IMG/VR virus record: IMGVR_UViG_3300021077_000115
Span: 110,064 to 174,063 of that record
Length of the DNA stretch: 64,000 bases
Source of the DNA: a virus
Strand: one strand, 5' to 3'
Shown here: positions 1 through 64,000 of the stretch, in pieces
Position numbering within the stretch: position 1 is the first letter of the stretch
Layout of the letters: each line of letters begins with the position of its first letter
Translations under genes and position numbers: made by a program
The notes under the pieces: model-generated
Told to the model about the DNA's origin: nothing
Database searches by the model: none
The model's input: only the letters and a program-made list of their open reading frames with translations

Positions 1-211
1 CCACTGAATGAGACCATGCGTCAAATCATACGGTGAAACTCCAACCCGAACCTTATCACCAGGCATTACCTGGATGTGCATTTGCCTCATCTTTCCGCAG
101 AGAGTAGCTCTTATAGGAGTTCCACCACCAGCAGGTTCGATTGCGTATTGGCCACCACCCAATGCATCGGTTACCTTGCCCTCAACCTCAACCAAACTTT
201 CCTTCGGCATT
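1..211 (-). CDS. infA: Translation initiation factor IF-1 homologue (3' end runs off window; not in ORF track)
   Basis: Reverse-strand translation from ATG at 209-211: MPKESLVEVEGKVTDALGGGQYAIEPAGGGTPIRATLCGKMRQMHIQVMPGDKVRVGVSPYDLTHGLIQW. GKMR, GDKV and SPYDL motifs of the S1-like IF-1 fold, about 70 of about 72 aa. AAAGGA RBS lies 8 nt upstream. Confidence 0.7.
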
Positions 212-221
212 ATCAAATCCT

Positions 222-479
222 TTACTTCAAATCTTCTAACATTCTCAACTCACCACTCTCAACTACGTTTCCTCTTCGTAGTTGATGAGCTACCTCAGCG
301 AAGCAATTGGCCCTATCAAACTCACCCTCCCTCCTGGCATGCATTGCATCGGCATCAAGCATCGATGCAAAGGCATTGAGGATCTGCTGTCGCTCTTCAG
401 GAGGGCAATCGTCACCAACCAATGTTCGTTCAGCTTTACCAATCATGACCGTCTCGATTGCTTCCGGGCCAACGACCAA
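222..479 (-). CDS. hypothetical protein (start may be ATG at ~443, MIGKAERTL)
   Basis: 85-aa ORF with protein-like composition, directly upstream of the infA-like gene. Confidence 0.4.
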   Translation of the reverse strand: MVVGPEAIETVMIGKAERTLVGDDCPPEERQQILNAFASMLDADAMHARREGEFDRANCFAEVAHQLRRGNVVESGELRMLEDLK

Positions 480-561
480 TACTCACGCTGCCATATGTAA
501 ACATTACCGACAGATAAAAACCGCACCCAACCAATTATGTTTCTAATTTCCTTGAAAATAT

Positions 562-753
562 TCATGATCTTCCTCCATACACCAAATAATGGGCTGGTTG
601 TTTTCCAGTTGTGACATTTGTTATGGCCGCATCAATCACTGATCGATTAGCCCTGATGAATTTGCGCTTTGAACTTCGGCTGGAACTCCACATCCTATAG
701 AGGCCTTCATCATTGTCAATCCAATTCTCTCGCTCTCTATCGTTCATATCCAA
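562..753 (-). CDS. hypothetical small protein
   Basis: 63-aa ORF, same strand as its neighbours. Confidence 0.3.
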   Translation of the reverse strand: MDMNDRERENWIDNDEGLYRMWSSSRSSKRKFIRANRSVIDAAITNVTTGKQPAHYLVYGGRS

Positions 754-840
754 GTCCTCGGTTTCACTTGTTTATCTGTAATACGAATAAACCAGTTTTA
801 TCTGTATGGCAAATAATTTGCGAATGTAGTTAGATGTAGG

Positions 841-1098
841 TTACTGAGCGCAGGTCTTTGTATCGCGGCAGTATATAGCGGAGGGACAGATCGTGTAGCT
901 GACCTCCATCATGGTTTGGCAATCGGCTTTGGCGACGGTCGGCCCATCGCAAAGTGAAATGACCTGGCCGTTGTCGTCAGTATAGTCTGTGCATTCGGTT
1001 GACGAATCCTTGACGGGCGTACTCTGTCCAGAAGGTGCTGAGCTGCAAGCCAGGATTATCAAAAATACAAACCCTAAACGTAATCGAATTGATGTCAT
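841..1098 (-). CDS. small lipoprotein, Cys-containing
   Basis: N-terminus MTSIRLRLGFVFLIILACSS carries an ILAC lipobox. Confidence 0.5.
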   Translation of the reverse strand: MTSIRLRLGFVFLIILACSSAPSGQSTPVKDSSTECTDYTDDNGQVISLCDGPTVAKADCQTMMEVSYTICPSAIYCRDTKTCAQ

Positions 1099-1373
1099 GT
1101 GCTATCACCGATTTTGATTGAGGTCTCATGAGTCAACAATTCAATTGCATCGAGCAATTGTCCTGGTCTCCGAAGGGCACATCCCCTTCTTAGAAGAACT
1201 AGGTTGGTTGGATTGTCTCCACCCATCATCATTAGCGCTTCCAGTAAGTACCTGGCCGCGTAGGAACCTTTTAACTCATCTAGGATGGCACATAGCCTGA
1301 CTGATTTATCAGTCCACGTCTTGGACTCATCCCTCAGCAGTTCCACAATCTTTACTTTGGCAACATCACTCAT
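1095..1373 (-). CDS. hypothetical protein
   Basis: 92-aa ORF; its start overlaps the next gene's stop. Confidence 0.45.
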   Translation of the reverse strand: MSDVAKVKIVELLRDESKTWTDKSVRLCAILDELKGSYAARYLLEALMMMGGDNPTNLVLLRRGCALRRPGQLLDAIELLTHETSIKIGDST

Positions 1374-1385
1374 TTGGTATGATCC

Positions 1386-2066
1386 TTAGGTGCAGGTTCC
1401 AGCGGTAAGTGCCGTGTGCCCAGTACATGTCCCCGCGTTGCAAGTTCCGTTACTAAAACAAGAACAACCAACCGTGCCAGAAGGACATGGCTTTGCGCTG
1501 CACATTGCCAAATTGCCAACCGGAACTTGTGTGTTGCAGATGTTCGTACCATTGCATATGTTATCAAGACAACATGGTTGATTTACGCCGCCACAAGCCA
1601 AGCAGACATTGAAGTTAGCCGAACCAATCACCGTGTTGCAAATGGTTGTTTTGATATCTTGGCATTCCCCAAGACAACATGGCTGCCCAAGCGTTGCATA
1701 AGCAATAGAACAGTCAGTTGTTATCGAGGTAGAGTTGCTACCACCACCTATATTTGCAGATCCGCCATTGGGGACTGCTCCGCCGGTACTGACACTGCCG
1801 CCAGTTGCCGAGATACCCACAGTGCCGCCAGTGCTGCCAGTAGGCTGATCCCCTCCAGTAGCTGAGCTAGCAACAGAGGTTCCTTTCGAACCTCCTGTAA
1901 CATTAGAGGCGGTCGTTGTTGTGTCGCTTCCGCCTGCACTCACGCTTGTTCCTACTCCTGAACTGCCACCAGTTTCTGTTACATCAGAACTGGTTACCGT
2001 TGTGCTGCTGCAAGCAGCAATGATTGCTAAAATAATCAATGAAAATAATCTTTGTATCGTTGTCAT
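1386..2066 (-). CDS. Cys-rich secreted lipoprotein with S/T/G-rich linker
   Basis: Lipobox IAAC in MTTIQRLFSLIILAIIAAC. Long Ser/Thr/Gly-rich region, then a repeated QPCC...C...C cysteine module. Confidence 0.6.
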   Translation of the reverse strand: MTTIQRLFSLIILAIIAACSSTTVTSSDVTETGGSSGVGTSVSAGGSDTTTTASNVTGGSKGTSVASSATGGDQPTGSTGGTVGISATGGSVSTGGAVPNGGSANIGGGSNSTSITTDCSIAYATLGQPCCLGECQDIKTTICNTVIGSANFNVCLACGGVNQPCCLDNICNGTNICNTQVPVGNLAMCSAKPCPSGTVGCSCFSNGTCNAGTCTGHTALTAGTCT

Positions 2067-2070
2067 TTGT

Positions 2071-2535
2071 TCACCAGGGATTTGCTAGGTAATATTCACG
2101 AACTTCATCAATGGTCACGTCGTTATCGCAACCAACGAATTGGCGAATTGGTTTAGATCTTGCCGGAATCTTGACACCTTTATTGGTGCGCTCATCAATT
2201 GTACTGCAGTGATGATATTGAACATCATCGCTACCAGCATCAGCGATACCTTGTCGTATCTTTTCTTCAATCTCCTCGACCTCAGCTGAAGATAGATCGC
2301 TAGAGGTTACGAAATTAGTTGCTGCAAGGTGAAGCGCGTATGATGGCGTAATCTCGCAACAATTAGTTACCGAATTATGATCGAATACGTAGGTAGAAAT
2401 GATCTTTGCATCCGGCCCAATCGAAGCTAAGAATTCCTTGTTCCAATGCTCCGTTTCGTCAATCTTAATCAAGTGATAATCAGGCTTTACCACAAGCCCT
2501 CCTGTTTTGTTTGCGCCATTTAAGGTATTCAGCAT
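2071..2535 (-). CDS. hypothetical protein
   Basis: 154-aa ORF; its 5' end overlaps 2480..2755 by 56 nt, so the start is uncertain. Confidence 0.45.
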   Translation of the reverse strand: MLNTLNGANKTGGLVVKPDYHLIKIDETEHWNKEFLASIGPDAKIISTYVFDHNSVTNCCEITPSYALHLAATNFVTSSDLSSAEVEEIEEKIRQGIADAGSDDVQYHHCSTIDERTNKGVKIPARSKPIRQFVGCDNDVTIDEVREYYLANPW

Positions 2536-2755
2536 TCAATTCGGCCGCGTTTTCTAACACCGTAATCTGCTTGTAACCTCTATTGATAAGACCCCGCCAA
2601 AGTTCGAGCCAACCAGAGCCAGATAACTCAATACTTTGGCCTTCAACAGAAACACCAACAACATCATCTCTGACGATTGATGACTCCAAACACCGCTCAC
2701 CAAGTTGGTATTTACCCAACGTAGTGAATGGGTTTATAGGTTTGATGTTTTTCAT
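2480..2755 (-). CDS. hypothetical protein
   Basis: 91-aa ORF. Confidence 0.4.
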   Translation of the reverse strand: MKNIKPINPFTTLGKYQLGERCLESSIVRDDVVGVSVEGQSIELSGSGWLELWRGLINRGYKQITVLENAAELNAEYLKWRKQNRRACGKA

Positions 2756-2958
2756 TTGCTAACCACCGTACAAGCCATCATACAATCAGAATCTATTTTC
2801 ATACAGCCAGGGTCTGTGCCGTACTTCGATACACAATTGTTCAATTGCTTGCTACAACTGTCATGACAGGAGACAACCGCACTCAGCTCTGGTCGGCTAC
2901 TACAGCTTATTGTTGTTACCAAAAGAGTTATACAAAACAATGTGGATTTCATTCCCAT
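2752..2958 (-). CDS. small Cys-rich lipoprotein
   Basis: MGMKSTLFCITLLVTTISCSS with a TISC lipobox; six Cys in the mature part. Confidence 0.5.
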   Translation of the reverse strand: MGMKSTLFCITLLVTTISCSSRPELSAVVSCHDSCSKQLNNCVSKYGTDPGCMKIDSDCMMACTVVSK

Positions 2959-3172
2959 CGCCTTTCCAAATAGCTACATACCTTGAGAACCATACCACGC
3001 AAGTCTTGAACTAACATCACTAGCGCAGCGTTCTCTTGTTTGAGAAGGGTATTCTCCTTTTTTAGACTCTCAAGCTCTTCTCTTGAACCGCCAATATTTC
3101 TATACATATAAATCCCCTAGAGGTTAGGGCTGGGGAGCAACACCACGAAAACTCCCCAGCCCTTTCCAAGTC

Positions 3173-3670
3173 TTAGCCACAGCCAGTAGTGAGGCCGTCC
3201 CAACAGTTGGCAAGTTCCTTGCCAACATAGACGCGGATTGTCCAACCTCGCGGGTCGCCTTGACGTTCTGCCTTCAGCCCAAGCTCTACTCCAATTTCCG
3301 CAACTCGCGCATCCATCTCGTTATCACGCTTGGTCTCGCGTTCACTCAACTCGCGATTGCAAGTATGTTCAGCCAGCAGCGAAGAGTATGGTCCCATGGC
3401 CCAGAGTTCCCGAGCCAATATCAAGGACTTTCCTCTTGGTATCTTGCTTGCAAGCTGAATTCTTCGAATGAAATCCTGGCGTGCAGTTAGCTTCTTTGTA
3501 GCCATTATCTCATTTTCCTTACTAAATACTGCTTTCTTACCGTCCAACTTAGCGTCTCGCTGACACTCTAGTTTTCTCATCCACGGATATTCTTTTGCCC
3601 TTGAATAAACAGGACTTCCCTCTTGCAACCCTCTGTAATAGTACGTAACTGGAACTCTTGCAATTGTCAT
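3173..3670 (-). CDS. hypothetical protein
   Basis: 165-aa ORF preceded by TTTTACCAAAGAAGATATATATC-ATG initiation motif. Confidence 0.55.
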   Translation of the reverse strand: MTIARVPVTYYYRGLQEGSPVYSRAKEYPWMRKLECQRDAKLDGKKAVFSKENEIMATKKLTARQDFIRRIQLASKIPRGKSLILARELWAMGPYSSLLAEHTCNRELSERETKRDNEMDARVAEIGVELGLKAERQGDPRGWTIRVYVGKELANCWDGLTTGCG

Positions 3671-3759
3671 GATATATATCTTCTTTGGTAAAAGAAAGAA
3701 GGTCGGAGAGTCAACACCACTAAAACTCTCCGACCTTCCAAGTCCATATCAATCGCAGC

Positions 3760-4020
3760 TTACCTTCGTTCTCTGCGGAACGTTACGCCAAGCTCTCTCT
3801 CAAGTATCTCACGAACCCTATAAAAGCAAACTCCGCAGCTATCAAGCACATCAGCTACTAGGTGCGGCTCATCGCTCATGCCATCTTCTTCGGATACAAG
3901 TTCAATCGTAGCCACGCCGCAGTTTGATTGATCTTCTATTGGGTCAATCTTACTTCCGCAGACGTCACAACTATGCGTGTGAATGCTGTGATCAACTTTG
4001 ATAATTTCTGTAGTCTTCAT
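3760..4020 (-). CDS. small zinc-ribbon protein
   Basis: CDVCGS...CGVC pairs; a GC-rich hairpin (4040-4070) sits upstream. Confidence 0.45.
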   Translation of the reverse strand: MKTTEIIKVDHSIHTHSCDVCGSKIDPIEDQSNCGVATIELVSEEDGMSDEPHLVADVLDSCGVCFYRVREILERELGVTFRRERR

Positions 4021-4075
4021 AACATAACCTATTAATTGCCGAAAGGGGCCGCCCTTTCAGGCAGCCCCCTCAGCA

Positions 4076-4327
4076 TCACTCATACATCGGCATCTCTTCA
4101 TCATCCCACTCGGGGATCTTGTCGTACACCAGCAAGTCAATGATCTGTTGCTCTTCCCAATGATCTGGGTGAATGTCCCATGCGCAGACCATATAGCCCT
4201 GGGCTAGCTTCAACAGCTGGTGTATATCGAAACGCTCAGCGAATGACTCACTGCCTGTACTGAATAAATTGTCCGCACGACGAAGTAATTCAATTCCCGT
4301 TACCTTCTGTGCATCTTTTAGTTTCAT
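4076..4327 (-). CDS. hypothetical protein
   Basis: 83-aa ORF. Confidence 0.4.
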   Translation of the reverse strand: MKLKDAQKVTGIELLRRADNLFSTGSESFAERFDIHQLLKLAQGYMVCAWDIHPDHWEEQQIIDLLVYDKIPEWDDEEMPMYE

Positions 4328-4908
4328 ACAATCTCCACAACCACCTCATCGTGGCCCAAGTCATAACCGGCCGCCTTGGCTAGAGAATTCTGCAAGCCCT
4401 TGCGCATCACGAATTTTCTTGACCGTAGCTCTTCCAAGCATCGCTCGTCACTAATTTCGCTGTAGTAGTCGGCCTCCAATAGCTTGTAGAATTCCTCGCA
4501 CAACCCAGAGCGCAAACGCTCAATATCATCACCGACACTGGCATTGTTGCCAGTATACGAAACCCTCCGTGTCATTGAGTGAACGTAGTGACGATCGTAG
4601 ACCTCTATCGAGCACTCCCACTTGTTCCTGGAGCGATATGTAATTCCAAGATGCCTGCAAACCTTCTTGAGGTCCACCTTGGCATCGAAGCAAGCACCAT
4701 CGCCTTGACTTGAGAACCCAGAGTACAAAACCTCAGGTTCCATGAACCCAATCTTCTCTAACTTCTCCTTGAACTCATCAACTAAAGGATCCGGTCGCCA
4801 TATCTCGGCAAGCGCTTCGCACTCTTCGCGAAGCAACTTCTCCTGGTAGGCTGTGGATAAATTATCGTAATCCAGAACCTCACAATCAATTATTACTCTC
4901 ATGTTCAC
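4324..4908 (-). CDS. hypothetical protein with YSGFSSQGDGACFDAKVD motif
   Basis: 194-aa ORF; the conserved-looking motif is not assignable to a family by eye. Confidence 0.5.
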   Translation of the reverse strand: MNMRVIIDCEVLDYDNLSTAYQEKLLREECEALAEIWRPDPLVDEFKEKLEKIGFMEPEVLYSGFSSQGDGACFDAKVDLKKVCRHLGITYRSRNKWECSIEVYDRHYVHSMTRRVSYTGNNASVGDDIERLRSGLCEEFYKLLEADYYSEISDERCLEELRSRKFVMRKGLQNSLAKAAGYDLGHDEVVVEIV

Positions 4909-5202
4909 TCATTTCAAATTGAAAAGAATTGCCGCACACACGCGAACCTTTTCTTCATGCTTCGGCTCAAAAGAAACAATAATTGCTTTTAACATAGCAA
5001 TGCCACGCGATTGATATTCTTTATCAATACCCCCACCAACAGGAATCTTTCCACCATTGAAAAATAAACCATTGACAATATCTGAATATTCTTTTTCATC
5101 AGCATAGCTCGGAAACTCAAAGCTCAACGCCTCTTTGAAAAAATCCTTTGGATATTCAAATAGACCACCAGATATTTTGGGAATGTTTAATTTGTTTGAC
5201 AT
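4909..5202 (-). CDS. hypothetical protein (weak SUKH/SMI1-KNR4-like pattern)
   Basis: Likely starts at MSNKLNIPK inside ORF 4909..5250; the NGG motif region resembles immunity-protein folds only weakly. Confidence 0.4.
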   Translation of the reverse strand: MSNKLNIPKISGGLFEYPKDFFKEALSFEFPSYADEKEYSDIVNGLFFNGGKIPVGGGIDKEYQSRGIAMLKAIIVSFEPKHEEKVRVCAAILFNLK

Positions 5203-5447
5203 AATCCACGCCTCATGTTCGCTTCCTTCTTCCAATGCGCAGCGGATCAAAGTACCACATCACTGCGCAAACAATGAATGCGAATACTAAATTCCTAATG
5301 TCCTCACCCGCCATCATCAACGGACTAGATCGTGTTGACAACTCCAAGGGGCATTCGGCTGATAACGTTATCCCTTGTTGCTATCGCTGCAATTCAGCAC
5401 CTTGAAATATCTATTGATGTTTTTATATTGAGGGGAGGTCGAGGGGC

Positions 5448-5726
5448 TCAGGCTGCGTATACTCGACGACCATTGATCTTGATTACCCCGGGCTCGTTGC
5501 CGCAGCGGATCGACTCGTACAGCCCCTCGACGTATTGGGTAGTGTCACACCCGAGATCGGAGCTGTCCACGGTATCAGCAGTGTCGTAGTCCATCAGCAA
5601 GCAGCTATTGAGCTCAGCGCGGCAAGTGTCGATCATCTCCACGATGCCATCGTCGCCCGCTTGGATCGCGTCGGCCTTGAGTGCGGAGATTTTGGATTCC
5701 ATTGAGTTTACCATTGAGTTTACCAT
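5448..5726 (-). CDS. hypothetical protein
   Basis: 92-aa ORF; its N-terminus lies in a 12-nt tandem duplication (MVNSMVNSM). Confidence 0.4.
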   Translation of the reverse strand: MVNSMVNSMESKISALKADAIQAGDDGIVEMIDTCRAELNSCLLMDYDTADTVDSSDLGCDTTQYVEGLYESIRCGNEPGVIKINGRRVYAA

Positions 5727-5760
5727 TGTCGCTTTCCGTCAGCTCGTTGCTGACACCCCT

Positions 5761-6006
5761 TTAGCCGGCCCCGACTTGACTCGGGTTCCGGCATTGGGTC
5801 CAGGACGACTTACCTGGCTTGAGTTTGGCAAACAAGTCCTGATCAACGTAGTCATCATCTTCAGGATGTTCATGGCCAGATACAATGTTGGTTTGATACC
5901 CTACCGCATGACACTTGCTGCATATCCACTCGAAGTTATGCGGCCTCGGTGGCTGCTGATAGTTTGGCTTTCCACTGAATACCTTGTGATGTAAACATGG
6001 TTCCAT
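5761..6006 (-). CDS. small Cys/His-rich protein
   Basis: 81 aa with C...C...H...H spacing. Confidence 0.35.
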   Translation of the reverse strand: MEPCLHHKVFSGKPNYQQPPRPHNFEWICSKCHAVGYQTNIVSGHEHPEDDDYVDQDLFAKLKPGKSSWTQCRNPSQVGAG

Positions 6007-6094
6007 AAAATTCTTCTTTCTGATTTTTGATTTATCGGCCGGCCTAATGCTTGTGAAAAATTAAGGGCAGCATGAAGCTGCCCTTCCCTCGGCA

Positions 6095-6760
6095 ACAGGA
6101 AAAGAAACCGACACAAAAATTTCTTCACCCGAGGTACGGGATCTGTACCTTACCCTGAGCCGTCGCGAGACGTGAGTCAACTAACGGGCTATGCCAGAGT
6201 CTTTGAAAAGAAAATGGCAGCACAACCAGGCGAGTTTTACCTCGGGTCTTCCTTTCGGATGCCATTCCTGATTGTGCCGCCAAACCCGCTTGAGTTATCA
6301 TTAGGCCGCCGAGCGCTATTTGGCGGGCTAGAGCAACAAAGCTCAACTCAAACTTGCTAAGGGTAGATTACGTTTCCGCCTTAGCCTCGCTCGGTTGGCC
6401 TCACCAACGCTGATCCTTTCGGGGTGACGTTGTGCTGTTCAACCGGAAGCTCCGCCTGGTCTGACGAAGCATTCTTAGCGACGGGCCAAGTTTTGAGAAA
6501 TACCCTTTGCACAAAGCTCAGAGCATCCCCGACCCACTTGGCTTAGCCGGACTTGGCAGTACATCCCAGTTAAGGGTAACCTCCTACGCACCAACGCGCA
6601 ACCGCTGTGGGAAACTAAGCACACGTATATTGCGGTACGTGGCTTATGGTGGATCTTTCACGATTCGAACGTGCCTCTCTGTTACGAGCGCTCACCAAGA
6701 ACCCTGACAGGTGCACGTGTCACCCTTGCAGATTCTCATCCTTTCGGATTGAGCTTAAGA
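6095..6760 (-). ncRNA. Unassigned large structured non-coding region (~650 nt) with tRNA-like 3' element and terminator
   Basis: No ORF of 60 codons or more is consistent with the neighbouring genes. Many short GC-rich helices (e.g. GTGGCGAAAGCCAC-type). On the minus strand a canonical T-loop lies near plus 6645-6675 (CACG-TTCGAAT-CGTG) followed by AAGATCC-A-CCA. A GGGCAGC-loop-GCTGCCC hairpin plus T-run at 6065-6095 sits at the minus-strand 3' side. Confidence 0.35.
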
Positions 6761-6770
6761 CCCTAAAATA

Positions 6771-7052
6771 TTATAATTGAGTATCTGGAAAACAATTATC
6801 ATTGATACAGTCAATGACAAGTTTTTGAATGCCTTTGAGTGCGTCATCACGATTCTTGTCTAGAAAGCTCAAGCTTGGGAGCTCAGCGCAGATTCCTACA
6901 AATTCCTGATCCTCTTCTGACCATGATACTTGATAGCTATAAACTGGTTCCGCTCCCAGAGCCTTCGCTACTAGTTGTGGGTCAACCAAACGCTCTGATT
7001 TAGACTCAGTAAAAACCTCTCGCTCGCTTGGCCCGGTTGTGACAATTTTCAT
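6771..7052 (-). CDS. HicB-like (UPF0150) antitoxin-family protein
   Basis: YSYQVSWSEEDQEFVGICAELPSLSFLDKNRDDALKGIQKLV matches the HicB N-terminal pattern (acidic residues, then hydrophobic-ELPG/S-x-S/T...EA/AL). No HicA partner was seen. Confidence 0.45.
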   Translation of the reverse strand: MKIVTTGPSEREVFTESKSERLVDPQLVAKALGAEPVYSYQVSWSEEDQEFVGICAELPSLSFLDKNRDDALKGIQKLVIDCINDNCFPDTQL

Positions 7053-7179
7053 TATAGCCTCTGTATAAAATTACAGTGTAGGTGGACCCGTTACAACTCG
7101 AACGTAACTCTCATTCGGTAGCTAACCGAAAGCGCTCTTCCCTGAGCCGAGGCCCGAAACATTCATGTAGGTAAGTGTG

Positions 7180-7527
7180 GGTGGAAGTGTTCGGAATCGA
7201 ACCGAAGTCTTGCGATCCTCTCTTATTTCCATCATTCACGTGCGTAGCCACTGTATCCCCAATGGCTGAGTTCGTCAATTCGGTGGACGACCTATTCACC
7301 TGTTTGTCTCGTAAGCAACTTCGGTAACCCAAGTTACTTACCAGCCTTTGTGGTTGGCAATCCTGACCGCTACCAAGACAATCTTGCGGAGGACCGGCCG
7401 TGCTACTTATTAGGCAGCTGCGGCGTATGCATTATCATTCGCATTTAGAACGCCTAATGTTTGGGTGTATTAGGACCACCTACACGCAGGAAATATTTCA
7501 GATCCCAATCGAAAACCTTTCACTCCC
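7180..7527 (-). ncRNA. ssrA: tmRNA (ssrA)
   Basis: Minus-strand 5' end GGGAGTGAAAGGTTTTCGATTGGGATCTG resembles E. coli GGGGCUGAUUCUGGAUUCGACGGGAU. Tag frame at revcomp 7442..7407 reads GCG AAT GAT AAT GCA TAC GCC GCA GCT GCC TAA TAA = ANDNAYAAAA** (cf. ANDENYALAA). 3' end has T-arm TTCGG-TTCGATT-CCGAA, then CACTTCC-A-CC, which pairs with the 5' GGGAGTG. Confidence 0.8.
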
Positions 7528-7699
7528 ATATTTAGAAACATAAGATAGCATAAGAAATTAAGATTCGCAAGGAGCCCCAGGTAAGTACCGGAATGGCTCG
7601 GAAGCCATTCGTGGCTTTCGCCACAGCCGCGTCAGTTCAGCCGTCCGCTGGGGAACATCCTTGCTTTGGGGGCGACCACCAGGAACCTTTCGGTTCCAG

Positions 7700-7772
7700 A
7701 GCTACTGAAAGGAATTGAACCTTCAACATCTTGATTACAGGTCAAGTGCTCTGCCAATTGAGCTACAGTAGC
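7700..7772 (-). tRNA. tRNA-Thr (anticodon UGU)
   Basis: Cloverleaf read by eye: acceptor GCTACTG/CAGTAGC, D-arm GCTC-AATTGGCA-GAGC, anticodon arm CTTGA-CCTGTAA-TCAAG (C33 unusual), 5-nt variable loop, T-arm GAAGG-TTCAATT-CCTTT, discriminator T, CCA not encoded. Confidence 0.75.
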
Positions 7773-7855
7773 ATGCGGAAGTCACCGGACTCACTACGAA
7801 GTGCAATGACTCCCAAGTCTATATTTAGTTATGCATTGACATATCTCGACACAAT

Positions 7856-8065
7856 TCAGTATCCTCCACCATCTCCAACCGGCAGGCCAACCGCCAACCT
7901 CAATGGATCAGGATAGAGCTGCTTGTGAGTTACAAGATCCTCAAGCGATAATGGATTGCGCTTCATCCGCCGCGTATCGCTGAACGCGTGCAGATACGCC
8001 CGATGCTCGGGCCCCAACTGGGGCGTTACCATGAACGCCCCATCAAACTTCGTGTCGTATCCCAT
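7856..8065 (-). CDS. hypothetical small protein
   Basis: 69-aa ORF; weak. Confidence 0.3.
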   Translation of the reverse strand: MGYDTKFDGAFMVTPQLGPEHRAYLHAFSDTRRMKRNPLSLEDLVTHKQLYPDPLRLAVGLPVGDGGGY

Positions 8066-8213
8066 CGAATTTATTCAGTTGTCAATGAGCGGAGGCCCAT
8101 GTTCAAGCCCCAGCAATTCCAAGACAGTATCAGGCTTTCGCCGGGCCGTCAAGAACGGCACCACAACCTCCGCTCAAAAACAACACCTTTCTTTGGTAAA
8201 AAGAAGTAGGGAA

Positions 8214-8456
8214 TTATCCTACATTGAACACTGGCTCGGTGCTCTTCATGCTCAGGGTCACTTCAGTTGGGATGGTAAGCCCGGTAGACCTAGAATAAGT
8301 GTAGTCGATTCTTCGACCTATGACAGTGCCGCGAAGCTTACCGCCATTGGCCGCCCACACTACCTCGTCACCAATGCCCGGAACAATCTCATCTCGACTG
8401 GAAGTTAATATTGTGTTGCATTCCTGACGATAATTGGAGTTGATTATGATTTTCAT
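8214..8456 (-). CDS. hypothetical protein
   Basis: 80-aa ORF. Confidence 0.4.
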   Translation of the reverse strand: MKIIINSNYRQECNTILTSSRDEIVPGIGDEVVWAANGGKLRGTVIGRRIDYTYSRSTGLTIPTEVTLSMKSTEPVFNVG

Positions 8457-8788
8457 AACTCCTTTATACTCCTTCCAATGAATCCAGCAGCACTTGCGCT
8501 TGCCAATTCTTTTATTACGTTTTCTCTTAGTACACGTAATGCTTCAACATACGCCGTGACATCCTCTTCGTATGATGTATCAGGGTCACACCAACTAAAT
8601 GATATATCCAACTCATCGATTAGACCCCGAATGCCACGGCTCATACCGAAGATGCGGTCGTACTTATATTCCCAGGTCGCTCCGGATCCTAAAATAAGTT
8701 CGACCATTTCAATCTCACACAACAATCGCTGTGGCTTTGATGGCTCAATTGAAGTTATCGTCTGCCCACAATGCGGACACGTTATCAT
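8453..8788 (-). CDS. hypothetical protein
   Basis: 111-aa ORF with N-terminal CPHCG motif. Confidence 0.45.
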   Translation of the reverse strand: MITCPHCGQTITSIEPSKPQRLLCEIEMVELILGSGATWEYKYDRIFGMSRGIRGLIDELDISFSWCDPDTSYEEDVTAYVEALRVLRENVIKELASASAAGFIGRSIKEL

Positions 8789-8789
8789 C

Positions 8790-9362
8790 TCAACTCTCCC
8801 AACTTGGCTTCTTCACAACCTGCGGCTTGAGAACCAAGTTAGCACCAGAAGCAATTGCGTTTATCCCAATGAGAATACCGAGACACATCCATTCCAACCA
8901 GAGAATCTTGGAAAATACCATTGACCCTTCGCAGAGTAAAACAAATGCCCCAGCCTTCCACGAATCTCGGAATGCAGCCTTGCCCCATTGGTACACATTT
9001 TTGAAACTGAATCCCAGACCGCCGATGATCAGCAGTGTATGAATTGACCACCACTCTTGCCACTCAAAGTGAGAGATCATAAATGTTGTTAGTGGAATTG
9101 AGCTGCCTAAAAGGATCCCAATTACAGCCCCAATTGCACTCACACTAAAAGCTATCCGCGCTTGGTCAATTACCGAATTGGCTTCCCGCGCAGAGACAAG
9201 CTGAACCCGCTTGCTCTTGTGTGCAACCGCCTTTGGAGCAGCCTTCTTTGCAACCGGCTTCTTAACCGCTGGCTTCTTCTTGCGAATCGCTGCTGCCATC
9301 TCCGGATGAATTCTCGGAGCCGGCGCAGATGTCATCTTCTTTGCTGTTGCTGTATTTGCCAT
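8790..9362 (-). CDS. membrane protein with lysine-rich (H1-like) N-terminus
   Basis: KKPAVKKPVAKKAAPKAVAHKSKR followed by 3-4 predicted TM helices. Confidence 0.5.
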   Translation of the reverse strand: MANTATAKKMTSAPAPRIHPEMAAAIRKKKPAVKKPVAKKAAPKAVAHKSKRVQLVSAREANSVIDQARIAFSVSAIGAVIGILLGSSIPLTTFMISHFEWQEWWSIHTLLIIGGLGFSFKNVYQWGKAAFRDSWKAGAFVLLCEGSMVFSKILWLEWMCLGILIGINAIASGANLVLKPQVVKKPSWES

Positions 9363-9365
9363 TAT

Positions 9366-9596
9366 CTATCGCTTTCTTGCGCTGACCTTATAGATCAGCT
9401 CTTCAAACTCCAGATGTGACCGAGCTATCTGAAGTTCATCAATCAACTTATCAATCGCCTCAATGGTAAGCTTGACAGATACGGTACGCAAATGATTATC
9501 ACGTACCGTTATCCCAGCCAGACCACTACCAAAATCAGCAGAAACCGTGTTTCGCTGAGATTTAATCTCCTGCGTTTTTCTTTCAGCTTCTGTCAT
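9366..9596 (-). CDS. hypothetical protein
   Basis: 76-aa ORF. Confidence 0.4.
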   Translation of the reverse strand: MTEAERKTQEIKSQRNTVSADFGSGLAGITVRDNHLRTVSVKLTIEAIDKLIDELQIARSHLEFEELIYKVSARKR

Positions 9597-9840
9597 CTAG
9601 CTCTTTCAATTCCAACTTTGAAAAGTGCCAACCAGTGATTTTATTCGAACCCTCTGAACTTCTCATGGCCCATCTTTCTGCTGGCTCATCAAAGATTACG
9701 TAGCAACTACTATATACTGAAAATGATTCGACCTCGCCACACTTGCCCTCAAAAGCTTCCATGGCATCTCTATGCCATTTATCTTCACCGTCAGTGCCTT
9801 TGATTGCAACCTGCACACGTGACCCAATTTCTATTGCCAT
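9583..9840 (-). CDS. hypothetical protein
   Basis: 85-aa ORF. Confidence 0.4.
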   Translation of the reverse strand: MAIEIGSRVQVAIKGTDGEDKWHRDAMEAFEGKCGEVESFSVYSSCYVIFDEPAERWAMRSSEGSNKITGWHFSKLELKELDDRS

Positions 9841-9841
9841 G

Positions 9842-10036
9842 TTATTGGTGCCTCTCGACTGTTAGGGTGACATCGCCGCTTTCCCAGAAGTGACGATGAA
9901 TGACAGTGCCCCTGTTAGCCTTCATTTGTTCGTTGATTCCTTTATATTGCCATGACACCGTGTCACCAACGTTAGGAACCGTTTCCCAAAGAACCTTCGC
10001 TCCCTTGCCGACGTTCGGTTCAATTGTTATGCTCAT
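9842..10036 (-). CDS. hypothetical protein
   Basis: 64-aa ORF. Confidence 0.4.
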   Translation of the reverse strand: MSITIEPNVGKGAKVLWETVPNVGDTVSWQYKGINEQMKANRGTVIHRHFWESGDVTLTVERHQ

Positions 10037-10246
10037 CCAGCAGTCAACTCGGTGCCCTCTACGATATGGTCATATCCGTCCTCGTCTGCTTCGACAATTT
10101 CTTCGGCCTCGTCAAGGTCTAGACACTCACGGGTTGCGCCGTTGACCGGATAGCTACCCCAGCCCGGTGTGATGAGCGGAGATGCCCTGACGCGGCTCTT
10201 TGACACAACCTCCGGCCCATTGGTTCTAGGTGTTGATTAGCCTAGG

Positions 10247-10537
10247 CTAATCAACACCTAGCCTAGGGGATGTGAGTGGCTCAGGGTCACTGGGCTCGAT
10301 ACGGCCCATGAGGAAGGCCTCTTCGATGCCATAGACCTGGTGCTCTTCACAGGCCTCGCACTTGTACTCGCGGGCGTCGGGCTCGCAGCAGTCCCGAATC
10401 TCTCCACAGGCAAGGCACAACCCTTGATACTCGTTCATCATGTGATGAATTTCCTCGGTGGTGAACGTGAAGACCTTGGGTGCCTCGGGGGTTGCGTCTG
10501 GCATGGTTTCGACGATTACGGTGGTGGTTTTGGTCAT
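10247..10537 (-). CDS. small Cys-rich (zinc-binding) protein
   Basis: CLACGEIRDCCEPDAREYKCEACEEH. Confidence 0.45.
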   Translation of the reverse strand: MTKTTTVIVETMPDATPEAPKVFTFTTEEIHHMMNEYQGLCLACGEIRDCCEPDAREYKCEACEEHQVYGIEEAFLMGRIEPSDPEPLTSPRLGVD

Positions 10538-10604
10538 TGTAGTGTCCTTTTTCTGTGGCCTTTCTTGGCCACGTCTAGAGAATAGCAGACAAGCGGATAA
10601 TACG

Positions 10605-10787
10605 TCACCGCCTGATCATTTCGCGATGCTTGTTCGATACCTTTGCAGCTTCAATCGCAAAGAATATGTCCCAATCGCTATGATAATTTGAATCCGCCTT
10701 CAGACGTTTGACTACCTCAGCCTCTGGAACTCCCATCCCTAAAGCCAGGGCGGCTCTCTTGATTAGTTCTTCCATAGCCTTCTCCAA
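10605..10787 (-). CDS. hypothetical protein
   Basis: 60-aa ORF. Confidence 0.35.
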   Translation of the reverse strand: MEKAMEELIKRAALALGMGVPEAEVVKRLKADSNYHSDWDIFFAIEAAKVSNKHREMIRR

Positions 10788-10802
10788 AGTGCTAGTGCGA
10801 AG

Positions 10803-11138
10803 CTAGCCGGAACGCCCTTGGCGTTCAAAGTATGCCCGCAGAACTTCCATGCGGTAACGGAAAATGCACTGACGTATCATATCAGCGATATGATAAGTAA
10901 GCTTTTGCTTTATGCACAACGTTAACGCCAGCCTACGCTGGACGGCCTCAACCTCTTCGATAGTCCAAGTAAGCGAAGAGTCTTCTCCAAGCAGCTTCTC
11001 AATCTCTGGCCCAGGATTAATCTGCTTGATGCGAACCATCTCTAAGTAAGTTATTGCACGGGCCAATTGCACATCGGAACACCACACTGCCAACTCTCTT
11101 GCCGTACTATGCTCGGTTGCTGGGAGGTCGATTGACAT
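10803..11138 (-). CDS. hypothetical protein
   Basis: 111-aa ORF. Confidence 0.45.
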   Translation of the reverse strand: MSIDLPATEHSTARELAVWCSDVQLARAITYLEMVRIKQINPGPEIEKLLGEDSSLTWTIEEVEAVQRRLALTLCIKQKLTYHIADMIRQCIFRYRMEVLRAYFERQGRSG

Positions 11139-11224
11139 CGAACACTTCCGCCTTTCTTGCTAGCGCGCCAGCTCTGCTGGCCCTGCATCCTTTGGATGCG
11201 AACATGCGGATACGTTAAGAAACC

Positions 11225-11620
11225 TCAATGTGACGCCGACCAACCGGAACACTCATTAACAAACACACGGATTTCATATCCAATATCTTTGTTGAGGTCT
11301 TTCGTCAAACAGATATCACCAAGTCGGCTCGCACCAGTTACTCGATATAGTTCGCCTTGATATGTGCAGAACAACTTGTAATGCCCAATCTGATCGGTGA
11401 ACGCACTCTGCATAATTGCCGGCAACCGATGCAACATCATAAACCATCGAGCGTACTTCTCGTTTGGGTCTCGCTGATCATTCGGCTTGTTGCTTCCAAA
11501 TGATACAAAATCATCAACGTGTTGCCCTGGAGGCGGTAAGCATACCGGACACGTTAGACCTTCGTTGGTATCATAAAAATCTTGATAACCATGATCATAA
11601 CACCACTCTCTAGTAGTCAT
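11225..11620 (-). CDS. hypothetical protein
   Basis: 131-aa ORF. Confidence 0.45.
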   Translation of the reverse strand: MTTREWCYDHGYQDFYDTNEGLTCPVCLPPPGQHVDDFVSFGSNKPNDQRDPNEKYARWFMMLHRLPAIMQSAFTDQIGHYKLFCTYQGELYRVTGASRLGDICLTKDLNKDIGYEIRVFVNECSGWSASH

Positions 11621-11874
11621 GACTTTTCATCCTTTCGACATCTCGTGCACTCCGGCAAATTGCAGTGCTCTCCAACTTGCGTCCCAACTCGGTAATGATG
11701 ACCGTTCGTCAAGAACCCAACCCCATCGCCGGGACTGATTGAGAACATGTCACTTGCAAAGCTATGCGCCGAGACAGGCCGCCCCGTAGCATCCAACTCA
11801 TGGTACACAACCTTGTTAGATTGGTGCATAACCAAAACCATCTCAACAACTCTGTTATCAACTTGAACTTTCAT
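11617..11874 (-). CDS. hypothetical protein
   Basis: 85-aa ORF. Confidence 0.4.
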   Translation of the reverse strand: MKVQVDNRVVEMVLVMHQSNKVVYHELDATGRPVSAHSFASDMFSISPGDGVGFLTNGHHYRVGTQVGEHCNLPECTRCRKDEKS

Positions 11875-11875
11875 T

Positions 11876-12124
11876 TCAAACCCCAGCTTTCCCGCATAGC
11901 ACTTTCATGTGATATTTAGGAACAACCTGTAATGTGTTGGTTCGATAACTTCCTAAAATCACAAAACCATCATATTTACATTCTTCATTTGCCGCAGCTT
12001 CGCATCTTGAAAGACTCCAATTGCAAGTTATTTCAATTGGTTTTGGTCTTACATCATTAGCTCCATTGTGACGACATCCGAAAGTAAATAAAACCAATCC
12101 AGTGAGAACCAATCCTCTATTCAT
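11876..12124 (-). CDS. small lipoprotein
   Basis: Internal start MNRGLVLTGLVLFTFGC (lipobox TFGC) inside ORF 11876..12343; the upstream part of that ORF overlaps the QueC-like gene and is rejected. Confidence 0.35.
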   Translation of the reverse strand: MNRGLVLTGLVLFTFGCRHNGANDVRPKPIEITCNWSLSRCEAAANEECKYDGFVILGSYRTNTLQVVPKYHMKVLCGKAGV

Positions 12125-12176
12125 AGCGCGTTCTTTCCAGCAGTCGTAATTGCCATCGCGCCAGCCTTGTTGCGAC

Positions 12177-12845
12177 TCAACAACCCACGAACCAATGTTT
12201 ATGCAAATGATCAGCGATATCAATGAGCAATTTGCTGCGACAATCATAAACGATTTTTTTAATCTTACACTTATCACAAGAATCGCAGGGCACGATTCCG
12301 ATGGGTGTGTTACAACAAAACATACAGTCCATTGGAATTTCAAAAGACATTAGCATTTTTATAAGCTGAACATTATCAATGTTCTTCAAAGGAAAGGCAT
12401 ACCGAATAGGCCCTCTCCGCGCACCTTCTAAGTTGTCTGCAAATGAATTGAAACTATTTAGAAGCTTCAAAAAATCCTTCTCTTGATAAGGTTCTCCCTT
12501 TTTATATCCCCATGAAACAATATCTTCAGGCTGAAAATATATTTGGAATAAGCTTGGCCACAGATGATGTTGCCTAAGCATGAGATCCCCTACTGCATTG
12601 CCACTCACCGATATCTCTTGCGCCTGAATGAAATGCCCAATCGACTTCGCAAAACGCAAATACTTGTGCCTTGCAATGGATTGAGCCCGCATCTGTCCAG
12701 CATTGCAACGATGATGTTCCTTTACCGACAATGTTATTACAGGGTTTTCCTTGGTGGAAAGCATACCCGCCATGTAAAGTATCGCCGTTGAATCCAAACC
12801 GCCTGACCAGATCACCACGTTGCGAGCCATTAGCTCACCCCGCAA
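12177..12845 (-). CDS. queC: QueC-like PP-loop ATPase (7-cyano-7-deazaguanine synthase family)
   Basis: N-terminal NVVIWSGGLDSTAILYMA PP-loop (SGGxDS) and C-terminal Cys cluster CCNTPIGIVPCDSCDKC, ~220 aa as for QueC; the middle region is divergent. Confidence 0.5.
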   Translation of the reverse strand: MRGELMARNVVIWSGGLDSTAILYMAGMLSTKENPVITLSVKEHHRCNAGQMRAQSIARHKYLRFAKSIGHFIQAQEISVSGNAVGDLMLRQHHLWPSLFQIYFQPEDIVSWGYKKGEPYQEKDFLKLLNSFNSFADNLEGARRGPIRYAFPLKNIDNVQLIKMLMSFEIPMDCMFCCNTPIGIVPCDSCDKCKIKKIVYDCRSKLLIDIADHLHKHWFVGC

Positions 12846-12879
12846 TCTTCGATTACAACATTACGAGCCATGACTCACC

Positions 12880-13071
12880 TCACTTAATCCTTATCCACTC
12901 GCCATTCCAAAGATACTCTTCGGGATGTAGCGTGTGCTCAGCACAGATTTGACCATTCACATCAATAAAAAACTTGAGCGACTGATCGTTCTTGTAACAA
13001 TCAGGTAATGCTTCGTACGCAAACTCGTCATACTCAAGTAGAACCAACGGATCAGTTCCTAACTCTTTCAT
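12880..13071 (-). CDS. hypothetical protein
   Basis: 63-aa ORF. Confidence 0.35.
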   Translation of the reverse strand: MKELGTDPLVLLEYDEFAYEALPDCYKNDQSLKFFIDVNGQICAEHTLHPEEYLWNGEWIRIK

Positions 13072-13152
13072 ATCAAAACCTTTCTTATGACTTGCCTCAT
13101 CAGATGCGAGGTTGTCACCCTTCGCATGACCGCCTTGCGGCGGTTTCGGCTT

Positions 13153-13977
13153 TTATTTAGAAAGCTCCTCAATTCGAATGCGAATTATCTCGCGATCTAG
13201 CTCAAGAGATTTGATCTCAATCGAGCCTGTTCCTTCATTGTTAGCTCCCGGCCACTGGCCATCTCTCTGAATTAGCGCCGGAAGATCAAGGGATATCGCC
13301 TGCTTCCCAACCCTAATGCACCCATCAACCAGATCTTTCCTAGCTGCGAAAGCTAAGGCTGACTTTAGGGCGTTGTTGCAATCATTGTATCTTGAACGAT
13401 GACGCCGGTAATAGGCAACTGACTGTTCCCAGCTGAAGCGCTCATACTCTTTGTTGTAACTTCCGCCGGAGATTACATTCCTGTTTGGGTTCGGATCATC
13501 GCTGCGATGATATGTGACTTGCTTTCCCTTCGGTTTCCCGAATTCGATTACCGGCCGTCCGCGTTCATCAACAACTCCTTCATTTCTGGAAATGTAGTCG
13601 GAAGCAATGATATGGTTGGCCGTGAACGCATGCTTGCTAAATGCCGGCGAGCACTCAGTACACTCGCACAGTGATAACAGATTGATGTGAGCCGCCGCAT
13701 CTTCTTCTGTTGTTCCAAACGGAGGCCTTAGCCATCTGAGATACCAATCAATTGAGTCCTTGCGACCAAGCGCTCGGTACTCACCGAGCCCATGAACTCT
13801 AAAGAGAAAAACTAACTCAGACATTCGCTGCCATAGCCTCTCGGGTACGCAACTCCACAGCACGATCTTCCACCAAATCACGTACGCGGCGAATGCTATC
13901 GCCGTCAAATGATAGCAGAAGTATCCGAATGGCCTGAAGCGTATTGTCAGAGTCCGCTCCGCCTCGAAGCTGAACAA
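13153..13977 (-). CDS. hypothetical protein
   Basis: 274-aa ORF; N-terminal part hydrophobic, start uncertain. Confidence 0.4.
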   Translation of the reverse strand: MFSFEAERTLTIRFRPFGYFCYHLTAIAFAAYVIWWKIVLWSCVPERLWQRMSELVFLFRVHGLGEYRALGRKDSIDWYLRWLRPPFGTTEEDAAAHINLLSLCECTECSPAFSKHAFTANHIIASDYISRNEGVVDERGRPVIEFGKPKGKQVTYHRSDDPNPNRNVISGGSYNKEYERFSWEQSVAYYRRHRSRYNDCNNALKSALAFAARKDLVDGCIRVGKQAISLDLPALIQRDGQWPGANNEGTGSIEIKSLELDREIIRIRIEELSK

Positions 13978-14079
13978 CTTTTCCGCAACATGAGCCGGAT
14001 GATTTCCGGTTTTCAGTGACGTGCTTGCCTGCCGAGCGAACTGAGTATTCAGGTTTCAGGATTCTATCGAGCGTACGTA

Positions 14080-14310
14080 TCAAAGAACTTCTCGGCAGCC
14101 GCACCCGTTTGCGCGTCCGCCGCTCTGATGGCAACAAACCTTGAACCGAAAGTCATCTGCGCATTCCTCAGGCTCACTGCCAGCGGCTACGCATTGAAGA
14201 CACATCGTTTCACATTGCTCTTGCGCTTCGGCGCTATACCGAACCGGATGTTTTGGTTGCTCCCCCAATTCGGAGGAGCTTATGAATAAGATGACTAATA
14301 AGAATTTCAT
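14080..14310 (-). CDS. secreted Cys-rich small protein
   Basis: MKFLLVILFISSS signal peptide; nine Cys in the mature part. Confidence 0.4.
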   Translation of the reverse strand: MKFLLVILFISSSELGEQPKHPVRYSAEAQEQCETMCLQCVAAGSEPEECADDFRFKVCCHQSGGRANGCGCREVL

Positions 14311-14630
14311 AAACTCCTCCTTGCTTGGTAGCATTTTACTGCCGCAGTTCGATGCCCTTGAAGTGAGACTCAGTGTAGCCCCACTTCTTGATCATCATCT
14401 TACGATACTCTGCATCATCGCACTTGCATGAGCCATCATCCCGATAATGATCTGGATCCAAAATGAATAATGATCTGGATCCAAAATGAAATGCCGACAT
14501 TTCTGTATGTCCGAATGCTTAATCATTCTAACGTTCGTCAAAATTCCGTTAGATTGCAGATTCCCAAATATCGTCACGAATACATATCGCTGGATTCTCA
14601 CCACTCTTGTCAAGCTCAATGTGAAACATA

Positions 14631-15017
14631 TCAATCCTCAATTTCCTTGGTCAACGCCTCGTGGAAAACATCGTGGAGATAATCCTTGATGTCGTTACGA
14701 TTGCGCCCGCTAATCCGAATGTTGATTCCAAAAATCAACGATGCCGTGACCGTTATCGTATGATCGGTCCAACAACCAACGTAGTAACCGGTTCCATTCA
14801 TGTGATGAAAACTAGTGGTAAATACCAATTTCTCACTGGTACTCTTATCCAGATCAAGCTTGACACCATCATCTATCCCAGAACCGCTAGGCATCTGCTC
14901 TTTCACAAGCTTAATCAACCGTTCCTCGTGCCTCAACTTCCACTCAGTATTTTTATCTATACCGCAGTTGAAATAAGCCCATGTTGTCTGAGCGAGTACA
15001 ACGTATAGCTTCTTCAT
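14631..15017 (-). CDS. hypothetical protein
   Basis: ATG 17 nt downstream of TTTTTACCAAAGGA motif (tool start was TTG at 15029). Confidence 0.5.
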   Translation of the reverse strand: MKKLYVVLAQTTWAYFNCGIDKNTEWKLRHEERLIKLVKEQMPSGSGIDDGVKLDLDKSTSEKLVFTTSFHHMNGTGYYVGCWTDHTITVTASLIFGINIRISGRNRNDIKDYLHDVFHEALTKEIED

Positions 15018-15205
15018 GACTTGCTCCAATCCTTTGGTAAAAAGCCTCCGGACTTAAGCCAAACGTCCAAGGCTTCGAATTGCTCAGCCATTTCAATTGC
15101 TTGATCAGGCATCAGAGGGGAACCTAAAGTATGGTTCTCTTCTTCGTTTGACAGAATCCCTTTGGCCAATTCTCTCATCAGCCTCAATGCTTCTTCTGGG
15201 TCCAT
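15014..15205 (-). CDS. hypothetical protein
   Basis: 63-aa ORF. Confidence 0.4.
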   Translation of the reverse strand: MDPEEALRLMRELAKGILSNEEENHTLGSPLMPDQAIEMAEQFEALDVWLKSGGFLPKDWSKS

Positions 15206-15207
15206 TA

Positions 15208-15783
15208 TTACCCTTCCTTTCGGGGAAACAGCCCATAATAGACTGCTTCAGCCCTTTTATAGTTGGCAATGATTGCCAATTCCTCGGCAGTGAACATCCT
15301 GGAGTTTGCAACGAAGTATTCATTCAACTCCCGGAAACACATACCACGATACTGCGTTTCAATAATCCGTTGAATCTCATCCCACTTAGGATCATCAACA
15401 AGATTGGAAAGGCCCCATGATTCGACTAGCTCTTCGTATGTTCGAACAACTATCGAGTGACGTCCGTCACCATTATCCACAAGAAGAGCACCAGCCGCCA
15501 ACAACTCAGCAACCTTGGCTTTCAGAATCGTGTCATCTATATCTTCACTAACCGCTTCAGACACGACGTACAGTTCCCGAGTGGGCGATACCCGATGAAC
15601 CACCATCCCTTCTCGGAGTGTGGCATAGTCAATGGCTTCCTCGCGAGTTACAAGATGCTGGTACACCTTCCCGGGCACGAATTCGCCATCGGTTGCGTTC
15701 CAGAAGTGCTCCACATAATCAGAGCATCCATGGAAATTTAGCGCCAAAGGCGGCCCAGGTCTGACCTGGCTTACCTCTTTCAC
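15208..15783 (-). CDS. hypothetical protein
   Basis: 191-aa ORF. Confidence 0.5.
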   Translation of the reverse strand: MKEVSQVRPGPPLALNFHGCSDYVEHFWNATDGEFVPGKVYQHLVTREEAIDYATLREGMVVHRVSPTRELYVVSEAVSEDIDDTILKAKVAELLAAGALLVDNGDGRHSIVVRTYEELVESWGLSNLVDDPKWDEIQRIIETQYRGMCFRELNEYFVANSRMFTAEELAIIANYKRAEAVYYGLFPRKEG

Positions 15784-15784
15784 C

Positions 15785-16012
15785 TTACCCTGCCTTGCGA
15801 AGAGCTGGCAGATCGGAGTTGTGAAGAACTTCGTACAGACTCATGAAGCTGTTCGCCTCATGGCTTGGCAATTCATCCCAAGCTACAGCCATCGAGATTG
15901 GCCTGCCAGCGTCGTCAGTTGTATCAACCCATATCCCTGCTTCAGAGATGTTGATGGTCTTGCCATCAAACTCAACTGTAACCTCTTTGATATTGTTTGC
16001 CATAGTACACAT
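15785..16012 (-). CDS. hypothetical protein
   Basis: 75 aa; terminator plus GGCATTTAAGAG cassette lies upstream. Confidence 0.45.
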   Translation of the reverse strand: MCTMANNIKEVTVEFDGKTINISEAGIWVDTTDDAGRPISMAVAWDELPSHEANSFMSLYEVLHNSDLPALRKAG

Positions 16013-16040
16013 TTTCCTTTAGAGATAGCGAATTGCCATC

Positions 16041-16085
16041 TCTTAAATGCCGAAAGCCCACGCCCTGTTACAGGAGTGAGCTATC
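16041..16085 (-). promoter_or_regulatory. terminator hairpin + CTTTYGGCATTTAAGAG cassette (copy 1 of 7)
   Basis: Minus strand reads hairpin-CUUUCGGCAUUUAAGAG, then a 6-codon mini-ORF, then the RBS of gene 15785..16012. Confidence 0.45.
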
Positions 16086-16089
16086 AGCT

Positions 16090-16533
16090 TTAGGTATGTA
16101 TCTGACCGTCCAATTCTACTCCGTGGTAAACACCACTACGTTCGAAGTAGAAATGATCTACATTCCATTTCAGTTGCCTAGCTAGCTCAGTAGCTGACGG
16201 ACAACCATGATCATCACCCTCATGCTGCCTGGCATATCGCATAAGCGCTGCCAGTACAAGAGCTGGTAGGCGTCCCGTTCCACCACATGCCTTGCACGAA
16301 CCTTTACTTGACAATGACAACCCAATGCCCATGCAGCAAGGACAGGCTACCTTCATACACCGAGCTACGATATGATCTCGATACTCTGCCCATCGCCAAT
16401 CATCCATCGTCAAAACCCGGCTTCCAATGTACGGTACCCAACCAGCTTCTGTTGGTTGATGAGTAATTACGTTACCCTCTCTCAACTTTACATCCTCTGG
16501 CTTCTCAGCTAACGGAATTGTATTCTCATTCAT
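16090..16533 (-). CDS. hypothetical protein with CxxCxGxG zinc-finger motif
   Basis: Start MNENTIPL sits 8 nt after TTTAAGGAG; CPCC...CKACGGTGR motif. Confidence 0.5.
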   Translation of the reverse strand: MNENTIPLAEKPEDVKLREGNVITHQPTEAGWVPYIGSRVLTMDDWRWAEYRDHIVARCMKVACPCCMGIGLSLSSKGSCKACGGTGRLPALVLAALMRYARQHEGDDHGCPSATELARQLKWNVDHFYFERSGVYHGVELDGQIHT

Positions 16534-16541
16534 TGCTAACT

Positions 16542-16581
16542 CCTTAAATGCCAAAAGCTCTCGCCCATCTAAGAGCGAGAG
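16542..16581 (-). promoter_or_regulatory. terminator hairpin + CTTTTGGCATTTAAGGAG cassette (copy 2)
   Basis: Perfect hairpin CTCTCGC-loop-GCGAGAG adjacent to the motif; the motif doubles as the SD for gene 16090..16533. Confidence 0.45.
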
Positions 16582-16687
16582 CCTTCGGTTTGACAATCAC
16601 GGAATGTTCATAAGAACATATACCGCGAATGCTACCAGGAACCCTGCAGCACCTATCAGTTCCTGAATTCTGCCGCTGTTGTTACCG

Positions 16688-17098
16688 CTATTTGCTGCAA
16701 AGCGGACATGCTGGCGTGACGTACTGAACATTGGGCACCTTTGAATAATGCTTGGCTGGATTGAATTCGCGTGCTTTCGCCGTACTGAACAGCCCACCAC
16801 TCGGTGACCCAACCGGGCCATCGGCAACGAGATCTGAACTCTGCGCCGAGCTTTCGGAATCTGCATCAGCATGACGTTTGTGAGCTTTGCCTGTTATTGG
16901 AGCCCTGCCAGTGATTGCTACGGTGGCAAGACCCAATGCGTTGTTTGTCATGACGTTGGCATTCGGCGCATCATAGTTAACATTGATTGCCGAGTCTTCG
17001 GTTGTACGCAGAATGGGTGGGCTGTTGTTCACGGCGATTCCTGTTATGAATACAGCCAAGCCTAGAACCAAACTTGCGATTGCGACGATCTTGTTCAT
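16688..17098 (-). CDS. membrane-anchored protein
   Basis: N-terminal TM helix, preceded by TTTACCAAAAAAGAAAGAAG initiation motif. Confidence 0.45.
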   Translation of the reverse strand: MNKIVAIASLVLGLAVFITGIAVNNSPPILRTTEDSAINVNYDAPNANVMTNNALGLATVAITGRAPITGKAHKRHADADSESSAQSSDLVADGPVGSPSGGLFSTAKAREFNPAKHYSKVPNVQYVTPACPLCSK

Positions 17099-17143
17099 GG
17101 TGTTTCTTCTTTCTTTTTTGGTAAAGTGACAGAGTTAGATAAA

Positions 17144-17362
17144 TCAAGGAAGAGCAACGAACGTTAGAATGAATGAGCTGATTGTTATGACTGCCAACCA
17201 GCCAGTACCAATACCCATCCAATGGAAGTTCCATGCGCACCAGCAAAAGACCTGCCGGAATACGATTGCGTTGATACATGCTGCGATGAATACGCCAACC
17301 ATTCCCAGAAGCCACTTGCCAGGAACTCCGAGAACCTTGAACGGTAGTAGAAATAGTGTCAT
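17144..17362 (-). CDS. small two-TM membrane protein (holin-like topology)
   Basis: 72 aa, two hydrophobic helices; GGAGGAAAGACC-ATG RBS. Confidence 0.4.
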   Translation of the reverse strand: MTLFLLPFKVLGVPGKWLLGMVGVFIAACINAIVFRQVFCWCAWNFHWMGIGTGWLAVITISSFILTFVALP

Positions 17363-17403
17363 GGTCTTTCCTCCAGAATTTTAAGAGGTCAATTTTACCT
17401 CTT

Positions 17404-17442
17404 CTTAAATCCCGAAAGCTCAGCTCCAACTAAGGAGCCGAG
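17404..17442 (-). promoter_or_regulatory. terminator hairpin + CTTTCGGGATTTAAGAAG cassette (copy 3)
   Basis: Same cassette architecture. Confidence 0.4.
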
Positions 17443-17651
17443 CCGGGATGATTTGGCCTTCTCGATAAGGCACTTCACCTTGTCACCATTACAGTGAGCT
17501 ATCCTTTACCAGAAGAAAGGATTGTTTAATGCCCACATGCCCTGATGCAAGCACAGATTACTACGCACCAGAATACGAACTTCAGCAGCTTGACGAAACC
17601 ACTCTCGCCAGGTTCAGGTTCGAGATCAACAATGAACCTTGCCATCGCTGA

Positions 17652-18206
17652 CTACGCTGCCTTCGTCGTCTTCATTGCCTGCGCTGACTCGCCATCCACA
17701 ATGCTCATTGCGAATTGCAGAGCTTCCAACTCAGCAGCCTCAAGCTCCTTGGCTTCGGTCTCACGAGCCTTGAGAATCTGCTCGTTGATCCGAAAATGGA
17801 CTGACATATACCATTCGACGATTTCACCGATTGCTCGGACATGACCGTCACGGCAGTTGATACGAATCGAACCAATTGCCCTGTAGTTGCCCTTCTTGCT
17901 GTTGGTGCGATCCTTGTTCAGAATCCAAAGCACCGTGCCAGCTTTCTTCGCTGCCGCTTCGTGATTCCCCAGCAACGAGAGCTGAACCGTAGCTTCCAAC
18001 CCCATGGCAACGTTGCCAGCAATCCGCAACGATGTTCCACGGAAGGCCGACCTGCCATCGCTGGTCACTTCATTCTCGCACCACTTGAGCGATAGACCAG
18101 CTTGCGCCATGTCTTCACTGCCAACCTTGCGCCCACGAAGATCAATCATTGTTGATTCGGGAAGCTCAGGGCGATTGTAGGATTTGCGTGAATTGTAGTT
18201 TGACAT
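17652..18206 (-). CDS. hypothetical protein
   Basis: 184-aa ORF. Confidence 0.5.
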   Translation of the reverse strand: MSNYNSRKSYNRPELPESTMIDLRGRKVGSEDMAQAGLSLKWCENEVTSDGRSAFRGTSLRIAGNVAMGLEATVQLSLLGNHEAAAKKAGTVLWILNKDRTNSKKGNYRAIGSIRINCRDGHVRAIGEIVEWYMSVHFRINEQILKARETEAKELEAAELEALQFAMSIVDGESAQAMKTTKAA

Positions 18207-18331
18207 GATGATGTCTCCAATCGTTTACTTGATTTTACCAAAGAAGGTAGAAAGTTTATTGAACAACGATAGTGATAAGTGCGTTCGACTAGCGGCATGA
18301 GAACCGTTGATCACGTACTGTATGAATCCTC

Positions 18332-18706
18332 TCAATACAACCCAGCTCGAACTAGGCGAGCAATCGCCGCCATTTGGCGGGCTCGATACAGAGCGACCGC
18401 GCTGGGGTGTAGGCTACAGCCGCGAGGTTGGCCCGGGTGAGGATCTTTCCACCAGGGATGCGCGTGCGTCCCTGTTCTCCGCTGGATTGCCCTCGCCCGA
18501 CGACAGCCTGGCCTATTGGGATTTGCGGCATCGCGAGCCGCGCGTATGTCTGACACTGAGTAGGTAGTCATTGGTTCGCTTTCAGAAACCCGTATGGTCT
18601 CTCGTACGTCAGTGATCCTCAATGAGGTTTTACCTACAGTCAGGAAAACCTCTCCGCTGCCGTTGGTTTCAATTGTGAAATTGCCTACTTGAGCTATGTG
18701 TCTCAT
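18332..18706 (-). CDS. hypothetical protein
   Basis: 124-aa ORF. Confidence 0.35.
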   Translation of the reverse strand: MRHIAQVGNFTIETNGSGEVFLTVGKTSLRITDVRETIRVSESEPMTTYSVSDIRAARDAANPNRPGCRRARAIQRRTGTHAHPWWKDPHPGQPRGCSLHPSAVALYRARQMAAIARLVRAGLY

Positions 18707-18716
18707 TGCAAACTCC

Positions 18717-18941
18717 TTATGCAGCCAACTTGATCGTATCTTCGGTTGGAGTGATGTGATGCTTGTGCCCGTCCCAATGCGTTAGCACCAGTCCGTTATT
18801 TACAGCATCAGTTATGAACTTCACAAATGTTTCAGATGGAAATGTTTCCGTAACATACTCGCCGTTCGTTAGCGGCAATGTTATGTACATTCCATCATCC
18901 TTCATGATGACTAGCCCAACTCGATTGATATAGCTTTTCAT
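18717..18941 (-). CDS. hypothetical protein
   Basis: Starts at MKSYINR; cassette copy 4 lies upstream. Confidence 0.4.
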   Translation of the reverse strand: MKSYINRVGLVIMKDDGMYITLPLTNGEYVTETFPSETFVKFITDAVNNGLVLTHWDGHKHHITPTEDTIKLAA

Positions 18942-18973
18942 TTTCAAAATCTCCAAGAGTTGCGAAATGCAGC

Positions 18974-19018
18974 CTCTTAAATGCCAAAAGATCGCGCCTC
19001 TCCATAAGGAACGATCTT
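18974..19018 (-). promoter_or_regulatory. terminator hairpin + CTTTTGGCATTTAAGAG cassette (copy 4)
   Basis: AGATCG-loop-CGATCT hairpin adjacent to the motif. Confidence 0.45.
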
Positions 19019-19037
19019 CTGGTCTTAGAGTTTCCCC

Positions 19038-19232
19038 TCAATCTTTCTTGACCCTCAGTACACCATCAACTCCTTTGATGAGAATTACGGATGGTGTTGG
19101 TTTCGAACTGACGCGGATACGTGCAACTGATTTGCGAAGATTGGCAGTCTGTTCTAGTAGACTTGCCGCTCGTTGTAGCGAATCGCTTGCACGTTCGCAT
19201 CGTTCATGTGCTGTCTTCGTTTTGTCTGACAT
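19038..19232 (-). CDS. hypothetical protein
   Basis: 64-aa ORF. Confidence 0.35.
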   Translation of the reverse strand: MSDKTKTAHERCERASDSLQRAASLLEQTANLRKSVARIRVSSKPTPSVILIKGVDGVLRVKKD

Positions 19233-19299
19233 GATTCCCCCTTTGGGTTGTGCTTAGGGATACGTGGATAAGCTGTCCATGAAAAGCTCTTGCAACTCA

Positions 19300-19716
19300 T
19301 CAACATCTGATCCCCAAATGTCGTTTTGTATCAGCTCTGACCAAGTCAGCGTACTGATCGATGTTCTTGTAGTGATGAGCATTAGTGATCTGAGTCACTG
19401 CGTCATCAAGATCACGCTTACTTGCGAACTGAGCGATCATACCTTCGAAGTGGCATCGCTCAGCATTCAGAATCGTTGTTCCTTCGATTGCGAGATGGTA
19501 ACAACCGAACAGCTCAGGATTGGTTGTATGGAACTTCCATTGGGCTTCGTGCCTCACAACCTCGAATGCCCATGGTGTGCCTTCTTGGCAATCCTTCACC
19601 AGCCCCTTGCGCTGCATTTGATTGCAGATATTTTTTGGAACCGATGAGGCGTATGCACTGAACATCACATCTAACATTAGAAGCGCCAGTAGCACCGGCA
19701 AAACAATCTTTCGCAT
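19300..19716 (-). CDS. secreted protein
   Basis: Signal peptide MRKIVLPVLLALLMLDVMFSAYA; conserved C-rich leader element lies upstream. Confidence 0.5.
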   Translation of the reverse strand: MRKIVLPVLLALLMLDVMFSAYASSVPKNICNQMQRKGLVKDCQEGTPWAFEVVRHEAQWKFHTTNPELFGCYHLAIEGTTILNAERCHFEGMIAQFASKRDLDDAVTQITNAHHYKNIDQYADLVRADTKRHLGIRC

Positions 19717-19754
19717 ACATCCCTCCTGGATAGGGGTTTAAGCGTTGGGGTTCT

Positions 19755-19967
19755 CTAGTGAGGTACCCGGGAATTTTCTGGGGGACTTGAAGGTGTTTCC
19801 TTTTCGTCTTTGAGAAGCCTCTCTCGGAACTTGGCCATGGCCACAAGAGCACATGCATGTGCCATGTTCTCTGAAAGTGCTGGATTCTCTGCCATGATTG
19901 CGTCAACTACGGATTGAATTGAGTAGCTGGCAGCTAAGGGCTGCCCTGCAAGCTTTGCTTGATACAT
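19755..19967 (-). CDS. hypothetical protein
   Basis: 70-aa ORF. Confidence 0.35.
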   Translation of the reverse strand: MYQAKLAGQPLAASYSIQSVVDAIMAENPALSENMAHACALVAMAKFRERLLKDEKETPSSPPENSRVPH

Positions 19968-19985
19968 GTTACGCTCCCGTCACAT

Positions 19986-20426
19986 TCATGTGACGATATG
20001 TAGCGCTCGAAGAATTCTTGCGAGCAGCGTGTTGTGAGTAAGAACAACAGAAGATTGACTAGTGACGTGCTTGCAATAAATACGTTTCATTGCCTGCTCT
20101 TCCAACTGTTGCTCAATCGTGCTTTCTTCCACCCAACCCATCTCGCCCTTCGTGCCCAGTAAGCCTAGGCTCAACAACATGGAGCGACAGATCAGTAGGT
20201 CCGCCCAGATGCCCATGCGCCTGTCTAGGGTCACACGTTGACGGCTCAACGAGAATCGAATCTGCCTTGAGATGCGCGCTAGCTCTTGCTCAAGTCGAAA
20301 AATCTCGTCGCACAATGCAACCCGGCTGCGGTGCGTAGCGTCAAACCATGAAAGAGTCTTTTCAGGTTTTGGACATGGAATTGTTGGACAGCGAGATTCG
20401 TCTCGCACGTTGATGGATGATTGCAT
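19986..20426 (-). CDS. hypothetical protein
   Basis: GGGAGGAAATC-ATG RBS; conserved C-rich leader element lies upstream. Confidence 0.5.
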   Translation of the reverse strand: MQSSINVRDESRCPTIPCPKPEKTLSWFDATHRSRVALCDEIFRLEQELARISRQIRFSLSRQRVTLDRRMGIWADLLICRSMLLSLGLLGTKGEMGWVEESTIEQQLEEQAMKRIYCKHVTSQSSVVLTHNTLLARILRALHIVT

Positions 20427-20600
20427 GATTTCCTCCCTGTGTTTTTACCTACATCTACCCTCATAGTGGATATGGGGTTTAAGGTTTGGGGTGCCCGCTG
20501 TAGGTACCTGGGATCTACGGGGCAAAAAACGAAACTTTTCCTTTCGTTCACCCACACTCAGCCCTAGCACCGGAGTTTCTATCTCCGGCCCAGCACTCTC

Positions 20601-20637
20601 TCTTAAATGCCAAAAGCCCATCCAATCAAGGAGTGGG
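20601..20637 (-). promoter_or_regulatory. terminator hairpin + CTTTTGGCATTTAAGAG cassette (copy 5)
   Basis: Same architecture. Confidence 0.4.
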
Positions 20638-20884
20638 CGAGTTAGGTTTGACTAAAACAATCTGGTGAGTGCGTCCAATCAAGAGCAGTGGCCCATGCCT
20701 CAACTACCTTTGGTAAAAACCAACTGTTCAGTATTGACAGCCGCACGTGATTGTGTTTGTTCGACAAACGTTAGTGGATGAAGAGCCGGATATCTGTTCA
20801 GTATCACAACACGCTAAGTGTTTGATATCTGGTAGATTGAAGTTCGCATAACACACGTTATGTAAACTCCGGCCACTCAGTCTT

Positions 20885-20925
20885 CTTAAATGCCAAAAGC
20901 CCACACTCCGAAAAGTGCAGGCTCA
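20885..20925 (-). promoter_or_regulatory. terminator hairpin + CTTTTGGCATTTAAGAAG cassette (copy 6)
   Basis: Same architecture. Confidence 0.4.
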
Positions 20926-20953
20926 GGCATCACTCAACTCAGGACGAAAAATT

Positions 20954-22114
20954 TCAGGCGCTCTCAACTGCTTTATTTTGCTCGTTGCAATACCAAATGA
21001 TGTCAGCCTCTGTCACACCCGCGTCAACAAGCTGGCGTTCGTACTCGGCATGAACCTCGCCTAGGTTCCGATAAGTTGCACAGTAAGCCCACTTGTAATC
21101 GCGCTCAGCCGTTGTTTCGTTCTCGCCATTCTTGATGGCAATCTGCTTGGCAGCTTTACCAGCCGCATGCGCTTGCCCGCGCTTGACTTCGCGCTCGGTC
21201 TTCTGGCCAACCGTCTTGGCTGTGCCGTTGGTTCCAACGAAACGGCGCGCTGCCTTACGCTCACGCCATGCTACCAATCGTTCGGCATCATCAGGAAAGG
21301 CCGGCAAACCTGATAGAGTCTTGTAGTGAGCCTTGCGTGACTCTCCAAGCCCAGCACGGAATGGAGGAGTTGTAGGATCAGGTAGGTGGATTGCTCGAAT
21401 CCACGGCATCTCGGTTGCGCCATTCGTACCCAAGGCCCATGGATCAACCGCGCAAGCTGGAATGCCAACTGCTGCGCCGGCTTCGCCGCTCATCATAACG
21501 GCTGCAATGTCCTTCCGAAGGTCACGGCCAGCTGGGCCGTGCAAGTTCTTGTCAACCGTGTAGGCACTCATGTGCGTGGTTGCGACTGCGAAGGCTGCGA
21601 GATACACAGCCCGGTATGCATCAGGGTCACTGACCGGCGTGAGCCAAGACTTGTCCAGCTTCGGGAGATAGACAGTCAGCCCATGGATCGGAGCTTCGTG
21701 CTCACCCGGTTCTTCGACCGCATCATCAGGCTCATCGGCCGCATCATCCAGCTCGTTGAGCGGAAGGGGCAACTGCTCCGGTTCATCGTCCGGATGTGAT
21801 TCAAGTACGGTGTTGAATGCTGTCCAGATTGGCTCGTAGCCGAGCATTCGAACCTGCTCCTGTAGGCTGTTGTGAGCAGCAAACTGTGTTCCCGCTACTG
21901 CTGAAACATTTCGGCCGAGCAGTTCGGTCGAGCAGATAAACCGGCGCGGGATGACAACTCCGCTTGCATCGGTTGCGCGTTGCACAGTCAAAGCTAAGTG
22001 TGCCGATGTGAGTTCCTTGGTAACTTCGGCCTCTGTGTCGGCGATTAGAGCTAAAGTCTCTGGGGAAAGAGCTATGTTTTGGTTGACGTTCTGGTGAGCG
22101 AACGGTCTTGCCAT
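20954..22114 (-). CDS. hypothetical protein (386 aa, higher GC than surroundings)
   Basis: Long ORF, acidic central linker, composition noticeably more GC-rich than neighbours. Confidence 0.55.
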   Translation of the reverse strand: MARPFAHQNVNQNIALSPETLALIADTEAEVTKELTSAHLALTVQRATDASGVVIPRRFICSTELLGRNVSAVAGTQFAAHNSLQEQVRMLGYEPIWTAFNTVLESHPDDEPEQLPLPLNELDDAADEPDDAVEEPGEHEAPIHGLTVYLPKLDKSWLTPVSDPDAYRAVYLAAFAVATTHMSAYTVDKNLHGPAGRDLRKDIAAVMMSGEAGAAVGIPACAVDPWALGTNGATEMPWIRAIHLPDPTTPPFRAGLGESRKAHYKTLSGLPAFPDDAERLVAWRERKAARRFVGTNGTAKTVGQKTEREVKRGQAHAAGKAAKQIAIKNGENETTAERDYKWAYCATYRNLGEVHAEYERQLVDAGVTEADIIWYCNEQNKAVESA

Positions 22115-22148
22115 GTGAGTTCTCCTGAGCGAATGGGCGAGTGAGGCC

Positions 22149-22187
22149 CTTTAAACGCCAAAAGCCCCACGGCTTGTGACCGTGGGG
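22149..22187 (-). promoter_or_regulatory. terminator hairpin + CTTTTGGCGTTTAAAG cassette (copy 7)
   Basis: CCCCACGG-loop-CCGTGGGG hairpin adjacent to the motif. Confidence 0.4.
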
Positions 22188-22204
22188 TTCCTAGCGTGCG
22201 TTAC

Positions 22205-22660
22205 TTACTCGGCTGACTTGCGGGTTCGGACTGGGAGGCCGATCTCGGTGGCCTTCGCATTGAAGCCGGCCCAGAACGCGGAGTAGTATGCTTCGCGGTT
22301 CAAGCCGAACTTACCACCGGTCTTGGTCTGCGGGTCGTATGCCAGGCCAGCAGCCTTAGTAGCAGCGCGGGCTGCCTTGAAACACTCGGTCTCCTTGGCT
22401 TTGGCCACGAAGTCAATGGGTTCCGACTTGGTAGCCGGAGCAGTAACCACTGGGGCCGCCTTGGCCTTGACGACTGCCGGCTTGGTAGCCGCAGCGGGCT
22501 TGACTTCTGAGCCGGCCAAGATATCCAGGATCATCTGGCGCGATCCAGAAACAACCTTGCCGTTGATTGTGACGCTAACCACGTCAGAAACTGGAGCGGT
22601 CAGGGTGGGGACGATGCTGTTGGCGAACGTGTTACGAGCGGTAGCTTTGCGAGTTGTCAT
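22205..22660 (-). CDS. hypothetical protein with Ala/Lys/Pro-rich linker
   Basis: 151 aa; last gene of the minus block. Confidence 0.5.
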   Translation of the reverse strand: MTTRKATARNTFANSIVPTLTAPVSDVVSVTINGKVVSGSRQMILDILAGSEVKPAAATKPAVVKAKAAPVVTAPATKSEPIDFVAKAKETECFKAARAATKAAGLAYDPQTKTGGKFGLNREAYYSAFWAGFNAKATEIGLPVRTRKSAE

Positions 22661-23150
22661 GGTGTTTTCTCCTAACGAAACGTGATGTTATTGAGCGAAA
22701 CGATTCAGGTAATTAGTAAAAACGAATCAAACGAACCGTCGTCTCACCAATTCAAATCCCTCGGAATCTCCGGTCGAAGAATCGGATATAGTGTCTCCGG
22801 CTGGCTAGGCGGATTGTAGGGGGTATGGGCTGGTTGGGTCAGGCGGCCGGCCGGGCCACCTCAAAAGGTACATCTGGCAGATTCAGCTCTGGCAGATTCA
22901 GATATGCACGCCCTGGCAGGCTTTTTAGTTACGCGCCGCCAATGTTCAAGCATACCACACCTGATTCATGTAGATTCTCATCCCCTAGTCTATCTTCTAT
23001 CTTCTTGTTCTGGTTTATGATAGAGTTCATTTCTATCCCTTCTATTCTTTATTCGGCCTCTTGGCTGATTTTTTCTAGGCTGAATTGGGATAGTTTGATT
23101 ATGACGATGGTGTGATTTATCTCACCTATTTTTACCAAAGAGTAAATATT
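22661..23150. promoter_or_regulatory. divergent-transcription switch region (candidate divergent promoters/origin)
   Basis: About 490 bp without credible ORFs between the minus and plus blocks. Direct repeat CTGGCAGATTCAG x2 (22873-22905), AT-rich pyrimidine tract 22960-23060, ends with TTTTTACCAAAGAGTAAATATTTT motif. Confidence 0.4.
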
Positions 23151-23486
23151 TTATGTTGAAAAGGAACTCGGTGAGTTGAGTACTCGATTGGTTAGTGGAG
23201 CTAAATGGTTCAAAGTGGAAGGAAGTGGTGTGAAATTCCAGGAAGAACTAACTCTTTTTTCTTAAAAGAGCTGGGTAATTTGATTTGTACAATATCTCCC
23301 AATAGATAATTTATCACCTATAACTACGTTATGAGGGAGATCTTAGAAATTAGATCTGATATAGAAAAATCCAATGATTTCGCGTAGTTGAATGTGGGTA
23401 TTGACTGAAAGCGGTGTAGAGGGGTAAGATGGGCAGATTTTTGATTGGAGAAATAGTTTAGATGAAATATTACAAGCGATTGAAGA

Positions 23487-23708
23487 ATGAGTATGCTTTC
23501 TTGCTTGGGGAAGAGGGTAAGGATTGCCGGAGTGGTACGGGTATTGGGATGTTTGATAGCGTTGCTAAAGGGGATACGTGAAATCGAGGGAGTAACGGAT
23601 GATTGGAGTGAGAAGGAGGCGTGCAAGTGGCACGATTACTTGTTGGCGTTTGAGGGATGGGTGGAGGCGATGCCGCGGATGGAGTTTTTTATAGGGAAGG
23701 GGAGATAA
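23487..23708 (+). CDS. hypothetical protein
   Basis: 73 aa within a purine-rich stretch. Confidence 0.3.
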   Translation: MSMLSCLGKRVRIAGVVRVLGCLIALLKGIREIEGVTDDWSEKEACKWHDYLLAFEGWVEAMPRMEFFIGKGR

Positions 23709-23712
23709 TTCG

Positions 23713-24054
23713 GTGTACTTACCATGTAAGCTACCGATTATATCATTGCTTGAGTGGAGTCCATTCGAGAATTCGGTATGGAGTTTCAGGCGGCCGATTA
23801 CGCGGTTGGGGGTGACGGAGAGTATTGAGCGTGGTGAATTGGAAGGGCGGCCGTACAGTTGGAAGGGTAAATGGAAGCGGATCGATCATATTCGGCGGAT
23901 AGCGTATTTGGTAGTGGATGATAATCATGAACTGCGTGGTTTATGTGTAGGTTTGAAGATGGCTTTGCGTAGAAGTAGGGATGTATTATCGGAACAAGAC
24001 TCTGTAATTAAGAAGTTGGCAATGTCTGGTGGGAAGTCCCAAATATCTTGTTGA
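23713..24054 (+). CDS. paralog family member 1 (C-terminal LSEQDSVIKKL...SGGKSQISC)
   Basis: Shares its C-terminal coiled-coil module with the next three ORFs. Confidence 0.5.
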   Translation: MYLPCKLPIISLLEWSPFENSVWSFRRPITRLGVTESIERGELEGRPYSWKGKWKRIDHIRRIAYLVVDDNHELRGLCVGLKMALRRSRDVLSEQDSVIKKLAMSGGKSQISC

Positions 24055-24352
24055 TATGTATACATCGATTGGTTTCATTATTCTGGGTATCTTTTTGGGC
24101 AATGTGTTCAAGAGATCTAAGAAGACCAAGCTAGAAGATATAGAAGAAGAGAAGAATAATTATTACGCAGAGTTAATTTCAGCTAAAAATGATATTTCTG
24201 AACTGAGAAATCAGAATTTAAATCTTCGCAAGATGATTCGTATCATGAAGATAGCTTTACTTCGTAGCAAATCTACGTTATCAGAGCAGGATGTAGTTAT
24301 TAGGAAATTGGTATCTGGTAGTTCTTCATCTGGAAAGACTCCATCATGTTGA
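24029..24352 (+). CDS. paralog family member 2 (N-terminal TM helix)
   Basis: C-terminus LSEQDVVIRKLVSGSSSSGKTPSC. Confidence 0.5.
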   Translation: MGSPKYLVDMYTSIGFIILGIFLGNVFKRSKKTKLEDIEEEKNNYYAELISAKNDISELRNQNLNLRKMIRIMKIALLRSKSTLSEQDVVIRKLVSGSSSSGKTPSC

Positions 24353-24837
24353 ATAGGAAGAAGAATTTAGGTTTACCTGAAGAACAAAGGATGGCCATTC
24401 TTGATCGGGCCATTGGGCGTGTCAACCATGGCGGCCATGTGGTGACCGCCATTCAGCAAGCGTTGGAGATACTAGCGAGGGGTGAGGCTGAGTTTTTACA
24501 TAAGCCAGCTTTACCTACGATAGAGTTAGAGATAAATGAGGCTAGGGCACAGCGTATTGGGTGGAGGCAAGAGGCCCGCCTTGAGGCGGAGATGAATAAG
24601 GCTGGTTGGGTTAGGAAATACAAAGCCGATAATGATGTTAGGTATTTCCAAGAACAAGTTAATGTTCTGAATCAAAATAGACATCTTATGCTCAAAGATA
24701 TTGGCACTCTGCAAGACTTGAATGATCAATTGCGGGAAGTTGTAGAGAAGCTGCGTTCTAAACTGGTTGAACAAGATGAAGTAATCGGGAAGTTGGCAAT
24801 TCTTCTGGCAAGAAGACTTCATTATGTTGAAGTTTGA
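24346..24837 (+). CDS. paralog family member 3
   Basis: C-terminus LRSKLVEQDEVIGKLAILLARRL. Confidence 0.5.
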   Translation: MLNRKKNLGLPEEQRMAILDRAIGRVNHGGHVVTAIQQALEILARGEAEFLHKPALPTIELEINEARAQRIGWRQEARLEAEMNKAGWVRKYKADNDVRYFQEQVNVLNQNRHLMLKDIGTLQDLNDQLREVVEKLRSKLVEQDEVIGKLAILLARRLHYVEV

Positions 24838-25285
24838 GAAGAGGAAGTTTGGAGTTCCGATTTATGGAAGGCCTATTTCATCTGGGATAGAGCCAACGCC
24901 GGCATTGACTTACATTAGGAGAACTCAGAGGATAAGAGAGAAAGATGAAATTGAGGCCAAGGAATTAGATAAAAGGCTGGCCAGAGTATTCGGAGAAGAA
25001 TCTTCTTGGGAGCAGCGTTTCAACTTCAAATATCCTCAAGATTCAATTATGATGAGTGATGATACTACCTTTTATAGTAGGTCTCCTACCCGTCGCGCGT
25101 TGGATGAGAGTTGGAGTGAAAGGGAAAGAGTTCGCCTTATAGGTTACTCTAATGATCTTGAATCTTTGAATATTGAATTGCGCTCTATGATAGATAAGCT
25201 TCGTGCCAAACTGGTTGAACAAGACGAAGTAATAGGAAAGTTGATTAGTGGTAATTCTTCTGGAAAGAAGGTATCTATATGTTGA
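24824..25285 (+). CDS. paralog family member 4
   Basis: C-terminus LRAKLVEQDEVIGKLISGNSSGKKVSIC. Confidence 0.5.
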   Translation: MLKFEKRKFGVPIYGRPISSGIEPTPALTYIRRTQRIREKDEIEAKELDKRLARVFGEESSWEQRFNFKYPQDSIMMSDDTTFYSRSPTRRALDESWSERERVRLIGYSNDLESLNIELRSMIDKLRAKLVEQDEVIGKLISGNSSGKKVSIC

Positions 25286-25593
25286 ATATATTTGATTTGG
25301 TTGCCAAGAGATTTAGGAGACCCAATAAAGAATCTTCTATTAAGGCATCTTCTAGTGTTCCTATTAGGGCGTCTTCTAATGTACCTATTAAGGAACCATC
25401 GCAATTGGAATTATTACGATGGATTATTGGGATACGGTTAGATACTGTATCAGTCAATCTTCGTTTAATTGACATGTTGCTTGAGAAGTTACCTGAGAAA
25501 CCTGACAATATGGATTCTGCGAGATCTAATATTGACAGTGCAATTGAGACATTGGAGTTGGTACTGGAAGATTTGAAGAATTACGGGTCCTAA
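25279..25593 (+). CDS. hypothetical protein
   Basis: 104 aa; internal repeat ASSSVPIRASSNVPIK. Confidence 0.45.
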   Translation: MLNIFDLVAKRFRRPNKESSIKASSSVPIRASSNVPIKEPSQLELLRWIIGIRLDTVSVNLRLIDMLLEKLPEKPDNMDSARSNIDSAIETLELVLEDLKNYGS

Positions 25594-25603
25594 GGAAGGT
25601 ATT

Positions 25604-25801
25604 ATGATGTCACCGCAACAAGAAGAGATACGTGAACGCCGAAGGACTCCGCACAATCCTATTCATATAGTTCCGCCGATTCCAACGCCGAGTATTCCTA
25701 CACCTGAGATACGGGCACCGAAGATAGATGATCTATTGGAAGAGATAGATGATTTACTGCGCAAGAAGTTGCCTGACAGGTATGATCCATGTAAGTGTTG
25801 A
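25604..25801 (+). CDS. hypothetical protein
   Basis: 65 aa, Pro-rich, DDLLEEIDDLL repeat. Confidence 0.4.
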   Translation: MMSPQQEEIRERRRTPHNPIHIVPPIPTPSIPTPEIRAPKIDDLLEEIDDLLRKKLPDRYDPCKC

Positions 25802-25987
25802 GGTTGAGTAATGGAACCTGTAAAAATCATCTTGAGCCATGATGAATTTGTTATAATCATGGGTAATATTGCATGCGGTAGGCTTGGGATTCCAGATAAA
25901 AGGGTTCATGCTGAATTGAATATCGTAAACAAGAGTGGTCGTGTTGAGGTTGTTGAGATTACGATATCGGATTGGGAAGGATGAATT

Positions 25988-26170
25988 ATGATAAAGCATT
26001 TACCTATCCACATTGGTGTAACAACATGTGCGGCAAATGATGGTAGTGGTAAGGAATGTCCTTGTTTCGTAAATGATCAAGGGTGGAAATGCCAGAATTA
26101 TTATACAGACCTTACGGTTGGCTCTAATGGAGTTGAGCGTTGTGAGGAATGTCTTAAAGAATTAGGTTGA
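25988..26170 (+). CDS. small Cys-rich protein
   Basis: 60 aa, 7 Cys. Confidence 0.35.
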   Translation: MIKHLPIHIGVTTCAANDGSGKECPCFVNDQGWKCQNYYTDLTVGSNGVERCEECLKELG

Positions 26171-26208
26171 TACATTATCTGAGTTATTTTTACCAAAGAG
26201 TATATTTT

Positions 26209-26436
26209 ATGAAAATTCAAGTTTTGACATTTCAGCGGTTAGAGACAACGATAGACGTACCTGATCCATGGGTGGCGATTGCTCTTGATATGCCATGGCC
26301 GGTTCCAGTGCAATGGAAGCGTTATTACGGTAATACACCTGAGGCGGCCAAGGCTAGTTTGATAAGTGATATCAGGCGATGGCTAGCTGAGCACATTAAT
26401 CCTAGTATTACTGAAGTTGAGATAACTAAAGGATAG
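26209..26436 (+). CDS. hypothetical protein
   Basis: ATG directly after TTTTTACCAAAGAGTATATTTT motif. Confidence 0.5.
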   Translation: MKIQVLTFQRLETTIDVPDPWVAIALDMPWPVPVQWKRYYGNTPEAAKASLISDIRRWLAEHINPSITEVEITKG

Positions 26437-26439
26437 AGA

Positions 26440-26802
26440 ATGTCATTTGAGAATATAGGTAAAGATGTGCTTAGTGATGCTTTCGAGGAGAAGGTGAAGG
26501 AGGCTCATGATTCCATCCTTAAGGCATTGAAGTTGGCGGCGGCGCGTAAAGAAGATTTGGCCAAAACATATTTGGTATGTGATTTCGCCAACGCCAGAAT
26601 AATGACAATCACCAAGGAGAACTTGGAGGGTTTGTTTGATAAGCTTGAAGAGATGTTGGAGGCAGCGAAAGATCTGGCAGCTATGCAGGGAGTTGATGGA
26701 TTTATGCGGATCTTATATTTCGATAATGATGAATGGGCAACGGCGTATTTTGCATTGCCAGTGCTGTATCTATCTGGTTCGCAGACGATAGGGAGCGCCT
26801 GA
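26440..26802 (+). CDS. hypothetical protein
   Basis: 120-aa ORF. Confidence 0.5.
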   Translation: MSFENIGKDVLSDAFEEKVKEAHDSILKALKLAAARKEDLAKTYLVCDFANARIMTITKENLEGLFDKLEEMLEAAKDLAAMQGVDGFMRILYFDNDEWATAYFALPVLYLSGSQTIGSA

Positions 26803-26886
26803 TATGTTTTGGTTTTTTTGTTCCCTTTTACTTGTTTGGGTAGTTCTGATGTTTAATGCCACTGAGGGCAACTACGGGGATCCATT

Positions 26887-27276
26887 TTGATGTTGAAGTT
26901 ACTAGAACTCGGGTTAGTGGTTGGAGTGATTACGGTGACAATCACGCGCGGGAGTATCTTCTCATTTTTTCGTAACTGGATGTCTTCGTATGGGGAATGG
27001 ATAGGTAATCTATTCTCCTGTCCATATTGTTTGGCGCATTGGTTGGCGCTGGTGATGGTTCTCTGGGGAAATCCTGGATTGATACATCATCCTTATGAAT
27101 TAGTGATCTCGGTATTCTCGGTGATTGGGATATCGATGGTATGTGGGTGGGTTGTCTACAAGAGCTACAAGGGGATAGTTGATGCGCCGGATTTGAGTGG
27201 GGAGAATGTGGTATTGAGGGAAGCGTTGGGGAAGGCGCGGGCGATGTTGGAGGAGATGAGGGGGAAGGTAGAATGA
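26887..27276 (+). CDS. membrane protein
   Basis: 3-4 TM helices. Confidence 0.5.
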   Translation: MMLKLLELGLVVGVITVTITRGSIFSFFRNWMSSYGEWIGNLFSCPYCLAHWLALVMVLWGNPGLIHHPYELVISVFSVIGISMVCGWVVYKSYKGIVDAPDLSGENVVLREALGKARAMLEEMRGKVE

Positions 27277-27618
27277 TTACGCGGCTTCTTTTGGTGGCAG
27301 TTCTTACATTGTTGTCCTGTGCATTGATTGGGGCAACTAGGAGTCAGGCAACATCTGCTTTATGGGTAAGCTTGGCCATTACATTGGTGTTGCCGAGATT
27401 TTCTAGTTCTGAGAAGCCGAGTGAATAATGGCTCAGTGGCAATTCAGGACAGACGTACACATTCCGATGTATTTGAAGGCATTGGATTGTCTTCGGGTAA
27501 TTACTCAGCGCCCAATAGGGAAGCGTCAGTTACCTTTACATGGGGTGATAGTTGATCTTGAGATTTGGTTGATTCAGAGGAATGGATTGATTTAGGGTTT
27601 TTACCAAAGGAATAGATT

Positions 27619-27873
27619 ATGTATTATGAGAGACGTCCATCGGCAATCAAGCGTGCGGCCATGGCTGTTTGGGGCTTCATTACTGGAGTCTTGGCGGTCG
27701 TAATCGTGCTGGTGGTAAATGCCATTGGGTTTGGGTTGGCGGTGGCCTTGCCGGTACAGTGGTTATGGAACCTGTGTTTTGCGGAAATCTTTACTAGTAT
27801 GCCGCAGGTAGGTTTTGTATCTGTTTTTGGGACGATAGTTATGTTGAAGATATTGAAGGGAGCGATATCGTAG
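27619..27873 (+). CDS. small membrane protein
   Basis: ATG directly after GGTTTTTACCAAAGGAATAGATT motif. Confidence 0.45.
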   Translation: MYYERRPSAIKRAAMAVWGFITGVLAVVIVLVVNAIGFGLAVALPVQWLWNLCFAEIFTSMPQVGFVSVFGTIVMLKILKGAIS

Positions 27874-27876
27874 TTT

Positions 27877-28131
27877 ATGGTAACTTGGTATCGTGACTTA
27901 ACTACACTGAAGGCGGATTTGATATCCGGCGGTATAGTTGGGTTGTTCTACGATTCACACAGCAAATTACGGCATATCGCTCACTACGAACCTTACAAGA
28001 AGTGCCCAACAAAGTCATTATGTGGGGAAGCTATCAACTTTAGTTCTACGGGAAGTCAAGATAGGATGTGTCCAAAGTGTCTATTATTGGTACATGGATT
28101 AGTTACAGAGAAGAGAAGCGGAAAAAGGTAG
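27877..28131 (+). CDS. hypothetical protein
   Basis: 84-aa ORF. Confidence 0.4.
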   Translation: MVTWYRDLTTLKADLISGGIVGLFYDSHSKLRHIAHYEPYKKCPTKSLCGEAINFSSTGSQDRMCPKCLLLVHGLVTEKRSGKR

Positions 28132-28183
28132 TCTTAATCATCTTTGGCATTTTCGTCTTTGGGTCTATCGTGGCAAAGTTTCT

Positions 28184-28408
28184 GTGAGATCGCTCATGAT
28201 TATTTCAATATGTGATTGGTGTGCATGTGGTGGCCTTCAGGGAACTGAGTGGGAATACATGCACAACAAGCCATTCGAGGGCACTCTCGATCAGGCCAAA
28301 GCAATAGCGCACAAGCTCTTTGATGAGCACAAGCTGAATGTGATGATGTTGCACAGGACTGATGGTATCATTATTGCGATTGACACTCGAAGCTTTGGGC
28401 AGAGGTAG
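28184..28408 (+). CDS. hypothetical protein
   Basis: 74-aa ORF. Confidence 0.4.
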   Translation: MRSLMIISICDWCACGGLQGTEWEYMHNKPFEGTLDQAKAIAHKLFDEHKLNVMMLHRTDGIIIAIDTRSFGQR

Positions 28409-28410
28409 TT

Positions 28411-28653
28411 ATGAAGCATTTGTTGATTGGGTTGATGTTGTTTGGGTGCCAGCGATTGACGCCCGATCAACAAATTGCGCAGAAGGATCATTTAACCAAG
28501 TGGAGTAGGTACTTGATAGACTGTCCGACGGCGCAAGTAACGATGACGTCCAAGAGTGATGAAGGGTTTACATTCTTCATTACAGGATGTGGGTTGAAGG
28601 TTTGTTGTGCTGGGACTTCTTGTTTTTCATGTCTCAAGAAGGATTGGTATTAA
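28411..28653 (+). CDS. small lipoprotein
   Basis: MKHLLIGLMLFGCQ with an LFGC lipobox. Confidence 0.45.
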   Translation: MKHLLIGLMLFGCQRLTPDQQIAQKDHLTKWSRYLIDCPTAQVTMTSKSDEGFTFFITGCGLKVCCAGTSCFSCLKKDWY

Positions 28654-29258
28654 TGTCTACCAAACCAAAAGCTATAGGATACATTCGCAATCTAACCGAT
28701 GGAAGTATGGTTCATCTGGTTTATCCTGGTGCTCAACTATCATTCGCATTTCCTATTGGTCATGTGTACGAGATGGTAGCTGATGGTAATGTTCCGCTGA
28801 AGGAATTCGAGGAGAAGGATTTAGAGGGGCTAATGCCGAAGGAAACTGTGAAGTTTTCTACTGGGGATTTGGTGAAGGTCGTGAAGCAACCTCCGAATCA
28901 ACACGTACATCTTGTTGGTGAGGTTGGTTTCATAGATGAGATTGCAGATTGTAAAGAAGGAGATATTCCATACGCCCAAATTCAGACATTACGTTTGGAA
29001 AGACCATCCTTTGCCGGCGGTCATAGTTCTCTTGGTGGTTGCGGAGCCGTACCACTTGATTGTTTAAAACCGGAGACTCAACAGTGCTGGATTGATGCTA
29101 AGAGAAAGCACGATGAGCACATTGCCGAGGTACGAGCCGAAGGTGAAGCGTTTAGCAGACATGTGAATGAGGGCATCGCAAAAATCGCCGAGAAACACGG
29201 ACTTAGTGTAGAGGAAGTTGAAACAATCAGTTCGGAAGTTAGGGGCTTGTATCCATGA
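28653..29258 (+). CDS. hypothetical protein
   Basis: Start MSTKPK with TAATG overlap to the previous gene. Confidence 0.5.
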   Translation: MSTKPKAIGYIRNLTDGSMVHLVYPGAQLSFAFPIGHVYEMVADGNVPLKEFEEKDLEGLMPKETVKFSTGDLVKVVKQPPNQHVHLVGEVGFIDEIADCKEGDIPYAQIQTLRLERPSFAGGHSSLGGCGAVPLDCLKPETQQCWIDAKRKHDEHIAEVRAEGEAFSRHVNEGIAKIAEKHGLSVEEVETISSEVRGLYP

Positions 29259-29449
29259 TCAAGATATTCCAAGTAGTTAAGTTTTCGATGCGAGATGAGT
29301 GGTCTGTTGTTGCTACACATTCGACGCACGAGAAAGCGGAGAAGGTGATTGAGAGGGCAATTCAACCTGACTTGATGTCTACGGTCTACTACACCATCAT
29401 CGAGTCTTATACGAATGCAACGCCCAAACCTGAATGGGATGAGGATTGA
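29255..29449 (+). CDS. hypothetical protein
   Basis: 64-aa ORF. Confidence 0.4.
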   Translation: MIKIFQVVKFSMRDEWSVVATHSTHEKAEKVIERAIQPDLMSTVYYTIIESYTNATPKPEWDED

Positions 29450-29499
29450 TATGACCGATAGCGCTCCGCCCCCAGATCGTCACTCTCCTGGATGCGTCA

Positions 29500-30012
29500 A
29501 TGAAGCCTCTGGTTGAGAAATGGTCATCTCCGGCGAAGGCCATCGAGATCCTGGAGGTCTTGGATTGGTGCATTAACGGATCGTTGGCATCGGGTTTGGT
29601 AGTCACGTTGCTCCAAAAGCTGTATGATGCCGCCTTAGAAACCGAGGGCGTGACTCATGCCGATATGGAGAAGTTGGCTACTTGGCGTGGGCCTCCACCG
29701 GCCGATAAAGGGCCTGTGCCCGAAGCTCCACCGTCTCCTCCAGAAGAGCTGTGCGCATTGCCGGAAGGCAGCGGCTTGTCCTGGGTTGCCGGCGATTTTC
29801 TTGGCATCGGCCTTCCGGCTCTCCACCTGAACGGCAAGAAGGTTGGTTGGCTAACTCCTGGAATGTATGGTGACAATGACGAGATTTTGTGGACGGCATT
29901 TGATAACCGAACACAAGAGAATGGGTGCAATCCAATTGTGAAGATTGGTGATAAGGCACGAGCCCCATTGCTAGAGGCGTCTAGGGCGCTGGTTGAGGCA
30001 ATACTACAATGA
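29500..30012 (+). CDS. hypothetical protein
   Basis: 170-aa ORF. Confidence 0.5.
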   Translation: MKPLVEKWSSPAKAIEILEVLDWCINGSLASGLVVTLLQKLYDAALETEGVTHADMEKLATWRGPPPADKGPVPEAPPSPPEELCALPEGSGLSWVAGDFLGIGLPALHLNGKKVGWLTPGMYGDNDEILWTAFDNRTQENGCNPIVKIGDKARAPLLEASRALVEAILQ

Positions 30013-30070
30013 AGGCATTTATTTGGTTATTGGTTCTTTCTAGTTTTGCCATTGCAGGTCTGGTAATCCT

Positions 30071-30508
30071 TTGGTGTATTGGTCCATAATGAACACCGTA
30101 GCTCTCACAACCCCGGCGATGCTATTCCCGGCAATCTCTTTGCTGTTCCTGGCGTACACCCAACGCTTCTTGGCGTTAGCTAATTTGATTAGGAATCTTC
30201 GCAAGGTAGAGCTTGGGGTACGCTTCGGGGAAACTACCTGTCCCAGCGATCATTCCATCAACAATCGTCAGATAGCCAGTTTGCGTCGAAGACTTCATCT
30301 AATGAAGAGGATGCAGTTGTTTGGTGTGATTGCCTTCATTCTTTGTAGCATGTCGATGATGTCAATGTTCCTTGAGTGGAATATTGCTGGGCGGATTATC
30401 TTTGGTGCAAGTATTTGTAGTTTGATAGTATCATTACTCATATCTCTGTACGAGGTATGGTTGTCAACTGGGGCTATTGATATAGCTCTGTCTGACATGG
30501 AGCGATGA
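30071..30508 (+). CDS. membrane protein
   Basis: 4 TM helices. Confidence 0.5.
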   Translation: MVYWSIMNTVALTTPAMLFPAISLLFLAYTQRFLALANLIRNLRKVELGVRFGETTCPSDHSINNRQIASLRRRLHLMKRMQLFGVIAFILCSMSMMSMFLEWNIAGRIIFGASICSLIVSLLISLYEVWLSTGAIDIALSDMER

Positions 30509-31251
30509 TGAATGTACTTATAGTTCCAGTTTATATTAAGAAGATAAAGGAAATTGCGATGCTAAGGAAGTTGGTTTCCTTGGTGGAGAATGATCCTGGA
30601 ATTGACCATGTGATTATAGTGGATGACTGCAGTCCGCTTAAGTACGACCTACACCCATACGTTAAAATTGGAAGAGAGCAGATTAAGTTACGAAGCAATC
30701 GTGGCCCAGCACACGCTCGCAACATTGGAATAGAGCGGTCATTTGAGCTTGGGGCAACCAATTTGTTCTTTACAGATCATGATTGTGAATTGATGCCTGG
30801 GTGGGGAATGGCATTTGAGAATTTCCTGGCTAATAATCCATATTCGATAGCTGGTGGAATAACTTTATCAGCAGGCAATACTATACTTGATCGTTACCAC
30901 AATATAAATGGTACATTGAATGGGCGTTTGGTTATTGGGAAAGATGAGCTTTTGTACGCTCCATCTTGCAATTTAGCCATGCGTGCTTGTGTATCTATGG
31001 ACTTTAGGTTTGATGAGTCATTTCCAAACGCAGCAGGAGAGGATGTTGATTTCTGTTTGCGCGCTAGGAATATGTACAATATAGGATTGTGTCGAGAGGC
31101 AGTTGTACATCATAACTGGGGATACAGATCAACTATTAGTGGGCTACCAAAGTTCGTTCAGACGTTTAGTAAGTATAAAGCGGCTAACTCTTTACTTCGC
31201 AGTAAGCATAGTCGTATCAAATGGGGATCTGAAGCGATTCCATCCATATAA
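30505..31251 (+). CDS. family-2 (GT-A fold) glycosyltransferase
   Basis: VIIVDDCSP...RSNRGPAHARNIGI...FFTDHDCEL pattern (DxD-type); start may be M at 30562. Confidence 0.6.
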   Translation: MMNVLIVPVYIKKIKEIAMLRKLVSLVENDPGIDHVIIVDDCSPLKYDLHPYVKIGREQIKLRSNRGPAHARNIGIERSFELGATNLFFTDHDCELMPGWGMAFENFLANNPYSIAGGITLSAGNTILDRYHNINGTLNGRLVIGKDELLYAPSCNLAMRACVSMDFRFDESFPNAAGEDVDFCLRARNMYNIGLCREAVVHHNWGYRSTISGLPKFVQTFSKYKAANSLLRSKHSRIKWGSEAIPSI

Positions 31252-31389
31252 TTATGACCCTTCTAGATACATTGCAACATCATCCTTACCTTGGTGGTTT
31301 GGTGAGTGACTACAAGAAAGCCGTACTTCCATTTGCTTGGAGGGTACATCCTTGGTACTTGATCCCGGCGATGGTTGCTTTGAAGACCA

Positions 31390-31596
31390 TTGAGTTTTCA
31401 ATTTACCGTTGGGGGAGAGAAGATGGATCCTCTTGAGCCGCAGAAATGTGCGAAGTGTAAGGAACCTCTATCTGGTTTTGTAACTGGGAAGAATCCGAGC
31501 CCAGATGGGTTGGTGTGCGATGACTGCCATTACGAAGCCATTGGAGAAGAACTTGATCAGTTCCCAATCGGCCCTTCAACAAGAACTAACAGATGA
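31390..31596 (+). CDS. small zinc-ribbon protein
   Basis: CAKC...CDDC. Confidence 0.35.
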   Translation: MSFQFTVGGEKMDPLEPQKCAKCKEPLSGFVTGKNPSPDGLVCDDCHYEAIGEELDQFPIGPSTRTNR

Positions 31597-31732
31597 AGAT
31601 TGGACCTGTATGTCGTGCCCGTTTTGTACACCATCTCTATGCAGCATTTACGAACTTCAAGTGAGTCGCGCTAGAGAAGAGCGAGCACGAAACGCTCCAC
31701 CTTACGTAGATCCTAACGAGTTTTGGTGATAT

Positions 31733-31915
31733 ATGTCTAGAAAGATTATTGTAGAACACAGATACATAACCCCAGAGTCTGGAACTGGGATAGGTGTTGG
31801 TAGTGTGCTTGCTGCGCTGCTATCATGGACAGTGAATCACTCGTTTGTATGGGCAATAATTCACGGAATCCTTAATTGGTTTTATGTAGTATATTGGGTA
31901 TTATTCAAATGGTAG
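31733..31915 (+). CDS. small membrane protein
   Basis: 60 aa, 2 TM helices. Confidence 0.35.
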   Translation: MSRKIIVEHRYITPESGTGIGVGSVLAALLSWTVNHSFVWAIIHGILNWFYVVYWVLFKW

Positions 31916-32247
31916 ATCTTTCACCAGAAGATAGAAACGCGATAATGAGGCTTTGGGATCACGCCACTCCAAAACTAACCAAGAAGGAGAGGGAGGAAGG
32001 TAATATCCGCATCGATAATCAATTGCATATGAAGTATGCTAAGAAGGATGTTGAGACAACCCTTGCTTTATATACAAGGAACTCCAGATTCGAAGCGCTT
32101 GATGATACTTGTGGGATTGCTATAGGTGCCTTCCTCGATCCTGCGCGGCGTCATGACAATCCGATGTTTGATGTCCAGCCAATTACTCTTGAGTTTCTAG
32201 ATCGATTGGAGTTAGAACATAGAAAGAATTCAGTATGGTCGATGTGA
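31876..32247 (+). CDS. hypothetical protein
   Basis: 123-aa ORF. Confidence 0.45.
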   Translation: MVLCSILGIIQMVDLSPEDRNAIMRLWDHATPKLTKKEREEGNIRIDNQLHMKYAKKDVETTLALYTRNSRFEALDDTCGIAIGAFLDPARRHDNPMFDVQPITLEFLDRLELEHRKNSVWSM

Positions 32248-32861
32248 AGAGGATTAGCTACGACTTAGAACTTAGCGGTTCTAAGAAACGCCTATCTGTA
32301 GCCATCAGCACAATTGTAACTGCATTTGATCAGGTTACAATTGGTACTAAAGTAACCAGTGCCGGCAAGTTCATGGACTGCGTAACTCTGGCCATGTTGG
32401 ATCATGACTTTGGGGCAGAGCGTATTCCTGGGCAAGCATTAATTCATGTGCCAAAAGCCGTTCCGTTTGTATCTGGAGGAATGGGGCGCAATCGAAATAA
32501 CCCTGGTGATTACGTACTGTGTTCATATCGAGGAAAGGTTCATGCGTATCTAAAGCGTGAGTTTGCAGAACCTGTGACTGATTGTCATGTGGTGGTGTAT
32601 ACTCGGGATGCGTACTTGGCAGATCCGGACATTGATGAAGATCCTGATGAGGCCGAGCGAATACGGAGCGGTTCATGCACTCACGTTTTGGTGGCTGTGT
32701 TGGCAGATTCTGGAGTGCCTTCCACTTTATCGCCGTACCGATTCGTGAAGAACTTGGCCGGCGGAAACTACGAGGCTTTAGCCTGGAGTGTGGATGAGAT
32801 TCGAACTAAGGCGCGAGAGATCGCGGCCAACGTAGATGATTGGAATGTAGTAGCAGATTGA
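32235..32861 (+). CDS. hypothetical protein
   Basis: 208-aa ORF. Confidence 0.5.
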   Translation: MVDVKRISYDLELSGSKKRLSVAISTIVTAFDQVTIGTKVTSAGKFMDCVTLAMLDHDFGAERIPGQALIHVPKAVPFVSGGMGRNRNNPGDYVLCSYRGKVHAYLKREFAEPVTDCHVVVYTRDAYLADPDIDEDPDEAERIRSGSCTHVLVAVLADSGVPSTLSPYRFVKNLAGGNYEALAWSVDEIRTKAREIAANVDDWNVVAD

Positions 32862-33237
32862 AGGAGAAGATATGGCAATAGCAAAGACTGTAAAGAAGAA
32901 GAGTGTTGTAAGGAAAGCAGTGGATATGGTTCTTGGTAAGGATGTCAGGCTTGGCGTTTTGTGCCGAGATATCGTTACTGGATTCGAAGGAATTGCCATT
33001 GCTCGTACGGACTGGTTGAACGGAAGGTACTCCTAAGGAGTCAACCTCCTTTGATGTCGAGCAGCTTGTGGTGGTTGGCAAGGGCGTGCAGATCAAGAAG
33101 CAAGAAACCGGCGGACCCAAACCTGAGGTTTGCAGAGCCAAGGATCCTTCTCGTTAGGATGTATTCGAAGGTGATATTTGGGTGGTAGTAGCTCGTCACC
33201 CAAATATCACCCCTGTATGAAGAAAGTCTAAGTTGAT

Positions 33238-33618
33238 ATGAAAGATTTATCTAATTCAATAGCAGAGTTGGTGGATTCTATTAATCATGGAGCGAAGGCT
33301 ATAGGCACTTCGATTCAGAACATTTCACCAGCAGCTTGGAAGATTGCTGTTTATCAAGCTAAATTGACAGCATGGATACATATGGGTATTTGGGTGTTCA
33401 TTGCCAGTATTGTTGCATATGTAGCTTATAAGATGCATCTTTATGGCAAGAAGAACCCAAATGTATCTGATATTTTCGAGTCATGGTGCTGGATATTGTT
33501 GTGCGTAGCTTTTCTTGTTGCTATAATTGCAATTGGTGAAGGTGCTATTGTTATCCTGAATCCAGAATATACAGCGGGTACTGAAATATTACAGATGTTA
33601 GTAAAACACGATAATTGA
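33238..33618 (+). CDS. membrane protein
   Basis: 3 TM helices. Confidence 0.5.
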   Translation: MKDLSNSIAELVDSINHGAKAIGTSIQNISPAAWKIAVYQAKLTAWIHMGIWVFIASIVAYVAYKMHLYGKKNPNVSDIFESWCWILLCVAFLVAIIAIGEGAIVILNPEYTAGTEILQMLVKHDN

Positions 33619-33637
33619 TTACCAAAGGAGTAGATTT

Positions 33638-34117
33638 ATGTCTTTGATTTCGTTGGCTCGTGAAGCTGCTAATAAGAGAGATTTGGAATTGGCTGAGAAG
33701 AATAAAGCTGATATTCAATATGATCTTGATCTACAATCTCGCCTTGCTAAATTGAGAGATGTTGTCTCGGCAGAGATTCTTCAAATGGATCGGGAGATGT
33801 CTAAGTTCGGCAGGCTGTTAGTTAGCGGCGGGCATGAAATACGTTTTGCTACTGTCGGTCAAACATTTATGACTGTCACCATACCAAGTTCTGATGAGAA
33901 CAAAGTGGTATTGGAACTAAGCTTGGGGATAGATGTTGGTGAACATAAATACAGTGACGAAAGTGACCCTGTAAAATACAGAGACCCAACAGTATGGGCA
34001 AGGATGTACTTACCTAATGGTAGGTTTTATGGTCTTACATTATCTTGCGATGATGGTAAGAAATCTATAAAAAAATTCTTTGATGACTTAGGCAAACAAC
34101 TATCTGTATGGTTTTGA
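33638..34117 (+). CDS. hypothetical protein
   Basis: ATG after ATTACCAAAGGAGTAGATTT motif. Confidence 0.55.
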   Translation: MSLISLAREAANKRDLELAEKNKADIQYDLDLQSRLAKLRDVVSAEILQMDREMSKFGRLLVSGGHEIRFATVGQTFMTVTIPSSDENKVVLELSLGIDVGEHKYSDESDPVKYRDPTVWARMYLPNGRFYGLTLSCDDGKKSIKKFFDDLGKQLSVWF

Positions 34118-34123
34118 GAAATT

Positions 34124-34369
34124 ATGTCTTGCGATAAATTTGATCCACAATGTAAAGGTTGCCGTCCAGCATTAGTCGATGCTAATACCGGGGAGGTATT
34201 TTCTAGTACTCATCCATTAATGATGATTGTCAATTCTGTTTGGGATGCCGCTTCAATCGAAGAGCAAGAGGCTTTTTGGAAAGTAACTGTAAAGAACAGC
34301 CGCGATCCGGAAGACTTAGCTCTGACAGAGGTTCTCAATACACGCATTCAAGATAAGATGAGGAACTGA
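34124..34369 (+). CDS. hypothetical protein
   Basis: 81-aa ORF. Confidence 0.45.
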   Translation: MSCDKFDPQCKGCRPALVDANTGEVFSSTHPLMMIVNSVWDAASIEEQEAFWKVTVKNSRDPEDLALTEVLNTRIQDKMRN

Positions 34370-34372
34370 ATT

Positions 34373-34660
34373 ATGATGGTCAATGCGCATTGCACAAAGT
34401 GCGGAGGCGGTTGGGATCGTCGTGGTGTTCATATCTGCCCAAATCATCAGGAACTACAACCCATTAACGAAGTTAGGCCAGCTATCTTTGCTCAAATTAC
34501 AAGGGGTAATGAAGAAGAAGTTAGAGAGAGTGTAAGACGCATCTTGCAAGATATGGTTTGCACGATCGTTGAACATGTACCGGTTCGTATTGATGATAGA
34601 GTCGAAGAGATAATGATTGCTTGTGGATTCAAATATCCAAATTACCGAAGGCAAGGATAA
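34373..34660 (+). CDS. hypothetical protein
   Basis: 95 aa; N-terminal CTKCGGGW...HICPNH. Confidence 0.45.
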   Translation: MMVNAHCTKCGGGWDRRGVHICPNHQELQPINEVRPAIFAQITRGNEEEVRESVRRILQDMVCTIVEHVPVRIDDRVEEIMIACGFKYPNYRRQG

Positions 34661-34845
34661 TGGGATTTTTATATCACGTCAAAAATGATACTAGCACTCC
34701 AATTGATCCGGATGCGAAATATCTTCTTGATTCTGATTCTCACTGGTCTGATGTTGATGACGACTCATTTAAGATGTTCATATGCATCTCTGGACTTATT
34801 GTTTCTTTGGGTGTAGCGGCACTTGTTTACTGGTTAGCAAAATGA
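34660..34845 (+). CDS. small membrane protein
   Basis: TAATG overlap; C-terminal TM helix. Confidence 0.4.
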   Translation: MGFLYHVKNDTSTPIDPDAKYLLDSDSHWSDVDDDSFKMFICISGLIVSLGVAALVYWLAK

Positions 34846-35168
34846 ATCTTTGGCTAGATGATGAACGCAATCCTCCCGATGGATGGGTATTGGTAAAGAC
34901 AGCCCTTGAGGCTATTGCTGCGTTGCGACGAAATGAATACGAAGCGATCTCTTTAGATCACGATCTTGGAGATGGCGGAACTGGTTACGATGTGCTTTTG
35001 TATATCGAAGCCGAAGTACATCGAAATCCAGACTACAAGTGCCCAAGGATATGGATTCACTCGGCGAACCCTGTTGGTCGTCAGAGAATGCAGCGAGCAA
35101 TAGATAGTATCTTCAGATATGTTGAAGATACGGCTGCTGATAATAGGACATTTGGTAAACAAGACTGA
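34842..35168 (+). CDS. receiver (REC)-like domain protein
   Basis: MNLWLDDERNPPDGWVLVKTALEAIAAL...ISLDHDLGDG pattern. Confidence 0.4.
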   Translation: MNLWLDDERNPPDGWVLVKTALEAIAALRRNEYEAISLDHDLGDGGTGYDVLLYIEAEVHRNPDYKCPRIWIHSANPVGRQRMQRAIDSIFRYVEDTAADNRTFGKQD

Positions 35169-35505
35169 ATACTTACACTTGACATCGGTGAATAGAATGT
35201 GGTAGGCTGGCCCTACGGTCAGAGATCATCCATCTTGACATCGTCCTTGCCTGCTGGTAGATTGTCTTCGCTGTCCCCAACTTGTGTCCAACACGAGCGG
35301 GCGGCAAGCGGTCGAGAACTTACCCCTGAGATTCCCGTTCTTCACCAGGGACTTTCGGCCGCGCCCAAAAGCTCATTCCGGGATTGAGTAAGTAGGGAAT
35401 CCGGGCAAGTCCGGTAAATTACCGGGTCGGAAGGGCATCAATCGCATTGCAAGGTGGTTGGTGCCCCTTGCACTTTAATGGGGTTTGGTGTAGCCTGTTT
35501 CGGCT

Positions 35506-35736
35506 ATGGACACAGTTCTATTCATCATAATTGCTGTTCTGTTATCGATCATTGGGCTTTTGCTCCACGCCGCAGAGTCATTAGGGAAAGGCTTTGATGG
35601 CATGTTGTCGTGGCTCACACAAAATATGGGCCCCGGTGTATCTTACAAAGCAAAGAAGTCATTCCCCACTACTCCTGTAGTATTCTACGGGCTATCTTTG
35701 TTTGCTATTATATTGGCCTTTGTAAGTGTAAGATGA
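35506..35736 (+). CDS. small membrane protein
   Basis: 2 TM helices. Confidence 0.4.
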   Translation: MDTVLFIIIAVLLSIIGLLLHAAESLGKGFDGMLSWLTQNMGPGVSYKAKKSFPTTPVVFYGLSLFAIILAFVSVR

Positions 35737-36038
35737 AACCAGCTGATGTATATGCCTTAGTTCAGGCAAAGGTTGGAGATTCGTTTGTTAGTTTCCAATC
35801 CATTGTCACAGATGGTAAGAAGTCAGTAGATATCAAGACTCATAGTGTAGTTAAGGTTTTTACTGATATTATCAAACTAGATAATGGAATTGCGATCTCT
35901 AGGACTAGTGGGAAAGTATTAGGTTTGCATTATAAGAGACATAAGGCAACTCTTCCAACTTACTTTCCAGCTACAAAAGCAAACCTAGAGCGAGCAAAGA
36001 TAGCAAAGGCAAAATACACAGAGATGAATATACCATGA
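35733..36038 (+). CDS. hypothetical protein
   Basis: Starts at MKPADVYAL with ATGA overlap. Confidence 0.45.
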   Translation: MKPADVYALVQAKVGDSFVSFQSIVTDGKKSVDIKTHSVVKVFTDIIKLDNGIAISRTSGKVLGLHYKRHKATLPTYFPATKANLERAKIAKAKYTEMNIP

Positions 36039-36187
36039 AGTTTGCATGTGTTATCTGTTTCATGTTATTTGGTTGCAACAGAATATATGAGAAAGTGCGC
36101 TTCAAATACGATTGTCCAGAGAATCAGTTGAAATGCGTGCACATCATGATGGCAGTTCAATGTGAGTGTCTTGATGGTGGTAAGTAA
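36035..36187 (+). CDS. small lipoprotein (50 aa; below ORF-track cutoff)
   Basis: MKFACVICFMLFGC lipobox. Confidence 0.35.
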   Translation: MKFACVICFMLFGCNRIYEKVRFKYDCPENQLKCVHIMMAVQCECLDGGK

Positions 36188-36891
36188 TGTTCAAAGCATT
36201 CTACTCAGATCCCCATATTGGGCACGCCAACATCATAGAATATTGTTCGCGCCCATTCCAAGATGTTGATGAAATGACCAATACCTTGGTAACAAACTAC
36301 AATCGACTCATCAATTCAGATGACTGCGTATTGTGGTTGGGTGACTGTTTCTTCAAAGGCAACTTTGCTCGACACCAGAAGCTCTTGAGTCAGATGAAGG
36401 GCCGTAAGGTTTTGATTGTTGGCAACCACGATCAGGGCGATGGACGCATGGCGGCAATGGGCTTTGAGCTTGTGATGAAAGAGGCTGTGCTCAACATCGG
36501 GGGAATCACGTGCCGCCTCAATCACTACCCATACATCGGCCCAAGCGGACATGATAAATACGCATCGCGTAGACCTCGGAAAAATCCAGGTGAGATTCTA
36601 CTTCATGGCCACAGCCACAGCTTTGAAAAGGTGACTGGTAGAGACTCGATTAGTGTTGGTGTGGACGCTTGGGATTTTGGTCCAGCACTGTATGGCGAAG
36701 TTGCCAAACTTGTATGGGAGTTATCAAAAGTTGAAGGTGCTGGCATTCAGAAAGCTGGGCCATATGAAGATAGCGAAGCAGAACTGCAGCTAAAAGATAT
36801 TGCTGGATACGAAGGTGTTAGTAATGTTTATTTAGTTGAGGCAACTGATGATGCTGAGCCTGCGATGTTTAATCCAATAGGATTTATTTGA
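36187..36891 (+). CDS. calcineurin-like metallophosphoesterase
   Basis: YSDPHIGH, LWLGDCF, VGNHD and HGHSH motifs of the MPP superfamily. Confidence 0.7.
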   Translation: MFKAFYSDPHIGHANIIEYCSRPFQDVDEMTNTLVTNYNRLINSDDCVLWLGDCFFKGNFARHQKLLSQMKGRKVLIVGNHDQGDGRMAAMGFELVMKEAVLNIGGITCRLNHYPYIGPSGHDKYASRRPRKNPGEILLHGHSHSFEKVTGRDSISVGVDAWDFGPALYGEVAKLVWELSKVEGAGIQKAGPYEDSEAELQLKDIAGYEGVSNVYLVEATDDAEPAMFNPIGFI

Positions 36892-36892
36892 T

Positions 36893-37495
36893 ATGGAAAA
36901 CATAGATAGCCGGTGGGATCAACAAACTCTTGGGGATATAATAGGAGCTTTCAATCATATAGATGAGATAGGTGATAGCCAGTGGGAAGATAGATGTAGG
37001 AAGTGCGAGCAATTATTCACGTCCGGAGTTGCGACTCTGCGTATGATGAAGATTCTTCCAGTAATTAGCGATCTAATGGCTAATGTTTGGGATATTTACC
37101 ATTATCGACATGTTGTATTGGGAATGGGCCCAAATGTTCCAACTCTTTGCTTCGCAATCGTAGAGAAGAATAAAATGCTTCAGGCTCTAACTTTCGCTCC
37201 ATATGTTTGGCCCGAAATGATTGAAGCAGATTCTTCACATGAGCTTGGGTCTATTATAACCGTAGGATCTCAGGCAGTTGATTTCTATAACAACAAGATA
37301 CTATCATTTGATGATAGCAAAGTATCCAAAGAGAGATCTCTGTCATACGAAGCCGAGTTTATTCACATGTTGGCGCGTAATGGACATACTCTAAACGAAT
37401 ACCAGAAGGGTGTCCTTTCCAAGTATCCAAATGGATTTGATAGTTCTTTTGCCTATCCAAAGAAAGCTGTGGCTGTGCCCAGCAATGCAAGTTGA
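36893..37495 (+). CDS. hypothetical protein
   Basis: 200-aa ORF. Confidence 0.5.
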   Translation: MENIDSRWDQQTLGDIIGAFNHIDEIGDSQWEDRCRKCEQLFTSGVATLRMMKILPVISDLMANVWDIYHYRHVVLGMGPNVPTLCFAIVEKNKMLQALTFAPYVWPEMIEADSSHELGSIITVGSQAVDFYNNKILSFDDSKVSKERSLSYEAEFIHMLARNGHTLNEYQKGVLSKYPNGFDSSFAYPKKAVAVPSNAS

Positions 37496-37501
37496 GGAAA
37501 A

Positions 37502-37726
37502 ATGAAAGCTCTCTATATAATGGGTGTTCTGCTTGTGATTCTTTGTTGCATTGTGGCTGCAGTGAGGCTTGATCTTCGTTCGCAGTTTACCAAATGTCAG
37601 GAATCTGTTCTTGGACAAGAGTCAGTTGCTGGGCACTGTGGCTATCCGGCGCGTATTATGAGAATCAAAGGCGTTTGGGTTTGTAGCTGCCGAAGCGAAG
37701 AAGAGACTAAGAAAGGCATCGAATGA
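37502..37726 (+). CDS. small secreted/membrane protein
   Basis: Signal/TM helix; 5 Cys. Confidence 0.4.
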   Translation: MKALYIMGVLLVILCCIVAAVRLDLRSQFTKCQESVLGQESVAGHCGYPARIMRIKGVWVCSCRSEEETKKGIE

Positions 37727-38478
37727 AAAAGCTATTGATATGTGCTCTCATCTTTTGCGGATGTGATGATAGATCATCTGTCAAAAAAGTTCATATGGAA
37801 TCAACAAATACCATTCAGGCAGAAGACTTTGCCTTGAATGCCGTGGGCGGTCTGATCAAGGGAGGTATGGCAGACTCTGATGCGCTGCAGAATGAGATCA
37901 ACAAACCTGGCGATGACAATCCCTATACTCGCGTTGATATTGATGACGATGGCAAGCGGGACATTATCCTAATCAATGAGGTTGAGCCGCATTCGAAGTT
38001 CGAATTCATTGCTCATCCTGGTAATGATGTTCCTGATCAATCGATTGCAGTAGCCACATTCACAACTGGTGATGATGGTGGTATTCAATATCGCGCCAAC
38101 TACACAAGCTACGTGAATGGCTACGACAATCCAGATTATAGGTACTACGATAACTTCACACGTGATGTATTGTGGACGGCATGGTTGCTATCCCCCTCTC
38201 GGCCGTTGTACCTTGGTGTGCCTCGATACGGATACTATCGCTCCGTTCCGCGCCAGCAATTCATCATCAAGCAGACAACGGTATTTCGCACAACGAATAT
38301 CCGAGTAACTCCGCCGGCACCTCGAAGCGTGGCATTTAGCTCCTCCAGCTTCTCTTCGAAATCTACCCCACGGGCTCAAACGCAAACGCAATCTCGCTCT
38401 GTATCAACCCCACCATCGCGACCTGCACCAGTCTCTAGGCCTACGGTTAGCAGGTCGTATTCTTCTAAGCGGCGATGA
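37723..38478 (+). CDS. lipoprotein with C-terminal Ser/Pro/Thr-rich tail
   Basis: MKKLLICALIFCGC N-terminus; low-complexity C-terminus. Confidence 0.5.
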   Translation: MKKLLICALIFCGCDDRSSVKKVHMESTNTIQAEDFALNAVGGLIKGGMADSDALQNEINKPGDDNPYTRVDIDDDGKRDIILINEVEPHSKFEFIAHPGNDVPDQSIAVATFTTGDDGGIQYRANYTSYVNGYDNPDYRYYDNFTRDVLWTAWLLSPSRPLYLGVPRYGYYRSVPRQQFIIKQTTVFRTTNIRVTPPAPRSVAFSSSSFSSKSTPRAQTQTQSRSVSTPPSRPAPVSRPTVSRSYSSKRR

Positions 38479-38936
38479 AAAAGGTCACTCCCATCAGTAT
38501 AAATGGTATTTGCACTGGCTCTGAGAGAACAATTCCATTTGGAATGTTTGGAAGAATCGAGGCTAAGGCTACGCATGGGGGCGTGGGCCAGCGTGCAGTA
38601 TCATGGATAGCTAATGAAGAGACAGATGAGAATGGAAATACTACACACAGCATAACGGTTACTTTGTTCACTTTTAGAGGTAAAGGTCGTGGCAAGATTT
38701 TATCTGATGAAGTAACTTTAGTAGCACGCCGCAATACATATGATAAGTGCAACTCGGCAATGTTACAAATGTTGTATGAACGTAATATTGCTATAAGAAA
38801 CTCCGCAACACATGGGTTATTGGGCTGGCGCTTGGGATGTGGGTTGGTGCTGCTTTTCGACCTTTCAGTCTTTGCCTTTGATATGGCAATTGGATTTAGC
38901 ATTATCTGCTTTATATTTTGCGTAAATAGAAAATGA
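38475..38936 (+). CDS. hypothetical protein
   Basis: 153 aa; C-terminal TM helix. Confidence 0.45.
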   Translation: MKKVTPISINGICTGSERTIPFGMFGRIEAKATHGGVGQRAVSWIANEETDENGNTTHSITVTLFTFRGKGRGKILSDEVTLVARRNTYDKCNSAMLQMLYERNIAIRNSATHGLLGWRLGCGLVLLFDLSVFAFDMAIGFSIICFIFCVNRK

Positions 38937-39313
38937 CTATATTTGGACTTACTGGTGGGATAGCATGCGGCAAGAGTTCGGTAGCTGAAATCTTTCGTAA
39001 TGCCGGAGTTCCCATGGTGGGTGCCGATGAGGTTGCCCGTTCGCTGGTCTATCCTGGATCTCCTGTGCTGCAGGAGATTGTGCGGCACTTCGGGGCAGAC
39101 CTCTTGTTGGAAGATGGCAACTTGAATCGTCACAAGCTTGGGGCGTTGGTGTTCGGCGATCCTAAGAAGATGGATTTGTTGAATGACATCAATCGCAAGC
39201 CTGTTTTGGCGGCGATTGATTCTACCCTCAAGGAAGCTAATAAGACTGCTAGCTTGGTTGGGTACGATTGCGCACTGATCGTTGAGACGGGGCAGCAGGG
39301 AGCAGGTTATTGA
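38933..39313 (+). CDS. coaE: dephospho-CoA kinase-like P-loop protein (N-terminal ~60% only)
   Basis: MTIFGLTGGIACGKSS Walker A typical of CoaE; alignable with E. coli CoaE to about residue 125, then a stop, so lid and C-terminal part are absent. Confidence 0.5.
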   Translation: MTIFGLTGGIACGKSSVAEIFRNAGVPMVGADEVARSLVYPGSPVLQEIVRHFGADLLLEDGNLNRHKLGALVFGDPKKMDLLNDINRKPVLAAIDSTLKEANKTASLVGYDCALIVETGQQGAGY

Positions 39314-39457
39314 GGAATAATGCTCACTCGTAAACGTTATTTTATTAATAGATCTATGGGCTCTAAAAGATCGAGTTACCAAACTTGAATCTTTGATTGA
39401 AGAGCTTCGTAAGAAATAGAATTTCCCAGGTCGAGAGAGCTTGTGTGTGCGCCATAA

Positions 39458-40045
39458 TTGCGCATGGGCGATATAGTAACTGGAAACGGTTTGTGTTTAT
39501 TTTGGACATCATGGCCATCTAATTGGCAATCTTCACCGATGACAATTGATAGCGTTCGCTATAGTTGCGTTGAACAATACATGATGTCTATGAAGGCTAG
39601 GTTATTTGGGGATCTGTTTAATCTGAAAAGGATTATGTCAACCCAAATTCCCAAATTGCAAAAACAATACGGAAGAGAAGTAAAGGGATTCAATCCGGAG
39701 ATATGGGGTGATGTTGCATATGAAGTTGTTCTTCGTGCAACAGTAGAGAAATACAGGCAGAATCCTAAGCTTCTAATTCTCCTTCAAAAAGCTGGTGACT
39801 TGGAATTTGTTGAGGCAAGTCCTGAAGATGTAATTTGGGGAATTGGATTGGGGACTGGTGATCCTGACGCACTCGATAAGTCCAAGTGGCGCGGACAGAA
39901 TCTGCTTGGGAAAGCAATCACCGAAGCCAAGAAGCTGATCGAAGATCTGGAGGCTACCGGCGTAACGCCTGGTGGCGGCGTCAACAAGATCTGGCGGCCA
40001 GGAACAATTGGAAAGTTCCTGATTGGGCTTGAAGAGGCTGGGTGA
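39458..40045 (+). CDS. NADAR-domain protein (YbiA/DUF1768 family)
   Basis: FWTSWPSNWQSSPMTIDSVRYSCVEQYMMSMKARLFGD...EASPEDVIWGIGLG pattern of the NADAR fold. Confidence 0.6.
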   Translation: MRMGDIVTGNGLCLFWTSWPSNWQSSPMTIDSVRYSCVEQYMMSMKARLFGDLFNLKRIMSTQIPKLQKQYGREVKGFNPEIWGDVAYEVVLRATVEKYRQNPKLLILLQKAGDLEFVEASPEDVIWGIGLGTGDPDALDKSKWRGQNLLGKAITEAKKLIEDLEATGVTPGGGVNKIWRPGTIGKFLIGLEEAG

Positions 40046-40248
40046 TGACGCCGGAGCAAGCCGAAGAGCTGCGCACGAAAGCGGAGCGTGCTGTCCTGGC
40101 CTATTCGCGGGTTGACTGGGGAGGGTCGCACCATTCCCTTGAGCGAAGCCACAACGCATTCAAGGCGGCTATGCGAGATCTTGAGGCCTTTTCGAAGAAG
40201 ATAAAGGAACCAGAAAAAGATGTTGTGGTCCTTGATTTTGTGATATGA
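40042..40248 (+). CDS. hypothetical protein
   Basis: 68-aa ORF. Confidence 0.4.
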   Translation: MMTPEQAEELRTKAERAVLAYSRVDWGGSHHSLERSHNAFKAAMRDLEAFSKKIKEPEKDVVVLDFVI

Positions 40249-40374
40249 TTGACTCCTCGTCTGGTTTCCATTTCCCTTGAGTACCTCCTGGAAGCAATTT
40301 CAATTGGACCAAAGGGGAAATGAGGATCAGCCTGCCATCATCAGTCGCTAGGGAAGCCTTGCGAGATAACCGGC

Positions 40375-41058
40375 TTGAGCGGACCGTCAAAAGCGGTCCG
40401 TTCGCTTTTAAGTGTTGACGAATTTGGCGTGTTTAGGTACAGTGGCCTGTTCATTGCTATTTTATGGGTTTGTATGTCTGAATTATTACCTGGCAATGCT
40501 AAATTAGTAAAAATGGAATTTGCATTTATAGATGCGATAGTTCACATGTCGCAATCTTGGATGGACACATTCAAGAAGATAGCTTCTGATTGTGGTATTC
40601 CTTATTTGGAGAACCGTCAAGGTAGAAGTAAACACGGTCCTCCAATTATAGAGAAGTGGAAAGGCGGTTCAATTTCAAGACCCGGCGAACTCTTGCCGGG
40701 AGAAACTGAAAATTCACCATCTCACTGTTTTGATGTACCAAAAGCACTTGATAAACTAAAGGGGCAAAGATTAAGGGCGATGTATTTCCATGGTCCAAGT
40801 CTTTGCCTTGTATTGGTTACAGATTACGATTCAATTGGTATTCGATCAACAACGTTGAGAAGTGGCATTATCCCTTTGATGACTGAGCTTTATCAAAGGA
40901 AACGACTGAGGGATTCAATCTGTGTTCGCGCCTACGAGATCTGGCAAGAGAATGGATGTCCAGAAGGCGCAGATGAGCAGAATTGGATTGAAGCTGAGCA
41001 ACAGCTTGATCCACAACCAAGCTTTGATGAGTGGTGTATCAAAGAGAATTTGCAATGA
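40375..41058 (+). CDS. protein with C-terminal DUF2934-like motif
   Basis: C-terminus RAYEIWQENGCPEGADEQNWIEAEQQL. Confidence 0.45.
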   Translation: MSGPSKAVRSLLSVDEFGVFRYSGLFIAILWVCMSELLPGNAKLVKMEFAFIDAIVHMSQSWMDTFKKIASDCGIPYLENRQGRSKHGPPIIEKWKGGSISRPGELLPGETENSPSHCFDVPKALDKLKGQRLRAMYFHGPSLCLVLVTDYDSIGIRSTTLRSGIIPLMTELYQRKRLRDSICVRAYEIWQENGCPEGADEQNWIEAEQQLDPQPSFDEWCIKENLQ

Positions 41059-41405
41059 TCAAGTTTAAGATCCTAGACACTACTACCGGTCTGTATTCTG
41101 ATGGAGAATATACTCCAACTTGGAGTGACCGAGGAAAGAGCTGGGACTCTTGGAAGAATGTAATTTCTCATTTAAATAAGTATAGAATTCGTCTTAAGCG
41201 CGGTAATAAGATTCCTACTTCTTGGGCAGTAGTTGAACTAAAGGTAACACTAACTGAAATCAACCGCACTTCTGTTAAAGATTTGCCTGTAAAACCTGAA
41301 CTTCCTATAGCTCTACATGTAAGTGGAAAAGACATATGTCGAAAAAATCTAAAAAGGTCAAAATACAAATCTCAAAAGAAGACTGGAAAGCGATCAAAGG
41401 AATAA
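41055..41405 (+). CDS. hypothetical protein
   Basis: Starts at MIKFKILD with ATGA overlap. Confidence 0.45.
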   Translation: MIKFKILDTTTGLYSDGEYTPTWSDRGKSWDSWKNVISHLNKYRIRLKRGNKIPTSWAVVELKVTLTEINRTSVKDLPVKPELPIALHVSGKDICRKNLKRSKYKSQKKTGKRSKE

Positions 41406-41557
41406 CCAAGGCGCACAACCACTCCATCTTTGATTTTTTGGATTGGATTAATCCGCGCGAAGTAACTGCGATAATTTTGCACTTATCACTGAGTAAACTT
41501 ACTGTCAGCGATATTAGAGAAGAAATTAATAGCAAAATAAAAGTAGGTGTTTTGTAA
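41336..41557 (+). CDS. hypothetical protein
   Basis: 73-aa ORF. Confidence 0.4.
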   Translation: MSKKSKKVKIQISKEDWKAIKGITKAHNHSIFDFLDWINPREVTAIILHLSLSKLTVSDIREEINSKIKVGVL

Positions 41558-41559
41558 AT

Positions 41560-41828
41560 CATGAGAGCATTAGCGCTGTTTCTTTTGATTGGCATTGTTT
41601 CATGTACAGATGATTCTGGGACTCGAAAAGAGTTGCAGAAAAAAGGATACACCAATATTCAGATTGTTGGCCCCAGGAAGTCCGTTTGATTGCTGGGACG
41701 AAGATGATGTTGTTACTGAGTTCATCGCCGAAAGGGATAATGCCAAATGGACCGGGACAACTTGTTGTGATCTGTTTAGGTGTAGTGTAAACAAGGTTAA
41801 GCGGTTTGTGCCAAAGAAGGGCTTATGA
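41560..41828 (+). pseudogene. lipoprotein gene split over two frames (possible frameshift at A6 run)
   Basis: MRALALFLLIGIVSC...(stop 41688) and a +1 frame continuing ...LLAPGSPFDCWDEDDVV... to 41828; both frames span aaaaaa at 41638-41643. Confidence 0.3.
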
Positions 41829-42070
41829 ATTTTCTATTTAATTTCCTTTACAAATGTAAAACGTTTGTAATTCCCACTCTTCTGGTAATGATATTAACAA
41901 CTGTTATTTACGTCAAGTACGGATACAATACAGCATGGTGGTTTAGTAATCTTGGAATGTTTTTGGTTTGTGTTGGTAATGTAATATACATTATCGGTTG
42001 GTATACACAAGATTCCAAGTTACCTTGGGAGCGCAAATTGGTCAATTTGCTGACTTTCAAGAGATGGTAA
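41825..42070 (+). CDS. membrane protein
   Basis: 3 TM helices. Confidence 0.45.
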   Translation: MNFLFNFLYKCKTFVIPTLLVMILTTVIYVKYGYNTAWWFSNLGMFLVCVGNVIYIIGWYTQDSKLPWERKLVNLLTFKRW

Positions 42071-42189
42071 TAGTCAGATATTAAATTTGAACGAGAAATC
42101 AGATAACAACATAGAGAGCACCAGTTGCTGCTGTTGGATGGTTTCTCAATAAAGACGGTATCTTGTTTTGATACCGAAGGCAGATTTAT

Positions 42190-42465
42190 ATGAGAACGTT
42201 AAAGGAGATGATTGTTAACAATCAGAAGGTTAGGTTTTTGCATTACCAGGATAAGGAACTTTGGTATGTAACAGAGTGCGGCTTTGAATTTCCTGTTCCA
42301 ATAAGTGATACTGGTAGTGGCATCTTTTTACCTGAAGATAAGGCCATTGCATTTATGCGATGGATCCGAAAACACATCGCTCTCATAGAGAAGAGCAAGA
42401 CTCAAGCGAACAGTTTGGAGGCCGCGCCCGAGCGCGTTCAAACGACAGTCATCGGCAGTCAATGA
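42190..42465 (+). CDS. hypothetical protein
   Basis: 91-aa ORF. Confidence 0.45.
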   Translation: MRTLKEMIVNNQKVRFLHYQDKELWYVTECGFEFPVPISDTGSGIFLPEDKAIAFMRWIRKHIALIEKSKTQANSLEAAPERVQTTVIGSQ

Positions 42466-42963
42466 TTGACTCTGCTGGCTAATCTTGCTAGATTCTCATC
42501 AGGCCATGGTGACGCGGGAGAGCCGCGTACGGTGTTTTTTCGGGCCTGCTTGACCATTTAGCAGCCTGTTGTGTCACTTCATGAAACAGCCTAGCTAGTA
42601 GGCCGGTGAAATATCCGGCCTATTGACTTTAAGTTCAAAATAGTAATTGATGAGCACGGATCTGTAAGGCTTGTTGCGGCAGATATTCGTATTTCACGCA
42701 CCACATCAGAAGATGGCCAGTACAGAGTATATGATAATGTCGTTACCCTAACAGAACGTGGACAAGAGGATCATGATAAACTAGTCAAGGCTGGATTGGA
42801 GAAAATCCAAAATGGTTTTGACTGGAACGTTAATCTGCGAACAACCATGCTGTTTTTCTAGAAATAGATTCTTTCCAGTTCCTCGGGATCAGGTAAAAGA
42901 AACTGTTCCGGGTTACGCCGGAGACCCTCCTTAATAGTTGATATATTGTATTGAGGAGTTTTT

Positions 42964-43314
42964 ATGAATGATTCGAATTCTTCTTGGACATGTACGACTA
43001 CAGTAGCTTACGGCTGCCTTCCTTTTGATCGGCAATTTCCTGACTTTGTTCCTCCATGGTATCCAAATCTGGAACCAAATCCTTTTCTACCAAATCCACT
43101 TGATCCTAATCCATATGATCCGAATCGCGTAGTAATTGGCCCATATACATGGCCTCCCAAAACTACCGAGCAGATAATTTTCGAACTCGAACAACGATGT
43201 GCAATGTTTGAGAGGCGCTTGGCAGCCTTGGAAGCACATGGCCGGCCTGAGGTAAGCGGGCCAACTGAGTTGAGTGTCGAAGACAAGCCGTACGAGCCGG
43301 CGCGTCTACCATGA
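42964..43314 (+). CDS. hypothetical protein (Pro-rich repeats PNLEPNPFLPNPLDPNPYDPN)
   Basis: 116-aa ORF. Confidence 0.45.
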   Translation: MNDSNSSWTCTTTVAYGCLPFDRQFPDFVPPWYPNLEPNPFLPNPLDPNPYDPNRVVIGPYTWPPKTTEQIIFELEQRCAMFERRLAALEAHGRPEVSGPTELSVEDKPYEPARLP

Positions 43315-43456
43315 GAAGCCATGATGATGGATTGGAATTTCTCCGGGTATGGATAGATGGACACTTTGATAATCTTGAACTTGATTCTCCAACACTTTCC
43401 AAGATCAAGCAAATGATAGATGTTATTGGAACTAAGATGAGAAGGCGCAAAGCAAA

Positions 43457-43741
43457 ATGAAGAAACATCCAGTACAAGCGCTTCTAGAATCAGAAGGCAT
43501 CAGAACATTCTCATACAACAAGTCTGGTGATAAATGCTTAGGTGCATATTGTACGTTAGGAGGTTTGTTAAGAGCGGTTAGTGCGGCTTCATCAAATTTC
43601 AAAAATAGTGATTCTGATCTGAGTTTGTTTATAACAGAAATATCTGGGGCAACAACAAACTCAGGAAGATTATTCTATTGGCCCAATGTAAGGTTTACTG
43701 AACCAGAAGTGGTAGTAATGTCAAATGCACTTACTACATAA
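43457..43741 (+). CDS. hypothetical protein
   Basis: 94-aa ORF. Confidence 0.4.
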   Translation: MKKHPVQALLESEGIRTFSYNKSGDKCLGAYCTLGGLLRAVSAASSNFKNSDSDLSLFITEISGATTNSGRLFYWPNVRFTEPEVVVMSNALTT

Positions 43742-44393
43742 TCCAAGATCTGCCAAAATAAGACTGCTTATAGCGATAGCATTATCCATCACAGCTTACT
43801 TCATAACCCCAAATATGAAGAGCGATATTCTGCGAGCATTGATCGCTTGGAATGTTGGTACTTGGTCAGAAATCATAATGACCTGGACCATTATTCTAAC
43901 GTCTAATTCTAGGACTACAAAGGTTCGAGCAGCCGGCAATGACCCTGGGCGGTTCTTCGTTCATCTGATCGTATTGTTGTCGGCAGCAATCTCGTTGCTA
44001 GCTTCGATTGTTTTGATGCGTGAACATGAAGCCAAAGCTGCGCACCAGATTTTGTGGTGGATTGTTTGCTTGGCCGGAGTTGGTGGTTCTTGGATTTTGA
44101 ATCATACTAGCTGGACATTACGCTACGCTCGGATGTATTATCGCCGGACACGCCGAAATGGCGAGGAGCGTATCGTTGGCGGTCTGGCATTTCCAGGCGA
44201 TCAAGAACCAGACGATTTAGATTTCGCGTATTTCGCATTCACAATTGGCTCTTGTTTCCAAACTTCTGACATTGCTATTACCAGCAGATCAATTAGACGA
44301 GTTGCTCTAATTCACGCAATACAATCATTCGCATACAACACAACGGTAATAGCATTTATGTTGAATGCAATATTCAGTTTGATGAGTGGATAA
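43725..44393 (+). CDS. integral membrane protein (DUF1345-like)
   Basis: 5-6 TM helices; LDFAYFAFTIGSCFQTSDI motif. Confidence 0.45.
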   Translation: MHLLHNPRSAKIRLLIAIALSITAYFITPNMKSDILRALIAWNVGTWSEIIMTWTIILTSNSRTTKVRAAGNDPGRFFVHLIVLLSAAISLLASIVLMREHEAKAAHQILWWIVCLAGVGGSWILNHTSWTLRYARMYYRRTRRNGEERIVGGLAFPGDQEPDDLDFAYFAFTIGSCFQTSDIAITSRSIRRVALIHAIQSFAYNTTVIAFMLNAIFSLMSG

Positions 44394-45348
44394 TATGGAT
44401 ATTTCATTACTAAAAAGTGTTACTAAGATTTGCGTTCATGATAATTGCCCAGATGGAACTGCATCTGCAATAATCTTGAAGGAAGCGCTAAACCTAGATC
44501 CAGAACAGATTGTGTTTGCCCAATACCAAAGCTCTGAGTACAAGGAGATGAAGGCGGAAGCAGGACTTCTGTTCTGCGATTGCACTCCGCCATTCGATCG
44601 CATTCAAGAGTTCGTGGATGCCGGAACTATTGTGCTCGATCACCACAAGGAAGCGCGTGATATTGTGGCCGCTTTCGGAGAGCGTGGAGTCTTTGCTGAC
44701 AAGAAAACTGAACCAACGGTCAGCGGCGCAGGCCTGGCGTATCGTGAAGCGTGGCAGCCAATGCTTGGTAAGCTGACTTGTTTTTCTCGTTCATTTGCCG
44801 AAGAGTTCTCATTGCTAGCTGGGGTTAGAGATAATTGGCAACTGGAAAATCCCTTGTGGAAAAAAGCCCGTGAACATGCAGCCATCCTAATGTTCTTTTC
44901 AAATGAAATGTGGAAGGGTATTTGGCTGTCTCAGTTGGCGTCTCAATGGGATGATAAATATGGTTGGCTTGGAAAGATCTTGGTAGATAAAGATAATGAG
45001 AGAGCCGCTAGTATCGCAGAGAAGCGATGGACTTATCGAACAGATAGCGGGCTTGTCATTGCAATTGTCCCAAGCAGATTCATTTCTGATGTGTCCGATC
45101 GTCTAGAAGATGAATGTGAATTAGTGATTGGGTTCTCTTACACAAAGAACGATCCTGGTTGCTATCCTGGATTGCTGTTGTCATTGAGAAGTTTCGGCAA
45201 CTCATTTGATTGTGGTAAATTCTGCAAGTCCTATGGCGGAGGTGGACACTTGAATGCCGCTGGCTGTAAGCTTGAAACTACTGATACAACTTTGAATCCG
45301 TACAAATTACTGTGCGAGAAATTTGATGAATACCTATCCAAAGGATAA
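44386..45348 (+). CDS. DHH-DHHA1 family phosphoesterase (NrnA/RecJ-like)
   Basis: N-terminal VHDNCPDGTASAIIL...VLDHH; C-terminal SYGGGGHLNAAGCKL DHHA1 GGGH motif. Confidence 0.7.
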   Translation: MDNMDISLLKSVTKICVHDNCPDGTASAIILKEALNLDPEQIVFAQYQSSEYKEMKAEAGLLFCDCTPPFDRIQEFVDAGTIVLDHHKEARDIVAAFGERGVFADKKTEPTVSGAGLAYREAWQPMLGKLTCFSRSFAEEFSLLAGVRDNWQLENPLWKKAREHAAILMFFSNEMWKGIWLSQLASQWDDKYGWLGKILVDKDNERAASIAEKRWTYRTDSGLVIAIVPSRFISDVSDRLEDECELVIGFSYTKNDPGCYPGLLLSLRSFGNSFDCGKFCKSYGGGGHLNAAGCKLETTDTTLNPYKLLCEKFDEYLSKG

Positions 45349-45493
45349 TAATAAACTGGAGATTGATCCAGATCTTGAATTAGATCCTGAAGCACTGGGT
45401 GAGGACGAAGATCTAGATGAGAATGAATTGGTAACTCCATCTGGATCTTAGGTAATAAGAAGAATAGAAATTTTTGGTAATTGGAGAATTAAT

Positions 45494-45718
45494 ATGACTA
45501 CAGAAAAAAAGTATGACAAACCATTATTGACACTAAACTGTGCTGATCATAAGTGGATAGTCCACGAGGGTCATTGGGTATCAGATAATGGAGAAATGAT
45601 ACTGATGACTGATGGAAATCCATCTCGTCAGATAGTTGGAAGTGGTAGAGTTGTGTTTGCTGTGCATTTGCTAGATATGTATCTAGCTATGGAAAAAGAG
45701 CTAAGAGCGCTAAAATGA
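45494..45718 (+). CDS. hypothetical protein
   Basis: 74-aa ORF. Confidence 0.4.
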   Translation: MTTEKKYDKPLLTLNCADHKWIVHEGHWVSDNGEMILMTDGNPSRQIVGSGRVVFAVHLLDMYLAMEKELRALK

Positions 45719-46626
45719 TTACTCGCGATGGAAAGCTTGAGATTTTTGAAAACTTCATTGTAGATGCTAGTCTACCAAAACATTTTGGAAAGAAACGCTC
45801 AGAGCTTTCCAAAATGGTAAATGCTTGGGTTGATTATCACAGAGATAGCGACAGCGAGTCCAAGAATGATGGTGATGTTGGGTTTATCCAGGCATGGAGA
45901 GAACCCGAAGAAATGGATATTCCTGGTCTTGTTAAGACCGAAGGTGACGGATTTATAATTGGGAATAGAAAATATCGCAATAAGAAGGTTTGGTCTTTCT
46001 TATTATTCCCGATATTATGGATGGTTGGATTATTCAGAAAAAAGAAGATGGCAAAGATTGAAGCAGCAAGAATGTCCGTAAAGGACTTCTTCGCCTCAAT
46101 AAAAAACTCTGCCAGAGAGCTTGAGATTGTTGCCGAGCGCGCTGCCGGATACGAGAAAGCCTTGATCAACGCCACCAAAGCCGGACAGGTTGCCCTTAAG
46201 GAGCGTCTGTTGAGTGGCTTGGATGCGCACCGCTCTGAGACCCAACTATTTGCTTCAGATCATAAGAAATACGTCACTGAAGAAGATGTGGTGAAATTTG
46301 TCAAGCAAGCCAAACGTGGATTGCGGCTTGATTGGATTAAGAACTTTACTAGAATTATTCCTAATGAAGTAATTTTTACCAAAGTAAGTCTTGATGAATT
46401 GACTGTGTTTGATAACTACGTTGTCATGCACTACGATCCAAACAAGAATTCTTGGGCGGAAACTCAAGAGGAAGCAAATAGGAGAAGAGACCCTATATTG
46501 TTTGGTGTAATTCTTGGTAGTAGAAAACTGTATTTCGTTGGTGATTGGGTTGATGATCTATGCGACCTGACACTTGAGCAGATAGCCGCTGAGCTTGGGC
46601 AGCAAGCCATAAAGGAAATTGTATAA
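45715..46626 (+). CDS. hypothetical protein
   Basis: 303 aa; internal TM segment. Confidence 0.5.
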   Translation: MITRDGKLEIFENFIVDASLPKHFGKKRSELSKMVNAWVDYHRDSDSESKNDGDVGFIQAWREPEEMDIPGLVKTEGDGFIIGNRKYRNKKVWSFLLFPILWMVGLFRKKKMAKIEAARMSVKDFFASIKNSARELEIVAERAAGYEKALINATKAGQVALKERLLSGLDAHRSETQLFASDHKKYVTEEDVVKFVKQAKRGLRLDWIKNFTRIIPNEVIFTKVSLDELTVFDNYVVMHYDPNKNSWAETQEEANRRRDPILFGVILGSRKLYFVGDWVDDLCDLTLEQIAAELGQQAIKEIV

Positions 46627-46958
46627 TGAAAACTAGGGAGCTTGATGATTGTGTCTCTGGTTTAGTGCCAGCCTTAATGGATCATCTTACTGATGACAAA
46701 CTTAGCGATCGAGACACTCATTTATTAAGAAGGCTATCTGATAAAATTCACGAAGTCCTTGGCGATGATTGTGGGGAGGATAGCGAAACCGAAAATGAAG
46801 ATAGCGGAGACGAACAGGAAGAAAAGTTTTCTATCAGGAGCGGTTGTCATGTATTGACGAGAGAACTTCAAAGACACAGTGGGGAACTTACTTCTTACGA
46901 AAGAACCTGTCTTCTTGAATTAATCGAATCTGCAGCAAAAGTAATGAGATTTTACTGA
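46626..46958 (+). CDS. acidic small protein
   Basis: 110 aa; DSETENEDSGDEQEE acidic run. Confidence 0.45.
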   Translation: MKTRELDDCVSGLVPALMDHLTDDKLSDRDTHLLRRLSDKIHEVLGDDCGEDSETENEDSGDEQEEKFSIRSGCHVLTRELQRHSGELTSYERTCLLELIESAAKVMRFY

Positions 46959-46970
46959 AAGGAAGCCAAA

Positions 46971-47482
46971 ATGTTATGTATTGGTCTGTTTGGTACGTGT
47001 GATAAAAATAGATGGAGAGATCCGTTTATGGCCAAGTATGATGAGCTTGGTATTTCATACTTTAATCCGATGGTGGATGATTGGAATCCAGGAATGGTCC
47101 CCCTCCAGAACCAGTGCTAGGCGATCCTAAATTCGAGCTGCGGCTCACAGAGTTCAAGTCTGATGTGGGTTCTATTCCAATCACCTGGTGCGTTGATCGT
47201 GATTGGCTGTTCAAGAACAGTGATTCGGAACAATACGTTCTACTTAGTGTAGCTCCCCCAGAGAAGGGTGGAGACAAAGCTGAATGGCGCGGCTGGGCCA
47301 AGTTGTCAGATATGATGGCCTACGTCACCTTCTATCGTCCTGGTAAAAATAGGATCCTTGCGCGCGTCACACCAACCAAGAAGCAGATTGGATGGAGCGC
47401 ACCCGTGACGGTGGTAACTGGCAAGGGCGTGCTATGGATTTTCCAGAGTCATACTATGAAGAAAATTGCAAGTATCTATTAG
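46971..47482 (+). pseudogene. gene split over two frames at a C5 run (possible frameshift)
   Basis: MLCIGLFGTCDKNRWRDPF...GMVPLQNQC* (46971-47120) and the overlapping ORF 47081..47482; both frames span ccccc at 47098-47102. Confidence 0.3.
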
Positions 47483-48222
47483 CAAAGCACTGGATGTTCG
47501 AAGATAGGCTGTGGAACTACATTGACATTGATATGCCTAGTGGATGCTTTGCCAAAGAACCATCTGATTGGGAAAAGAATTGGGTAAATTTCTTCTTCAA
47601 GAACAAAGCTGTTGATCAGTGTGAATTCCGACGAAGAAGAATGTTGGCGTACCCGGTACAGCCGTTTGTATTCGCGGTCATCTTCTTGTTCTTCGCTTTG
47701 ATAATTTCATTAGTTCAGATATTCAACCTAATGATTGGGCGTTGGACAATTTGGGAAGAGGTTTCAGCGTTTAAGATTGATAGAAAAGTTGACTTCTTGA
47801 CCATTGAAAAATTTGGCAACCTTAAATGGTTATTGTTGCCAATGCCATGGTTAATTACAGTCGCATTCGTTCTTTTGAAAATCACCCATTTGAAGGTATG
47901 GATGCTGATACCTCCAGCATTCCTATTACTTATTCCAATTGCTTACTTGATTTTAGCTATAGTCATAATTGGTTGTGAAGCTTTTGGTAAATGGATAACG
48001 CGGAGAAGTCCCAGAATACAAGAGGCGCGTAAGAAGAAGCTTGAGAAAGAGCGTCAACGCCAATTAGCCCTCCGCAAAGCAGAGCTTGAAGCGCTCGATC
48101 TACTACTGTGTTCTTCTGGTAAAAGAATAACCAAGATCAAAGATCTGCCAAAGAATAAGCGAACTATCAAATTGAAGTTTAATGCTGTAAAGAGCCGTGT
48201 ATGTAGGCCATTTGCCAGATAA
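47392..48222 (+). CDS. membrane protein with C-terminal basic coiled coil
   Basis: 4-5 TM helices; start uncertain. Confidence 0.45.
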   Translation: MERTRDGGNWQGRAMDFPESYYEENCKYLLAKHWMFEDRLWNYIDIDMPSGCFAKEPSDWEKNWVNFFFKNKAVDQCEFRRRRMLAYPVQPFVFAVIFLFFALIISLVQIFNLMIGRWTIWEEVSAFKIDRKVDFLTIEKFGNLKWLLLPMPWLITVAFVLLKITHLKVWMLIPPAFLLLIPIAYLILAIVIIGCEAFGKWITRRSPRIQEARKKKLEKERQRQLALRKAELEALDLLLCSSGKRITKIKDLPKNKRTIKLKFNAVKSRVCRPFAR

Positions 48223-48313
48223 GTAACACAACAGCGCACATCTATATTACCAAAGAAATGTATTGATTTTTTTTATAGATCGTGCATGAATATCCTCCAC
48301 ACTGAGGTGGCGG

Positions 48314-48595
48314 ATGTTAGTAAAATCAGCGAACTTATTTGGTAGTCCCGTAGAACTTGATGACGCTTGGATAGCAGATCATAAAGATCATTCTTTGTGC
48401 TGGATGAATCATACTGTATTCGATAAGAAAAAGAATATTAGCCATATATTCAAAGAATGCATATGTTACTCTTGCACAAAGATAGCTCGGAAGTTGATTG
48501 GAGATATTGGTCAGATTAAAGCTCCAGTAACTTCCGATAAGAAGGCGAAAGTAATAAAGGGTAGGCGAAGTAAAATTGAGAGTGTATTCTTTTAG
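48314..48595 (+). CDS. hypothetical protein
   Basis: 93-aa ORF. Confidence 0.4.
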   Translation: MLVKSANLFGSPVELDDAWIADHKDHSLCWMNHTVFDKKKNISHIFKECICYSCTKIARKLIGDIGQIKAPVTSDKKAKVIKGRRSKIESVFF

Positions 48596-48683
48596 GTCGA
48601 GAGTCTTAGCCAGAAAAACTTAATAACCCAGTCCTAGTTTGCCTTCCCGTAGTTCTAGGACTGGGTTAATTTATTGGGACAAA

Positions 48684-49022
48684 ATGAAACGCCAAATATT
48701 CAAGTCAAAGATCCATCGAGCAACCGTAACTGGATCAAATATAGACTACGAAGGTAGTGTTACGATTGACTCTAATTTAATGCGAGCGGCTGATATTGTT
48801 CCATATGAGGCAGTTCATATTTGGAACATAACTAACGGTTCACGCCTTTTCACATACGCCATTCAGGGTGATAATGACAGCGGAGAAATTTGTATCAATG
48901 GCGCTGGGGCAAAGCTGTGCAATGTTGGAGATCTAGTTATTATCGCAACATTTACCGAGATGACAAACAAAGTAGCCCGCAAGTGGATACCAAGGGTTGC
49001 CAGCAGTTCAACGGAAACTTGA
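48684..49022 (+). CDS. panD: aspartate 1-decarboxylase (pyruvoyl-dependent)
   Basis: [78 protein letters not shown]; the [10 protein letters not shown]...YEGS(pyruvoyl Ser)...ICINGAAA pattern is diagnostic. Confidence 0.7.
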
Positions 49023-49032
49023 CTAAAGTTAC

Positions 49033-49269
49033 TTGACTCCGCTCAACCCGTGGGTAATCCTTTTATCAGATCGGATGTACATGAAGATGAAAGTGGTTCG
49101 AGTTTCGGCCACTGAGTTCGAATTGGAAGACGGTAGGGTATTTCCCCACGTCACCCCACTCGAACCGGTTCCGACTCCCGAAGAGTTTCAAGTACATTAC
49201 GACCTGTGGTCAGATCGGTTGAAGTCCAAGGATGTCCAGTGGCCTCGTTTCGCTCAAAAAAGCGGCTGA
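49033..49269 (+). CDS. hypothetical protein (overlaps tnpA start)
   Basis: 78 aa; weak. Confidence 0.3.
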   Translation: MTPLNPWVILLSDRMYMKMKVVRVSATEFELEDGRVFPHVTPLEPVPTPEEFQVHYDLWSDRLKSKDVQWPRFAQKSG

Positions 49270-49855
49270 AATCCTTGGTTGTGGTACCTCGACGCTTCGG
49301 ACTTGGGACAAGAACAAGAGCCTCGTAGCCGTTAGAACCCCAGGTGGTCAGCGCCGGTACCGCACTGAAGACCTAGACCGCTTCCAAGGGATCATCAAAA
49401 AGACCTCCAAGATGTCGGAAAATGTCGCTGTCTACGCTCGGGTTTCGAGCCATGAGCAGAAGGCTAAGGGCGACCTTGACCGTCAAAAGGGAAGGCTTCT
49501 AGAGCATTGCGTCAAGCAGAGCTACTCGGTGACGCATGTCATGGAGGAAGTCGGATCTGGGATGACGGACACTCGGCCGAAGATGCTCCGCCTTCTTGAG
49601 TTGGCCACGAGGGGCGAGATTGGGCGGGTGGTTATCGAGCACAAGGATCGACTCGCGAGGTTCAACTTCAACATATTCCAAAAGTTCTTCGAGAGTCATG
49701 GTGTACAGGTTGAGTGGCTGGAAAACGTGCTCCCAAAGTCCTACGAGGCCGAACTAGTCGAGGATATGGTCAGCCTCATGTCCAGCTTCTCAGCCAAAGT
49801 TTACGGAAAACGGAGCGCTGAGAACCGCCGAAAGAAGAAGCAAGAGGCCGCCTGA
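49232..49855 (+). CDS. tnpA: IS607-type serine recombinase/transposase TnpA (MerR-like HTH + resolvase catalytic domain)
   Basis: LKKAAEILGCGTSTLRTWDKNKSLVAVRTPGGQRRYRTEDL HTH, then VAVYARVSSHEQK catalytic-Ser motif. Confidence 0.8.
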   Translation: MSSGLVSLKKAAEILGCGTSTLRTWDKNKSLVAVRTPGGQRRYRTEDLDRFQGIIKKTSKMSENVAVYARVSSHEQKAKGDLDRQKGRLLEHCVKQSYSVTHVMEEVGSGMTDTRPKMLRLLELATRGEIGRVVIEHKDRLARFNFNIFQKFFESHGVQVEWLENVLPKSYEAELVEDMVSLMSSFSAKVYGKRSAENRRKKKQEAA

Positions 49856-50190
49856 TGGAACCTAATGAGTCAAAGATTGAGGTTTTCGCAAGGTGGTACG
49901 GGTATCCGTCTGTCTACTGTCAAGCGAGCACACCAGATTACCGATATGTCGTAGCTATCCCTAGACTCCCCTACAACATACTGGAAGAATTCAAGAAGGA
50001 ACTGGACTCTCACTCCTCCGATGGTGATCCATACTTCGTGTTTGAATACTCAGATCAGTTCCTCAGTATAGCCGGTACCTTTGATATTCCGCGTAACCAC
50101 TGTGAGAGTTGGGTGCAATGCTACTTGACTGCCCGCCCTGAGGGTGGGCTCAGATTCAAAAACGAGCCATGGTCAGAAAGGAACCCATGA
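49855..50190 (+). CDS. hypothetical protein between tnpA and tnpB
   Basis: 111-aa ORF. Confidence 0.4.
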   Translation: MEPNESKIEVFARWYGYPSVYCQASTPDYRYVVAIPRLPYNILEEFKKELDSHSSDGDPYFVFEYSDQFLSIAGTFDIPRNHCESWVQCYLTARPEGGLRFKNEPWSERNP

Positions 50191-50603
50191 CAAGTTACTC
50201 CAACTTCTTTGAGATGCTGGACGCTATTGAAGCGAAGATGCAAGACCCACGTTGTAAGGAGGCTGGACTCACCCCTTACACAGGGGAGCCTCTACTAACG
50301 AGTATGGATCTTGGGTGGATCGTTGCGCTTCCCCTAAGCGAACGGGACGAAACATTCCAGTTCAGTGTGAGTCTACGTCAGATAAAGATTGACCGGCAAG
50401 ATCCTAGATGGGCCGATGCTTATGCCAGGCTCCAATCATTTACGACCCACTTCATTACATGTCCAAAGCATGGGGTGGTTAAAGGCATCCCGATACACAA
50501 GCTTCAAGGCAAGAAAGAGGGATCTGAGACGCTGGTATGCATACCTTGTGTGGCTGAGCGCATGGTGAATCCTGTTCGAACTTCAGCCAATCTCTCGATA
50601 TGA
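50169..50603 (+). CDS. hypothetical protein between tnpA and tnpB (C..H...C..C)
   Basis: 144-aa ORF. Confidence 0.4.
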   Translation: MVRKEPMTSYSNFFEMLDAIEAKMQDPRCKEAGLTPYTGEPLLTSMDLGWIVALPLSERDETFQFSVSLRQIKIDRQDPRWADAYARLQSFTTHFITCPKHGVVKGIPIHKLQGKKEGSETLVCIPCVAERMVNPVRTSANLSI

Positions 50604-52027
50604 AGAAATGTCGGTTCTTCATGCTGCATCCTGAGTGCAACCCTGGGAAGATTCAATCCCTGGAAGCTCTTCACGTCGAGTACATAGCTTATGTCCGGAT
50701 CTGCGTTCAGACGATGCTCAAAGCCCATAGGCTGACTTTGCCCCGCTCGGAGAAGCAGGACTTCTTCCCCAGGGCTGAGAAGCTTACGTCTCAGATTGAG
50801 AAAAACGCCCGCGACCATGCCATCCAGATTGTGAGCACTTGGGCTAAGTCGGTTTATGCCAGGAAGATCAAGACTTTCATCAGGTTATCTTTCAAAGAGG
50901 GGAACTTTGACGAGGACTTCTGTAAGCAGCTTTACACGGTGGGTAAGTACTTGATTCATGAGCCGAAGGAAACCGTGTCCCAGGAAGCAATTGATCTGTA
51001 TTGGTCTTGGCTCTCTGACCCAGAAGTAGTGGGGAACCCGCCTTCCATATCCAGTCGGATTCCAATGAGGATGTCGGAGAACACCTGCTCATTGGAAGAC
51101 CCAGAAGAGGCTACCCACGCGGATCTTTGGCTCAAGATCTCAACTTTGATTTCTCGGAAGCTTGCTTGGCTACCACTGGTTGGGAACCCATACGTCAAGA
51201 AGTCATCTGACGTAAGTAAGGGAATCCACGCTAGAAAAGACCGAAAGGGCCGTTGGCGGTTCGAAGCCGTTGATACCAAAGAGTGGTTGGTCTGCGAGGC
51301 CGAACCTGACTTACCCAGGATTGGAGTCGATGTAGGACTAAACGTGGTAGCGGCTACTTCGAGCGGACACGTGTTTGGGGCCTACCTAAAACCCAAGTTC
51401 AACAGGCTCTACGACAAGGTCAGGGAAGTCAGGGCGAACCGCCAAAGGCAGGATCTCAAGGAGAACAGTCCTAGGCTAGACCGACTAGAATCACGCCTCT
51501 CTGGCTTGACCAAGAGCTTCACGGGACGGGTATCCAATGAACTGATCCGAACGTACTCTGAGTCCGTCTTCGTCTTAGAAGACCTAGATCTTCGTGGTTG
51601 TCGTGGGCAAAAACGCTTCTGTTACAGGGAATTAGCTCATGCCCTTGAATCAAAGGCTCCAACTGAAAAGGTGAATCCGGCCTACAGTTCTCAGACATGC
51701 CCTTCGTGTGGGCATGTCTCTAGATACAATCGGGCTGGAATAGATTTCATCTGTCGCCAGTGCGGCAGGATTTCACATGCCGACGTGGTAGGAGGGATCA
51801 ATTTGCTCGGACGTTCCGAGAGCAAACAGATTGGCCTCGATGATCATCCGTCGGAAGTGAAGGGAGTGCTTGTGAGGCTATACTGGTCTAGGAGGAATCC
51901 GGATCAGGACTGTCCACAAGACTTCTTGAATAAATACGCGCCATTACCGTATGGCCGAAGGCTTACTACCAGGGGACTCTCTCGAAAGAGAAGCACTGGC
52001 ATAGCTTTTAATCAGGTAGCTGCTTGA
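50600..52027 (+). CDS. tnpB: TnpB (OrfB_IS605/RuvC-like RNA-guided nuclease family)
   Basis: RuvC-I IGVDVGLN, RuvC-II VFVLEDLDL, zinc finger CPSCGH...CRQCG, RuvC-III HADVVGGINLL. Confidence 0.8.
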   Translation: MKKCRFFMLHPECNPGKIQSLEALHVEYIAYVRICVQTMLKAHRLTLPRSEKQDFFPRAEKLTSQIEKNARDHAIQIVSTWAKSVYARKIKTFIRLSFKEGNFDEDFCKQLYTVGKYLIHEPKETVSQEAIDLYWSWLSDPEVVGNPPSISSRIPMRMSENTCSLEDPEEATHADLWLKISTLISRKLAWLPLVGNPYVKKSSDVSKGIHARKDRKGRWRFEAVDTKEWLVCEAEPDLPRIGVDVGLNVVAATSSGHVFGAYLKPKFNRLYDKVREVRANRQRQDLKENSPRLDRLESRLSGLTKSFTGRVSNELIRTYSESVFVLEDLDLRGCRGQKRFCYRELAHALESKAPTEKVNPAYSSQTCPSCGHVSRYNRAGIDFICRQCGRISHADVVGGINLLGRSESKQIGLDDHPSEVKGVLVRLYWSRRNPDQDCPQDFLNKYAPLPYGRRLTTRGLSRKRSTGIAFNQVAA

Positions 52028-52221
52028 CTACACGTAAGTTTGAGCAACTTCTTGAGTACGGTAATCCTGGTTGATGAAAAAAACAAGATAACACCCATTG
52101 TTGGTATTGCTATCGATCTGGAAACCGCACCCATTAGGCCTGATGAAAAAAAACCAACTACAATAATGGTGAACACTAATTACTGGCAGAACCCTATCGG
52201 AACTAATAGCACAGGTATCGG

Positions 52222-52506
52222 ATGAAATCTTTCATACCTCAAGCCTGGGCAATTCCGCCAGGTAGACATAGATCACAATTCAGAGTTGTAACTAAGTTCT
52301 TTGTATTCAAATATGTTTTACCAACTATTGTTGATGGATATTATCTTCAACAACGGCGATGGAAGCAAAATATTATACAGGAATATAAGGTAATTGGTGA
52401 TTTGTATTGCGGATGTAGAGAAGTTCATAAATGGATTGATGTTTCTTGGTACGATAACTGCCTAGAAGCATGTGGTGATACCTGCGACCTGCGACCCAGG
52501 CCATAG
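52222..52506 (+). CDS. hypothetical protein
   Basis: 94-aa ORF. Confidence 0.35.
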   Translation: MKSFIPQAWAIPPGRHRSQFRVVTKFFVFKYVLPTIVDGYYLQQRRWKQNIIQEYKVIGDLYCGCREVHKWIDVSWYDNCLEACGDTCDLRPRP

Positions 52507-52884
52507 ATGAGAAGTATCGTAAAAGTACGCTGTGATTTTTGTAACGCAAAGATGGCCACGTGGGAATATATGCCACGTGATTTCGAATACTATTGCGATG
52601 ATTGCGTACCGCGCGGATGCTCTTGTAATCTAATCGGCGATGTAGATGATGAGTCTGGAATTGAGGCTACCGATGAGCTCGGTAGACTTCTTCCATGCTG
52701 TGAGTTTTTATATTCTAAGAATGGATGGACGGCTAATTACCTTCTGAAAAAAGGATGTCAATTTCCATTCAAACACAATTACCAACACCCTAAGTGGGTC
52801 AATATTGTAGATCAAAAATACATGTTAGCTTTCATGAGGAGGCTATATGCTACGAGAAGCAAGAGAAGCATTTCTGAAACATGA
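52507..52884 (+). CDS. Cys-rich hypothetical protein
   Basis: CDFC...CDDC...CSC. Confidence 0.4.
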   Translation: MRSIVKVRCDFCNAKMATWEYMPRDFEYYCDDCVPRGCSCNLIGDVDDESGIEATDELGRLLPCCEFLYSKNGWTANYLLKKGCQFPFKHNYQHPKWVNIVDQKYMLAFMRRLYATRSKRSISET

Positions 52885-53164
52885 TCTTTATAGAATAATA
52901 TTGCCACCTGAGGCTTGGGATGGGGCATACAAACTTGAAGATCTTCCAGTTCCAACACACAAAAAGGTTGCATCTAAAGGTGCTCGCTTTGTATATTGCG
53001 AGACCGATAGAAAAGACGCTGGAATGGGTTGGTTCGCAGATGCCGGTAATGGTAATTACAGAGCTGGTAATTGCGGGTTTGGAAAGATGGGTGGTGCTTG
53101 GGCCAAAGAACATCTAACTGAACCAGTCGATATTGTAGGCACCAGGTTTAGGAATCAGTGGTAA
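52847..53164 (+). CDS. hypothetical protein
   Basis: 105-aa ORF. Confidence 0.4.
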   Translation: MLREAREAFLKHDLYRIILPPEAWDGAYKLEDLPVPTHKKVASKGARFVYCETDRKDAGMGWFADAGNGNYRAGNCGFGKMGGAWAKEHLTEPVDIVGTRFRNQW

Positions 53165-53208
53165 ATCCTCCTGAGTAAAGAGATTATGACTACTATCACG
53201 AGTTTATA

Positions 53209-53754
53209 TTGATACATAGCAACACCTCTAAAAGAGACAAGGTTTATAAATCCCTTGGTAAAATCATGACTAATCTATTCCCAACTCCAAGTGATTTGAA
53301 ATATGGACACTCCAAAACTCTATGCCCTCATGACGATGTCTTATCATTATTCAATAATGAAGCCCAACATAAATCCGAATGCATAAACAAGGCTGTGGTA
53401 GATTGGATTGAATCAGAAGCTTCGAGGCGTGGGTGGAGTAGCGTTGAGTGGTTTAATGATTCTTTCACTGGTCGTGGTTGTTGGTTATCATTAACTCCAC
53501 ATCCAATTCCGTCAATTGGAGAGGCACTTTCAAGAGCATTCACTCGCATTGCTCATCATGCTTGCCGGCAAGGTGAATCTAACAATAGATGCTGGCCAGA
53601 TATTTCGGAGCTTCCAGAACCAGAAGATTGGAAGATGGTTGGAAATAAATACTCAAAAGAATTCGCAATAGAATTAATGACTATATATTTCTCAAAGGAA
53701 AACTTCTTACAAGACTTAGTCATGATTGGTCATTTTCGAGAAAGCGGATTCTAG
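53209..53754 (+). CDS. hypothetical protein
   Basis: 181-aa ORF. Confidence 0.45.
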   Translation: MIHSNTSKRDKVYKSLGKIMTNLFPTPSDLKYGHSKTLCPHDDVLSLFNNEAQHKSECINKAVVDWIESEASRRGWSSVEWFNDSFTGRGCWLSLTPHPIPSIGEALSRAFTRIAHHACRQGESNNRCWPDISELPEPEDWKMVGNKYSKEFAIELMTIYFSKENFLQDLVMIGHFRESGF

Positions 53755-53763
53755 GAGTATACA

Positions 53764-54027
53764 ATGCGAACATATACATTGTCACGAATTTATATTGATA
53801 CAGAACACCAGAGAGATTGCTGTGGGGATATAAATTATACAAATAGTGAGCCATTTCTTATTATAAAGTGCAATGATGTCCCAATTAGATTTGCATCTGT
53901 TAAGAGCATTGAATCTAGTAGAGATATTTTTGAGAAACTAGACACTAACATCTTTACAGTTGAAGATATATTAGATGTTTTGTGTAAAAGTAAATTAACT
54001 ATCTCACACGATATGGAAACATTATGA
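53764..54027 (+). CDS. hypothetical protein
   Basis: 87-aa ORF. Confidence 0.4.
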   Translation: MRTYTLSRIYIDTEHQRDCCGDINYTNSEPFLIIKCNDVPIRFASVKSIESSRDIFEKLDTNIFTVEDILDVLCKSKLTISHDMETL

Positions 54028-55286
54028 CTAGAACATTTGAATTAGGCGGCGAAGTAAACACTAGCAAAATAAGTTCTACTGTTAGTGTTCGTGACCAAAT
54101 CATACAAAAAGTTGGTGGGGATATTGAACAGGTTTGCGAGCTTGGTCATCCTCTAATCGGCGGAAAACCAGGATATCGTGATGAATCGTATATATCAAAT
54201 CTAGTTGGTCTAGCCCACCTTTCATTCTCTAGTCACCGCCATATGATATTGGATCCAGATGCAGTCTGGATTACAATCGAACATGGGCTGGCAACTCACA
54301 TCAAAGAGAATGCCGAAGCTCTTCGTGACAAGTTCGTTTCATTCAAGGGCAAACGAACAATCGATATCAGGCGAGACGAATTTAGGCGCGGCTCAATCAA
54401 TAATTGGGAGGGATGCTTTGATGAGTTCTCGGAGAAGATTGGGGAATTTATCGGCCCAAAGAAAGATTTGATTGTCGGAAATTTCTCGACCACAGGACAG
54501 CTACAAAGAGTATCCTCCGAAATTGTTCTGATGGATGCTATGAGTAAATACTTCGATTACTCAGTCAAAACATGTTGTCACATTCCTGTGATAACCCTCA
54601 CTGGTACTGTGGAAGATTGGGAACGCATCCGTGATAAGGTGAATTCATTTGATGAATTTGGTTTGTCTTGGTGGGCAGATCACCTGAAGCCAGTCCTTGA
54701 TCAATTAGTTCTAGCCGCTAAGGGAGAGGTTGATATTGACTTCTGGAAGAGCTGGTATAAAGAGGGCGGCGGTAGTGGTGGCCCATTTATCTCAGGACAT
54801 GTCAACGCATTCTTTCCATATTTAGGAAGAGATAATAGTAAAAACAAGTATATGGGTACTTGTCCGTCTCATCACGGGAATACTCTATCCTCTTTCAACC
54901 AATCTATTTCTAAGGTTCCATTCATTTGGGATTACTATAACCAGGAATATCCTATGGAGTTTGTTGGTGGATTGATTGGGCTAACACAAGATGACTCTGG
55001 CCGTGTTCAATGTTCCTTTGGCTGGGCTGTTCGAGATGAGTCAGTTCCACTCTCTAATTACCCAATCGAGAAGCTTGTGAAGGATATGGTCATCCACAAC
55101 AAAGATGGAGAGGCCGGATTATTGAAGAGAGCTGAGGCAGAGCATTGGGATAATGCTCCAGATGACAAGCAGCTTTACGAAGTTCAAATCGAATGGAAAG
55201 ACGGTTTGAAGACTTATAAGCAATGGGATTTTAATAATTTGTTCGTCAAAGAACCTGCTAATGGAGAGCAGATGGTGGTAGAGTAA
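54024..55286 (+). CDS. hypothetical 420-aa protein (no family assignable by eye)
   Basis: Long ORF; GGGSGGPFISGHVNAFFPY glycine-rich motif; stops and starts overlap across 54024-57292. Confidence 0.55.
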   Translation: MTRTFELGGEVNTSKISSTVSVRDQIIQKVGGDIEQVCELGHPLIGGKPGYRDESYISNLVGLAHLSFSSHRHMILDPDAVWITIEHGLATHIKENAEALRDKFVSFKGKRTIDIRRDEFRRGSINNWEGCFDEFSEKIGEFIGPKKDLIVGNFSTTGQLQRVSSEIVLMDAMSKYFDYSVKTCCHIPVITLTGTVEDWERIRDKVNSFDEFGLSWWADHLKPVLDQLVLAAKGEVDIDFWKSWYKEGGGSGGPFISGHVNAFFPYLGRDNSKNKYMGTCPSHHGNTLSSFNQSISKVPFIWDYYNQEYPMEFVGGLIGLTQDDSGRVQCSFGWAVRDESVPLSNYPIEKLVKDMVIHNKDGEAGLLKRAEAEHWDNAPDDKQLYEVQIEWKDGLKTYKQWDFNNLFVKEPANGEQMVVE

Positions 55287-55287
55287 T

Positions 55288-56166
55288 ATGCCAACAAGAA
55301 TCATTGCATTAGGTACAGGCTCTGCCTTCACAATGAACAACTACCAAACTAACTTTGTCATCAAAAGAAATGGCAAGTATCTTTTGGTAGATTGTGGTGG
55401 CGATGTCAGATTTAGCCTTAGAGATCAGGGCCTGTCTGCCAAGGATATAGATGCTGTCTATATTTCACATGCTCACGCAGATCATGTGGGCGGCATGGAG
55501 TTCTTGGCATTCACACGCTACTTTACAAAGAGATCAATGGAAAATGCTAGGGCCCTCGCGCGAACTGTCGATCCTGAGCATTCCCCAGAGCCACTTCAAT
55601 TACCAGTGCTATTCTGTGAGCATGGGATGATTCGAACACTTTGGGATCACTCATTACGAGGAGGTCTCGAAGGACTTGAGGGAATCGACGCCAACATCGA
55701 CACCTATTTCAGGGTACATCCAGTGCCAAAAAACGGATCGTTCGAGTGGGAGGGCTTGAAGTTCGATATCGTTCAAAGCCTTCATGTCTCTGCTAAATAT
55801 AGTATTGTTGATTCATTCGGGCTGATGTTTACTGATGATATTGGGTATCGAATATTCATCACTACAGATGTTCAGTTCGCCCCAGAGACATCTATGAAAG
55901 CCTATTACAAAGAGGCTGATGTCATAATTCATGACTGCGAAACAGGATTCAAAAGCGGAGTTCACGCCCATTACGATCAGCTAAGGACATTGGATAATAG
56001 CATTAAGAATAAGATGCTTTTGGTTCACTACCAAGACAATGTCTTGGAAGATTGGAATGCGTGGGTGGACAAGGCCAACCAGGACGGCTTCGACGGATTC
56101 GTCAAGCCTGGGCCGATTTGGTCTGATGAACCACCTGACGTAATCGCAGCAACAACGAATGTTTGA
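55288..56166 (+). CDS. metallo-beta-lactamase-fold hydrolase (RNase Z / cyclic-nucleotide phosphodiesterase-like)
   Basis: ISHAHADHVGG (HxHxDH), downstream ITTDVQ and IIHDCE, then HAHYD metal-ligand-like residues. Confidence 0.6.
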   Translation: MPTRIIALGTGSAFTMNNYQTNFVIKRNGKYLLVDCGGDVRFSLRDQGLSAKDIDAVYISHAHADHVGGMEFLAFTRYFTKRSMENARALARTVDPEHSPEPLQLPVLFCEHGMIRTLWDHSLRGGLEGLEGIDANIDTYFRVHPVPKNGSFEWEGLKFDIVQSLHVSAKYSIVDSFGLMFTDDIGYRIFITTDVQFAPETSMKAYYKEADVIIHDCETGFKSGVHAHYDQLRTLDNSIKNKMLLVHYQDNVLEDWNAWVDKANQDGFDGFVKPGPIWSDEPPDVIAATTNV

Positions 56167-56242
56167 CATCGGGCGGACAGCCTGATACGATGTCGGCAAC
56201 CTTCTCACGGAGAGAAGAAGTCGGTACAACACGGAGAGTGTT

Positions 56243-57292
56243 ATGAAGAAAATGAAGATTGGTGTTTTCATTGCTCGGCTACAACCGTTTCATCTTGCCC
56301 ACGTTGATATTGTAAAGTTGGCAATGAAAGATAACGATCATGTGGTTATAATTCTTGGCTCTGCATGTCAGGCTAAGACAATCAAGAATCCATGGACTAC
56401 TGACGAGCGCGAATTGATGATTCGCAAATGTCTTACGTCAGAAGGAAATACCCACATAAGTGTTGTTGCTGCTAAAGACTATTTCTATAATGACAACATG
56501 TGGCTATCTTCATTGCAGTCTGCATTGGGGTCTGTAAAGGTCAATGGCGTTGAAGTTGACCTTGATGATTGTGACGTAACGCTTTATGGTCATGATAAGG
56601 ATAGGTCAACATTCTATCTCCACTTATTTCCTAAGTGGAAGCTCAATGATGTTGGAAACTTACGCACAGAGTTTCCTAGGCTAGATGCAACGTTGGTCAG
56701 ATCATTTTTCTTCAAAGGTAATACGGCTGAGTTAAGAAAGTTTATACCACAACCTGTATATGATATGTTGCTATCAGAAATGGGAACTAGTACATACCAA
56801 AATCTTGTTGCAGAATTCGACCACATTACTGAGTATAGAGCGCTATGGGCCTCATCTCCGTATCCAGTTCAATTTGTGACAACCGATGCTCTTGTGATAA
56901 AGTCCGGACACGTACTAATGACGGTGCGTGGCGGATATCCAGGCAAAGGTCTAATCGCGCTACCTGGCGGATACTTGAATCCAGATGAGCGTATAGTTGA
57001 CGGATGCCTTCGTGAGTTAAAAGAAGAAACGCAAATCGCTGTTAGCAAAGATGAGTTGAGGAAGGCAATTGTTGATCAGAGGGTCTTCGATCATCCAGAA
57101 CGTTCTTTGCGCGGACGAACTATTACACATGGTTATTGCATAAATCTCGGTGCCGGAGACCTTCCAAAAGTAAAGCGCGGTGACGATGCCGCTGAAGCGT
57201 TTTGGATGCCACTTCGAGATGTTTATCGTAGAGAAGAAGATTTCTTCGAGGATCACTTCCACATCATATTCTTTTTTACTTCGAAATTTTAG
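56243..57292 (+). CDS. nadM: bifunctional NMN adenylyltransferase (NadM-type) / Nudix ADP-ribose pyrophosphatase
   Basis: N-terminal MKIGVFIARLQPFHLAHVDIV (archaeal-type NMNAT (H/T)xGH); C-terminal GGYLNPDERIVDGCLRELKEETQI Nudix box. Confidence 0.8.
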   Translation: MKKMKIGVFIARLQPFHLAHVDIVKLAMKDNDHVVIILGSACQAKTIKNPWTTDERELMIRKCLTSEGNTHISVVAAKDYFYNDNMWLSSLQSALGSVKVNGVEVDLDDCDVTLYGHDKDRSTFYLHLFPKWKLNDVGNLRTEFPRLDATLVRSFFFKGNTAELRKFIPQPVYDMLLSEMGTSTYQNLVAEFDHITEYRALWASSPYPVQFVTTDALVIKSGHVLMTVRGGYPGKGLIALPGGYLNPDERIVDGCLRELKEETQIAVSKDELRKAIVDQRVFDHPERSLRGRTITHGYCINLGAGDLPKVKRGDDAAEAFWMPLRDVYRREEDFFEDHFHIIFFFTSKF

Positions 57293-57345
57293 AATAACTA
57301 AAGTTCGGCGTCGAGAACGCCAAGGGGCGTGGCGTTCTCTACGCT

Positions 57346-58680
57346 ATGAATCGCGTTCAAGAAGTAAAAAAAGCCTTTCCTGAATTTGCCAGTTTAGCTA
57401 TCGAGACGGCAGACCCAAAACATAAGAACAAATACCTTATGTGGATTGCCTCTCAATTGGCTAAGAAATACAGCCCGGAAGATATCCGATCAACGATATC
57501 GTCCTTTCATAAAGACTCAAGGCGTCTTCGAAAATCTGACATATATTCATATCCAGATTTGAAAGTTCTTGATAACGAGATCAAAGACCTAGCGATGAGC
57601 AAGCGGCAGGTTGAGATCTTCTCTAAAGAAATGGGCGCTGTGAAGATATTCGGCGATGAGTCTTGCACACTCGTGAGGATAAATAGCAAGACCGCCATGC
57701 TGTACTACGGTAAAGCATCTAAGTGGTGTATTGCCATGGAATCTGAAGAGTATTGGGAAGACTATAGCTCTAGCGGGAATGTCTTCTATGTCCTTTTGGA
57801 TAAAGAAAATCAGCGCAAGTATGCCATCCAGAAAAAAGGACTGATGGATGTTACAATCTGGGAAGAGGATGACGACGAAGTAGATGATATTGATGATTGG
57901 GTTAAGCGCAACGACAAGTTCGAATCTGCAGTATTTGCATGTCTTCACGATCGTGAAGAACCAATGCTTTACCGTATAAAGAGAGGTCTCACCACTCGCC
58001 AAGAAGTATCTGAATGGATAAAGTACCAGAATCAAAACACCATTAAGTTCTTGCATAATATGACTGGTGTTGGGTATTATCTCTTTGATCCTGCATCGGT
58101 AACTAGAAAAACAATCAAGTTATTATCCACACTCAATATTAAGTACCTTGAAGCTATCAGTGCAGAGTATCCTAACTTCATTACTGATGTTGCTAATTTC
58201 TTGGCAGCAAATCCCAAGGTAGTTTTTAAAAGCTTTAGATTTAGATTGGCCCATCTACTTCCAGATCCAGATCTCATTCTAAATGAAGAAGATGCAAACT
58301 TCATTAAGATGAATACAGATCCTTCAATAGCGTCTAAACTTCTTACAAGTAAAAAGCAAGAAGTGTGGAGTAAGGCGCTTCTGGTTGCAAAGCCATCAAC
58401 AATCGTCTCTATATTACCCTCAGTAAAGAGAACTCAAAAGAGAGAGTTCATTCGCAGATTGAAAATGCGAACAGATTATGCCAAATTAATAGAATGGCTG
58501 GCTGCTACAAATCTTCAAATACCCAATGAAGTTTGGCTGAGTAAAGCAAAGGGACAATACGGCGAATACGCCGAAGAAGACAAGTGCACTGAAGAAGATG
58601 AAGAGTGTGATGAGGAAGAAGACTCGGAAGTAATCGTTGGTGTCACCGGTTCCCAACCGATGACCGATGCCTTCCACTGA
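57346..58680 (+). CDS. hypothetical 444-aa protein with acidic C-terminus
   Basis: C-terminus EEDKCTEEDEECDEEEDSE. Confidence 0.5.
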   Translation: MNRVQEVKKAFPEFASLAIETADPKHKNKYLMWIASQLAKKYSPEDIRSTISSFHKDSRRLRKSDIYSYPDLKVLDNEIKDLAMSKRQVEIFSKEMGAVKIFGDESCTLVRINSKTAMLYYGKASKWCIAMESEEYWEDYSSSGNVFYVLLDKENQRKYAIQKKGLMDVTIWEEDDDEVDDIDDWVKRNDKFESAVFACLHDREEPMLYRIKRGLTTRQEVSEWIKYQNQNTIKFLHNMTGVGYYLFDPASVTRKTIKLLSTLNIKYLEAISAEYPNFITDVANFLAANPKVVFKSFRFRLAHLLPDPDLILNEEDANFIKMNTDPSIASKLLTSKKQEVWSKALLVAKPSTIVSILPSVKRTQKREFIRRLKMRTDYAKLIEWLAATNLQIPNEVWLSKAKGQYGEYAEEDKCTEEDEECDEEEDSEVIVGVTGSQPMTDAFH

Positions 58681-58875
58681 TCATTGGTCGAACATACGGC
58701 CGCAACGGCATAAATGCTGGACAATTCCTGACGACGATGTTATCGTGGCGGGCTGGTGACAGTGGCATGAAGTTTGGTTTAGAACAACAGGTGAACAATG
58801 AGATAGTGTTTGCAAAATTAAATTAGCAGGTGGATATTCCGCCATATTAATTTGTCCAATTGAAACGGAAGAAAC

Positions 58876-59700
58876 ATGATTCTACAGGCTTTATTGTTGC
58901 AAACAATATTGAAAGTCGCACCTCCTGGATATACAAAATTTTCAGTTACTCCGATAGAGTGTCATGGAGATGCGTGCTCAGATTACCAATGGTCAACCTT
59001 CTATGGTGCCTATGTCACAAAGGAATCGAAGGAAGATGGAAAGGAAAGGTATTCAGTTATCACGGAAGAAATTGTCACATTAGCACAAAACAAACTGTGC
59101 ATTGATGATAATTTGAGTACCGTAAAAGACTGCAAGAGAAGTCCTTTGTTCAAAGGATTTACGTTCATTGAACTTGTATCTCTTGAAAGCGCTGCTGCAA
59201 TTGCAGAAAGCGGACTTCGAGAAGATGTGGAGGTTGGTCGAGGGCGTTCAGGACGCACTAAGCCAACAGATCCATTAGCAGATGATGCTGGAGGCGAAGG
59301 AATTGGTCCGGGCGGTGAAGTGTGCTTGGTACAGGTTCATCCAGCTGTTCTCGTGAAGTTCAAAATTGATCCACAGACATTCTTGGGTGCAAATAGCGAA
59401 GCATTAGAAAACTGTTTTGGCTTTGGTATGGATATGTTTGGCCGCGCCAGAAACATGTGCGCGTACCAAGCAACTAAAACTCCAGACCTTGAACATGATT
59501 GGGTTTTTGAAACATTCTCAGCTTATGGAACTGGCAGCACTTGTGCCAGTGCTAATAATGGAAAGACGGCTTATAGGAGATCCTTGTATACAGCGATATC
59601 TTCAGACTTCGGTGCTAGAATAAAGAAGGAGAAAAAAAGAGAAGCTAAAGAAGCAAAAAACTCTCCAACACTTCCTCTTCCTCCTCCATCTAAAATATAA
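58876..59700 (+). CDS. secreted protein
   Basis: Signal-peptide-like N-terminus; basic KKEKKREAKEAK then PLPPPSKI tail. Confidence 0.5.
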   Translation: MILQALLLQTILKVAPPGYTKFSVTPIECHGDACSDYQWSTFYGAYVTKESKEDGKERYSVITEEIVTLAQNKLCIDDNLSTVKDCKRSPLFKGFTFIELVSLESAAAIAESGLREDVEVGRGRSGRTKPTDPLADDAGGEGIGPGGEVCLVQVHPAVLVKFKIDPQTFLGANSEALENCFGFGMDMFGRARNMCAYQATKTPDLEHDWVFETFSAYGTGSTCASANNGKTAYRRSLYTAISSDFGARIKKEKKREAKEAKNSPTLPLPPPSKI

Positions 59701-59715
59701 TCAGAAAGATAATTT

Positions 59716-60315
59716 ATGTCAAAAGAATCTGGTGTTGACCGTTATGGAAGGGCAAAGATTAGGTCTGCTCCGCCAGAAAATCCACTTGTTCAAAGGATAA
59801 AGATGGCAGCTGATGACTGCCCTCCAATAGATTCTTTGAAACGTGTTACGAATGATTTCCCAACGGGCTGCCCGTCAACAGCAATATCATTGAAGTTCGA
59901 AGAGAAACATCCAGATGTGCTTGTCATCCAGTGCAGTGATGGCAGGTACACCTCGATAGTCTCCGAGCTCATGCAGAGCAACGGGATCACGCGCTATGAT
60001 GTGATGGCAATGCCAGGAGGCCCAGCGCTGGCGAACGCTTCCATTCTACAATCAGAGGCTTGCAAGACTGGTACGTCTTTCTTAATCAAAGGCCATAACA
60101 CAAGAAAAGTATGGCTGTTAACTCACTCTGAATGTGGGTACTATAAGTATAATCTCAATGGTATGCCAAGAGAGACAATTACTAATAGACAGATTAGAGA
60201 TCTTCAAATGGCAGCCATCTGGCTTCGTAATGTAAATAAAAGCCTTGAGGTTTACGCATCATACATTATCAACAATAATGGTATTGCGTCTTTCAAAACC
60301 ATAGAGATTGAATAG
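59716..60315 (+). CDS. hypothetical protein with beta-carbonic-anhydrase-like motifs
   Basis: VLVIQCSDGR and LTHSECGY resemble the beta-CA C(S/A)DSR and HxxCG zinc-ligand motifs. Confidence 0.4.
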   Translation: MSKESGVDRYGRAKIRSAPPENPLVQRIKMAADDCPPIDSLKRVTNDFPTGCPSTAISLKFEEKHPDVLVIQCSDGRYTSIVSELMQSNGITRYDVMAMPGGPALANASILQSEACKTGTSFLIKGHNTRKVWLLTHSECGYYKYNLNGMPRETITNRQIRDLQMAAIWLRNVNKSLEVYASYIINNNGIASFKTIEIE

Positions 60316-60317
60316 TC

Positions 60318-60770
60318 ATGCCTATCGAACCAAATCCTTTTGATGACGAACGCCTTGCAAAGATTAGAGCTGAGCAAGGAGACCCTCTAATTCAATACTA
60401 CATCGTAAGAACTGACTTGAACATGAGCGCAGGAAAGATGGGAGCCCAAATAGCTCACGGCGCTCAGATGTTCGTTATACGATCTGGAACTCTGGCAGAA
60501 CGTCACAAAAACGATATGACTCCACTGAAGCCAGAGTATGAAGAGATCTTGGGGGTTGTGGCAGAGTGGATGAATGGAAGTTTCCGCAAGGTTGTGCTCG
60601 GCGGCAAGAAGAAGGACTTCGAGAAGATCATTGCTGAGCTGCGGGTCTTCCTCGTGCGCGATGCCGGCCTGACCGAAGTGGAGCCCAACTCCGAGACAGT
60701 GTTGGTGACATGGCCAATTAGGCGATCTGAATGTCCTAAAATATTGAAAAGACTTCAAACTCTAAAGTAA
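60318..60770 (+). CDS. pth2: peptidyl-tRNA hydrolase, PTH2 family
   Basis: QYYIVRTDLNMSAGKMGAQIAHGA and the C-terminal ETVLVTWP...ILKRLQTL match PTH2 ([21 protein letters not shown]...TVLGIGP...HLKL). Confidence 0.65.
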   Translation: MPIEPNPFDDERLAKIRAEQGDPLIQYYIVRTDLNMSAGKMGAQIAHGAQMFVIRSGTLAERHKNDMTPLKPEYEEILGVVAEWMNGSFRKVVLGGKKKDFEKIIAELRVFLVRDAGLTEVEPNSETVLVTWPIRRSECPKILKRLQTLK

Positions 60771-60836
60771 GTTTTTAAATGATTGCTCATCCATATGCAT
60801 TTTGGTTTGCAATAGGAGTATTCGTAGGTCTGCTTA

Positions 60837-61202
60837 TTGGTTGGGTGTCACGCGGCCTGCAAGAAGCGTCACTACGCCGAGCCTATTTACGCGGACTACA
60901 AGACAGATGACAATATGATAATGAAAAACCTGCCACTCAAGAAGATGTCCCTAGACATTCGAACTGGTCGATGCTCTGGCATCCACTGGTGTTGCATCGC
61001 CTTTTACGTTATCGTCTGGCAACCGCTCTGTCATTGTTCAAAATTCAGCAAAGCCTATATCAACTTTGTACTCAAACACGGCAATGGAAATCTTCCGGGT
61101 TATGTTCCATGCCCTCGTTGCATTAAACATCCCATCCACGTCAAACGATGTACTACCTGCGGTCACACCCTTGAATGGGATCAGCTTACTAAGGGTAGTT
61201 GA
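60837..61202 (+). CDS. Cys-rich hypothetical protein
   Basis: 121 aa; CPRC...CTTCGH. Confidence 0.35.
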   Translation: MVGCHAACKKRHYAEPIYADYKTDDNMIMKNLPLKKMSLDIRTGRCSGIHWCCIAFYVIVWQPLCHCSKFSKAYINFVLKHGNGNLPGYVPCPRCIKHPIHVKRCTTCGHTLEWDQLTKGS

Positions 61203-61437
61203 AGTAAGTTTTGACAGAAGCCTCTAAGCTATGCCAACCATCAGGTCTGATGGTTTCGTGCGCACATAACATCAAATGGTAGTCCTTCACTTCTCTATGG
61301 TGAAGGTATGGCCAACAGCATTGTCCATTGTAGCAGCTGAATTTGCCACTCGCTAATACTGGTAAATTGTTCTTCGTCGTAATTGTTGGGGTGCAACACG
61401 ACAAGCACAACAATAGGATAGCTAAATACTTTTTCAT
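61189..61437 (-). CDS. secreted/lipoprotein-like small protein
   Basis: MKKYLAILLLCLSCC N-terminus. Confidence 0.4.
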   Translation of the reverse strand: MKKYLAILLLCLSCCTPTITTKNNLPVLASGKFSCYNGQCCWPYLHHREVKDYHLMLCAHETIRPDGWHSLEASVKTYFNYP

Positions 61438-61919
61438 TTATTACCTAGCTGCTGATAGCTTGGAAGACTTTCTATTCTCTGCATACCACCGGACTTCAAC
61501 CAATTTTCAAAATCTTGTTCCTGGCCTTTGGCTGGAGTTTCTCCGCCGACAAATCCTTGCTGTGGATTGAACGAAGCCACATGACCTTTCTCATGTGCAA
61601 TGACCTTGGCTGTTGCTAAGGCCGCTTCTTGTCCACCTTGTTTCCCGCCGGCTTCGGCAACAATTCTATCTGCATTCAGATAGATGACAGTTGGATCTTT
61701 ATCTGGTCCGGATTCTACATGGCCATAGTCAGCAGATGGTCCAATCACCACCGATCTAACTCCTATAAAATAGTTTGGCTGCCATAACTTAAGAATCTCC
61801 AAAGCACAATTTGCTTCAGGTTTACCAGGCTGAATAGTTATATTTGGAGTATTGATTGTATTATCCTGAGCACGCCTAAAAAATACATCAGCGTACATAG
61901 CTAACTTCTTAAGATTCAT
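61434..61919 (-). CDS. putative zinc metallopeptidase-like protein (HExxH)
   Basis: VIAHEKGH motif. Confidence 0.4.
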   Translation of the reverse strand: MNLKKLAMYADVFFRRAQDNTINTPNITIQPGKPEANCALEILKLWQPNYFIGVRSVVIGPSADYGHVESGPDKDPTVIYLNADRIVAEAGGKQGGQEAALATAKVIAHEKGHVASFNPQQGFVGGETPAKGQEQDFENWLKSGGMQRIESLPSYQQLGNK

Positions 61920-61977
61920 AATTCAATACCAAATAATTGTAAGATGTGGATATATCAGTATAAACGTAGAGGTTTAG

Positions 61978-63276
61978 GTGAAGAAAAACTACATTCTTGA
62001 TACTAACGTGCTGATTCATGACCCACAATCGATATTCAAATTTGAGGACAACAACCTATACATTCCAATTTACGTATTAGAAGAACTAGATAAATTGAAG
62101 AGCGAGCTTTCCCTTCGTGGACGAAATTCACGCGAAGTTTGCCGATTGCTCGATGACCTGCGCTGCCAAGGCTCATTACCAGAAGGGGTTCCGGTAGGAG
62201 ATGGTAAGCTAATCATTTACGTCCCCCAAGAGCGGAAGGTCATCAAGGTTGCTCTCGATTCAAAAAGCATGGACAACGCAATACTTCAGTGCGCTGTTGA
62301 AATCAAGGAATCTTCCGAACTTATATCCATCATGGTAACCATGGATGTTAACCTTCGCATCCGCGCTGAATGCATAGGAGTTCAAACAGCTTCATACGAA
62401 TTCCAATCAGTAGACACTTCGCATATGATTACTGGTCACACCAATATGAATGTGGATCTTGAAGACATTGATAGGCTATTCAGTGAAGGATCTATTTTAC
62501 CAAAAGAATCTGATGAGGAGTTGTTTGATAACATCTGCATCATGCTAAAAGATCCAAGTGGCAAAACTGCTATTGGAAGATACAATAAGAAAAAGAACAT
62601 CGTAACTCCAATTCGTCCACATGGCGATGTGATGGGTATCAAGCCAAGGAACGTAGAACAGAAATTCGCATTGGATTTGCTACTCGATGATAATGTCAAA
62701 ATCGTAACCCTATCTGGTACCGCTGGTGGTGGTAAAACACTACTTGCTTTGTGTGTTGGTTTACAAAAGACGCTTGACGGCAAATATTCAAGACTACTTG
62801 TCAGTAGACCAATCATGCCTCTAGGTAAAGATATTGGATATCTAAAGGGAACTCTTGAAGAGAAGATGAATCCTTGGATGCAACCAATTTATGACAATCT
62901 AGAATTGCTCATGATGCAGGGCGGCGGAAAACGCAAAGGTCTCAAGTATGATGATTTGTTTGAACAAGACATTATTCGCGTAGAGCCTCTGACGTATATC
63001 CGAGGAAGAAGCTTACCTGGCCAATTCATTATTATTGATGAGGCACAGAACCTAACTAGTCATGAAATTAAAACAATCATTACAAGATGCGGTGAAGGCT
63101 CGAAGATAGTATTAACTGGTGATCCTGAACAGATTGATAGCCCGTACATGGATAAGGGATCTTGTGGATTAAGTGTTGCGGTCGAGAAACTTCATGATAA
63201 TCCTATTGTAGGTCATCTCACCTTATCTAAGGGCGAGCGTTCTGAGCTGGCAAATCTAGCAGCTAATCTGATGTAG
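61978..63276 (+). CDS. phoH: PhoH2 (N-terminal PIN domain + PhoH-like ATPase)
   Basis: PIN ILDTNVLIHD; Walker A LSGTAGGGKTLLA; Walker B/DEAQ IIIDEAQN. Confidence 0.8.
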   Translation: MKKNYILDTNVLIHDPQSIFKFEDNNLYIPIYVLEELDKLKSELSLRGRNSREVCRLLDDLRCQGSLPEGVPVGDGKLIIYVPQERKVIKVALDSKSMDNAILQCAVEIKESSELISIMVTMDVNLRIRAECIGVQTASYEFQSVDTSHMITGHTNMNVDLEDIDRLFSEGSILPKESDEELFDNICIMLKDPSGKTAIGRYNKKKNIVTPIRPHGDVMGIKPRNVEQKFALDLLLDDNVKIVTLSGTAGGGKTLLALCVGLQKTLDGKYSRLLVSRPIMPLGKDIGYLKGTLEEKMNPWMQPIYDNLELLMMQGGGKRKGLKYDDLFEQDIIRVEPLTYIRGRSLPGQFIIIDEAQNLTSHEIKTIITRCGEGSKIVLTGDPEQIDSPYMDKGSCGLSVAVEKLHDNPIVGHLTLSKGERSELANLAANLM

Positions 63277-63326
63277 GAAGTAGAACATAAAAACTCAACA
63301 TTATATGAATACCTTCCCATTACTAT

Positions 63327-63989
63327 ATGGGTATATGTGGATTTTGTAATGGTGAAAATCATAGGGTAAGATCTGAGTTTTGTTCGCGGACATGTGATAA
63401 AGGGGCTAAGTATGAGAAGTATAAGTTATTGTGTTTGTGCGTAAATTGTGGAGAGAATAACACTTCTGACTTTTATACTTGTGCTAAGTGCAGAACTAAA
63501 AGAAAATCTCACGATGATAGCTGTAAAGAACAACGTCAAAATTATCAAAAGCAAAAGCGACAAGACGCTAGACAAAATGGATTTTGCATTATATGTTGTA
63601 AAGTGAGACCGAAAGAAAATAGATTGGTTTGCGATGTGTGTAATGAACGAGCCAAACAAACAGCCAAGAGATTTACTGATAGTCCTCACTATCCACAACA
63701 GCTTCTTTTGAGAAACGCCAAGGCACGTGCAAAAAAGTTTAATCTTCCATTTAATCTAACCATAAATGATATAGTGATCCCAAAGGAATGCCCGATTCTT
63801 GGAATTACATTAGTGCCCGGCAAAGGTAAGCCGCTGCCATCATCCCCATCTCTTGATAGAATTATTCCAGCTCTTGGGTATGTTCCTGGTAATGTTTGTG
63901 TTATCTCTTATAAAGCTAACTCTATAAAATCAAACCTTACCAAAGATATGCTTATTAAATTGACGGAATATGTCAGTAAAGAGAGATAA
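63327..63989 (+). CDS. Cys-rich protein with HNH-like C-terminal region
   Basis: N-terminal CxxC clusters; C-terminal PSLDRIIPALGYVPGNVCVISYKANSIKSN resembles HNH_3-type endonuclease cores but lacks the catalytic His. Confidence 0.4.
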   Translation: MGICGFCNGENHRVRSEFCSRTCDKGAKYEKYKLLCLCVNCGENNTSDFYTCAKCRTKRKSHDDSCKEQRQNYQKQKRQDARQNGFCIICCKVRPKENRLVCDVCNERAKQTAKRFTDSPHYPQQLLLRNAKARAKKFNLPFNLTINDIVIPKECPILGITLVPGKGKPLPSSPSLDRIIPALGYVPGNVCVISYKANSIKSNLTKDMLIKLTEYVSKER

Positions 63990-64000
63990 TATGACTTATG

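Follow-up and report, generated by a model that had tools for sequence, protein, structure and literature searches.

A hairpin module repeated in a leftward gene block

The window analysed here, a 64,000-nt stretch of a phage genome of ~392 kb, carries a leftward gene block punctuated by copies of a short module: a GC-rich hairpin whose sequence differs from copy to copy, joined directly (zero spacing in every copy) to a conserved CUUUUGGCAUUUAAGAG tail of 16–17 nt. Seven copies had been noted before, and all were confirmed at those places on the minus strand (exact match spans 16040-16056, 16541-16557, 17402-17418, 18974-18990, 20600-20616, 20883-20899 and 22148-22164). A search with CTTTYGGCATTTAAGAG allowing up to three mismatches gave eight matches against 0.43 expected, exclusively on the minus strand, a count that none of 100 shuffles reached; the additional eighth copy, with a degraded tail, lies at 4029-4045. 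A covariance model trained on 50 copies and run over the window plus 9.3 kb past its right end returned only the same eight copies within the window and none in the 9.3 kb beyond. The copies, together with two possible reduced versions in a rightward gene block, are as follows.

22148..22196, minus strand: copy 7, hairpin and tail CTTTTGGCGTTTAAAGG; 36.9 bits
20883..20929, minus strand: copy 6, UUCG-loop hairpin and tail CTTTTGGCATTTAAGAA; z-score –5.1; 44.9 bits
20600..20638, minus strand: copy 5, hairpin and tail CTTTTGGCATTTAAGAG; 34.9 bits
18974..19022, minus strand: copy 4, hairpin and tail CTTTTGGCATTTAAGAG; 38.5 bits
17402..17448, minus strand: copy 3, hairpin and tail CTTTCGGGATTTAAGAA; –27.6 kcal/mol, z-score –5.4; 30.6 bits
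16541..16588, minus strand: copy 2, 16-bp hairpin and tail CTTTTGGCATTTAAGGA; –26.1 kcal/mol, z-score –6.1; 43.3 bits
16040..16088, minus strand: copy 1, hairpin and tail CTTTCGGCATTTAAGAG; 40.2 bits
4029..4075, minus strand: eighth copy, strong hairpin and degraded tail CTTTCGGCAATTAATAG; –31.5 kcal/mol, z-score –5.9; 34.6 bits
40376..40415, plus strand: possible reduced version in the rightward block, 12-pair hairpin and then CTTTTAAGTG, without the CTTTTGGCA half
42596..42636, plus strand: possible reduced version in the rightward block, 11-pair hairpin and then ACTTTAAGTT

Copy 7 is flanked by a 151-aa gene (22660-22205) and a 386-aa gene (22114-20954), copy 6 is placed 3' of the latter, and copy 4 follows a 64-aa gene (19232-19038). 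Copy 1 is the last ahead of a conserved, tightly packed operon starting at 16012, and the eighth copy stands 8 nt ahead of an ATG at 4020. Several copies have orthologues in metagenomic relatives (loci numbered with the prefix L): copy 7 in L006, L010, L157 and L175; copy 4 at L006 13641, L008 12428 and L010 12213, where the loop CTTATGGAGAG is kept while the stems covary; and copy 1 at L010 14324 and L176 3832, in front of the same gene family.

Position relative to genes

The orientation of the module is that of the genes in every copy, and it always lies 3' of a stop codon. That codon is typically 33–68 nt upstream of the tail, so that the hairpin usually begins within ~25 nt of the stop. 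Downstream spacing is much looser, the tail-to-start-codon distance ranging from 2 to 182 nt; at copy 5 (20616) the first well-supported gene starts ~170 nt downstream, correcting the shorter spacing given in the earlier note. Roughly one to five genes lie in each unit between copies, and the near-monocistronic expression that had been proposed for this block was therefore overstated.

In about 7–8 of the 57 copies (~13%) the tail is itself the Shine-Dalgarno sequence (SD) of the next gene, reading UAAGGAG(G) 6–8 nt ahead of ATG (copy 2 at 16557, L008 13139, L159, L168 7886, both L187 copies and L186 12621). The case first noticed, copy 2, holds up, its AAGGAG standing 7 nt ahead of the ATG (16533) of a 147-aa gene. 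Such double use indicates that the tail is transcribed. It also suggested a module for translation initiation or ribosome standby, in which the UUUAAGRRG tail, like the leader of T7 gene 10, would mainly bind ribosomes in the manner of an SD, but that reading is very improbable, given the variable distance to the start codon, the small share of copies in which the tail serves as SD, the presence of a separate SD in most downstream genes, and the fact that the best-conserved positions are UUUAAG rather than the GGAGG core. It leaves both the hairpin and CUUUUGGC unexplained. The 6-codon mini-ORF described after copy 1 is indeed present there but has no counterpart at the orthologues in L010 and L176, and is thus probably fortuitous.

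Structure and conservation of hairpin and tail

The window copies have folding energies of about –13 to –31.5 kcal/mol with z-scores of –1.9 to –6.1, the weakest hairpin of the set being that of copy 5 (–13.2 kcal/mol, z-score –1.9); stems comprise 10–19 pairs (mean ~16), with a mean energy of –26 kcal/mol. The hairpins are of RNA type, as seen in a folding preference for the gene strand, which is more stable than the reverse complement in 28 of 28 copies (at copy 7, –27.5 vs. –22.5 kcal/mol), in common G·U pairs (69 of 449 predicted pairs), and in enrichment of GNRA and UUCG loops (tetraloops make up 21 of 46 loops, with 13 GNRA and two UNCG).

The stem usually extends through CUUUUGGC(A), leaving UUUAAGRR single-stranded. 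In 46 of 51 copies the 5' flank is paired with tail positions 2–9; random flanks already give a baseline of 47%, which limits how far this count supports the lower stem. The lower-stem variants GGCG, GGUG and GGGA are compensated upstream by CGC, CACC and UCCC (copy 3 has the GGGA/UCCC combination), and the upper stem shows 4–6 pair types per position. In a model-based alignment the covariation score was 0.271 vs. 0.167 for shuffled data (0 of 500 shuffles reached it) and peaked at slide 0; in a fixed-register alignment just 59% of cells pair.

Most copies have GGG at the G-rich base of the stem, after which come a C that never varies and a run of TTTT or TTTC. The tail holds ~24 bits of information across 16 nt, falling sharply after position 17–18; position 9 is a purine without exception, and GGCAUUUAAG is nearly invariant among copies, a constancy that termination does not explain. 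The U-tract has four U, down to two or three in the CCTTGGG and CAATTGG variants, and is itself paired in the predicted fold, which a plain terminator would not need. Its shortness also bears on the earlier description of a reused cassette of the leftward block with an intrinsic terminator: the reuse and the terminator-like hairpin stand, but a strict terminator rule, which asks for five or more T in 8, calls none of the sites, because the T-run is just TTTT or TTTC. No hairpin-free copy was found by motif searches or the covariance model. Of the 11 TTTAAG sites on the sense strand of the window, 8 lie directly beside a strong hairpin, compared with 0–4 of 1–32 sites for control hexamers; two of these eight are in the other, rightward gene block and are without the CTTTTGGCA half.

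Could the tail be a promoter?

It had been proposed that the hairpin is fused to a promoter, so that it would stop upstream transcription while the 16-nt CTTTTGGCATTTAAGA would be recognized by a phage-encoded or phage-modified RNA polymerase, initiation near G15 giving insulated, self-expressing cassettes. The information content of the tail and its sharp edge fit a promoter in size, since promoters of single-subunit polymerases are about as long. T7 and SP6 promoters have a similar layout of specific block, AT-rich stretch and purine start, here a conserved block of ~17 nt with AT-rich TTTAA before a purine-rich start (GAG, GAA or GGA). The copies are clustered in one region, as in a temporal promoter class, and the 27-nt gap between copy 1 and the conserved operon shows no other promoter. 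There is also a precedent in the promoter-early stem-loops (PeSLs) of T4-type phages, terminator-promoter cassettes beside small genes of unknown function (PMC2839356).

Several observations nevertheless speak against this proposal. Every copy has its hairpin, none heads the block, and the reversed genes of L006 and L008 are not followed by a copy; T7-type promoters, by comparison, occur without hairpins. Sigma-70 –10 and –35 elements were not found in the copies, and with no conservation past tail position 18 there is no –10 behind the –35-like TTGGCA; by eye, sigma-54 GG-N10-GC spacing was inconsistent between copies. Where the tail is an SD, a start at G15 would leave that SD at the very start of the mRNA. 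On the sense RNA, tail positions 1–9 pair with the flanking sequence upstream, where variants are compensated, a constraint at the RNA level, and the two hairpin-UUUAAG sites of the rightward block do without the CTTTTGGCA half altogether. Finally, for the phage-specific polymerase or sigma factor considered in the earlier note, no gene was found among the 135 ORFs scanned in these 64 kb, nor was a T7-type polymerase gene seen there; ORFs of the window do, however, match a PHROG family with the annotation 'Srd anti-sigma factor' and endonuclease VII, functions familiar from T4. A promoter read by a polymerase that the phage encodes is not the reading we favour, and we regard it as unlikely.

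Could the module be a processing site?

Alternatively, a long polycistronic transcript might be cut within the single-stranded AUUUAAG or within the long stem, by RNase E, RNase III or a phage endoribonuclease. The upstream mRNA would then keep a fully paired 3' hairpin as protection, and the downstream mRNA would start with a 5' leader that is rich in purines and resembles an SD. The stems are longer than those of typical terminators, with the lower stem paired up to position 8–9, and the invariable purine at position 9 matches the preference for a purine at –2. Downstream mRNAs include the tail, and processing would express downstream genes without a promoter at each unit. The ORF matching the Srd family is pertinent, as T4 Srd stimulates RNase E. 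RNase III sites lie between the early genes of T7, and early mRNA of SP82 is likewise processed; in both, repeated hairpins punctuate a polycistronic early transcript and leave a protective 3' hairpin upstream, and SP82 processing leaves a purine-rich stabiliser at the 5' end of the downstream RNA. T7 RNase III sites differ, however, in that their two stems enclose an internal loop and a U-run is missing; the module here would be a candidate site. RNase E and RNase III need little sequence information at their sites, so that cutting would explain neither a 16-mer that hardly varies nor the conserved U-run directly behind the G-rich base of the stem, and no endoribonuclease was identified near the copies. 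We consider processing quite unlikely.

Relatives and homology breaks

The earlier note had suggested looking for the motif beyond the window, and the module was indeed found in related phages, at 2–9 copies per locus among metagenomic relatives whose 386-aa neighbour protein shares 41–82% identity. The copies are always inside a hypervariable block of small genes without known function: from one relative to the next the genes between copies change strongly, whereas synteny is kept in the flanks. Homology breaks between relatives coincide with the 3' ends of copies. Homology with L175 and L006 breaks off at 20882, a single base beyond the copy 6 tail, whose last base is 20883, and homology with L175, L157 and L176 restarts at 20592-20594, just past copy 5. 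In a tandem pair in L006 (9950), the second hairpin is nearly identical to a hairpin 1.2 kb downstream (11178).

Such breakpoints, and the near duplication in L006, raise the idea of a recombination site for cassette exchange, either as a folded single-stranded DNA hairpin like an integron attC, conserved in its lower stem and crossing over at its 3' end, or more simply as a short conserved linker for homologous recombination, as proposed for PeSLs. Integron attC sites have variable hairpins with conserved complementary ends and follow each cassette in a hypervariable array of single orientation. The array here has a comparable shape, with one gene orientation, variable and bulged hairpins, a conserved complementary lower stem formed by (U)GCCnAAG with CUUUUGGC, cassette boundaries at the 3' end of the site, and hypervariable genes between syntenic flanks. 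On the other hand, the attC core sites, which are RYYYAAC and GTTRRRY, are absent and other core sequences occupy their place; no tyrosine recombinase or integron integrase was found in the window or in the relatives' flanks; several genes (one to five rather than about one) lie between sites; and the enrichment of GNRA and UUCG tetraloops, with the U-run, indicates RNA rather than DNA. Breakpoints at a conserved sequence are expected anyway, because homology is detectable only there. We find such a role hard to credit.

Comparison with phage terminators

The closest parallels are the conserved terminator motif of phiKZ and, in layout, the PeSLs of T4. In phiKZ, 61 experimentally mapped terminators share a hairpin and a conserved TTAT-containing tail, with the motif BCCYCCCCHWWDGGGRRGGBYTTATKYYGT, which its authors read as acting at the RNA level (PMC10914365); phage 201phi2-1 has the same pattern (PMC11512511). 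As here, these are giant phages with many copies of a stem-loop and a conserved, moderately U-rich tail. The tails are unrelated, however (TTAT in phiKZ vs. CUUUUGGCAUUUAAG here), and the hairpin sequence is conserved in phiKZ, whereas here conservation is limited to the tail and the lower 3' strand. The phiKZ sites, moreover, are genome-wide with mapped 3' ends, in a phage transcribed by its own RNA polymerases, while ours are clustered in one hypervariable block.

PeSLs resemble the module in that they are short and composite, lie between genes, include a stem-loop terminator or attenuator and are repeated among small genes of unknown function in hyperplastic regions, where indels between close relatives are bounded by the elements. 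Their defining feature is a strong sigma-70-like –35/–10 promoter with an AT-rich upstream region, with ~100 bp conserved (PMC2839356, PMC4122927), and their stem-loop is usually between or over the –35/–10 boxes; the module here has neither box, its hairpin is strictly upstream of the conserved 16-mer, and the conserved span is only ~20 nt.

A probable leaky terminator at cassette boundaries

The module is most likely a leaky transcription terminator and neither a promoter nor a translation signal. More specifically, we favour, with moderate confidence, an intrinsic (factor-independent) terminator or attenuator that is specific to this lineage, carries a conserved tail and is reused where cassettes meet. 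It would act as a single unit at the RNA level: transcription of the leftward block would produce the long GC-rich hairpin of ~16 pairs on average, its upper stem free to vary, with the conserved CUUUUGGC(A) as lower 3' strand before the single-stranded UUUAAGRR tail. We infer that RNA polymerase would stop here, and any account of the efficiency, of the polymerase involved and of the reason for the constraint on GGCAUUUAAG is equally conditional. Termination would probably be partial; seven efficient serial terminators would silence the operon downstream of copy 1 (16056), where no other promoter is evident, so that either the terminators leak or transcription is restarted. RNA ending at the module would have its 3' end locked in an extended stem, whereas read-through RNA would carry the tail, which in some copies has been recruited as the SD of the next gene.

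In a clade of uncultured megaphages, the module would thus recur at the 3' side of gene cassettes, within a region that is hypervariable and probably early and that holds small genes without known function. Because one short sequence recurs beside every cassette, it also marks the junctions at which the cassettes of relatives differ.

Copies in the window

With up to three mismatches allowed, CTTTYGGCATTTAAGAG matched the 64-kb window eight times, where 0.43 matches were expected and none of 100 shuffles reached eight. All eight matches lie on the minus strand; they comprise the seven copies of the earlier note, every one recovered on that strand between 15.9 and 22.4 kb, and an eighth whose tail is degraded (copies are named below by the window coordinate of the tail). 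In every window copy the conserved 17-mer begins at the base immediately 3' of a hairpin, the sequence of which varies from copy to copy; energies from RNA folding ran from -13 to -31 kcal/mol (z-scores between -1.9 and -6.1). Within the window, a covariance model made from 50 copies returned the same eight copies only, and position-pattern, hairpin and covariance-model scans of the window plus the 9.3 kb past its right end found no additional or degenerate ones. A plus-strand hairpin at 13 kb may be a terminator of antisense transcription, or may be there by chance.

Hairpin-tail features outside the main series
4029-4045, minus strand: eighth copy, tail degraded to CAATTAATAG
13143-13160, plus strand: antisense look-alike, a hairpin then GTTTCGGCTTTTATTTAG, loosely tail-like, where the gene at 13153 ends
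40376-40415, rightward block: possible reduced site without the CTTTTGGCA half
42596-42636, rightward block: possible reduced site without the CTTTTGGCA half

Anatomy of the hairpin and tail

Across 28 copies, information content was high at positions 1-16, CTTTTGGCATTTAAGA, and zero past position 18, through position 42; position 1 directly follows G-rich sequence (GGG in most copies), and the conserved tail includes TTTAAGAG. The U-tract after the stem, CUUUUGGCAUUU, holds four U and then three (7 U in 12 nt), too few for a terminator rule that asks for 5 or more T in 8, and is reduced to 2-3 U in a few variant copies. The gene strand folded more stably than its reverse complement in 28 of 28 copies, in which G.U made up 15% of predicted pairs, and among 46 family copies the stem averaged 16 pairs and -26 kcal/mol, with tetraloops in 21 of the 46 loops (13 GNRA, 2 UNCG); the fold energetics, G.U pairs and tetraloops are RNA features. 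When copies were anchored on the tail, the upper stem showed 4-6 kinds of standard pair per position. A model-based alignment gave a covariation score of 0.271 vs. 0.167 in shuffles (0 of 500 reached it), with its maximum at the true register; 59% of its cells pair, because stem registers differ among copies. No Rfam family's gathering score was reached by the element, the window yielding just a tmRNA and a tRNA.

The stem usually extends into the conserved block, positions 1-8 pairing with a (U)GCCnAAG-like upstream flank in 46 of 51 copies; random flanks pair in this way 47% of the time, so that the enrichment is real over a high baseline. Compensating variants back the lower-stem pairing (GGCG, GGUG and GGGA facing upstream CGC, CACC and UCCC). 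What is left single-stranded is UUUAAGRR, and a strong hairpin adjoins eight of the 11 sense-strand TTTAAG sites of the window, the two sites of the rightward block among them, vs. 0-4 of 1-32 for control hexamers.

A tail that is a promoter for a phage polymerase, fused to the hairpin, would account for a block of 24 bits over 16 nt and for expression of the downstream units, but we think it unlikely: no hairpin-free copy was found in the window scans or the relatives, positions 1-9 pair at the RNA level, the tail overlaps the Shine-Dalgarno (SD) sequence in some copies, the two rightward sites lack the upstream half, and no RNA polymerase gene was found among the 135 ORFs scanned, in 64 kb of a ~392-kb genome. 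The RNase E signature has a purine at -2. The tail fits an RNase E-like R-N|W-U signature (PMC5222698) and the stems are unusually long, as an RNA processing site might have them; this reading, which we consider distinctly improbable, leaves the high information content unexplained.

Placement relative to genes

All copies share the orientation of the gene that they follow, the stop codon of which typically lies 33-68 nt before the tail; given a hairpin of ~35-45 nt, the hairpin usually begins no more than ~25 nt from the stop. No copy stands at the head of the leftward block, nor after the reversed genes of the metagenomic relatives L006 and L008. From one copy to the next there are roughly 1-5 genes, which does not bear out the near-monocistronic expression proposed for the block.

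Some copies, ~13%, have UAAGGAG(G) as the tail sequence 6-8 nt 5' of an ATG (copy 16557 in the window; L008 13139, L159, L168 7886, both L187 copies and L186 12621 among relatives), and there, judged by its sequence, the tail evidently serves as the ribosome-binding site. A tail that doubles in this way would be present on the downstream mRNAs. Translation initiation fails as the role of the element at large, since the distance from tail to next start codon is too variable (2-182 nt) and the conserved core is UUUAAG, not GGAGG; a pure translation module would cover a minority of copies only, and we give it very little weight. The six-codon ORF reported after the first copy (16056) is present there and missing from the orthologues of that copy.

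Sigma-70 and sigma-54 promoters were also rejected. With TTGGCA taken as a -35 box, the 51 copies show no conservation 17 nt further downstream, nor a TAnnnT at any constant offset; promoter-like sites at 12-26 kb numbered 15 vs. 18.3 expected, not above chance. TGGCAT is present, and sigma-54 promoters have GG and GC elements spaced as in TGGCAC-N5-TTGC, but the GG-N10-GC spacing is inconsistent and fails in most copies (register positions 14-15 are GC in some, such as 18990 and 22164; copies 16056, 20616 and L006 9950 have no GC there). A T4 MotA-box-like middle promoter was rejected as well, there being no -10 partner.

Relatives and distribution

Relatives were taken from contigs carrying homologues (41 to 82% identity) of the 386-aa protein encoded at 20954-22114, and from an 18-mer scan of JGI metagenomes. 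Those with sufficient flanking sequence carry 2-9 copies each, so that enrichment extends outside the window into related phages, and every copy lies on the gene strand, directly 3' of a hairpin, clustered just downstream of the divergence point. In the phage itself this point coincides with a flip of GC skew at ~22-23 kb, genes running leftward below ~22.7 kb and rightward above ~23.7 kb. Across 596 Gb of bacterial genomes the 18-mer occurred as 19 scattered singletons in unrelated taxa, with ~17 estimated by chance; in IMG/VR the exact 17-mer had 0 matches and the 15-mer, among the matches listed, gave singletons only, at noise level. The element therefore belongs to this phage clade and not to a host. 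One GC-rich metagenomic contig with an HNH gene (L156; 1,440 nt, an apparent 1,313-bp circle with the motif at both ends) was set aside as an unrelated, chance match to a generic terminator.

Among deposited phages (INPHARED) there was no DNA match to the window and no match to its 386-aa or 444-aa proteins; the PhoH and NadM-like proteins found at most 42% identity there, and window proteins ~40% at most against phage proteins, so the phage has no cultured relative. Stretches identical to the window occur in metagenome assemblies only, and a 391,957-bp contig is among those in the cluster to which the 386-aa protein belongs. We conclude that the source is an uncultured megaphage.

Gene turnover at the copies

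In the four best loci the punctuated stretch is headed by protein families 1 and 2, and the last copy is followed by a syntenic operon (families 7-12), while most genes lying between copies occur in one phage only. DNA homology of the window to the relatives L175 and L006 stops at 20882, one base beyond the last base of copy 20899, and homology to relatives restarts at 20592-20594, just beyond copy 20616. L006 has a tandem second copy whose hairpin is nearly identical to one 1.2 kb downstream. These breaks and the near-duplicate hairpin show that copies coincide with junctions of gene gain or loss. A strain variant, L003 (Logan SRR35913720), has a 67-69-nt deletion at window 20691-20757, in the window-specific segment between copies 20899 and 20616, and is otherwise 99.8-100% identical to the window over the remainder of 10.6 kb.

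The match to homology breakpoints is what a recombination site would give, whether attC-like or a PeSL-like linker, but such a site would need a recombinase, and the RNA-type features conflict with it; we hold it very improbable. The window and the flanks of relatives yielded no integrase, the one exception being a Resolvase (serine recombinase) domain in a single window ORF. In a fuller form, just as doubtful, giant phages would have an integron-like gene-cassette system, with these elements as its recombination sites and terminator activity secondary: single strands, folded and sharing a conserved lower stem, would be cut and joined at the tail 3' end, mobilising cassettes of uncharacterised genes between megaphages. 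Integron attC has the core sites RYYYAAC and GTTRRRY, an IntI tyrosine recombinase nearby and roughly a single ORF for each site. It was rejected as an identity, these core sequences being absent from the element and its units holding ~1-5 genes.

The nearest analogue by layout and setting, the T4-type PeSL (PMC2839356, PMC4122927), is likewise a stem-loop in a repeated intergenic cassette flanking small unknown genes of a hyperplastic region. Unlike PeSL, the element has no sigma-70-like -35/-10 boxes with an AT-rich upstream region, and information at positions 19-42 is ~0; with the defining sigma-70 promoter absent, it is not a member of the PeSL family.

A candidate terminator with a lineage-specific tail

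The reading that we favour, and to which we give roughly even credence on the sequence features, makes the element a candidate intrinsic terminator or attenuator, its tail being specific to the lineage. It rests on an RNA hairpin with a G-rich base followed by an invariant C and a U-run; on a place immediately behind stop codons, an orientation that is always that of the genes and a tail never without its hairpin; and on mapped precedent for conserved post-hairpin tails. In phiKZ, 61 terminators share a common hairpin and a TTAT-containing tail, the motif being CCYCCCC...GGGRRGG then YTTATKYYGT (PMC10914365), and phage 201phi2-1 likewise has a conserved post-hairpin tail (PMC11512511). The phiKZ terminator is the closest analogue in likely mechanism, but its sequence is unrelated: the hairpin of our element is variable, its tail is CTTTTGGCATTTAAG, and the phiKZ motif is not matched.

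In such a terminator the extended lower stem would hide the 3' end of the released RNA. Termination would be partial, or transcription would restart downstream, because seven sites in series would otherwise silence the conserved operon after copy 16056, for which no other promoter is visible; the SD-bearing copies, too, would need read-through RNA.

Other recurrent elements and gene content

A second motif, TTTTTACCAAAG, recurs on the gene strand of both blocks, with many sites in L006, L008 and L010. It usually lies 8-25 nt 5' of a start codon, merging into a purine-rich SD, and in L185 it directly follows a hairpin-tail copy; its reverse-complement 12-mer had 19 matches vs. 7.4 expected. The motif may serve as a leader, in translation or as a promoter-proximal element. 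A non-coding stretch that precedes the first gene of the leftward block is better conserved than adjoining coding sequence across six phages, has no covariation support (RNAalifold) and does not resemble the tail; it could be a head promoter or leader, or an origin. A third repeated element, 72-84% conserved in relatives, contains a terminator-like hairpin, AACGAAAggaaaagTTTCGTTTTTT, and overlaps a possible 41-58-aa ORF, so it may be a small gene or else a structured leader.

Other recurrent or conserved elements
23129, 26187, 27598 and 46373, plus strand: TTTTTACCAAAG sites
20719, 15043, 8202 and 3694, minus strand: TTTTTACCAAAG sites
18232, plus strand: TTTTTACCAAAG site antisense to the local gene
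~22668-22868, minus strand: ~200-nt non-coding stretch, ...TCTGCCAGATGTACCTTTTGGGGTGGCCCGGCCGGCC...CCGGAGATTCCGAGGGATTTG.ATTGGTGAGACGACGGTTCG...
~20438-20594 and ~19738-19804, minus strand: third element, cccRGGTACCt...ACCCCAAnnCTTAAACCCCTATCC..., just upstream of start codons
L006 ~11640-11760 and L186 ~13810-13850: third element in relatives

The window also encodes PhoH2, a NadM/NUDIX enzyme, Apyc1, TnpB and HNH nucleases. For one ORF the match is to PHROG 1400, with the annotation 'Srd anti-sigma factor' (E 4e-10), and for another it is to endonuclease VII; both functions are known from T4, and the matches hint at T4-like host-takeover biology. The translation-related genes listed here, with small RF-1-domain proteins encoded by relatives, suggest a ribosome-rescue theme.

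Translation-related genes
7180-7527, minus strand: one-piece tmRNA, tag peptide ANDNAYAAAA, 96 bits, inside the leftward operon
7699-7772, minus strand: tRNA-Thr(TGT), inside the leftward operon
~60318-60770: PTH2 peptidyl-tRNA hydrolase

TnpB-type and anti-defence genes lie at 45715-46626, 50600-52027 and 55288-56166 and, just past the window, at L001 12205-12810. The gene at 50600-52027 has a Pfam Cas12f1-like TNB domain, and PHROG transposase families match both TnpB-type genes; TnpB and the Resolvase-domain ORF are possibly an IS607-like pair. The anti-defence genes are Apyc1 and a 2H-phosphoesterase (2',5' RNA ligase family; faint Acb1 match only). NMT1/OmpA and ABC-transporter genes lie past the right end of the window.

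Implications

For giant phages known from metagenomes alone, mapped regulatory signals are nearly absent. The variable hairpin with CUUUUGGCAUUUAAG is a clade-wide punctuation mark, recognisable by sequence, that sets off units of transcription or cassettes within a hypervariable region, probably one of host takeover, and it can be used for annotating unit boundaries, finding relatives and choosing small uncharacterised genes. The near-invariance of the tail, GGCAUUUAAG, implies a specific reader, which could be a nuclease, a recombinase or an RNA polymerase whose needs in termination or initiation are unusual. Should the tail be part of a termination signal, it would extend the phiKZ finding of sequence-specific terminators in giant phages; were it a promoter or recombination site instead, it would define a new class of that kind.

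Follow-up and report, generated by a model that had tools for sequence, protein, structure and literature searches.

A family-specific, terminator-linked DNA module present twice in a 64-kb stretch of an uncultivated huge phage

Two C-rich repeats on the gene strand of an uncultivated huge phage are copies of a single conserved element, which its conservation marks as functional and which is ordinary in kind: a family-specific, terminator-linked DNA module present twice in the window, the term used here for the whole 64,000-nucleotide stretch analyzed (positions 110,064 to 174,063 of IMG/VR record IMGVR_UViG_3300021077_000115). Comparison with related phages indicates that the core of the second repeat, copy B, is under purifying selection at the nucleotide level. 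We tentatively read this core as a DNA-level promoter/operator module that follows a terminator-like hairpin, a reading that we hold at somewhat less than even confidence. Its main rival is a role of the same stretch in the RNA leader, which we regard as rather unlikely. To our knowledge, almost nothing is known about the organization of early transcription in uncultivated huge phages. The element supplies a defined, strongly conserved noncoding signal with precise boxes, two paralogues, and a nine-lineage comparison, and a promoter or operator specificity of a new kind might come to light through it; it introduces no new principle, and its function is one that we infer.

Both repeats lie where the initial annotation had placed them, and their match exceeds chance. 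On the minus strand, which is the gene strand in this region, copy A (GACGAAAAGGAAACACCTTCAAGTCCCCCAGAAAATTCCCGGGTACCTCACTAGAGAACCCCAACGCTTAAACCCCTATCCAGGAGGGATGTATG in gene direction; 19727-19772, with an A-rich flank to 19808) and copy B (AACGAAAGGAAAAGTTTCGTTTTTTGCCCCGTAGATCCCAGGTACCTACAGCGGGCACCCCAAACCTTAAACCCCATATCCACTATGAGGGTAGATGTAGGTAA in gene direction; 20445-20513) are homologous. The pattern GGGGTTTAAGNNTTGGGGT has exact matches at 19733-19751 and 20474-20492, and only one further site in the window (63164, with three mismatches) is found when up to three mismatches are allowed; for the 17-base pattern the expected count was 0.06, and three matches were reached in 0 of 100 shuffles. 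A blastn search of 19700-19830 against the window returned 20467-20513 (76.6% identity over 47 nt, E = 0.002), and a MAFFT alignment of A with B gave a mean column identity of 78% over 90 columns. The repeat had been described as about 55 nt long; the homology stands, but the unit is longer, at about 85-100 nt once the A-rich upstream segment is included (19789-19808 in A, the hairpin in B). As direct repeats about 740 bp apart, A and B bracket two small genes, p146 and p70. The features of the region, in gene direction, are the following.

20570-20590, minus strand: hairpin 1, GGCCGGAGATAGAAACTCCGG; its 5′ arm and the start of its loop are conserved in sequence, and it forms part of the B module.
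20519-20553, minus strand: hairpin 2, with an A-rich 5′ arm, a U-rich 3′ arm, and a U-run; intrinsic-terminator-like and directly upstream of the B core.
20445-20513, minus strand: copy B core, with orthologues in eight further lineages; its boxes are TCCCAGGTACC (20513-20503), a 9-nt spacer, CACCCCA (20493-20487), CTTAAACCCCA (20483-20473), and TATCCACTA (20472-20464), then ..TAG-ATGTAGGTAA to 20445.
19986-20426, minus strand: p146, downstream of copy B, with its start codon 37 nt after TATCCACTA.
19755-19967, minus strand: p70, a conserved ORF of 70 aa; copy A supplies its last 12 codons and its stop.
19789-19808, minus strand: A-rich segment GACGAAAAGGAAACACCTTC, the copy A counterpart of hairpin 2, inside the p70 CDS.
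19727-19772, minus strand: copy A core, made up of TCCCGGGTACC (19772-19762), a 9-nt spacer, AACCCCA (19752-19746), and CTTAAACCCCTATCCA (19742-19727).
19300-19716, minus strand: p138, a signal-peptide protein downstream of copy A, C-terminally truncated relative to its relatives.

An nhmmer profile built from all copies found no third copy in the 64-kb window, and related loci carry two copies per locus at most. An apparent third TTATCCACG site at 19263-19271 was rejected, as it lies in the frameshifted 3′ end of p138 and is without counterpart in relatives.

Genes in the window run leftward to about 22.7 kb and rightward from about 23.5 kb, and the window also encodes a tmRNA, a tRNA-Thr, a PhoH-like gene, an IS607/TnpB-like pair, and auxiliary genes. 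Since a metagenomic contig of 391,957 bp encodes proteins identical to those of the window, and since GenBank phages offered no relative either by DNA or by the 386-aa protein adjoining the repeats, the source is an uncultivated huge phage with a genome of at least 392 kb and without close references. Relatives were gathered through homologues of p138 and of the 386-aa protein, which led to the syntenic contigs L012/L013, L014, L031 (identical with L038), L033, L035-37, L040, L041/42, L043, and L044/45; the 386-aa protein is 47-82% identical between the window and these syntenic relatives. L031 was recovered independently by a pattern scan of a JGI metagenome, where it was the sole true relative. 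Contigs L007-L010, whose 146-aa protein is unchanged, match the window at 99.9-100% identity and are hence uninformative. Exact-pattern scans of IMG/VR returned only chance matches or an unrelated repeat and no copy of the element, scans of GTDB genomes likewise gave no copy, and IMG/VR held no locus related to the 386-aa protein. Sequence searches of Pfam, PHROGs, and the PDB were empty for p386, p146, p70, p138, p64, p151, and neighbors.

Copy B is found in nine lineages including the window, always 0.3-2 kb downstream of the 386-aa gene, and copy A in five (the window, L012, L014, L031, and L041), with a degenerate version in L033. Local duplication had been offered as the reading to adopt if only two copies existed and relatives lacked them; there are indeed just two copies per region, but relatives conserve them at orthologous positions. 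A five-lineage comparison gave identities of 62-83% for the B core, 35-60% for third codon positions of the neighboring 386-aa gene, and 11-48% for the leader downstream of the core; the conservation of the core equals that at first and second codon positions. The B cores of the window and L031 are 83% identical though the 386-aa proteins are 54% identical, so identity does not decay with divergence. Because orthologous conservation exceeds the third-codon-position identity of the neighboring gene, the repeats are not a neutral local duplication. A-type copies always read AAT-TCCCG and B-type copies TCCCA, or TCCCT in two lineages; as each type keeps its own diagnostic bases, the A/B duplication predates the lineages, and the copies have not been homogenized.

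The copies share the consensus TCCCnGGTAyC-N9-nACCCCA-N2-3-CTTAA, which over 14 A and B copies reads TCCC.GGTAcC T.....g.g.ACCCCA. The spacer between the first two boxes is exactly 9 nt in all 14 of these copies, and its sequence is variable. Copy B continues beyond this shared part with ACCCC-TATCCACTA and then tandem TGTAGG. Across lineages the B module begins with hairpin 1 (GGCCGGAGAT(A/G)G..CCGG), a G-rich linker, hairpin 2, and a gap of 2-11 nt; the boxes then follow as TCCC(A/T)GGTA(C/T)C, N9, (C/A)AC(C/A)CC(A/T), N2-3, C(T/C)TAA(A/T), (A)CCCC(C), and TATCCACTA, and the module ends with TGTAGG-N4-TGTAGGYAA. In most lineages TGTAGG forms a direct repeat spaced by 10 bp, while L035 has one direct and two inverted copies. 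The center of block 1 is a GGTACC palindrome, extended to 12 bp in L035.

The putative terminator noted earlier ahead of the second copy corresponds to an inner hairpin, AACGAAAGGAAAAGTTTCGTTTTTTG, that occupies 20526-20551 of the minus strand immediately before B and is nested in the longer fold at 20519-20553. A consensus terminator scan missed this hairpin, given that it contains just two G-C pairs; to judge from its sequence, hairpin 2 in the window resembles an intrinsic terminator of the weak kind, set within a more extended stem-loop. In every lineage, RNAfold predicts a strong hairpin 2 directly upstream of the B core, with stems that differ and covary between lineages (for example, GGGGCGAAAA/TTTTCGCCCC in L040 and TTTGCGATTTT/AAAATCGCAAA in L043), so that structure is what is conserved here. 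A U-run follows hairpin 2 in five of eight lineages (the window, L014, L031, L035, and L033) and is lacking in L040, L041, and L043. Hairpin 1, in which 85% of cells are paired with one compensatory pair, is kept mostly as sequence. The hairpin 1 motif recurs at 20874 and at about 22775-22800.

In the mechanism that we propose, the two repeats would be paralogous copies of one ancient intergenic regulatory module of a huge-phage family. An A/U-rich hairpin, presumed to act as an intrinsic terminator in this genome, would be followed within 2-11 nt by a core of about 55-70 bp with the boxes TCCCnGGTAyC, 9 bp, nACCCCA, 2-3 bp, CTTAA(A/T), (A)CCCC, TATCCACTA, and tandem or inverted TGTAGG, in that order. 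An RNA polymerase with a specificity factor not of the sigma-70 type, a phage transcription factor, or both would bind these boxes, and binding would restart or control transcription of whichever cassette follows the hairpin. Copy B would represent the purely noncoding and best conserved version and copy A a second copy into which p70 reads. A DNA signal bound by protein fits the invariant boxes, the fixed but sequence-variable spacer, the palindromic center, and the phased or inverted TGTAGG repeats, and it equally fits an element that is independent of reading frame and RNA fold and lies after a hairpin and before a changeable cassette. Of the candidates listed in the initial annotation, operator and promoter thus fare best against the block-and-fixed-spacer pattern; promoter or operator activity and protein binding at the DNA level are what we infer from that pattern.

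Several observations speak against a promoter. The sigma-70 −35/−10 elements are absent from both copies in a consensus scan, and by eye at best 3-4 of 6 positions match, with inconsistent spacing; no pair of boxes corresponds to any known sigma consensus. Promoters specific to phages tend to occur in large numbers, and this element occurs twice in 64 kb. Neither an RNA polymerase nor a sigma gene lies within the window, and the A copies of L012, L014, and L031, which are without the TATCCAC half, cannot carry a complete signal. Because hairpin 2 has no trailing U-run in L040, L041, and L043, the logic of termination followed by restart is not universal. Resemblances to sigma-54 and ECF promoters and to lambda boxA, inspected by eye, were discarded for wrong spacing or lack of conservation.

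Two known promoter classes invite closer comparison. Promoters recognized by sigma-32 (E. coli RpoH) have the consensus CTTGAA-N13-15-CCCCATnT. Like them, the element is bipartite with a fixed spacer and a C-run box, and copy B of the window contains both CTTAAA and CCCCATAT; unlike in sigma-32 promoters, these two are adjacent rather than 13-15 bp apart, and the invariant upstream box TCCCnGGTAyC matches no known −35. Promoters of single-subunit phage RNA polymerases are contiguous, span 15-23 bp, and occur many times per genome, those of the T7 class reading ..CACTATAGGGAGA. The promoter of the Syn5 single-subunit phage RNA polymerase is ATTGGGCACCCGTAA (PMC3950665). The window, L041, and L044 carry GCGGGCACCCC, and several B copies carry CCACTATGAGGG or CCACTATGTAGG; these resemblances to Syn5- and T7-class promoters are nevertheless partial (a T7-like CACTAT), lie 25 bp apart, and are not kept everywhere (L035 has TGACCACACCA). 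No gene for a single-subunit phage RNA polymerase was seen in the window.

Every copy of the element precedes a start codon on the gene strand and is oriented in gene direction, a placement that a role in RNA would explain equally well. Such an RNA-level cis element would be a C-rich, largely unstructured leader stretch that is read as RNA; it could be a site for an RNA-binding protein or a small RNA of phage or host, or it could act as an anti-SD sequence that masks GGGAGG, GGAGGG, or AAGGGG, thereby regulating translation or linking it to the upstream ORF. We consider this reading, the main rival, rather unlikely. In its favor, the copy A box ACCCC of L012, L014, and L041 base-pairs with a GGGG that follows it; for L012 and L014 this GGGG serves as the p138 SD, and the loop holds the stop codon of p70, a classical layout for translational coupling. 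The pairing of ACCCC with GGGG suggests, from sequence, translational coupling in L012 and L014 only and is a weak RNA-level lead. The core of L035, AAUACCCCUUA, is also able to pair with a conserved downstream UAAGGGGUGUU.

Structure prediction speaks against this reading. RNAalifold on five lineages predicted no consensus pairs in the core, placing pairs only in the upstream hairpins and in one weak CUAC/GUAG stem; single-sequence folds of the leader differ by lineage, with MFE z-scores of −2.2 to +0.6. The nine lineages in hand are too few for formal covariation statistics. The idea that the leader sequesters the SD found no backing, as leader-SD duplexes failed to outperform composition-matched shuffles in 10 of 11 copies, and pairing partners change between lineages; anti-SD pairing would, moreover, leave the variable spacer of exactly conserved 9-nt length unexplained. 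A helix between the GCUGGG linker and the CCCAGG in block 1, suggested by alifold, was rejected: the A→U change in L033 and L043 is uncompensated, and L040 is without the linker.

A riboswitch or attenuator leader, one of the candidates in the initial annotation, resembles the element in lying upstream of genes on the coding strand with a terminator hairpin nearby. That both repeats are upstream of genes has held up, but copy A also overlaps the end of the p70 ORF. In contrast to such leaders, the element has no conserved fold or covariation, its hairpin or terminator-like structure precedes the core with none of the expression-platform layout of a riboswitch downstream, and block 1 stands anywhere between 56 and 194 nt from the start codon. 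Rfam gave no match at the gathering score for the whole window, nor at E ≤ 5 for 19600-21000. On these grounds the attenuator- or riboswitch-like leader is not supported.

A related proposal is that the element belongs to something wholly undescribed, either a huge-phage ncRNA or leader or else the promoter of an uncharacterized phage-encoded sigma factor or RNA polymerase that serves a few key early operons; we regard this as improbable. As an ncRNA, it could be a block of about 200 nt composed of hairpin 1 (with a conserved loop, AGAUAG), hairpin 2, and a C-rich unstructured tail, whose C-runs (UCCC, CACCCCA, and ACCCC) could target G-rich ribosome-binding sites, either in trans or in cis.

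The C-runs also account for the G-quadruplex potential to which the initial annotation drew attention. The four G-runs exist in this genome, separated by long loops of 9, 19, and 8 nt, but they are not conserved in relatives: L035 reads CACACCA, and L033, L035, and L043 are without the GCCCC run. A G-quadruplex is accordingly not supported.

It is also very doubtful that the element belongs to an origin of replication, or to some other unique DNA site, near the strand switch. What recommends the idea is that TATCCACTA resembles the DnaA box TTATCCACA, with L035 TTATCCACT an 8/9 match, that the TGTAGG repeats lie 10 bp apart next to an A/T-rich hairpin, and that the cumulative GC skew has its minimum at 20-22 kb. 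The ninth base of the DnaA-box-like TATCCACT(A), however, is T in all lineages where the consensus has A, and TTATNCACA 9-mers with at most one mismatch are scattered (24 found against 16.6 expected), with none at B. The skew switch falls where the genes change direction (about 22.7-23.5 kb), some 2 kb away, and a second copy inside an ORF, as A is, would be unexpected for an origin.

Copy A differs from B in its overlap with p70, whose TAG stop codon falls inside the repeat (19755-19790 being the 3′ end of the ORF). The A-rich segment GACGAAAAGGAAACACCTTC aligns with CGAAAGGAAAAGTTTCG of copy B and with GCGAAAGGAAAAGTTCGC of the A copy of L014. p70 is called as a gene in metagenome records and has homologues in L012, L014, L031, L033, L035, and L043; a homologue search with p70 returned p70 alone. 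Its single-sequence structure model has two confident helices (residues 17-56) and a low-confidence tail (57-70) and is without a recognizable DNA-binding fold. In the window, L012, and L031, block 1 of copy A encodes the NSRVP of the p70 C-terminus; in L014 and L033 the block has diverged and, shifted by one frame, yields QLPGTY. The protein appears not to have shaped the element; instead, the p70 ORF seems to extend into it.

Copy B might conversely be the decaying or functional remnant of a small gene paralogous to the p70 C-terminus (..RKEKF.FLPR.SQVP..GTP..), a reading to which we give very little weight. The p70 frame of B is open and encodes similar peptides in the window, L014, and L031, and in these three the distance from GGTACC to ATGTAGG is 48 nt. 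In L035, by contrast, a stop immediately precedes SQVP and a 10-nt deletion after TATCCACTA breaks the frame, and copy B of L033 has no start codon. The window and L014 use different frames for the region preceding the B core, TATCCACTA is conserved in nucleotides across two different frames, gene callers call no ORF at copy B, and its conservation is too high for a pseudogene.

Around the repeats, gene content differs from lineage to lineage. The gene after B is p146 in the window and L014, a 74-aa membrane protein in L031, and p70 in L035; in L033, B is followed by a long leader interrupted by a homing-endonuclease-like gene, and p146 is replaced by other genes in L031, L035, L033, L040, L041, and L043. 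The gene after A is p138 (window, L012, and L014) or p64 (L031), p138 being missing between A and p64 in L031 and L033. In L014 an extra ORF is inserted before A, and A itself contains an internal duplication. As direct repeats that bracket variable small genes, A and B are probably also junctions at which homologous recombination gains and loses cassettes. That the repeats are mainly such junctions in a hyperplastic early region, with no regulatory role of their own, seems improbable to us. The bracketing of p146 and p70, the differing downstream genes, the insertions that adjoin the repeats in L033 and L014, and the internal duplication would all be expected from it, and shuffling and mini-circles mediated by the promoter-early stem-loops (PeSLs) of T4-type phages are a precedent (PMC2839356). 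Recombination, however, needs a stretch of homology alone, which leaves invariant short boxes and a variable spacer of fixed length unexplained; the diagnostic bases of A and B are distinct in all lineages, so that exchange has not homogenized them; and conservation matches that of first and second codon positions.

PeSLs are the closest described system to the proposed promoter/operator module, which, in following a hairpin and preceding an ORF of changing identity, is placed as a portable terminator-plus-promoter cassette would be. These composite terminator/promoter cassettes of T4-type phages have a near-consensus sigma-70 promoter, occur in dozens of copies, and flank variable ORFans whose shuffling they mediate (Arbiol et al. 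2010, PMC2839356; Comeau et al. 2014, PMC4122927). Like a PeSL, the element is a composite of about 100 bp in which a stem-loop terminator is joined to a conserved sequence, ending at the SD and start codon of the next gene; it lies between small ORFans in the plastic early region of a large phage, and its direct repeats flank genes that are present or absent in relatives. Unlike a PeSL, it is without sigma-70 −35/−10 elements, is limited to two copies per region, has different and stricter boxes, and in one copy overlaps the end of an ORF. The comparison also shows that terminator-linked repeats organize the plastic early regions here, as they do in T4-type phages. A separate repeat in the same region, D1, which consists of a GC-rich hairpin and TTTyGGCATTTAAGAG and is present in eight copies, is a closer analogue of the PeSLs.

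Eight copies of a hairpin-tail repeat lie on the minus strand of the window, where they outnumber the C-rich A/B element. The unit comprises a GC-rich hairpin, the stem of which differs from copy to copy, followed by a conserved tail, TTTyGGCATTTAAGAG, and a stop codon immediately precedes the repeat in every copy in the window.

22163, 20898, 20615, 18989, 17417, 16556, 16055 and 4044, minus strand: hairpin-tail repeat, eight copies
20588-20624, minus strand: hairpin-tail repeat, example copy

The tail is Shine-Dalgarno (SD)-like, and the copy at 16556 constitutes the SD, 7 nt ahead of an ATG. Retained in the syntenic metagenome contigs of relatives L014, L031 (three copies), L033 and L035, the repeat looks like a PeSL-type (promoter-early stem-loop) terminator cassette. 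Positions 20691-20757, located between two neighbouring hairpin-tail repeats, are an indel polymorphism. These 67 nt are missing from the near-identical metagenome contig L009, and a further near-identical contig, L010, stops exactly at window position 20690.

Insertions directly adjoining the A/B repeats were found in relatives L033 and L014 (contig coordinates); p70 is a small ORF that in the window has its 3′ end in copy A.

L033, 5835-6563, minus strand: DUF723 (endonuclease-like) gene, flanked by the B leader and by p70
L014, 1436-1720, plus strand: 94-aa ORF that splits p70 just upstream of copy A

Copy A of L014 additionally displays an internal GGTCAGAAyCCCA duplication. Downstream of copy A in the window, the signal-peptide protein p138 (19300-19716, minus strand) has a truncated or frameshifted C-terminus relative to its homologues of 160-178 aa, and its displaced 3′ part persists as a short ORF at 19254-19382.

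A conserved noncoding block was identified at the strand switch, inside the divergent intergenic region 22661-23486.

22700-22870, minus strand: conserved noncoding block upstream of a 151-aa gene

Within the block lie two hairpin motifs, CCGGAGA(T/C), that resemble hairpin 1 of the module containing copy B, together with a ATACCCCCTACAAT stretch with a sigma-70-like CTGACC-18-TACAAT arrangement, and GGTTCGTTTGATTCGTTTTTACTAATTACCTGAATCGTTTCG. Kept in L033, L035, L040 and L043, it is probably the early control region.

Another motif, TTTTTACCAAAGAGTA, yielded seven matches in the window at ≤3 mismatches, against 0.68 expected. The five sites listed below lie on the gene strand and occur in both arms of the window.

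23129-23144, plus strand: ∼10 nt before a start codon
26187-26202, plus strand: ∼10 nt before a start codon
3679-3694, minus strand: ∼10 nt before a start codon
8187-8202, minus strand: motif match
15028-15043, minus strand: motif match

Relatives carry similar sequences (TTACCAAAG), and the motif may function in translation initiation or as a promoter. The 7-mer TATCCAC occurs 15 times in the whole window versus 6.9 expected, a count reached by 0 of 100 shuffles; its occurrences are dispersed over both strands, mostly within genes.

The window also encodes a tmRNA (Rfam, 96 bits), whose tag, ANDNAYAAAA, suggests a proteobacterial host, along with other genes.

7179-7527, minus strand: phage-encoded tmRNA
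7700-7772, minus strand: tRNA-Thr(TGT)
12177-12845, minus strand: QueC-like protein
50169-52027, plus strand: IS607/TnpB-like transposase pair, 46.6% identical to sequence from the uncultured 485-kb phage LR745208
54024-55286, plus strand: DUF4419 protein
55288-56166, plus strand: Apyc1-like anti-Pycsar metallo-beta-lactamase-fold protein
56243-57292, plus strand: cytidylyltransferase-like and NUDIX protein

Follow-up and report, generated by a model that had tools for sequence, protein, structure and literature searches.

The 64,000-nucleotide stretch of phage DNA analysed here (the window) carries a tandem array of four small genes, m1 to m4, whose products share a C-terminal leucine zipper and belong to a previously undescribed protein family. 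The family is restricted to a single clade of huge uncultivated phages, in which it always keeps the same syntenic position. The tail that follows the zipper (SG..GKK..C) is mainly dual-coded: its peptide results when the start codon and ribosome-binding site of the downstream gene are read in the frame of the upstream one. With moderate confidence, the array is interpreted as a lineage-specific family of small accessory proteins in which the constant zipper would oligomerise and join the heads, translation would be coupled, and the tail would be the initiation region of the following gene. The array is undergoing erosion in the phage studied here. The original prediction, which combined a constant coiled-coil module with variable heads, was upheld in part and not in others: the tandem family is real, but the head of m1 is not evolved diversity. 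The family provides a defined, testable unit in a genome type that is almost wholly unannotated.

Gene array and family distribution

The four ORFs lie in tandem on the + strand at 23713-25285, the coordinates at which they were first noted (Table 1). A profile HMM of the C-terminal module, searched against the window in six frames, recovered m1-m4 at E-values of 2e-14 to 5e-23 and no further copy below E 0.6; the likeness of the four is therefore far beyond chance. As to more members elsewhere in the genome, which the original prediction had proposed to look for, the profile finds the module only in m1-m4 within the window, and an exhaustive profile search of 1.84 billion proteins returned 38 representatives of the family. 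The array lies to the right of the same divergent pair of genes (~385 aa and ~150 aa) in the six distinct relatives examined (L001, L008, L011, L012, L014 and an ENA contig known from a listing without DNA). IMG/VR yielded no relative when scanned with m3, with m4 or with an alignment, the sole match in a JGI metagenome scan was a contig already among the relatives, and comparison with deposited phages gave no close DNA relative by megablast and no relative of the syntenic 386-aa protein by tblastn. Sequencing runs that carry the phage include SRR13557794, SRR35913720 and SRR35912072. The GTDB species genomes contain no relative of the family and thus give no indication of a prophage or host copy; a TnpB-like gene, taken as a clue to the host, likewise had no relative in GTDB genomes. 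A literature search on coiled-coil paralogues of jumbo phages returned nothing relevant.

Table 1. Features of the array and its surroundings in the window
Feature	Position	Strand	Description
Recurrent motif TTTTTACCAAAGAGTA	23129-23144	+	Upstream of array; candidate promoter or gene-start signal
Frameshift-split small ORF	23462-23708 (pieces 23462-23581, 23487-23708)	+	Upstream of m1
m1	23713-24054	+	GTG start
m1 head	23713-23916	+	First 68 codons of a 131-aa gene intact in L011 (2962-3357); non-family
m1 zipper and tail	23917-24054	+	Last 45 codons of membrane-anchored P0022 (L011 4821-5060)
m2	24056-24352	+	N-terminal TM helix MYTSIGFIILGIFLGNVF, then KRSKKTK, zipper core 24221-24310, tail SGSSSSGKTPSC
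7-nt start/stop overlap ATGTTGA	24346-24352	+	m2/m3 junction
m3	24346-24837	+	Full-length m4 paralogue, frameshifted end …KLAILLARRLHYVEV*, zipper core 24706-24795
Cryptic m3 tail NSSGKKTSLC*	24798-24830	+	-1 frame (three-frame translation)
7-nt overlap ATGTTGA	24824-24830	+	m3 cryptic tail/m4
m4	24824-25285	+	Best-conserved member; zipper core 25154-25243, tail SGNSSGKKVSIC
7-nt overlap ATGTTGA	25279-25285	+	m4/104-aa gene
104-aa gene	25279-25593	+	After m4 via 7-nt overlap; without zipper module
65-aa Pup-like protein	25604-25801	+	Motif PKIDDLLEEIDDLLRKK, CKC end, dN/dS 0.09

The array had been described as the first genes of the rightward block, which is not strictly so, since m1 is preceded by a frameshift-split ORF whose ortholog in L001 (8186-8446) is intact and 86 aa long; the split form is also called in L003-L007 and L011. 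Elsewhere around the array lie the genes for a Pup-like peptide and a DUF1360 protein, along with small unknown genes. The ORF list opens m2 at GTG 24029, and its ortholog in L001 (P0007) begins at the same ATG as 24056. The predicted TM helix in one member was found at the N-terminus of m2 (17-residue Kyte-Doolittle mean 1.81); the related members P0022 and P0036 reach 2.9. The N-terminal halves had been called unrelated, which does not hold for m3 and m4, each of which aligns over its whole length to a 192-aa relative (P0004). At the nucleotide level the two genes are 78% identical over 78 nt, with no similarity upstream of that.

Leucine zipper module

The C-terminal module is a six-heptad leucine zipper with the invariant end EQDxVIxKL. 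Column analysis of 39 family proteins assigned L, L, L, L, Q (39 of 39) and L to the d positions and N (24 of 39), N/C, I/L/V, L and I to the a positions; in the best heptad phase of the aligned columns, the hydrophobic fraction averages 0.64 at d, 0.52 at a and 0.21 elsewhere. The features that define a leucine zipper (hydrophobic a and d positions, at least four heptads, a continuous helix) are all present, and AlphaFold2 predicts for the monomer one 64-residue helix (pLDDT 96-99) and a disordered tail. The columns ahead of the zipper vary and include a conserved K/E-E-N motif. Invariant charged residues sit at exposed heptad positions (E and K at c, D at e), and a hydrophobic V occupies g, a pattern that suggests a shared external partner rather than simple self-pairing.

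Database similarities of the module are limited to generic coiled coils (ZapB, bZIP, SYNZIP), all below threshold. A PDB sequence profile search returned coiled coils only (E ≥ 0.12), Foldseek found no match to the AlphaFold model (best E 9), none of the four members had a match in PHROGs, and in a direct Pfam scan no member reached any family at E ≤ 0.01. A close parallel in sequence pattern is with the zippers of GCN4 and other bZIP proteins, in which Leu likewise recurs at d through about six heptads and a carries beta-branched residues or Leu, together with a conserved Asn. Asn at a in GCN4 favours parallel in-register dimers. Unlike bZIP proteins, the phage proteins have no basic DNA-binding region before the zipper (no basic cluster appears there in the aligned columns), one of their d positions holds a polar Gln that is invariant, like the E and D on either side of it, and their heads are unrelated to transcription factors. 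Assignment to bZIP (PF00170) was rejected: bZIP_1 matched three of the 14 members, at best with E 0.0018 (below threshold), and does not appear in the full table for m4. ZapB (PF06005) was also rejected, the gathering score not being reached and the matches (five of 14 members, E ≥ 0.019) being at the level of generic coiled coils.

Selection acts on the protein. Synonymous sites are saturated between paralogues (pS 0.45-0.95, pN 0.2-0.5, with pN < pS in every pair), and the codons of the invariant E, Q, D, V and I residues show zero entropy at their first two positions and 0.7-1.75 bits at the third, free variation that places the constraint at the protein level. Together these values indicate old duplications and a module under purifying selection, contrary to the recent duplication with dN/dS near 1 that had been named as part of a possible refutation of the original prediction. 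In comparison with orthologs in L001, dN/dS is about 0.26 for m4 and 0.65 for m2; neighbouring genes have lower values (0.09-0.13).

Dual coding of the C-terminal tail

The G-K/R-K codons of the tail are the Shine-Dalgarno sequence of the next gene (GGAAAGAAGG and GGAAGGAAGG, 7-10 nt ahead of the next ATG in the junction tables), and the final TGT overlaps the next ATG (A-TGT-TGA). All eight genes with a 7-nt overlap (A-TGT-TGA or A-TGT-TAG) end in Cys, which is forced by the overlapped ATG, whereas the seven without it end in Cys (three), Ser (three) or Asn (one). Only four of 147 candidate genes in the window (greedy ORF set) start at ATGTTGA; three of these follow family members, and the fourth is the DUF1360 gene at 26890, whose counterpart in L001 also follows a family member. 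In another subfamily, the tail ILPKDRKC is a literal translation of the recurrent gene-start motif TTTTACCAAAGGA…ATG. RNA folding at the four junctions was no better than in shuffled controls (z -0.8 to +0.7).

Coupled overlaps such as ATGA and TGATG likewise place the stop codon over the next start and the Shine-Dalgarno sequence inside the upstream coding sequence. The overlap in the array differs in its unusual length of 7 nt (ATGTTGA/ATGTTAG), which fixes Cys as the last residue, and in having been propagated with the duplicated module, to which family it is nearly confined. The locus is a clear case of a misleading protein motif, a Cys tail generated by the start signals of the next gene in another frame, and motif-based annotation of overlapping phage genes is open to the same error.

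Gene birth and decay

Comparison with a near-identical strain catches both gene birth and gene decay in progress. Positions 21001-23916 of the window match L011 244-3165 at 99.8% identity and positions 23917-28000 match L011 4923-9006 at 100% identity (blastn); the intervening 1757 bp (L011 3166-4922) are missing from the window, with a GTG microhomology at the junction 23916/23917. Thus, m1 is a very recent chimera, in which the deletion joined an unrelated head to the zipper of P0022, and its head, previously counted as evolved N-terminal diversity, is a fragment of a neighbouring gene. This in-frame chimeric form, produced by microhomology deletion, is called in six assemblies. The 131-aa head donor contains a DGNHR motif that recalls ParB-like domains; a ParB-like identity is not claimed, Pfam giving no match.

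Member 3 had been reported to lack the tail, which is true of the protein but not of the DNA: NSSGKKTSLC* is still encoded but has moved to the -1 frame, a consequence of a 7-nt deletion that leaves m3 shorter than m4 at this point. The m3 protein no longer reads that frame, but the DNA keeps the tail sequence, which also holds the purine-rich Shine-Dalgarno-like run and the ATG of m4. The 163-aa form of m3 is called in independent assemblies (L003-L007 and L011), and an m3-like relative (P0017) has an intact …GKDRSIC tail. Programmed -1 frameshifting is not supported, inspection having found no X XXY YYZ slippery site before 24798; the shift is attributed to the 7-nt length difference from m4. 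A further member of this lineage acquired an in-frame TAG and is deleted in the window. Lesions therefore affect three of five ancestral members of this lineage (one deleted, m1 a chimera without its anchor, m3 frameshifted), and with the dN/dS of 0.65 for m2 they indicate that at least some members are dispensable.

Proposed role

The most likely role of the zipper module would be oligomerisation as parallel dimers, possibly mixed between paralogues, so that zipper pairing would join different heads. Members with a TM helix would hold their partners at the cytoplasmic face of the membrane, and the chain of 7-nt start/stop overlaps would couple translation of the genes at roughly stoichiometric levels. 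Two copies of the recurrent motif (23129 and 26187) flank the genes, which may be co-transcribed as an operon-like unit that also carries the gene for the Pup-like protein. The best guess is that the array supplies co-translated zipper partners, some of them membrane-anchored, perhaps with a role in infection; on host takeover or superinfection exclusion, which the original prediction had linked to this position, the evidence leans neither way. A single long helix of the kind modelled could instead bind a host target directly.

Like the host-takeover module of SPO1 and the early-gene clusters of T4, which are arrays of fast-evolving accessory genes where phage transcription units begin, the array consists of tandem small genes next to a divergent control region. 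Its content is lineage-specific, and genes are often gained, lost or truncated; it differs in that its genes are paralogues with one common oligomerisation module. The succession of a TM helix and a coiled coil in m2, P0022 and P0036 is shared with FtsB/FtsL/DivIC and with lambda-type i-spanins (Rz), from which the family differs in that the phage zipper is predicted to be cytoplasmic and most members are soluble. Rz dimers are additionally linked by intermolecular disulfides. A spanin of the Rz type was rejected (no PHROG or Pfam match, no lysis-cassette context), as was membership of FtsB/FtsL/DivIC (no Pfam match in any member, and KRSKKTK after the TM helix predicts a cytoplasmic zipper, as judged from the inferred topology).

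Alternative interpretations

The terminal Cys had been taken for a modification or metal-binding handle, and in a broader form of this idea Cys and the flexible Ser/Gly/Lys linker act together as a functional handle (dimer disulfide, metal or modification). Cys does end 23 of 39 family proteins, is found at a zipper a position in many members, and closes only four of 88 + strand ORFs in the greedy window set (three family members and the 65-aa protein, with CKC); moreover, TGT-TGA is kept without an overlapping ATG in m1/P0022, L1a and the A-type gene of L011. Nevertheless, the idea is unlikely: the other 16 proteins (41%) end in S, N, G, A or V, the 7-nt overlap permits only Cys or Trp as the last residue for purely nucleotide reasons, the three non-overlap Cys genes read TCTTGTTGA, one substitution from TCATGTTGA, and six assemblies contain the form of m3 that has lost its entire tail. 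In m2, the basic residues that follow the TM helix also predict, by the positive-inside rule, a cytoplasmic and reducing site for the tail. With three non-overlap genes and the unrelated neighbour (CKC) still ending in Cys, the residue may nevertheless have some use at the protein level. That the repeat is mainly a nucleic-acid element (a recombination junction cassette or a translational-control RNA) with an incidental shared peptide is less probable still. It would account for the inclusion of the first codons of the next gene in the repeat (ATGTTGAA, giving ML-K/N), for the exchange or loss of heads at the locus, and for an m3/m4 nucleotide identity that does not extend upstream, but the zipper core has the opposite signature, with invariant amino acids and free third positions, the only rearrangement observed directly went through a 3-nt microhomology that lies outside the module, and the junctions fold like shuffled RNA. 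This explanation is largely refuted for the zipper core and survives only across the final ~30 nt, a stretch in which it converges with dual coding.

It is improbable that the array is evolutionary debris, duplicates drifting to loss with no present function. The in-frame TAG and deletion of one member, the truncation to a chimera, the frameshift in m3 and the split ORF upstream of m1 all point that way, as do the higher dN/dS values of the family (0.26-0.65) relative to its neighbours; against this, the zipper has been kept past synonymous saturation in six or more distinct phages, each time at the same locus, and m2 and m4 are intact with dN/dS < 1. Equally doubtful is a scheme in which anchored members and soluble partners imitate the zippers of host FtsB/FtsL/DivIC and block or redirect division. 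Small phage proteins that inhibit cell division are known, the layout of m2, P0022 and P0036 (a short N-terminus, one TM helix and a leucine zipper) is suggestive, and ZapB is the commonest weak Pfam likeness (five of 14 members, best E 0.019). However, the ZapB matches stay under the threshold and are of a kind that coiled coils commonly give, the DivIC, FtsB and FtsL models gave no match at any threshold used, the charges predict a cytoplasmic zipper whereas those of FtsB and FtsL are periplasmic, and the phage of the window has lost one of its two anchors yet persists in samples.

Pup-like neighbour and flanking motif

In L008, L012 and L014, the gene for the 65-aa protein directly follows the last family member via an ATGTTAG overlap. 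Pup is the only Pfam family seen for this protein, all scores being below threshold (E 0.05-1.8); three orthologs scored 10.3, 14.9 and 13.2 bits, short of the gathering score of 27 bits (PF05639). Among word-sharing candidates from a 5.8-billion-protein database, Pup proteins came next after its own family. The phage motif IDDLLGEIDDLL is identical at 10 of 12 residues to IDDLLGEIDEVL in Pup of a gammaproteobacterial MAG, albeit over a short motif, and hhalign of Pup with the 65-aa protein gave a probability of 68% over 18 columns, too short for significance. The resemblance covers the Mpa-docking part (DDLLxEIDxVL), with a match to PDB 3m91; in Pup, this segment is the one bound by the coiled coil of the Mpa ATPase. 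The phage protein differs in lacking the C-terminal half of Pup, in place of which it has KKxPERYDPCKC; the orthologs have no C-terminal GGQ/GGE and all end in YDPCKC or a close variant.

By analogy with Pup on Mpa/ARC, the zipper family and the Pup-like peptide may cooperate, the conserved EQDxVIxKL end of the zipper dimer, with its hydrophobic g position and exposed invariant charges, docking the DDLLxEIDDLL helix, whether as a tag-receptor pair of the phage's own or as decoys for a host pupylation-proteasome system, with the tail Cys and CKC possibly forming a shared metal or disulfide site. This is the most speculative of the readings considered and is very unlikely; if true, it would link the locus to phage interference with bacterial pupylation, for which, as for phage mimics of Pup, a literature search found no report.

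A scan for sigma-70 promoters and terminators gave counts at the level of shuffled sequence. The recurrent motif upstream of the array has a second exact copy at 26187-26202, and with up to three mismatches it matches seven times in the window versus 0.68 expected. Its core TTTTACCAAAG precedes the array in the window and in L001, L008, L012 and L014, and recurs just past the Pup-like gene in L008, L012 and L014.

The zipper array and its module

Searched exhaustively with a profile, 1.84 billion representative proteins yielded 38 family members at E ≤ 0.001, and 185,579 species genomes yielded none. The four plus-strand genes of the window with a common C-terminal zipper module (m1 to m4) lie where they had been described, and a six-frame search with a profile of the module recovered exactly these four (E values 2e-14 to 5e-23), with no other module match below E 0.6 in the rest of the window. 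Alignment of 39 family proteins revealed a clean heptad pattern across about six heptads, with d positions L, L, L, L, Q and L (the glutamine in 39/39) and a positions N (24/39), N or C, I/L/V, L and I. The nearly invariant EQDxVIxKL occupies the last two heptads; its E and K (both at c) and its D (at e) face outward, and its V places a hydrophobic residue at g. An AlphaFold2 model of P0004, the most complete relative (192 aa), is all-helical, with one 64-residue helix (pLDDT 96-99) and a disordered nine-residue tail. Asparagine at a positions of GCN4-type zippers favours parallel in-register dimers, and by analogy the zipper proteins would dimerise. Among Pfam and PDB entries, only generic coiled coils resemble the module, all below threshold, and Foldseek with the predicted structure returned no match.

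Coordinates of features in the window and of orthologs in related contigs
Feature	Location	Strand	Evidence or remark
m1	23713-24054	+	
m2	24056-24352	+	
m3	24346-24837	+	
m4	24824-25285	+	
Pup-like gene (65 aa)	25604-25801	+	
Pup-like gene orthologs (family 54-65 aa)	L001 10673-10864; L008 10588-10752; L012 2379-2543; L014 5426-5590		
Leftward pair, 386-aa protein	20954-22114	-	no family match
Leftward pair, 151-aa protein	22205-22660	-	Ala/Lys/Pro-rich centre KPAAATKPAVVKAKAAPVV
tmRNA	7179-7527	-	Rfam 96 bits; tag peptide ANDNAYAAAA
tRNA-Thr (TGT), adjoining tmRNA	7700-7772	-	
Second transposase-like protein	45715-46626	+	phrog_10081
TnpB/Cas12f-like protein	50600-52027	+	PF07282 E 2e-13, OrfB_IS605
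Apyc1-like metallo-beta-lactamase	55288-56166	+	PF23023 E 3e-31
NMNAT-Nudix fusion protein, beside Apyc1-like gene	56243-57292	+	

Synteny and selection

In every relative for which DNA or gene calls were obtainable (contigs L001, L008, L011, L012 and L014, and an ENA contig with gene calls only), the array is found just right of a divergent leftward gene pair (about 385 and 150 aa), itself conserved in all of them, with a DUF1360 gene farther on. Copy number rises from one in L014 through two in L008 and three in L012 to four in L001 (including one, at 10866-11327, displaced to just before the DUF1360 gene) and five in L011. The DUF1360 gene of the window, at 26890, keeps a family-type start, ATGTTGAAG, without a family member before it (26803-26889); together with the L001 arrangement, this suggests that such a member was lost or replaced in the window lineage.

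Synonymous sites are saturated or nearly so between paralogues (pS 0.45-0.95; pN 0.2-0.5), and when 16 distinct copies are compared, the E, Q, D, V and I codons show zero entropy at their first two positions against 0.7-1.75 bits at the third. Relative to L001 orthologs, dN/dS is about 0.26 for m4 and 0.65 for m2, versus 0.13 for the DUF1360 gene and 0.09 for the strongly constrained 65-aa gene nearby. Thus, the duplications are old, selection acting on the protein maintains the zipper, and the family evolves faster than its neighbours. Neither the recent duplication nor the dN/dS near 1 that the original prediction had named as grounds for dismissing the module was found.

Family heads group into recognisable subfamilies. 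The N-terminal halves had been called unrelated, but m3 and m4 each align with P0004 over the whole length, m3 retaining the segments ILA-G-AEF-H and GW and m4 retaining GIEPTPAL-IRR-Q, and so they are evidently full-length paralogues that have lost complementary parts.

Dual coding of the tail

At the 7-nt overlap junctions that follow family genes, A-TGT-TGA (or TAG or TAA) is read by the next gene as ATG-TTG-A, and the last codon must therefore be TGN. Junction tables show that all eight genes with this overlap end in Cys; the seven without it end in Cys (three, with the sequence TCTTGTTGA, one substitution from TCATGTTGA), Ser (three) or Asn (one, with a TGATG overlap). In the tail, the codons of G-K/R-K read GGAAAGAAGG or GGAAGGAAGG; located 7-10 nt upstream of the next ATG, they are the Shine-Dalgarno sequence of the next gene. 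The clearest dual-coding case is the tail ILPKDRKC of the L1e subfamily, a literal translation of TTTTACCAAAGGATAGGAAATGTTGA, which holds a recurrent motif that precedes many start codons in these phages by 8-12 nt. Of the 147 candidate genes in the window, just 4 start with ATGTTGA: m3, m4, the next gene downstream of m4, and DUF1360. Cys is terminal in 23 of the 39 family proteins. On these grounds the tail is best read as a dual-coded translation-initiation region duplicated along with the zipper, its striking appearance being mostly a consequence of gene overlap. The proposal that the terminal Cys serves as a modification or partner-binding handle is weakened by the same observations. A use of this Cys at the protein level is possible, but the data do not require one.

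The motif TTTTACCAAAG(G/A)A recurs in the window on the plus strand (18233, 23130, 26188, 27599 and 46374) and the minus strand (3693, 8201, 15042 and 20718). It is conserved in related phages, including L001, L008, L012 and L014, usually lies in gene direction, and in most copies ends 7-13 nt upstream of an ATG; one copy in L001 is read through as the tail ILPKDRKC. It may serve as a phage-specific promoter, leader or initiation signal.

Erosion of the array

Two of the four array copies in the window are recent lesions. Identity between L011 and the window is 100% over 23917-28000 and 99.8% over 21001-23916; between window positions 23916 and 23917, L011 has 1757 extra bp: the remainder of a 131-aa gene, two more genes (114 and 104 aa), another family member with an in-frame TAG, and the N-terminal TM helix of P0022, a membrane-anchored member. 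Because the more distant L001 has orthologs of the 114-aa gene and the TAG-bearing member, the window form is evidently a deletion. m1 thus joins 68 codons from an unrelated gene, in frame, to the last 45 codons of the membrane-anchored member, with GTG microhomology at a junction that lies outside the zipper; the 113-aa chimera also appears among the gene calls of five further assemblies (L003-L007). What looked like a variable head in m1 was produced accidentally by the deletion and did not evolve as one.

As predicted, the m3 protein lacks the tail, but the DNA does not: compared with m4, m3 has 7 nt fewer between KL and the tail, and the ancestral tail (NSSGKKTSLC and stop) is intact in the -1 frame at 24798-24830. 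The tail of the m3-like relative P0017 is intact. Assembly error was rejected because gene calls in assemblies from six different samples or runs (L003-L007 and L011) agree on the 163-aa form. The retained DNA supplies the Shine-Dalgarno sequence and ATG of m4, which may be why it is preserved; a very recent origin of the frameshift would account for it just as well.

The fifth family member of L011 (4368-4813, +; A-type subfamily) has a TAG inside the zipper (...ELRAL, stop, YRSLIEKQRDKIVEQDKVIEKLVSGNSSGKTPMSC, stop), probably a nonsense mutation; relatives encode RF-1/PCRF-domain proteins (L001 14411-14830; L008 15560-16075). A small plus-strand ORF (23462-23581 and 23487-23708) is frameshift-split relative to an intact 86-aa ortholog (L001 8186-8446), and is split likewise in the gene calls of L003-L007 and L011.

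Possible role of the zipper proteins

The family is new, but its type is familiar, a phage accessory-gene array whose members combine a zipper module with variable heads. One or two paralogues have a TM helix followed by basic residues, from which a cytoplasmic zipper is predicted. Overlapping coupled genes often encode proteins in fixed ratios, frequently partners. Given the conserved zipper and end motif, the differing heads, the TM paralogues, the start/stop overlaps and the recurrent motif upstream of the array in every relative with readable DNA, the array is most economically read as encoding zipper partners that would form homo- or heterodimers, some of them tethered at the membrane's inner face, and act as dispensable accessory factors. 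The erosion of the array and its raised dN/dS fit accessory genes under changing pressure. Confidence in the descriptive part of this account is high; oligomers and a tether are possible rather than probable. The tandem coiled-coil family of the original prediction was confirmed and its interpretation upheld in part, the Cys handle and the m1 head not being supported.

A nucleic-acid element as the basis of the repeat is refuted for the zipper core by its codon pattern and by unremarkable RNA folds; this explanation survives only over the last 30 nt or so, where it merges with dual coding. Mimicry of the division proteins FtsB/FtsL, which have a similar layout, was considered, but no model matched and the predicted topology is opposite. 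That the array is debris is argued against by conservation of the zipper across deep divergence.

A Pup-like neighbour

In L008, L012 and L014, the 65-aa gene comes directly after the last zipper-family member and overlaps it as the array genes overlap one another. Its product has an invariant PKIDDLLxEIDDLL, resembling the helix by which Pup (prokaryotic ubiquitin-like protein) docks on the coiled coil of the proteasomal ATPase Mpa. Pup is the sole Pfam family seen (E 0.05-1.4), the Pup chain of the Pup-Mpa complex is among the top PDB matches, and the first matches beyond its own family in a 5.8-billion-protein database are annotated Pups, with IDDLLGEIDEVL, all below threshold. Unlike Pup, it lacks the Pup C-terminus and GGQ/E end, and ends in YDPCKC. 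The resemblance, a lead only, suggests a connection, open to test, of a coiled-coil family with a coiled-coil-binding peptide within one unit; the protein could be a phage Pup decoy, and it is the most promising thread to follow.

Phage setting

The window appears to belong to a huge phage, with two strand-polarised gene blocks diverging near 22.7-23.7 kb, where GC skew changes sign. No relative was found among deposited phage records or in IMG/VR; a 391,957-bp contig is recorded as carrying the identical protein to m4. Other genes include PhoH, a DHH phosphoesterase and an endonuclease VII-like gene. No close relative of the TnpB-like protein was found in GTDB genomes, and the Apyc1-like protein is a candidate anti-Pycsar/CBASS nuclease for cyclic nucleotides.
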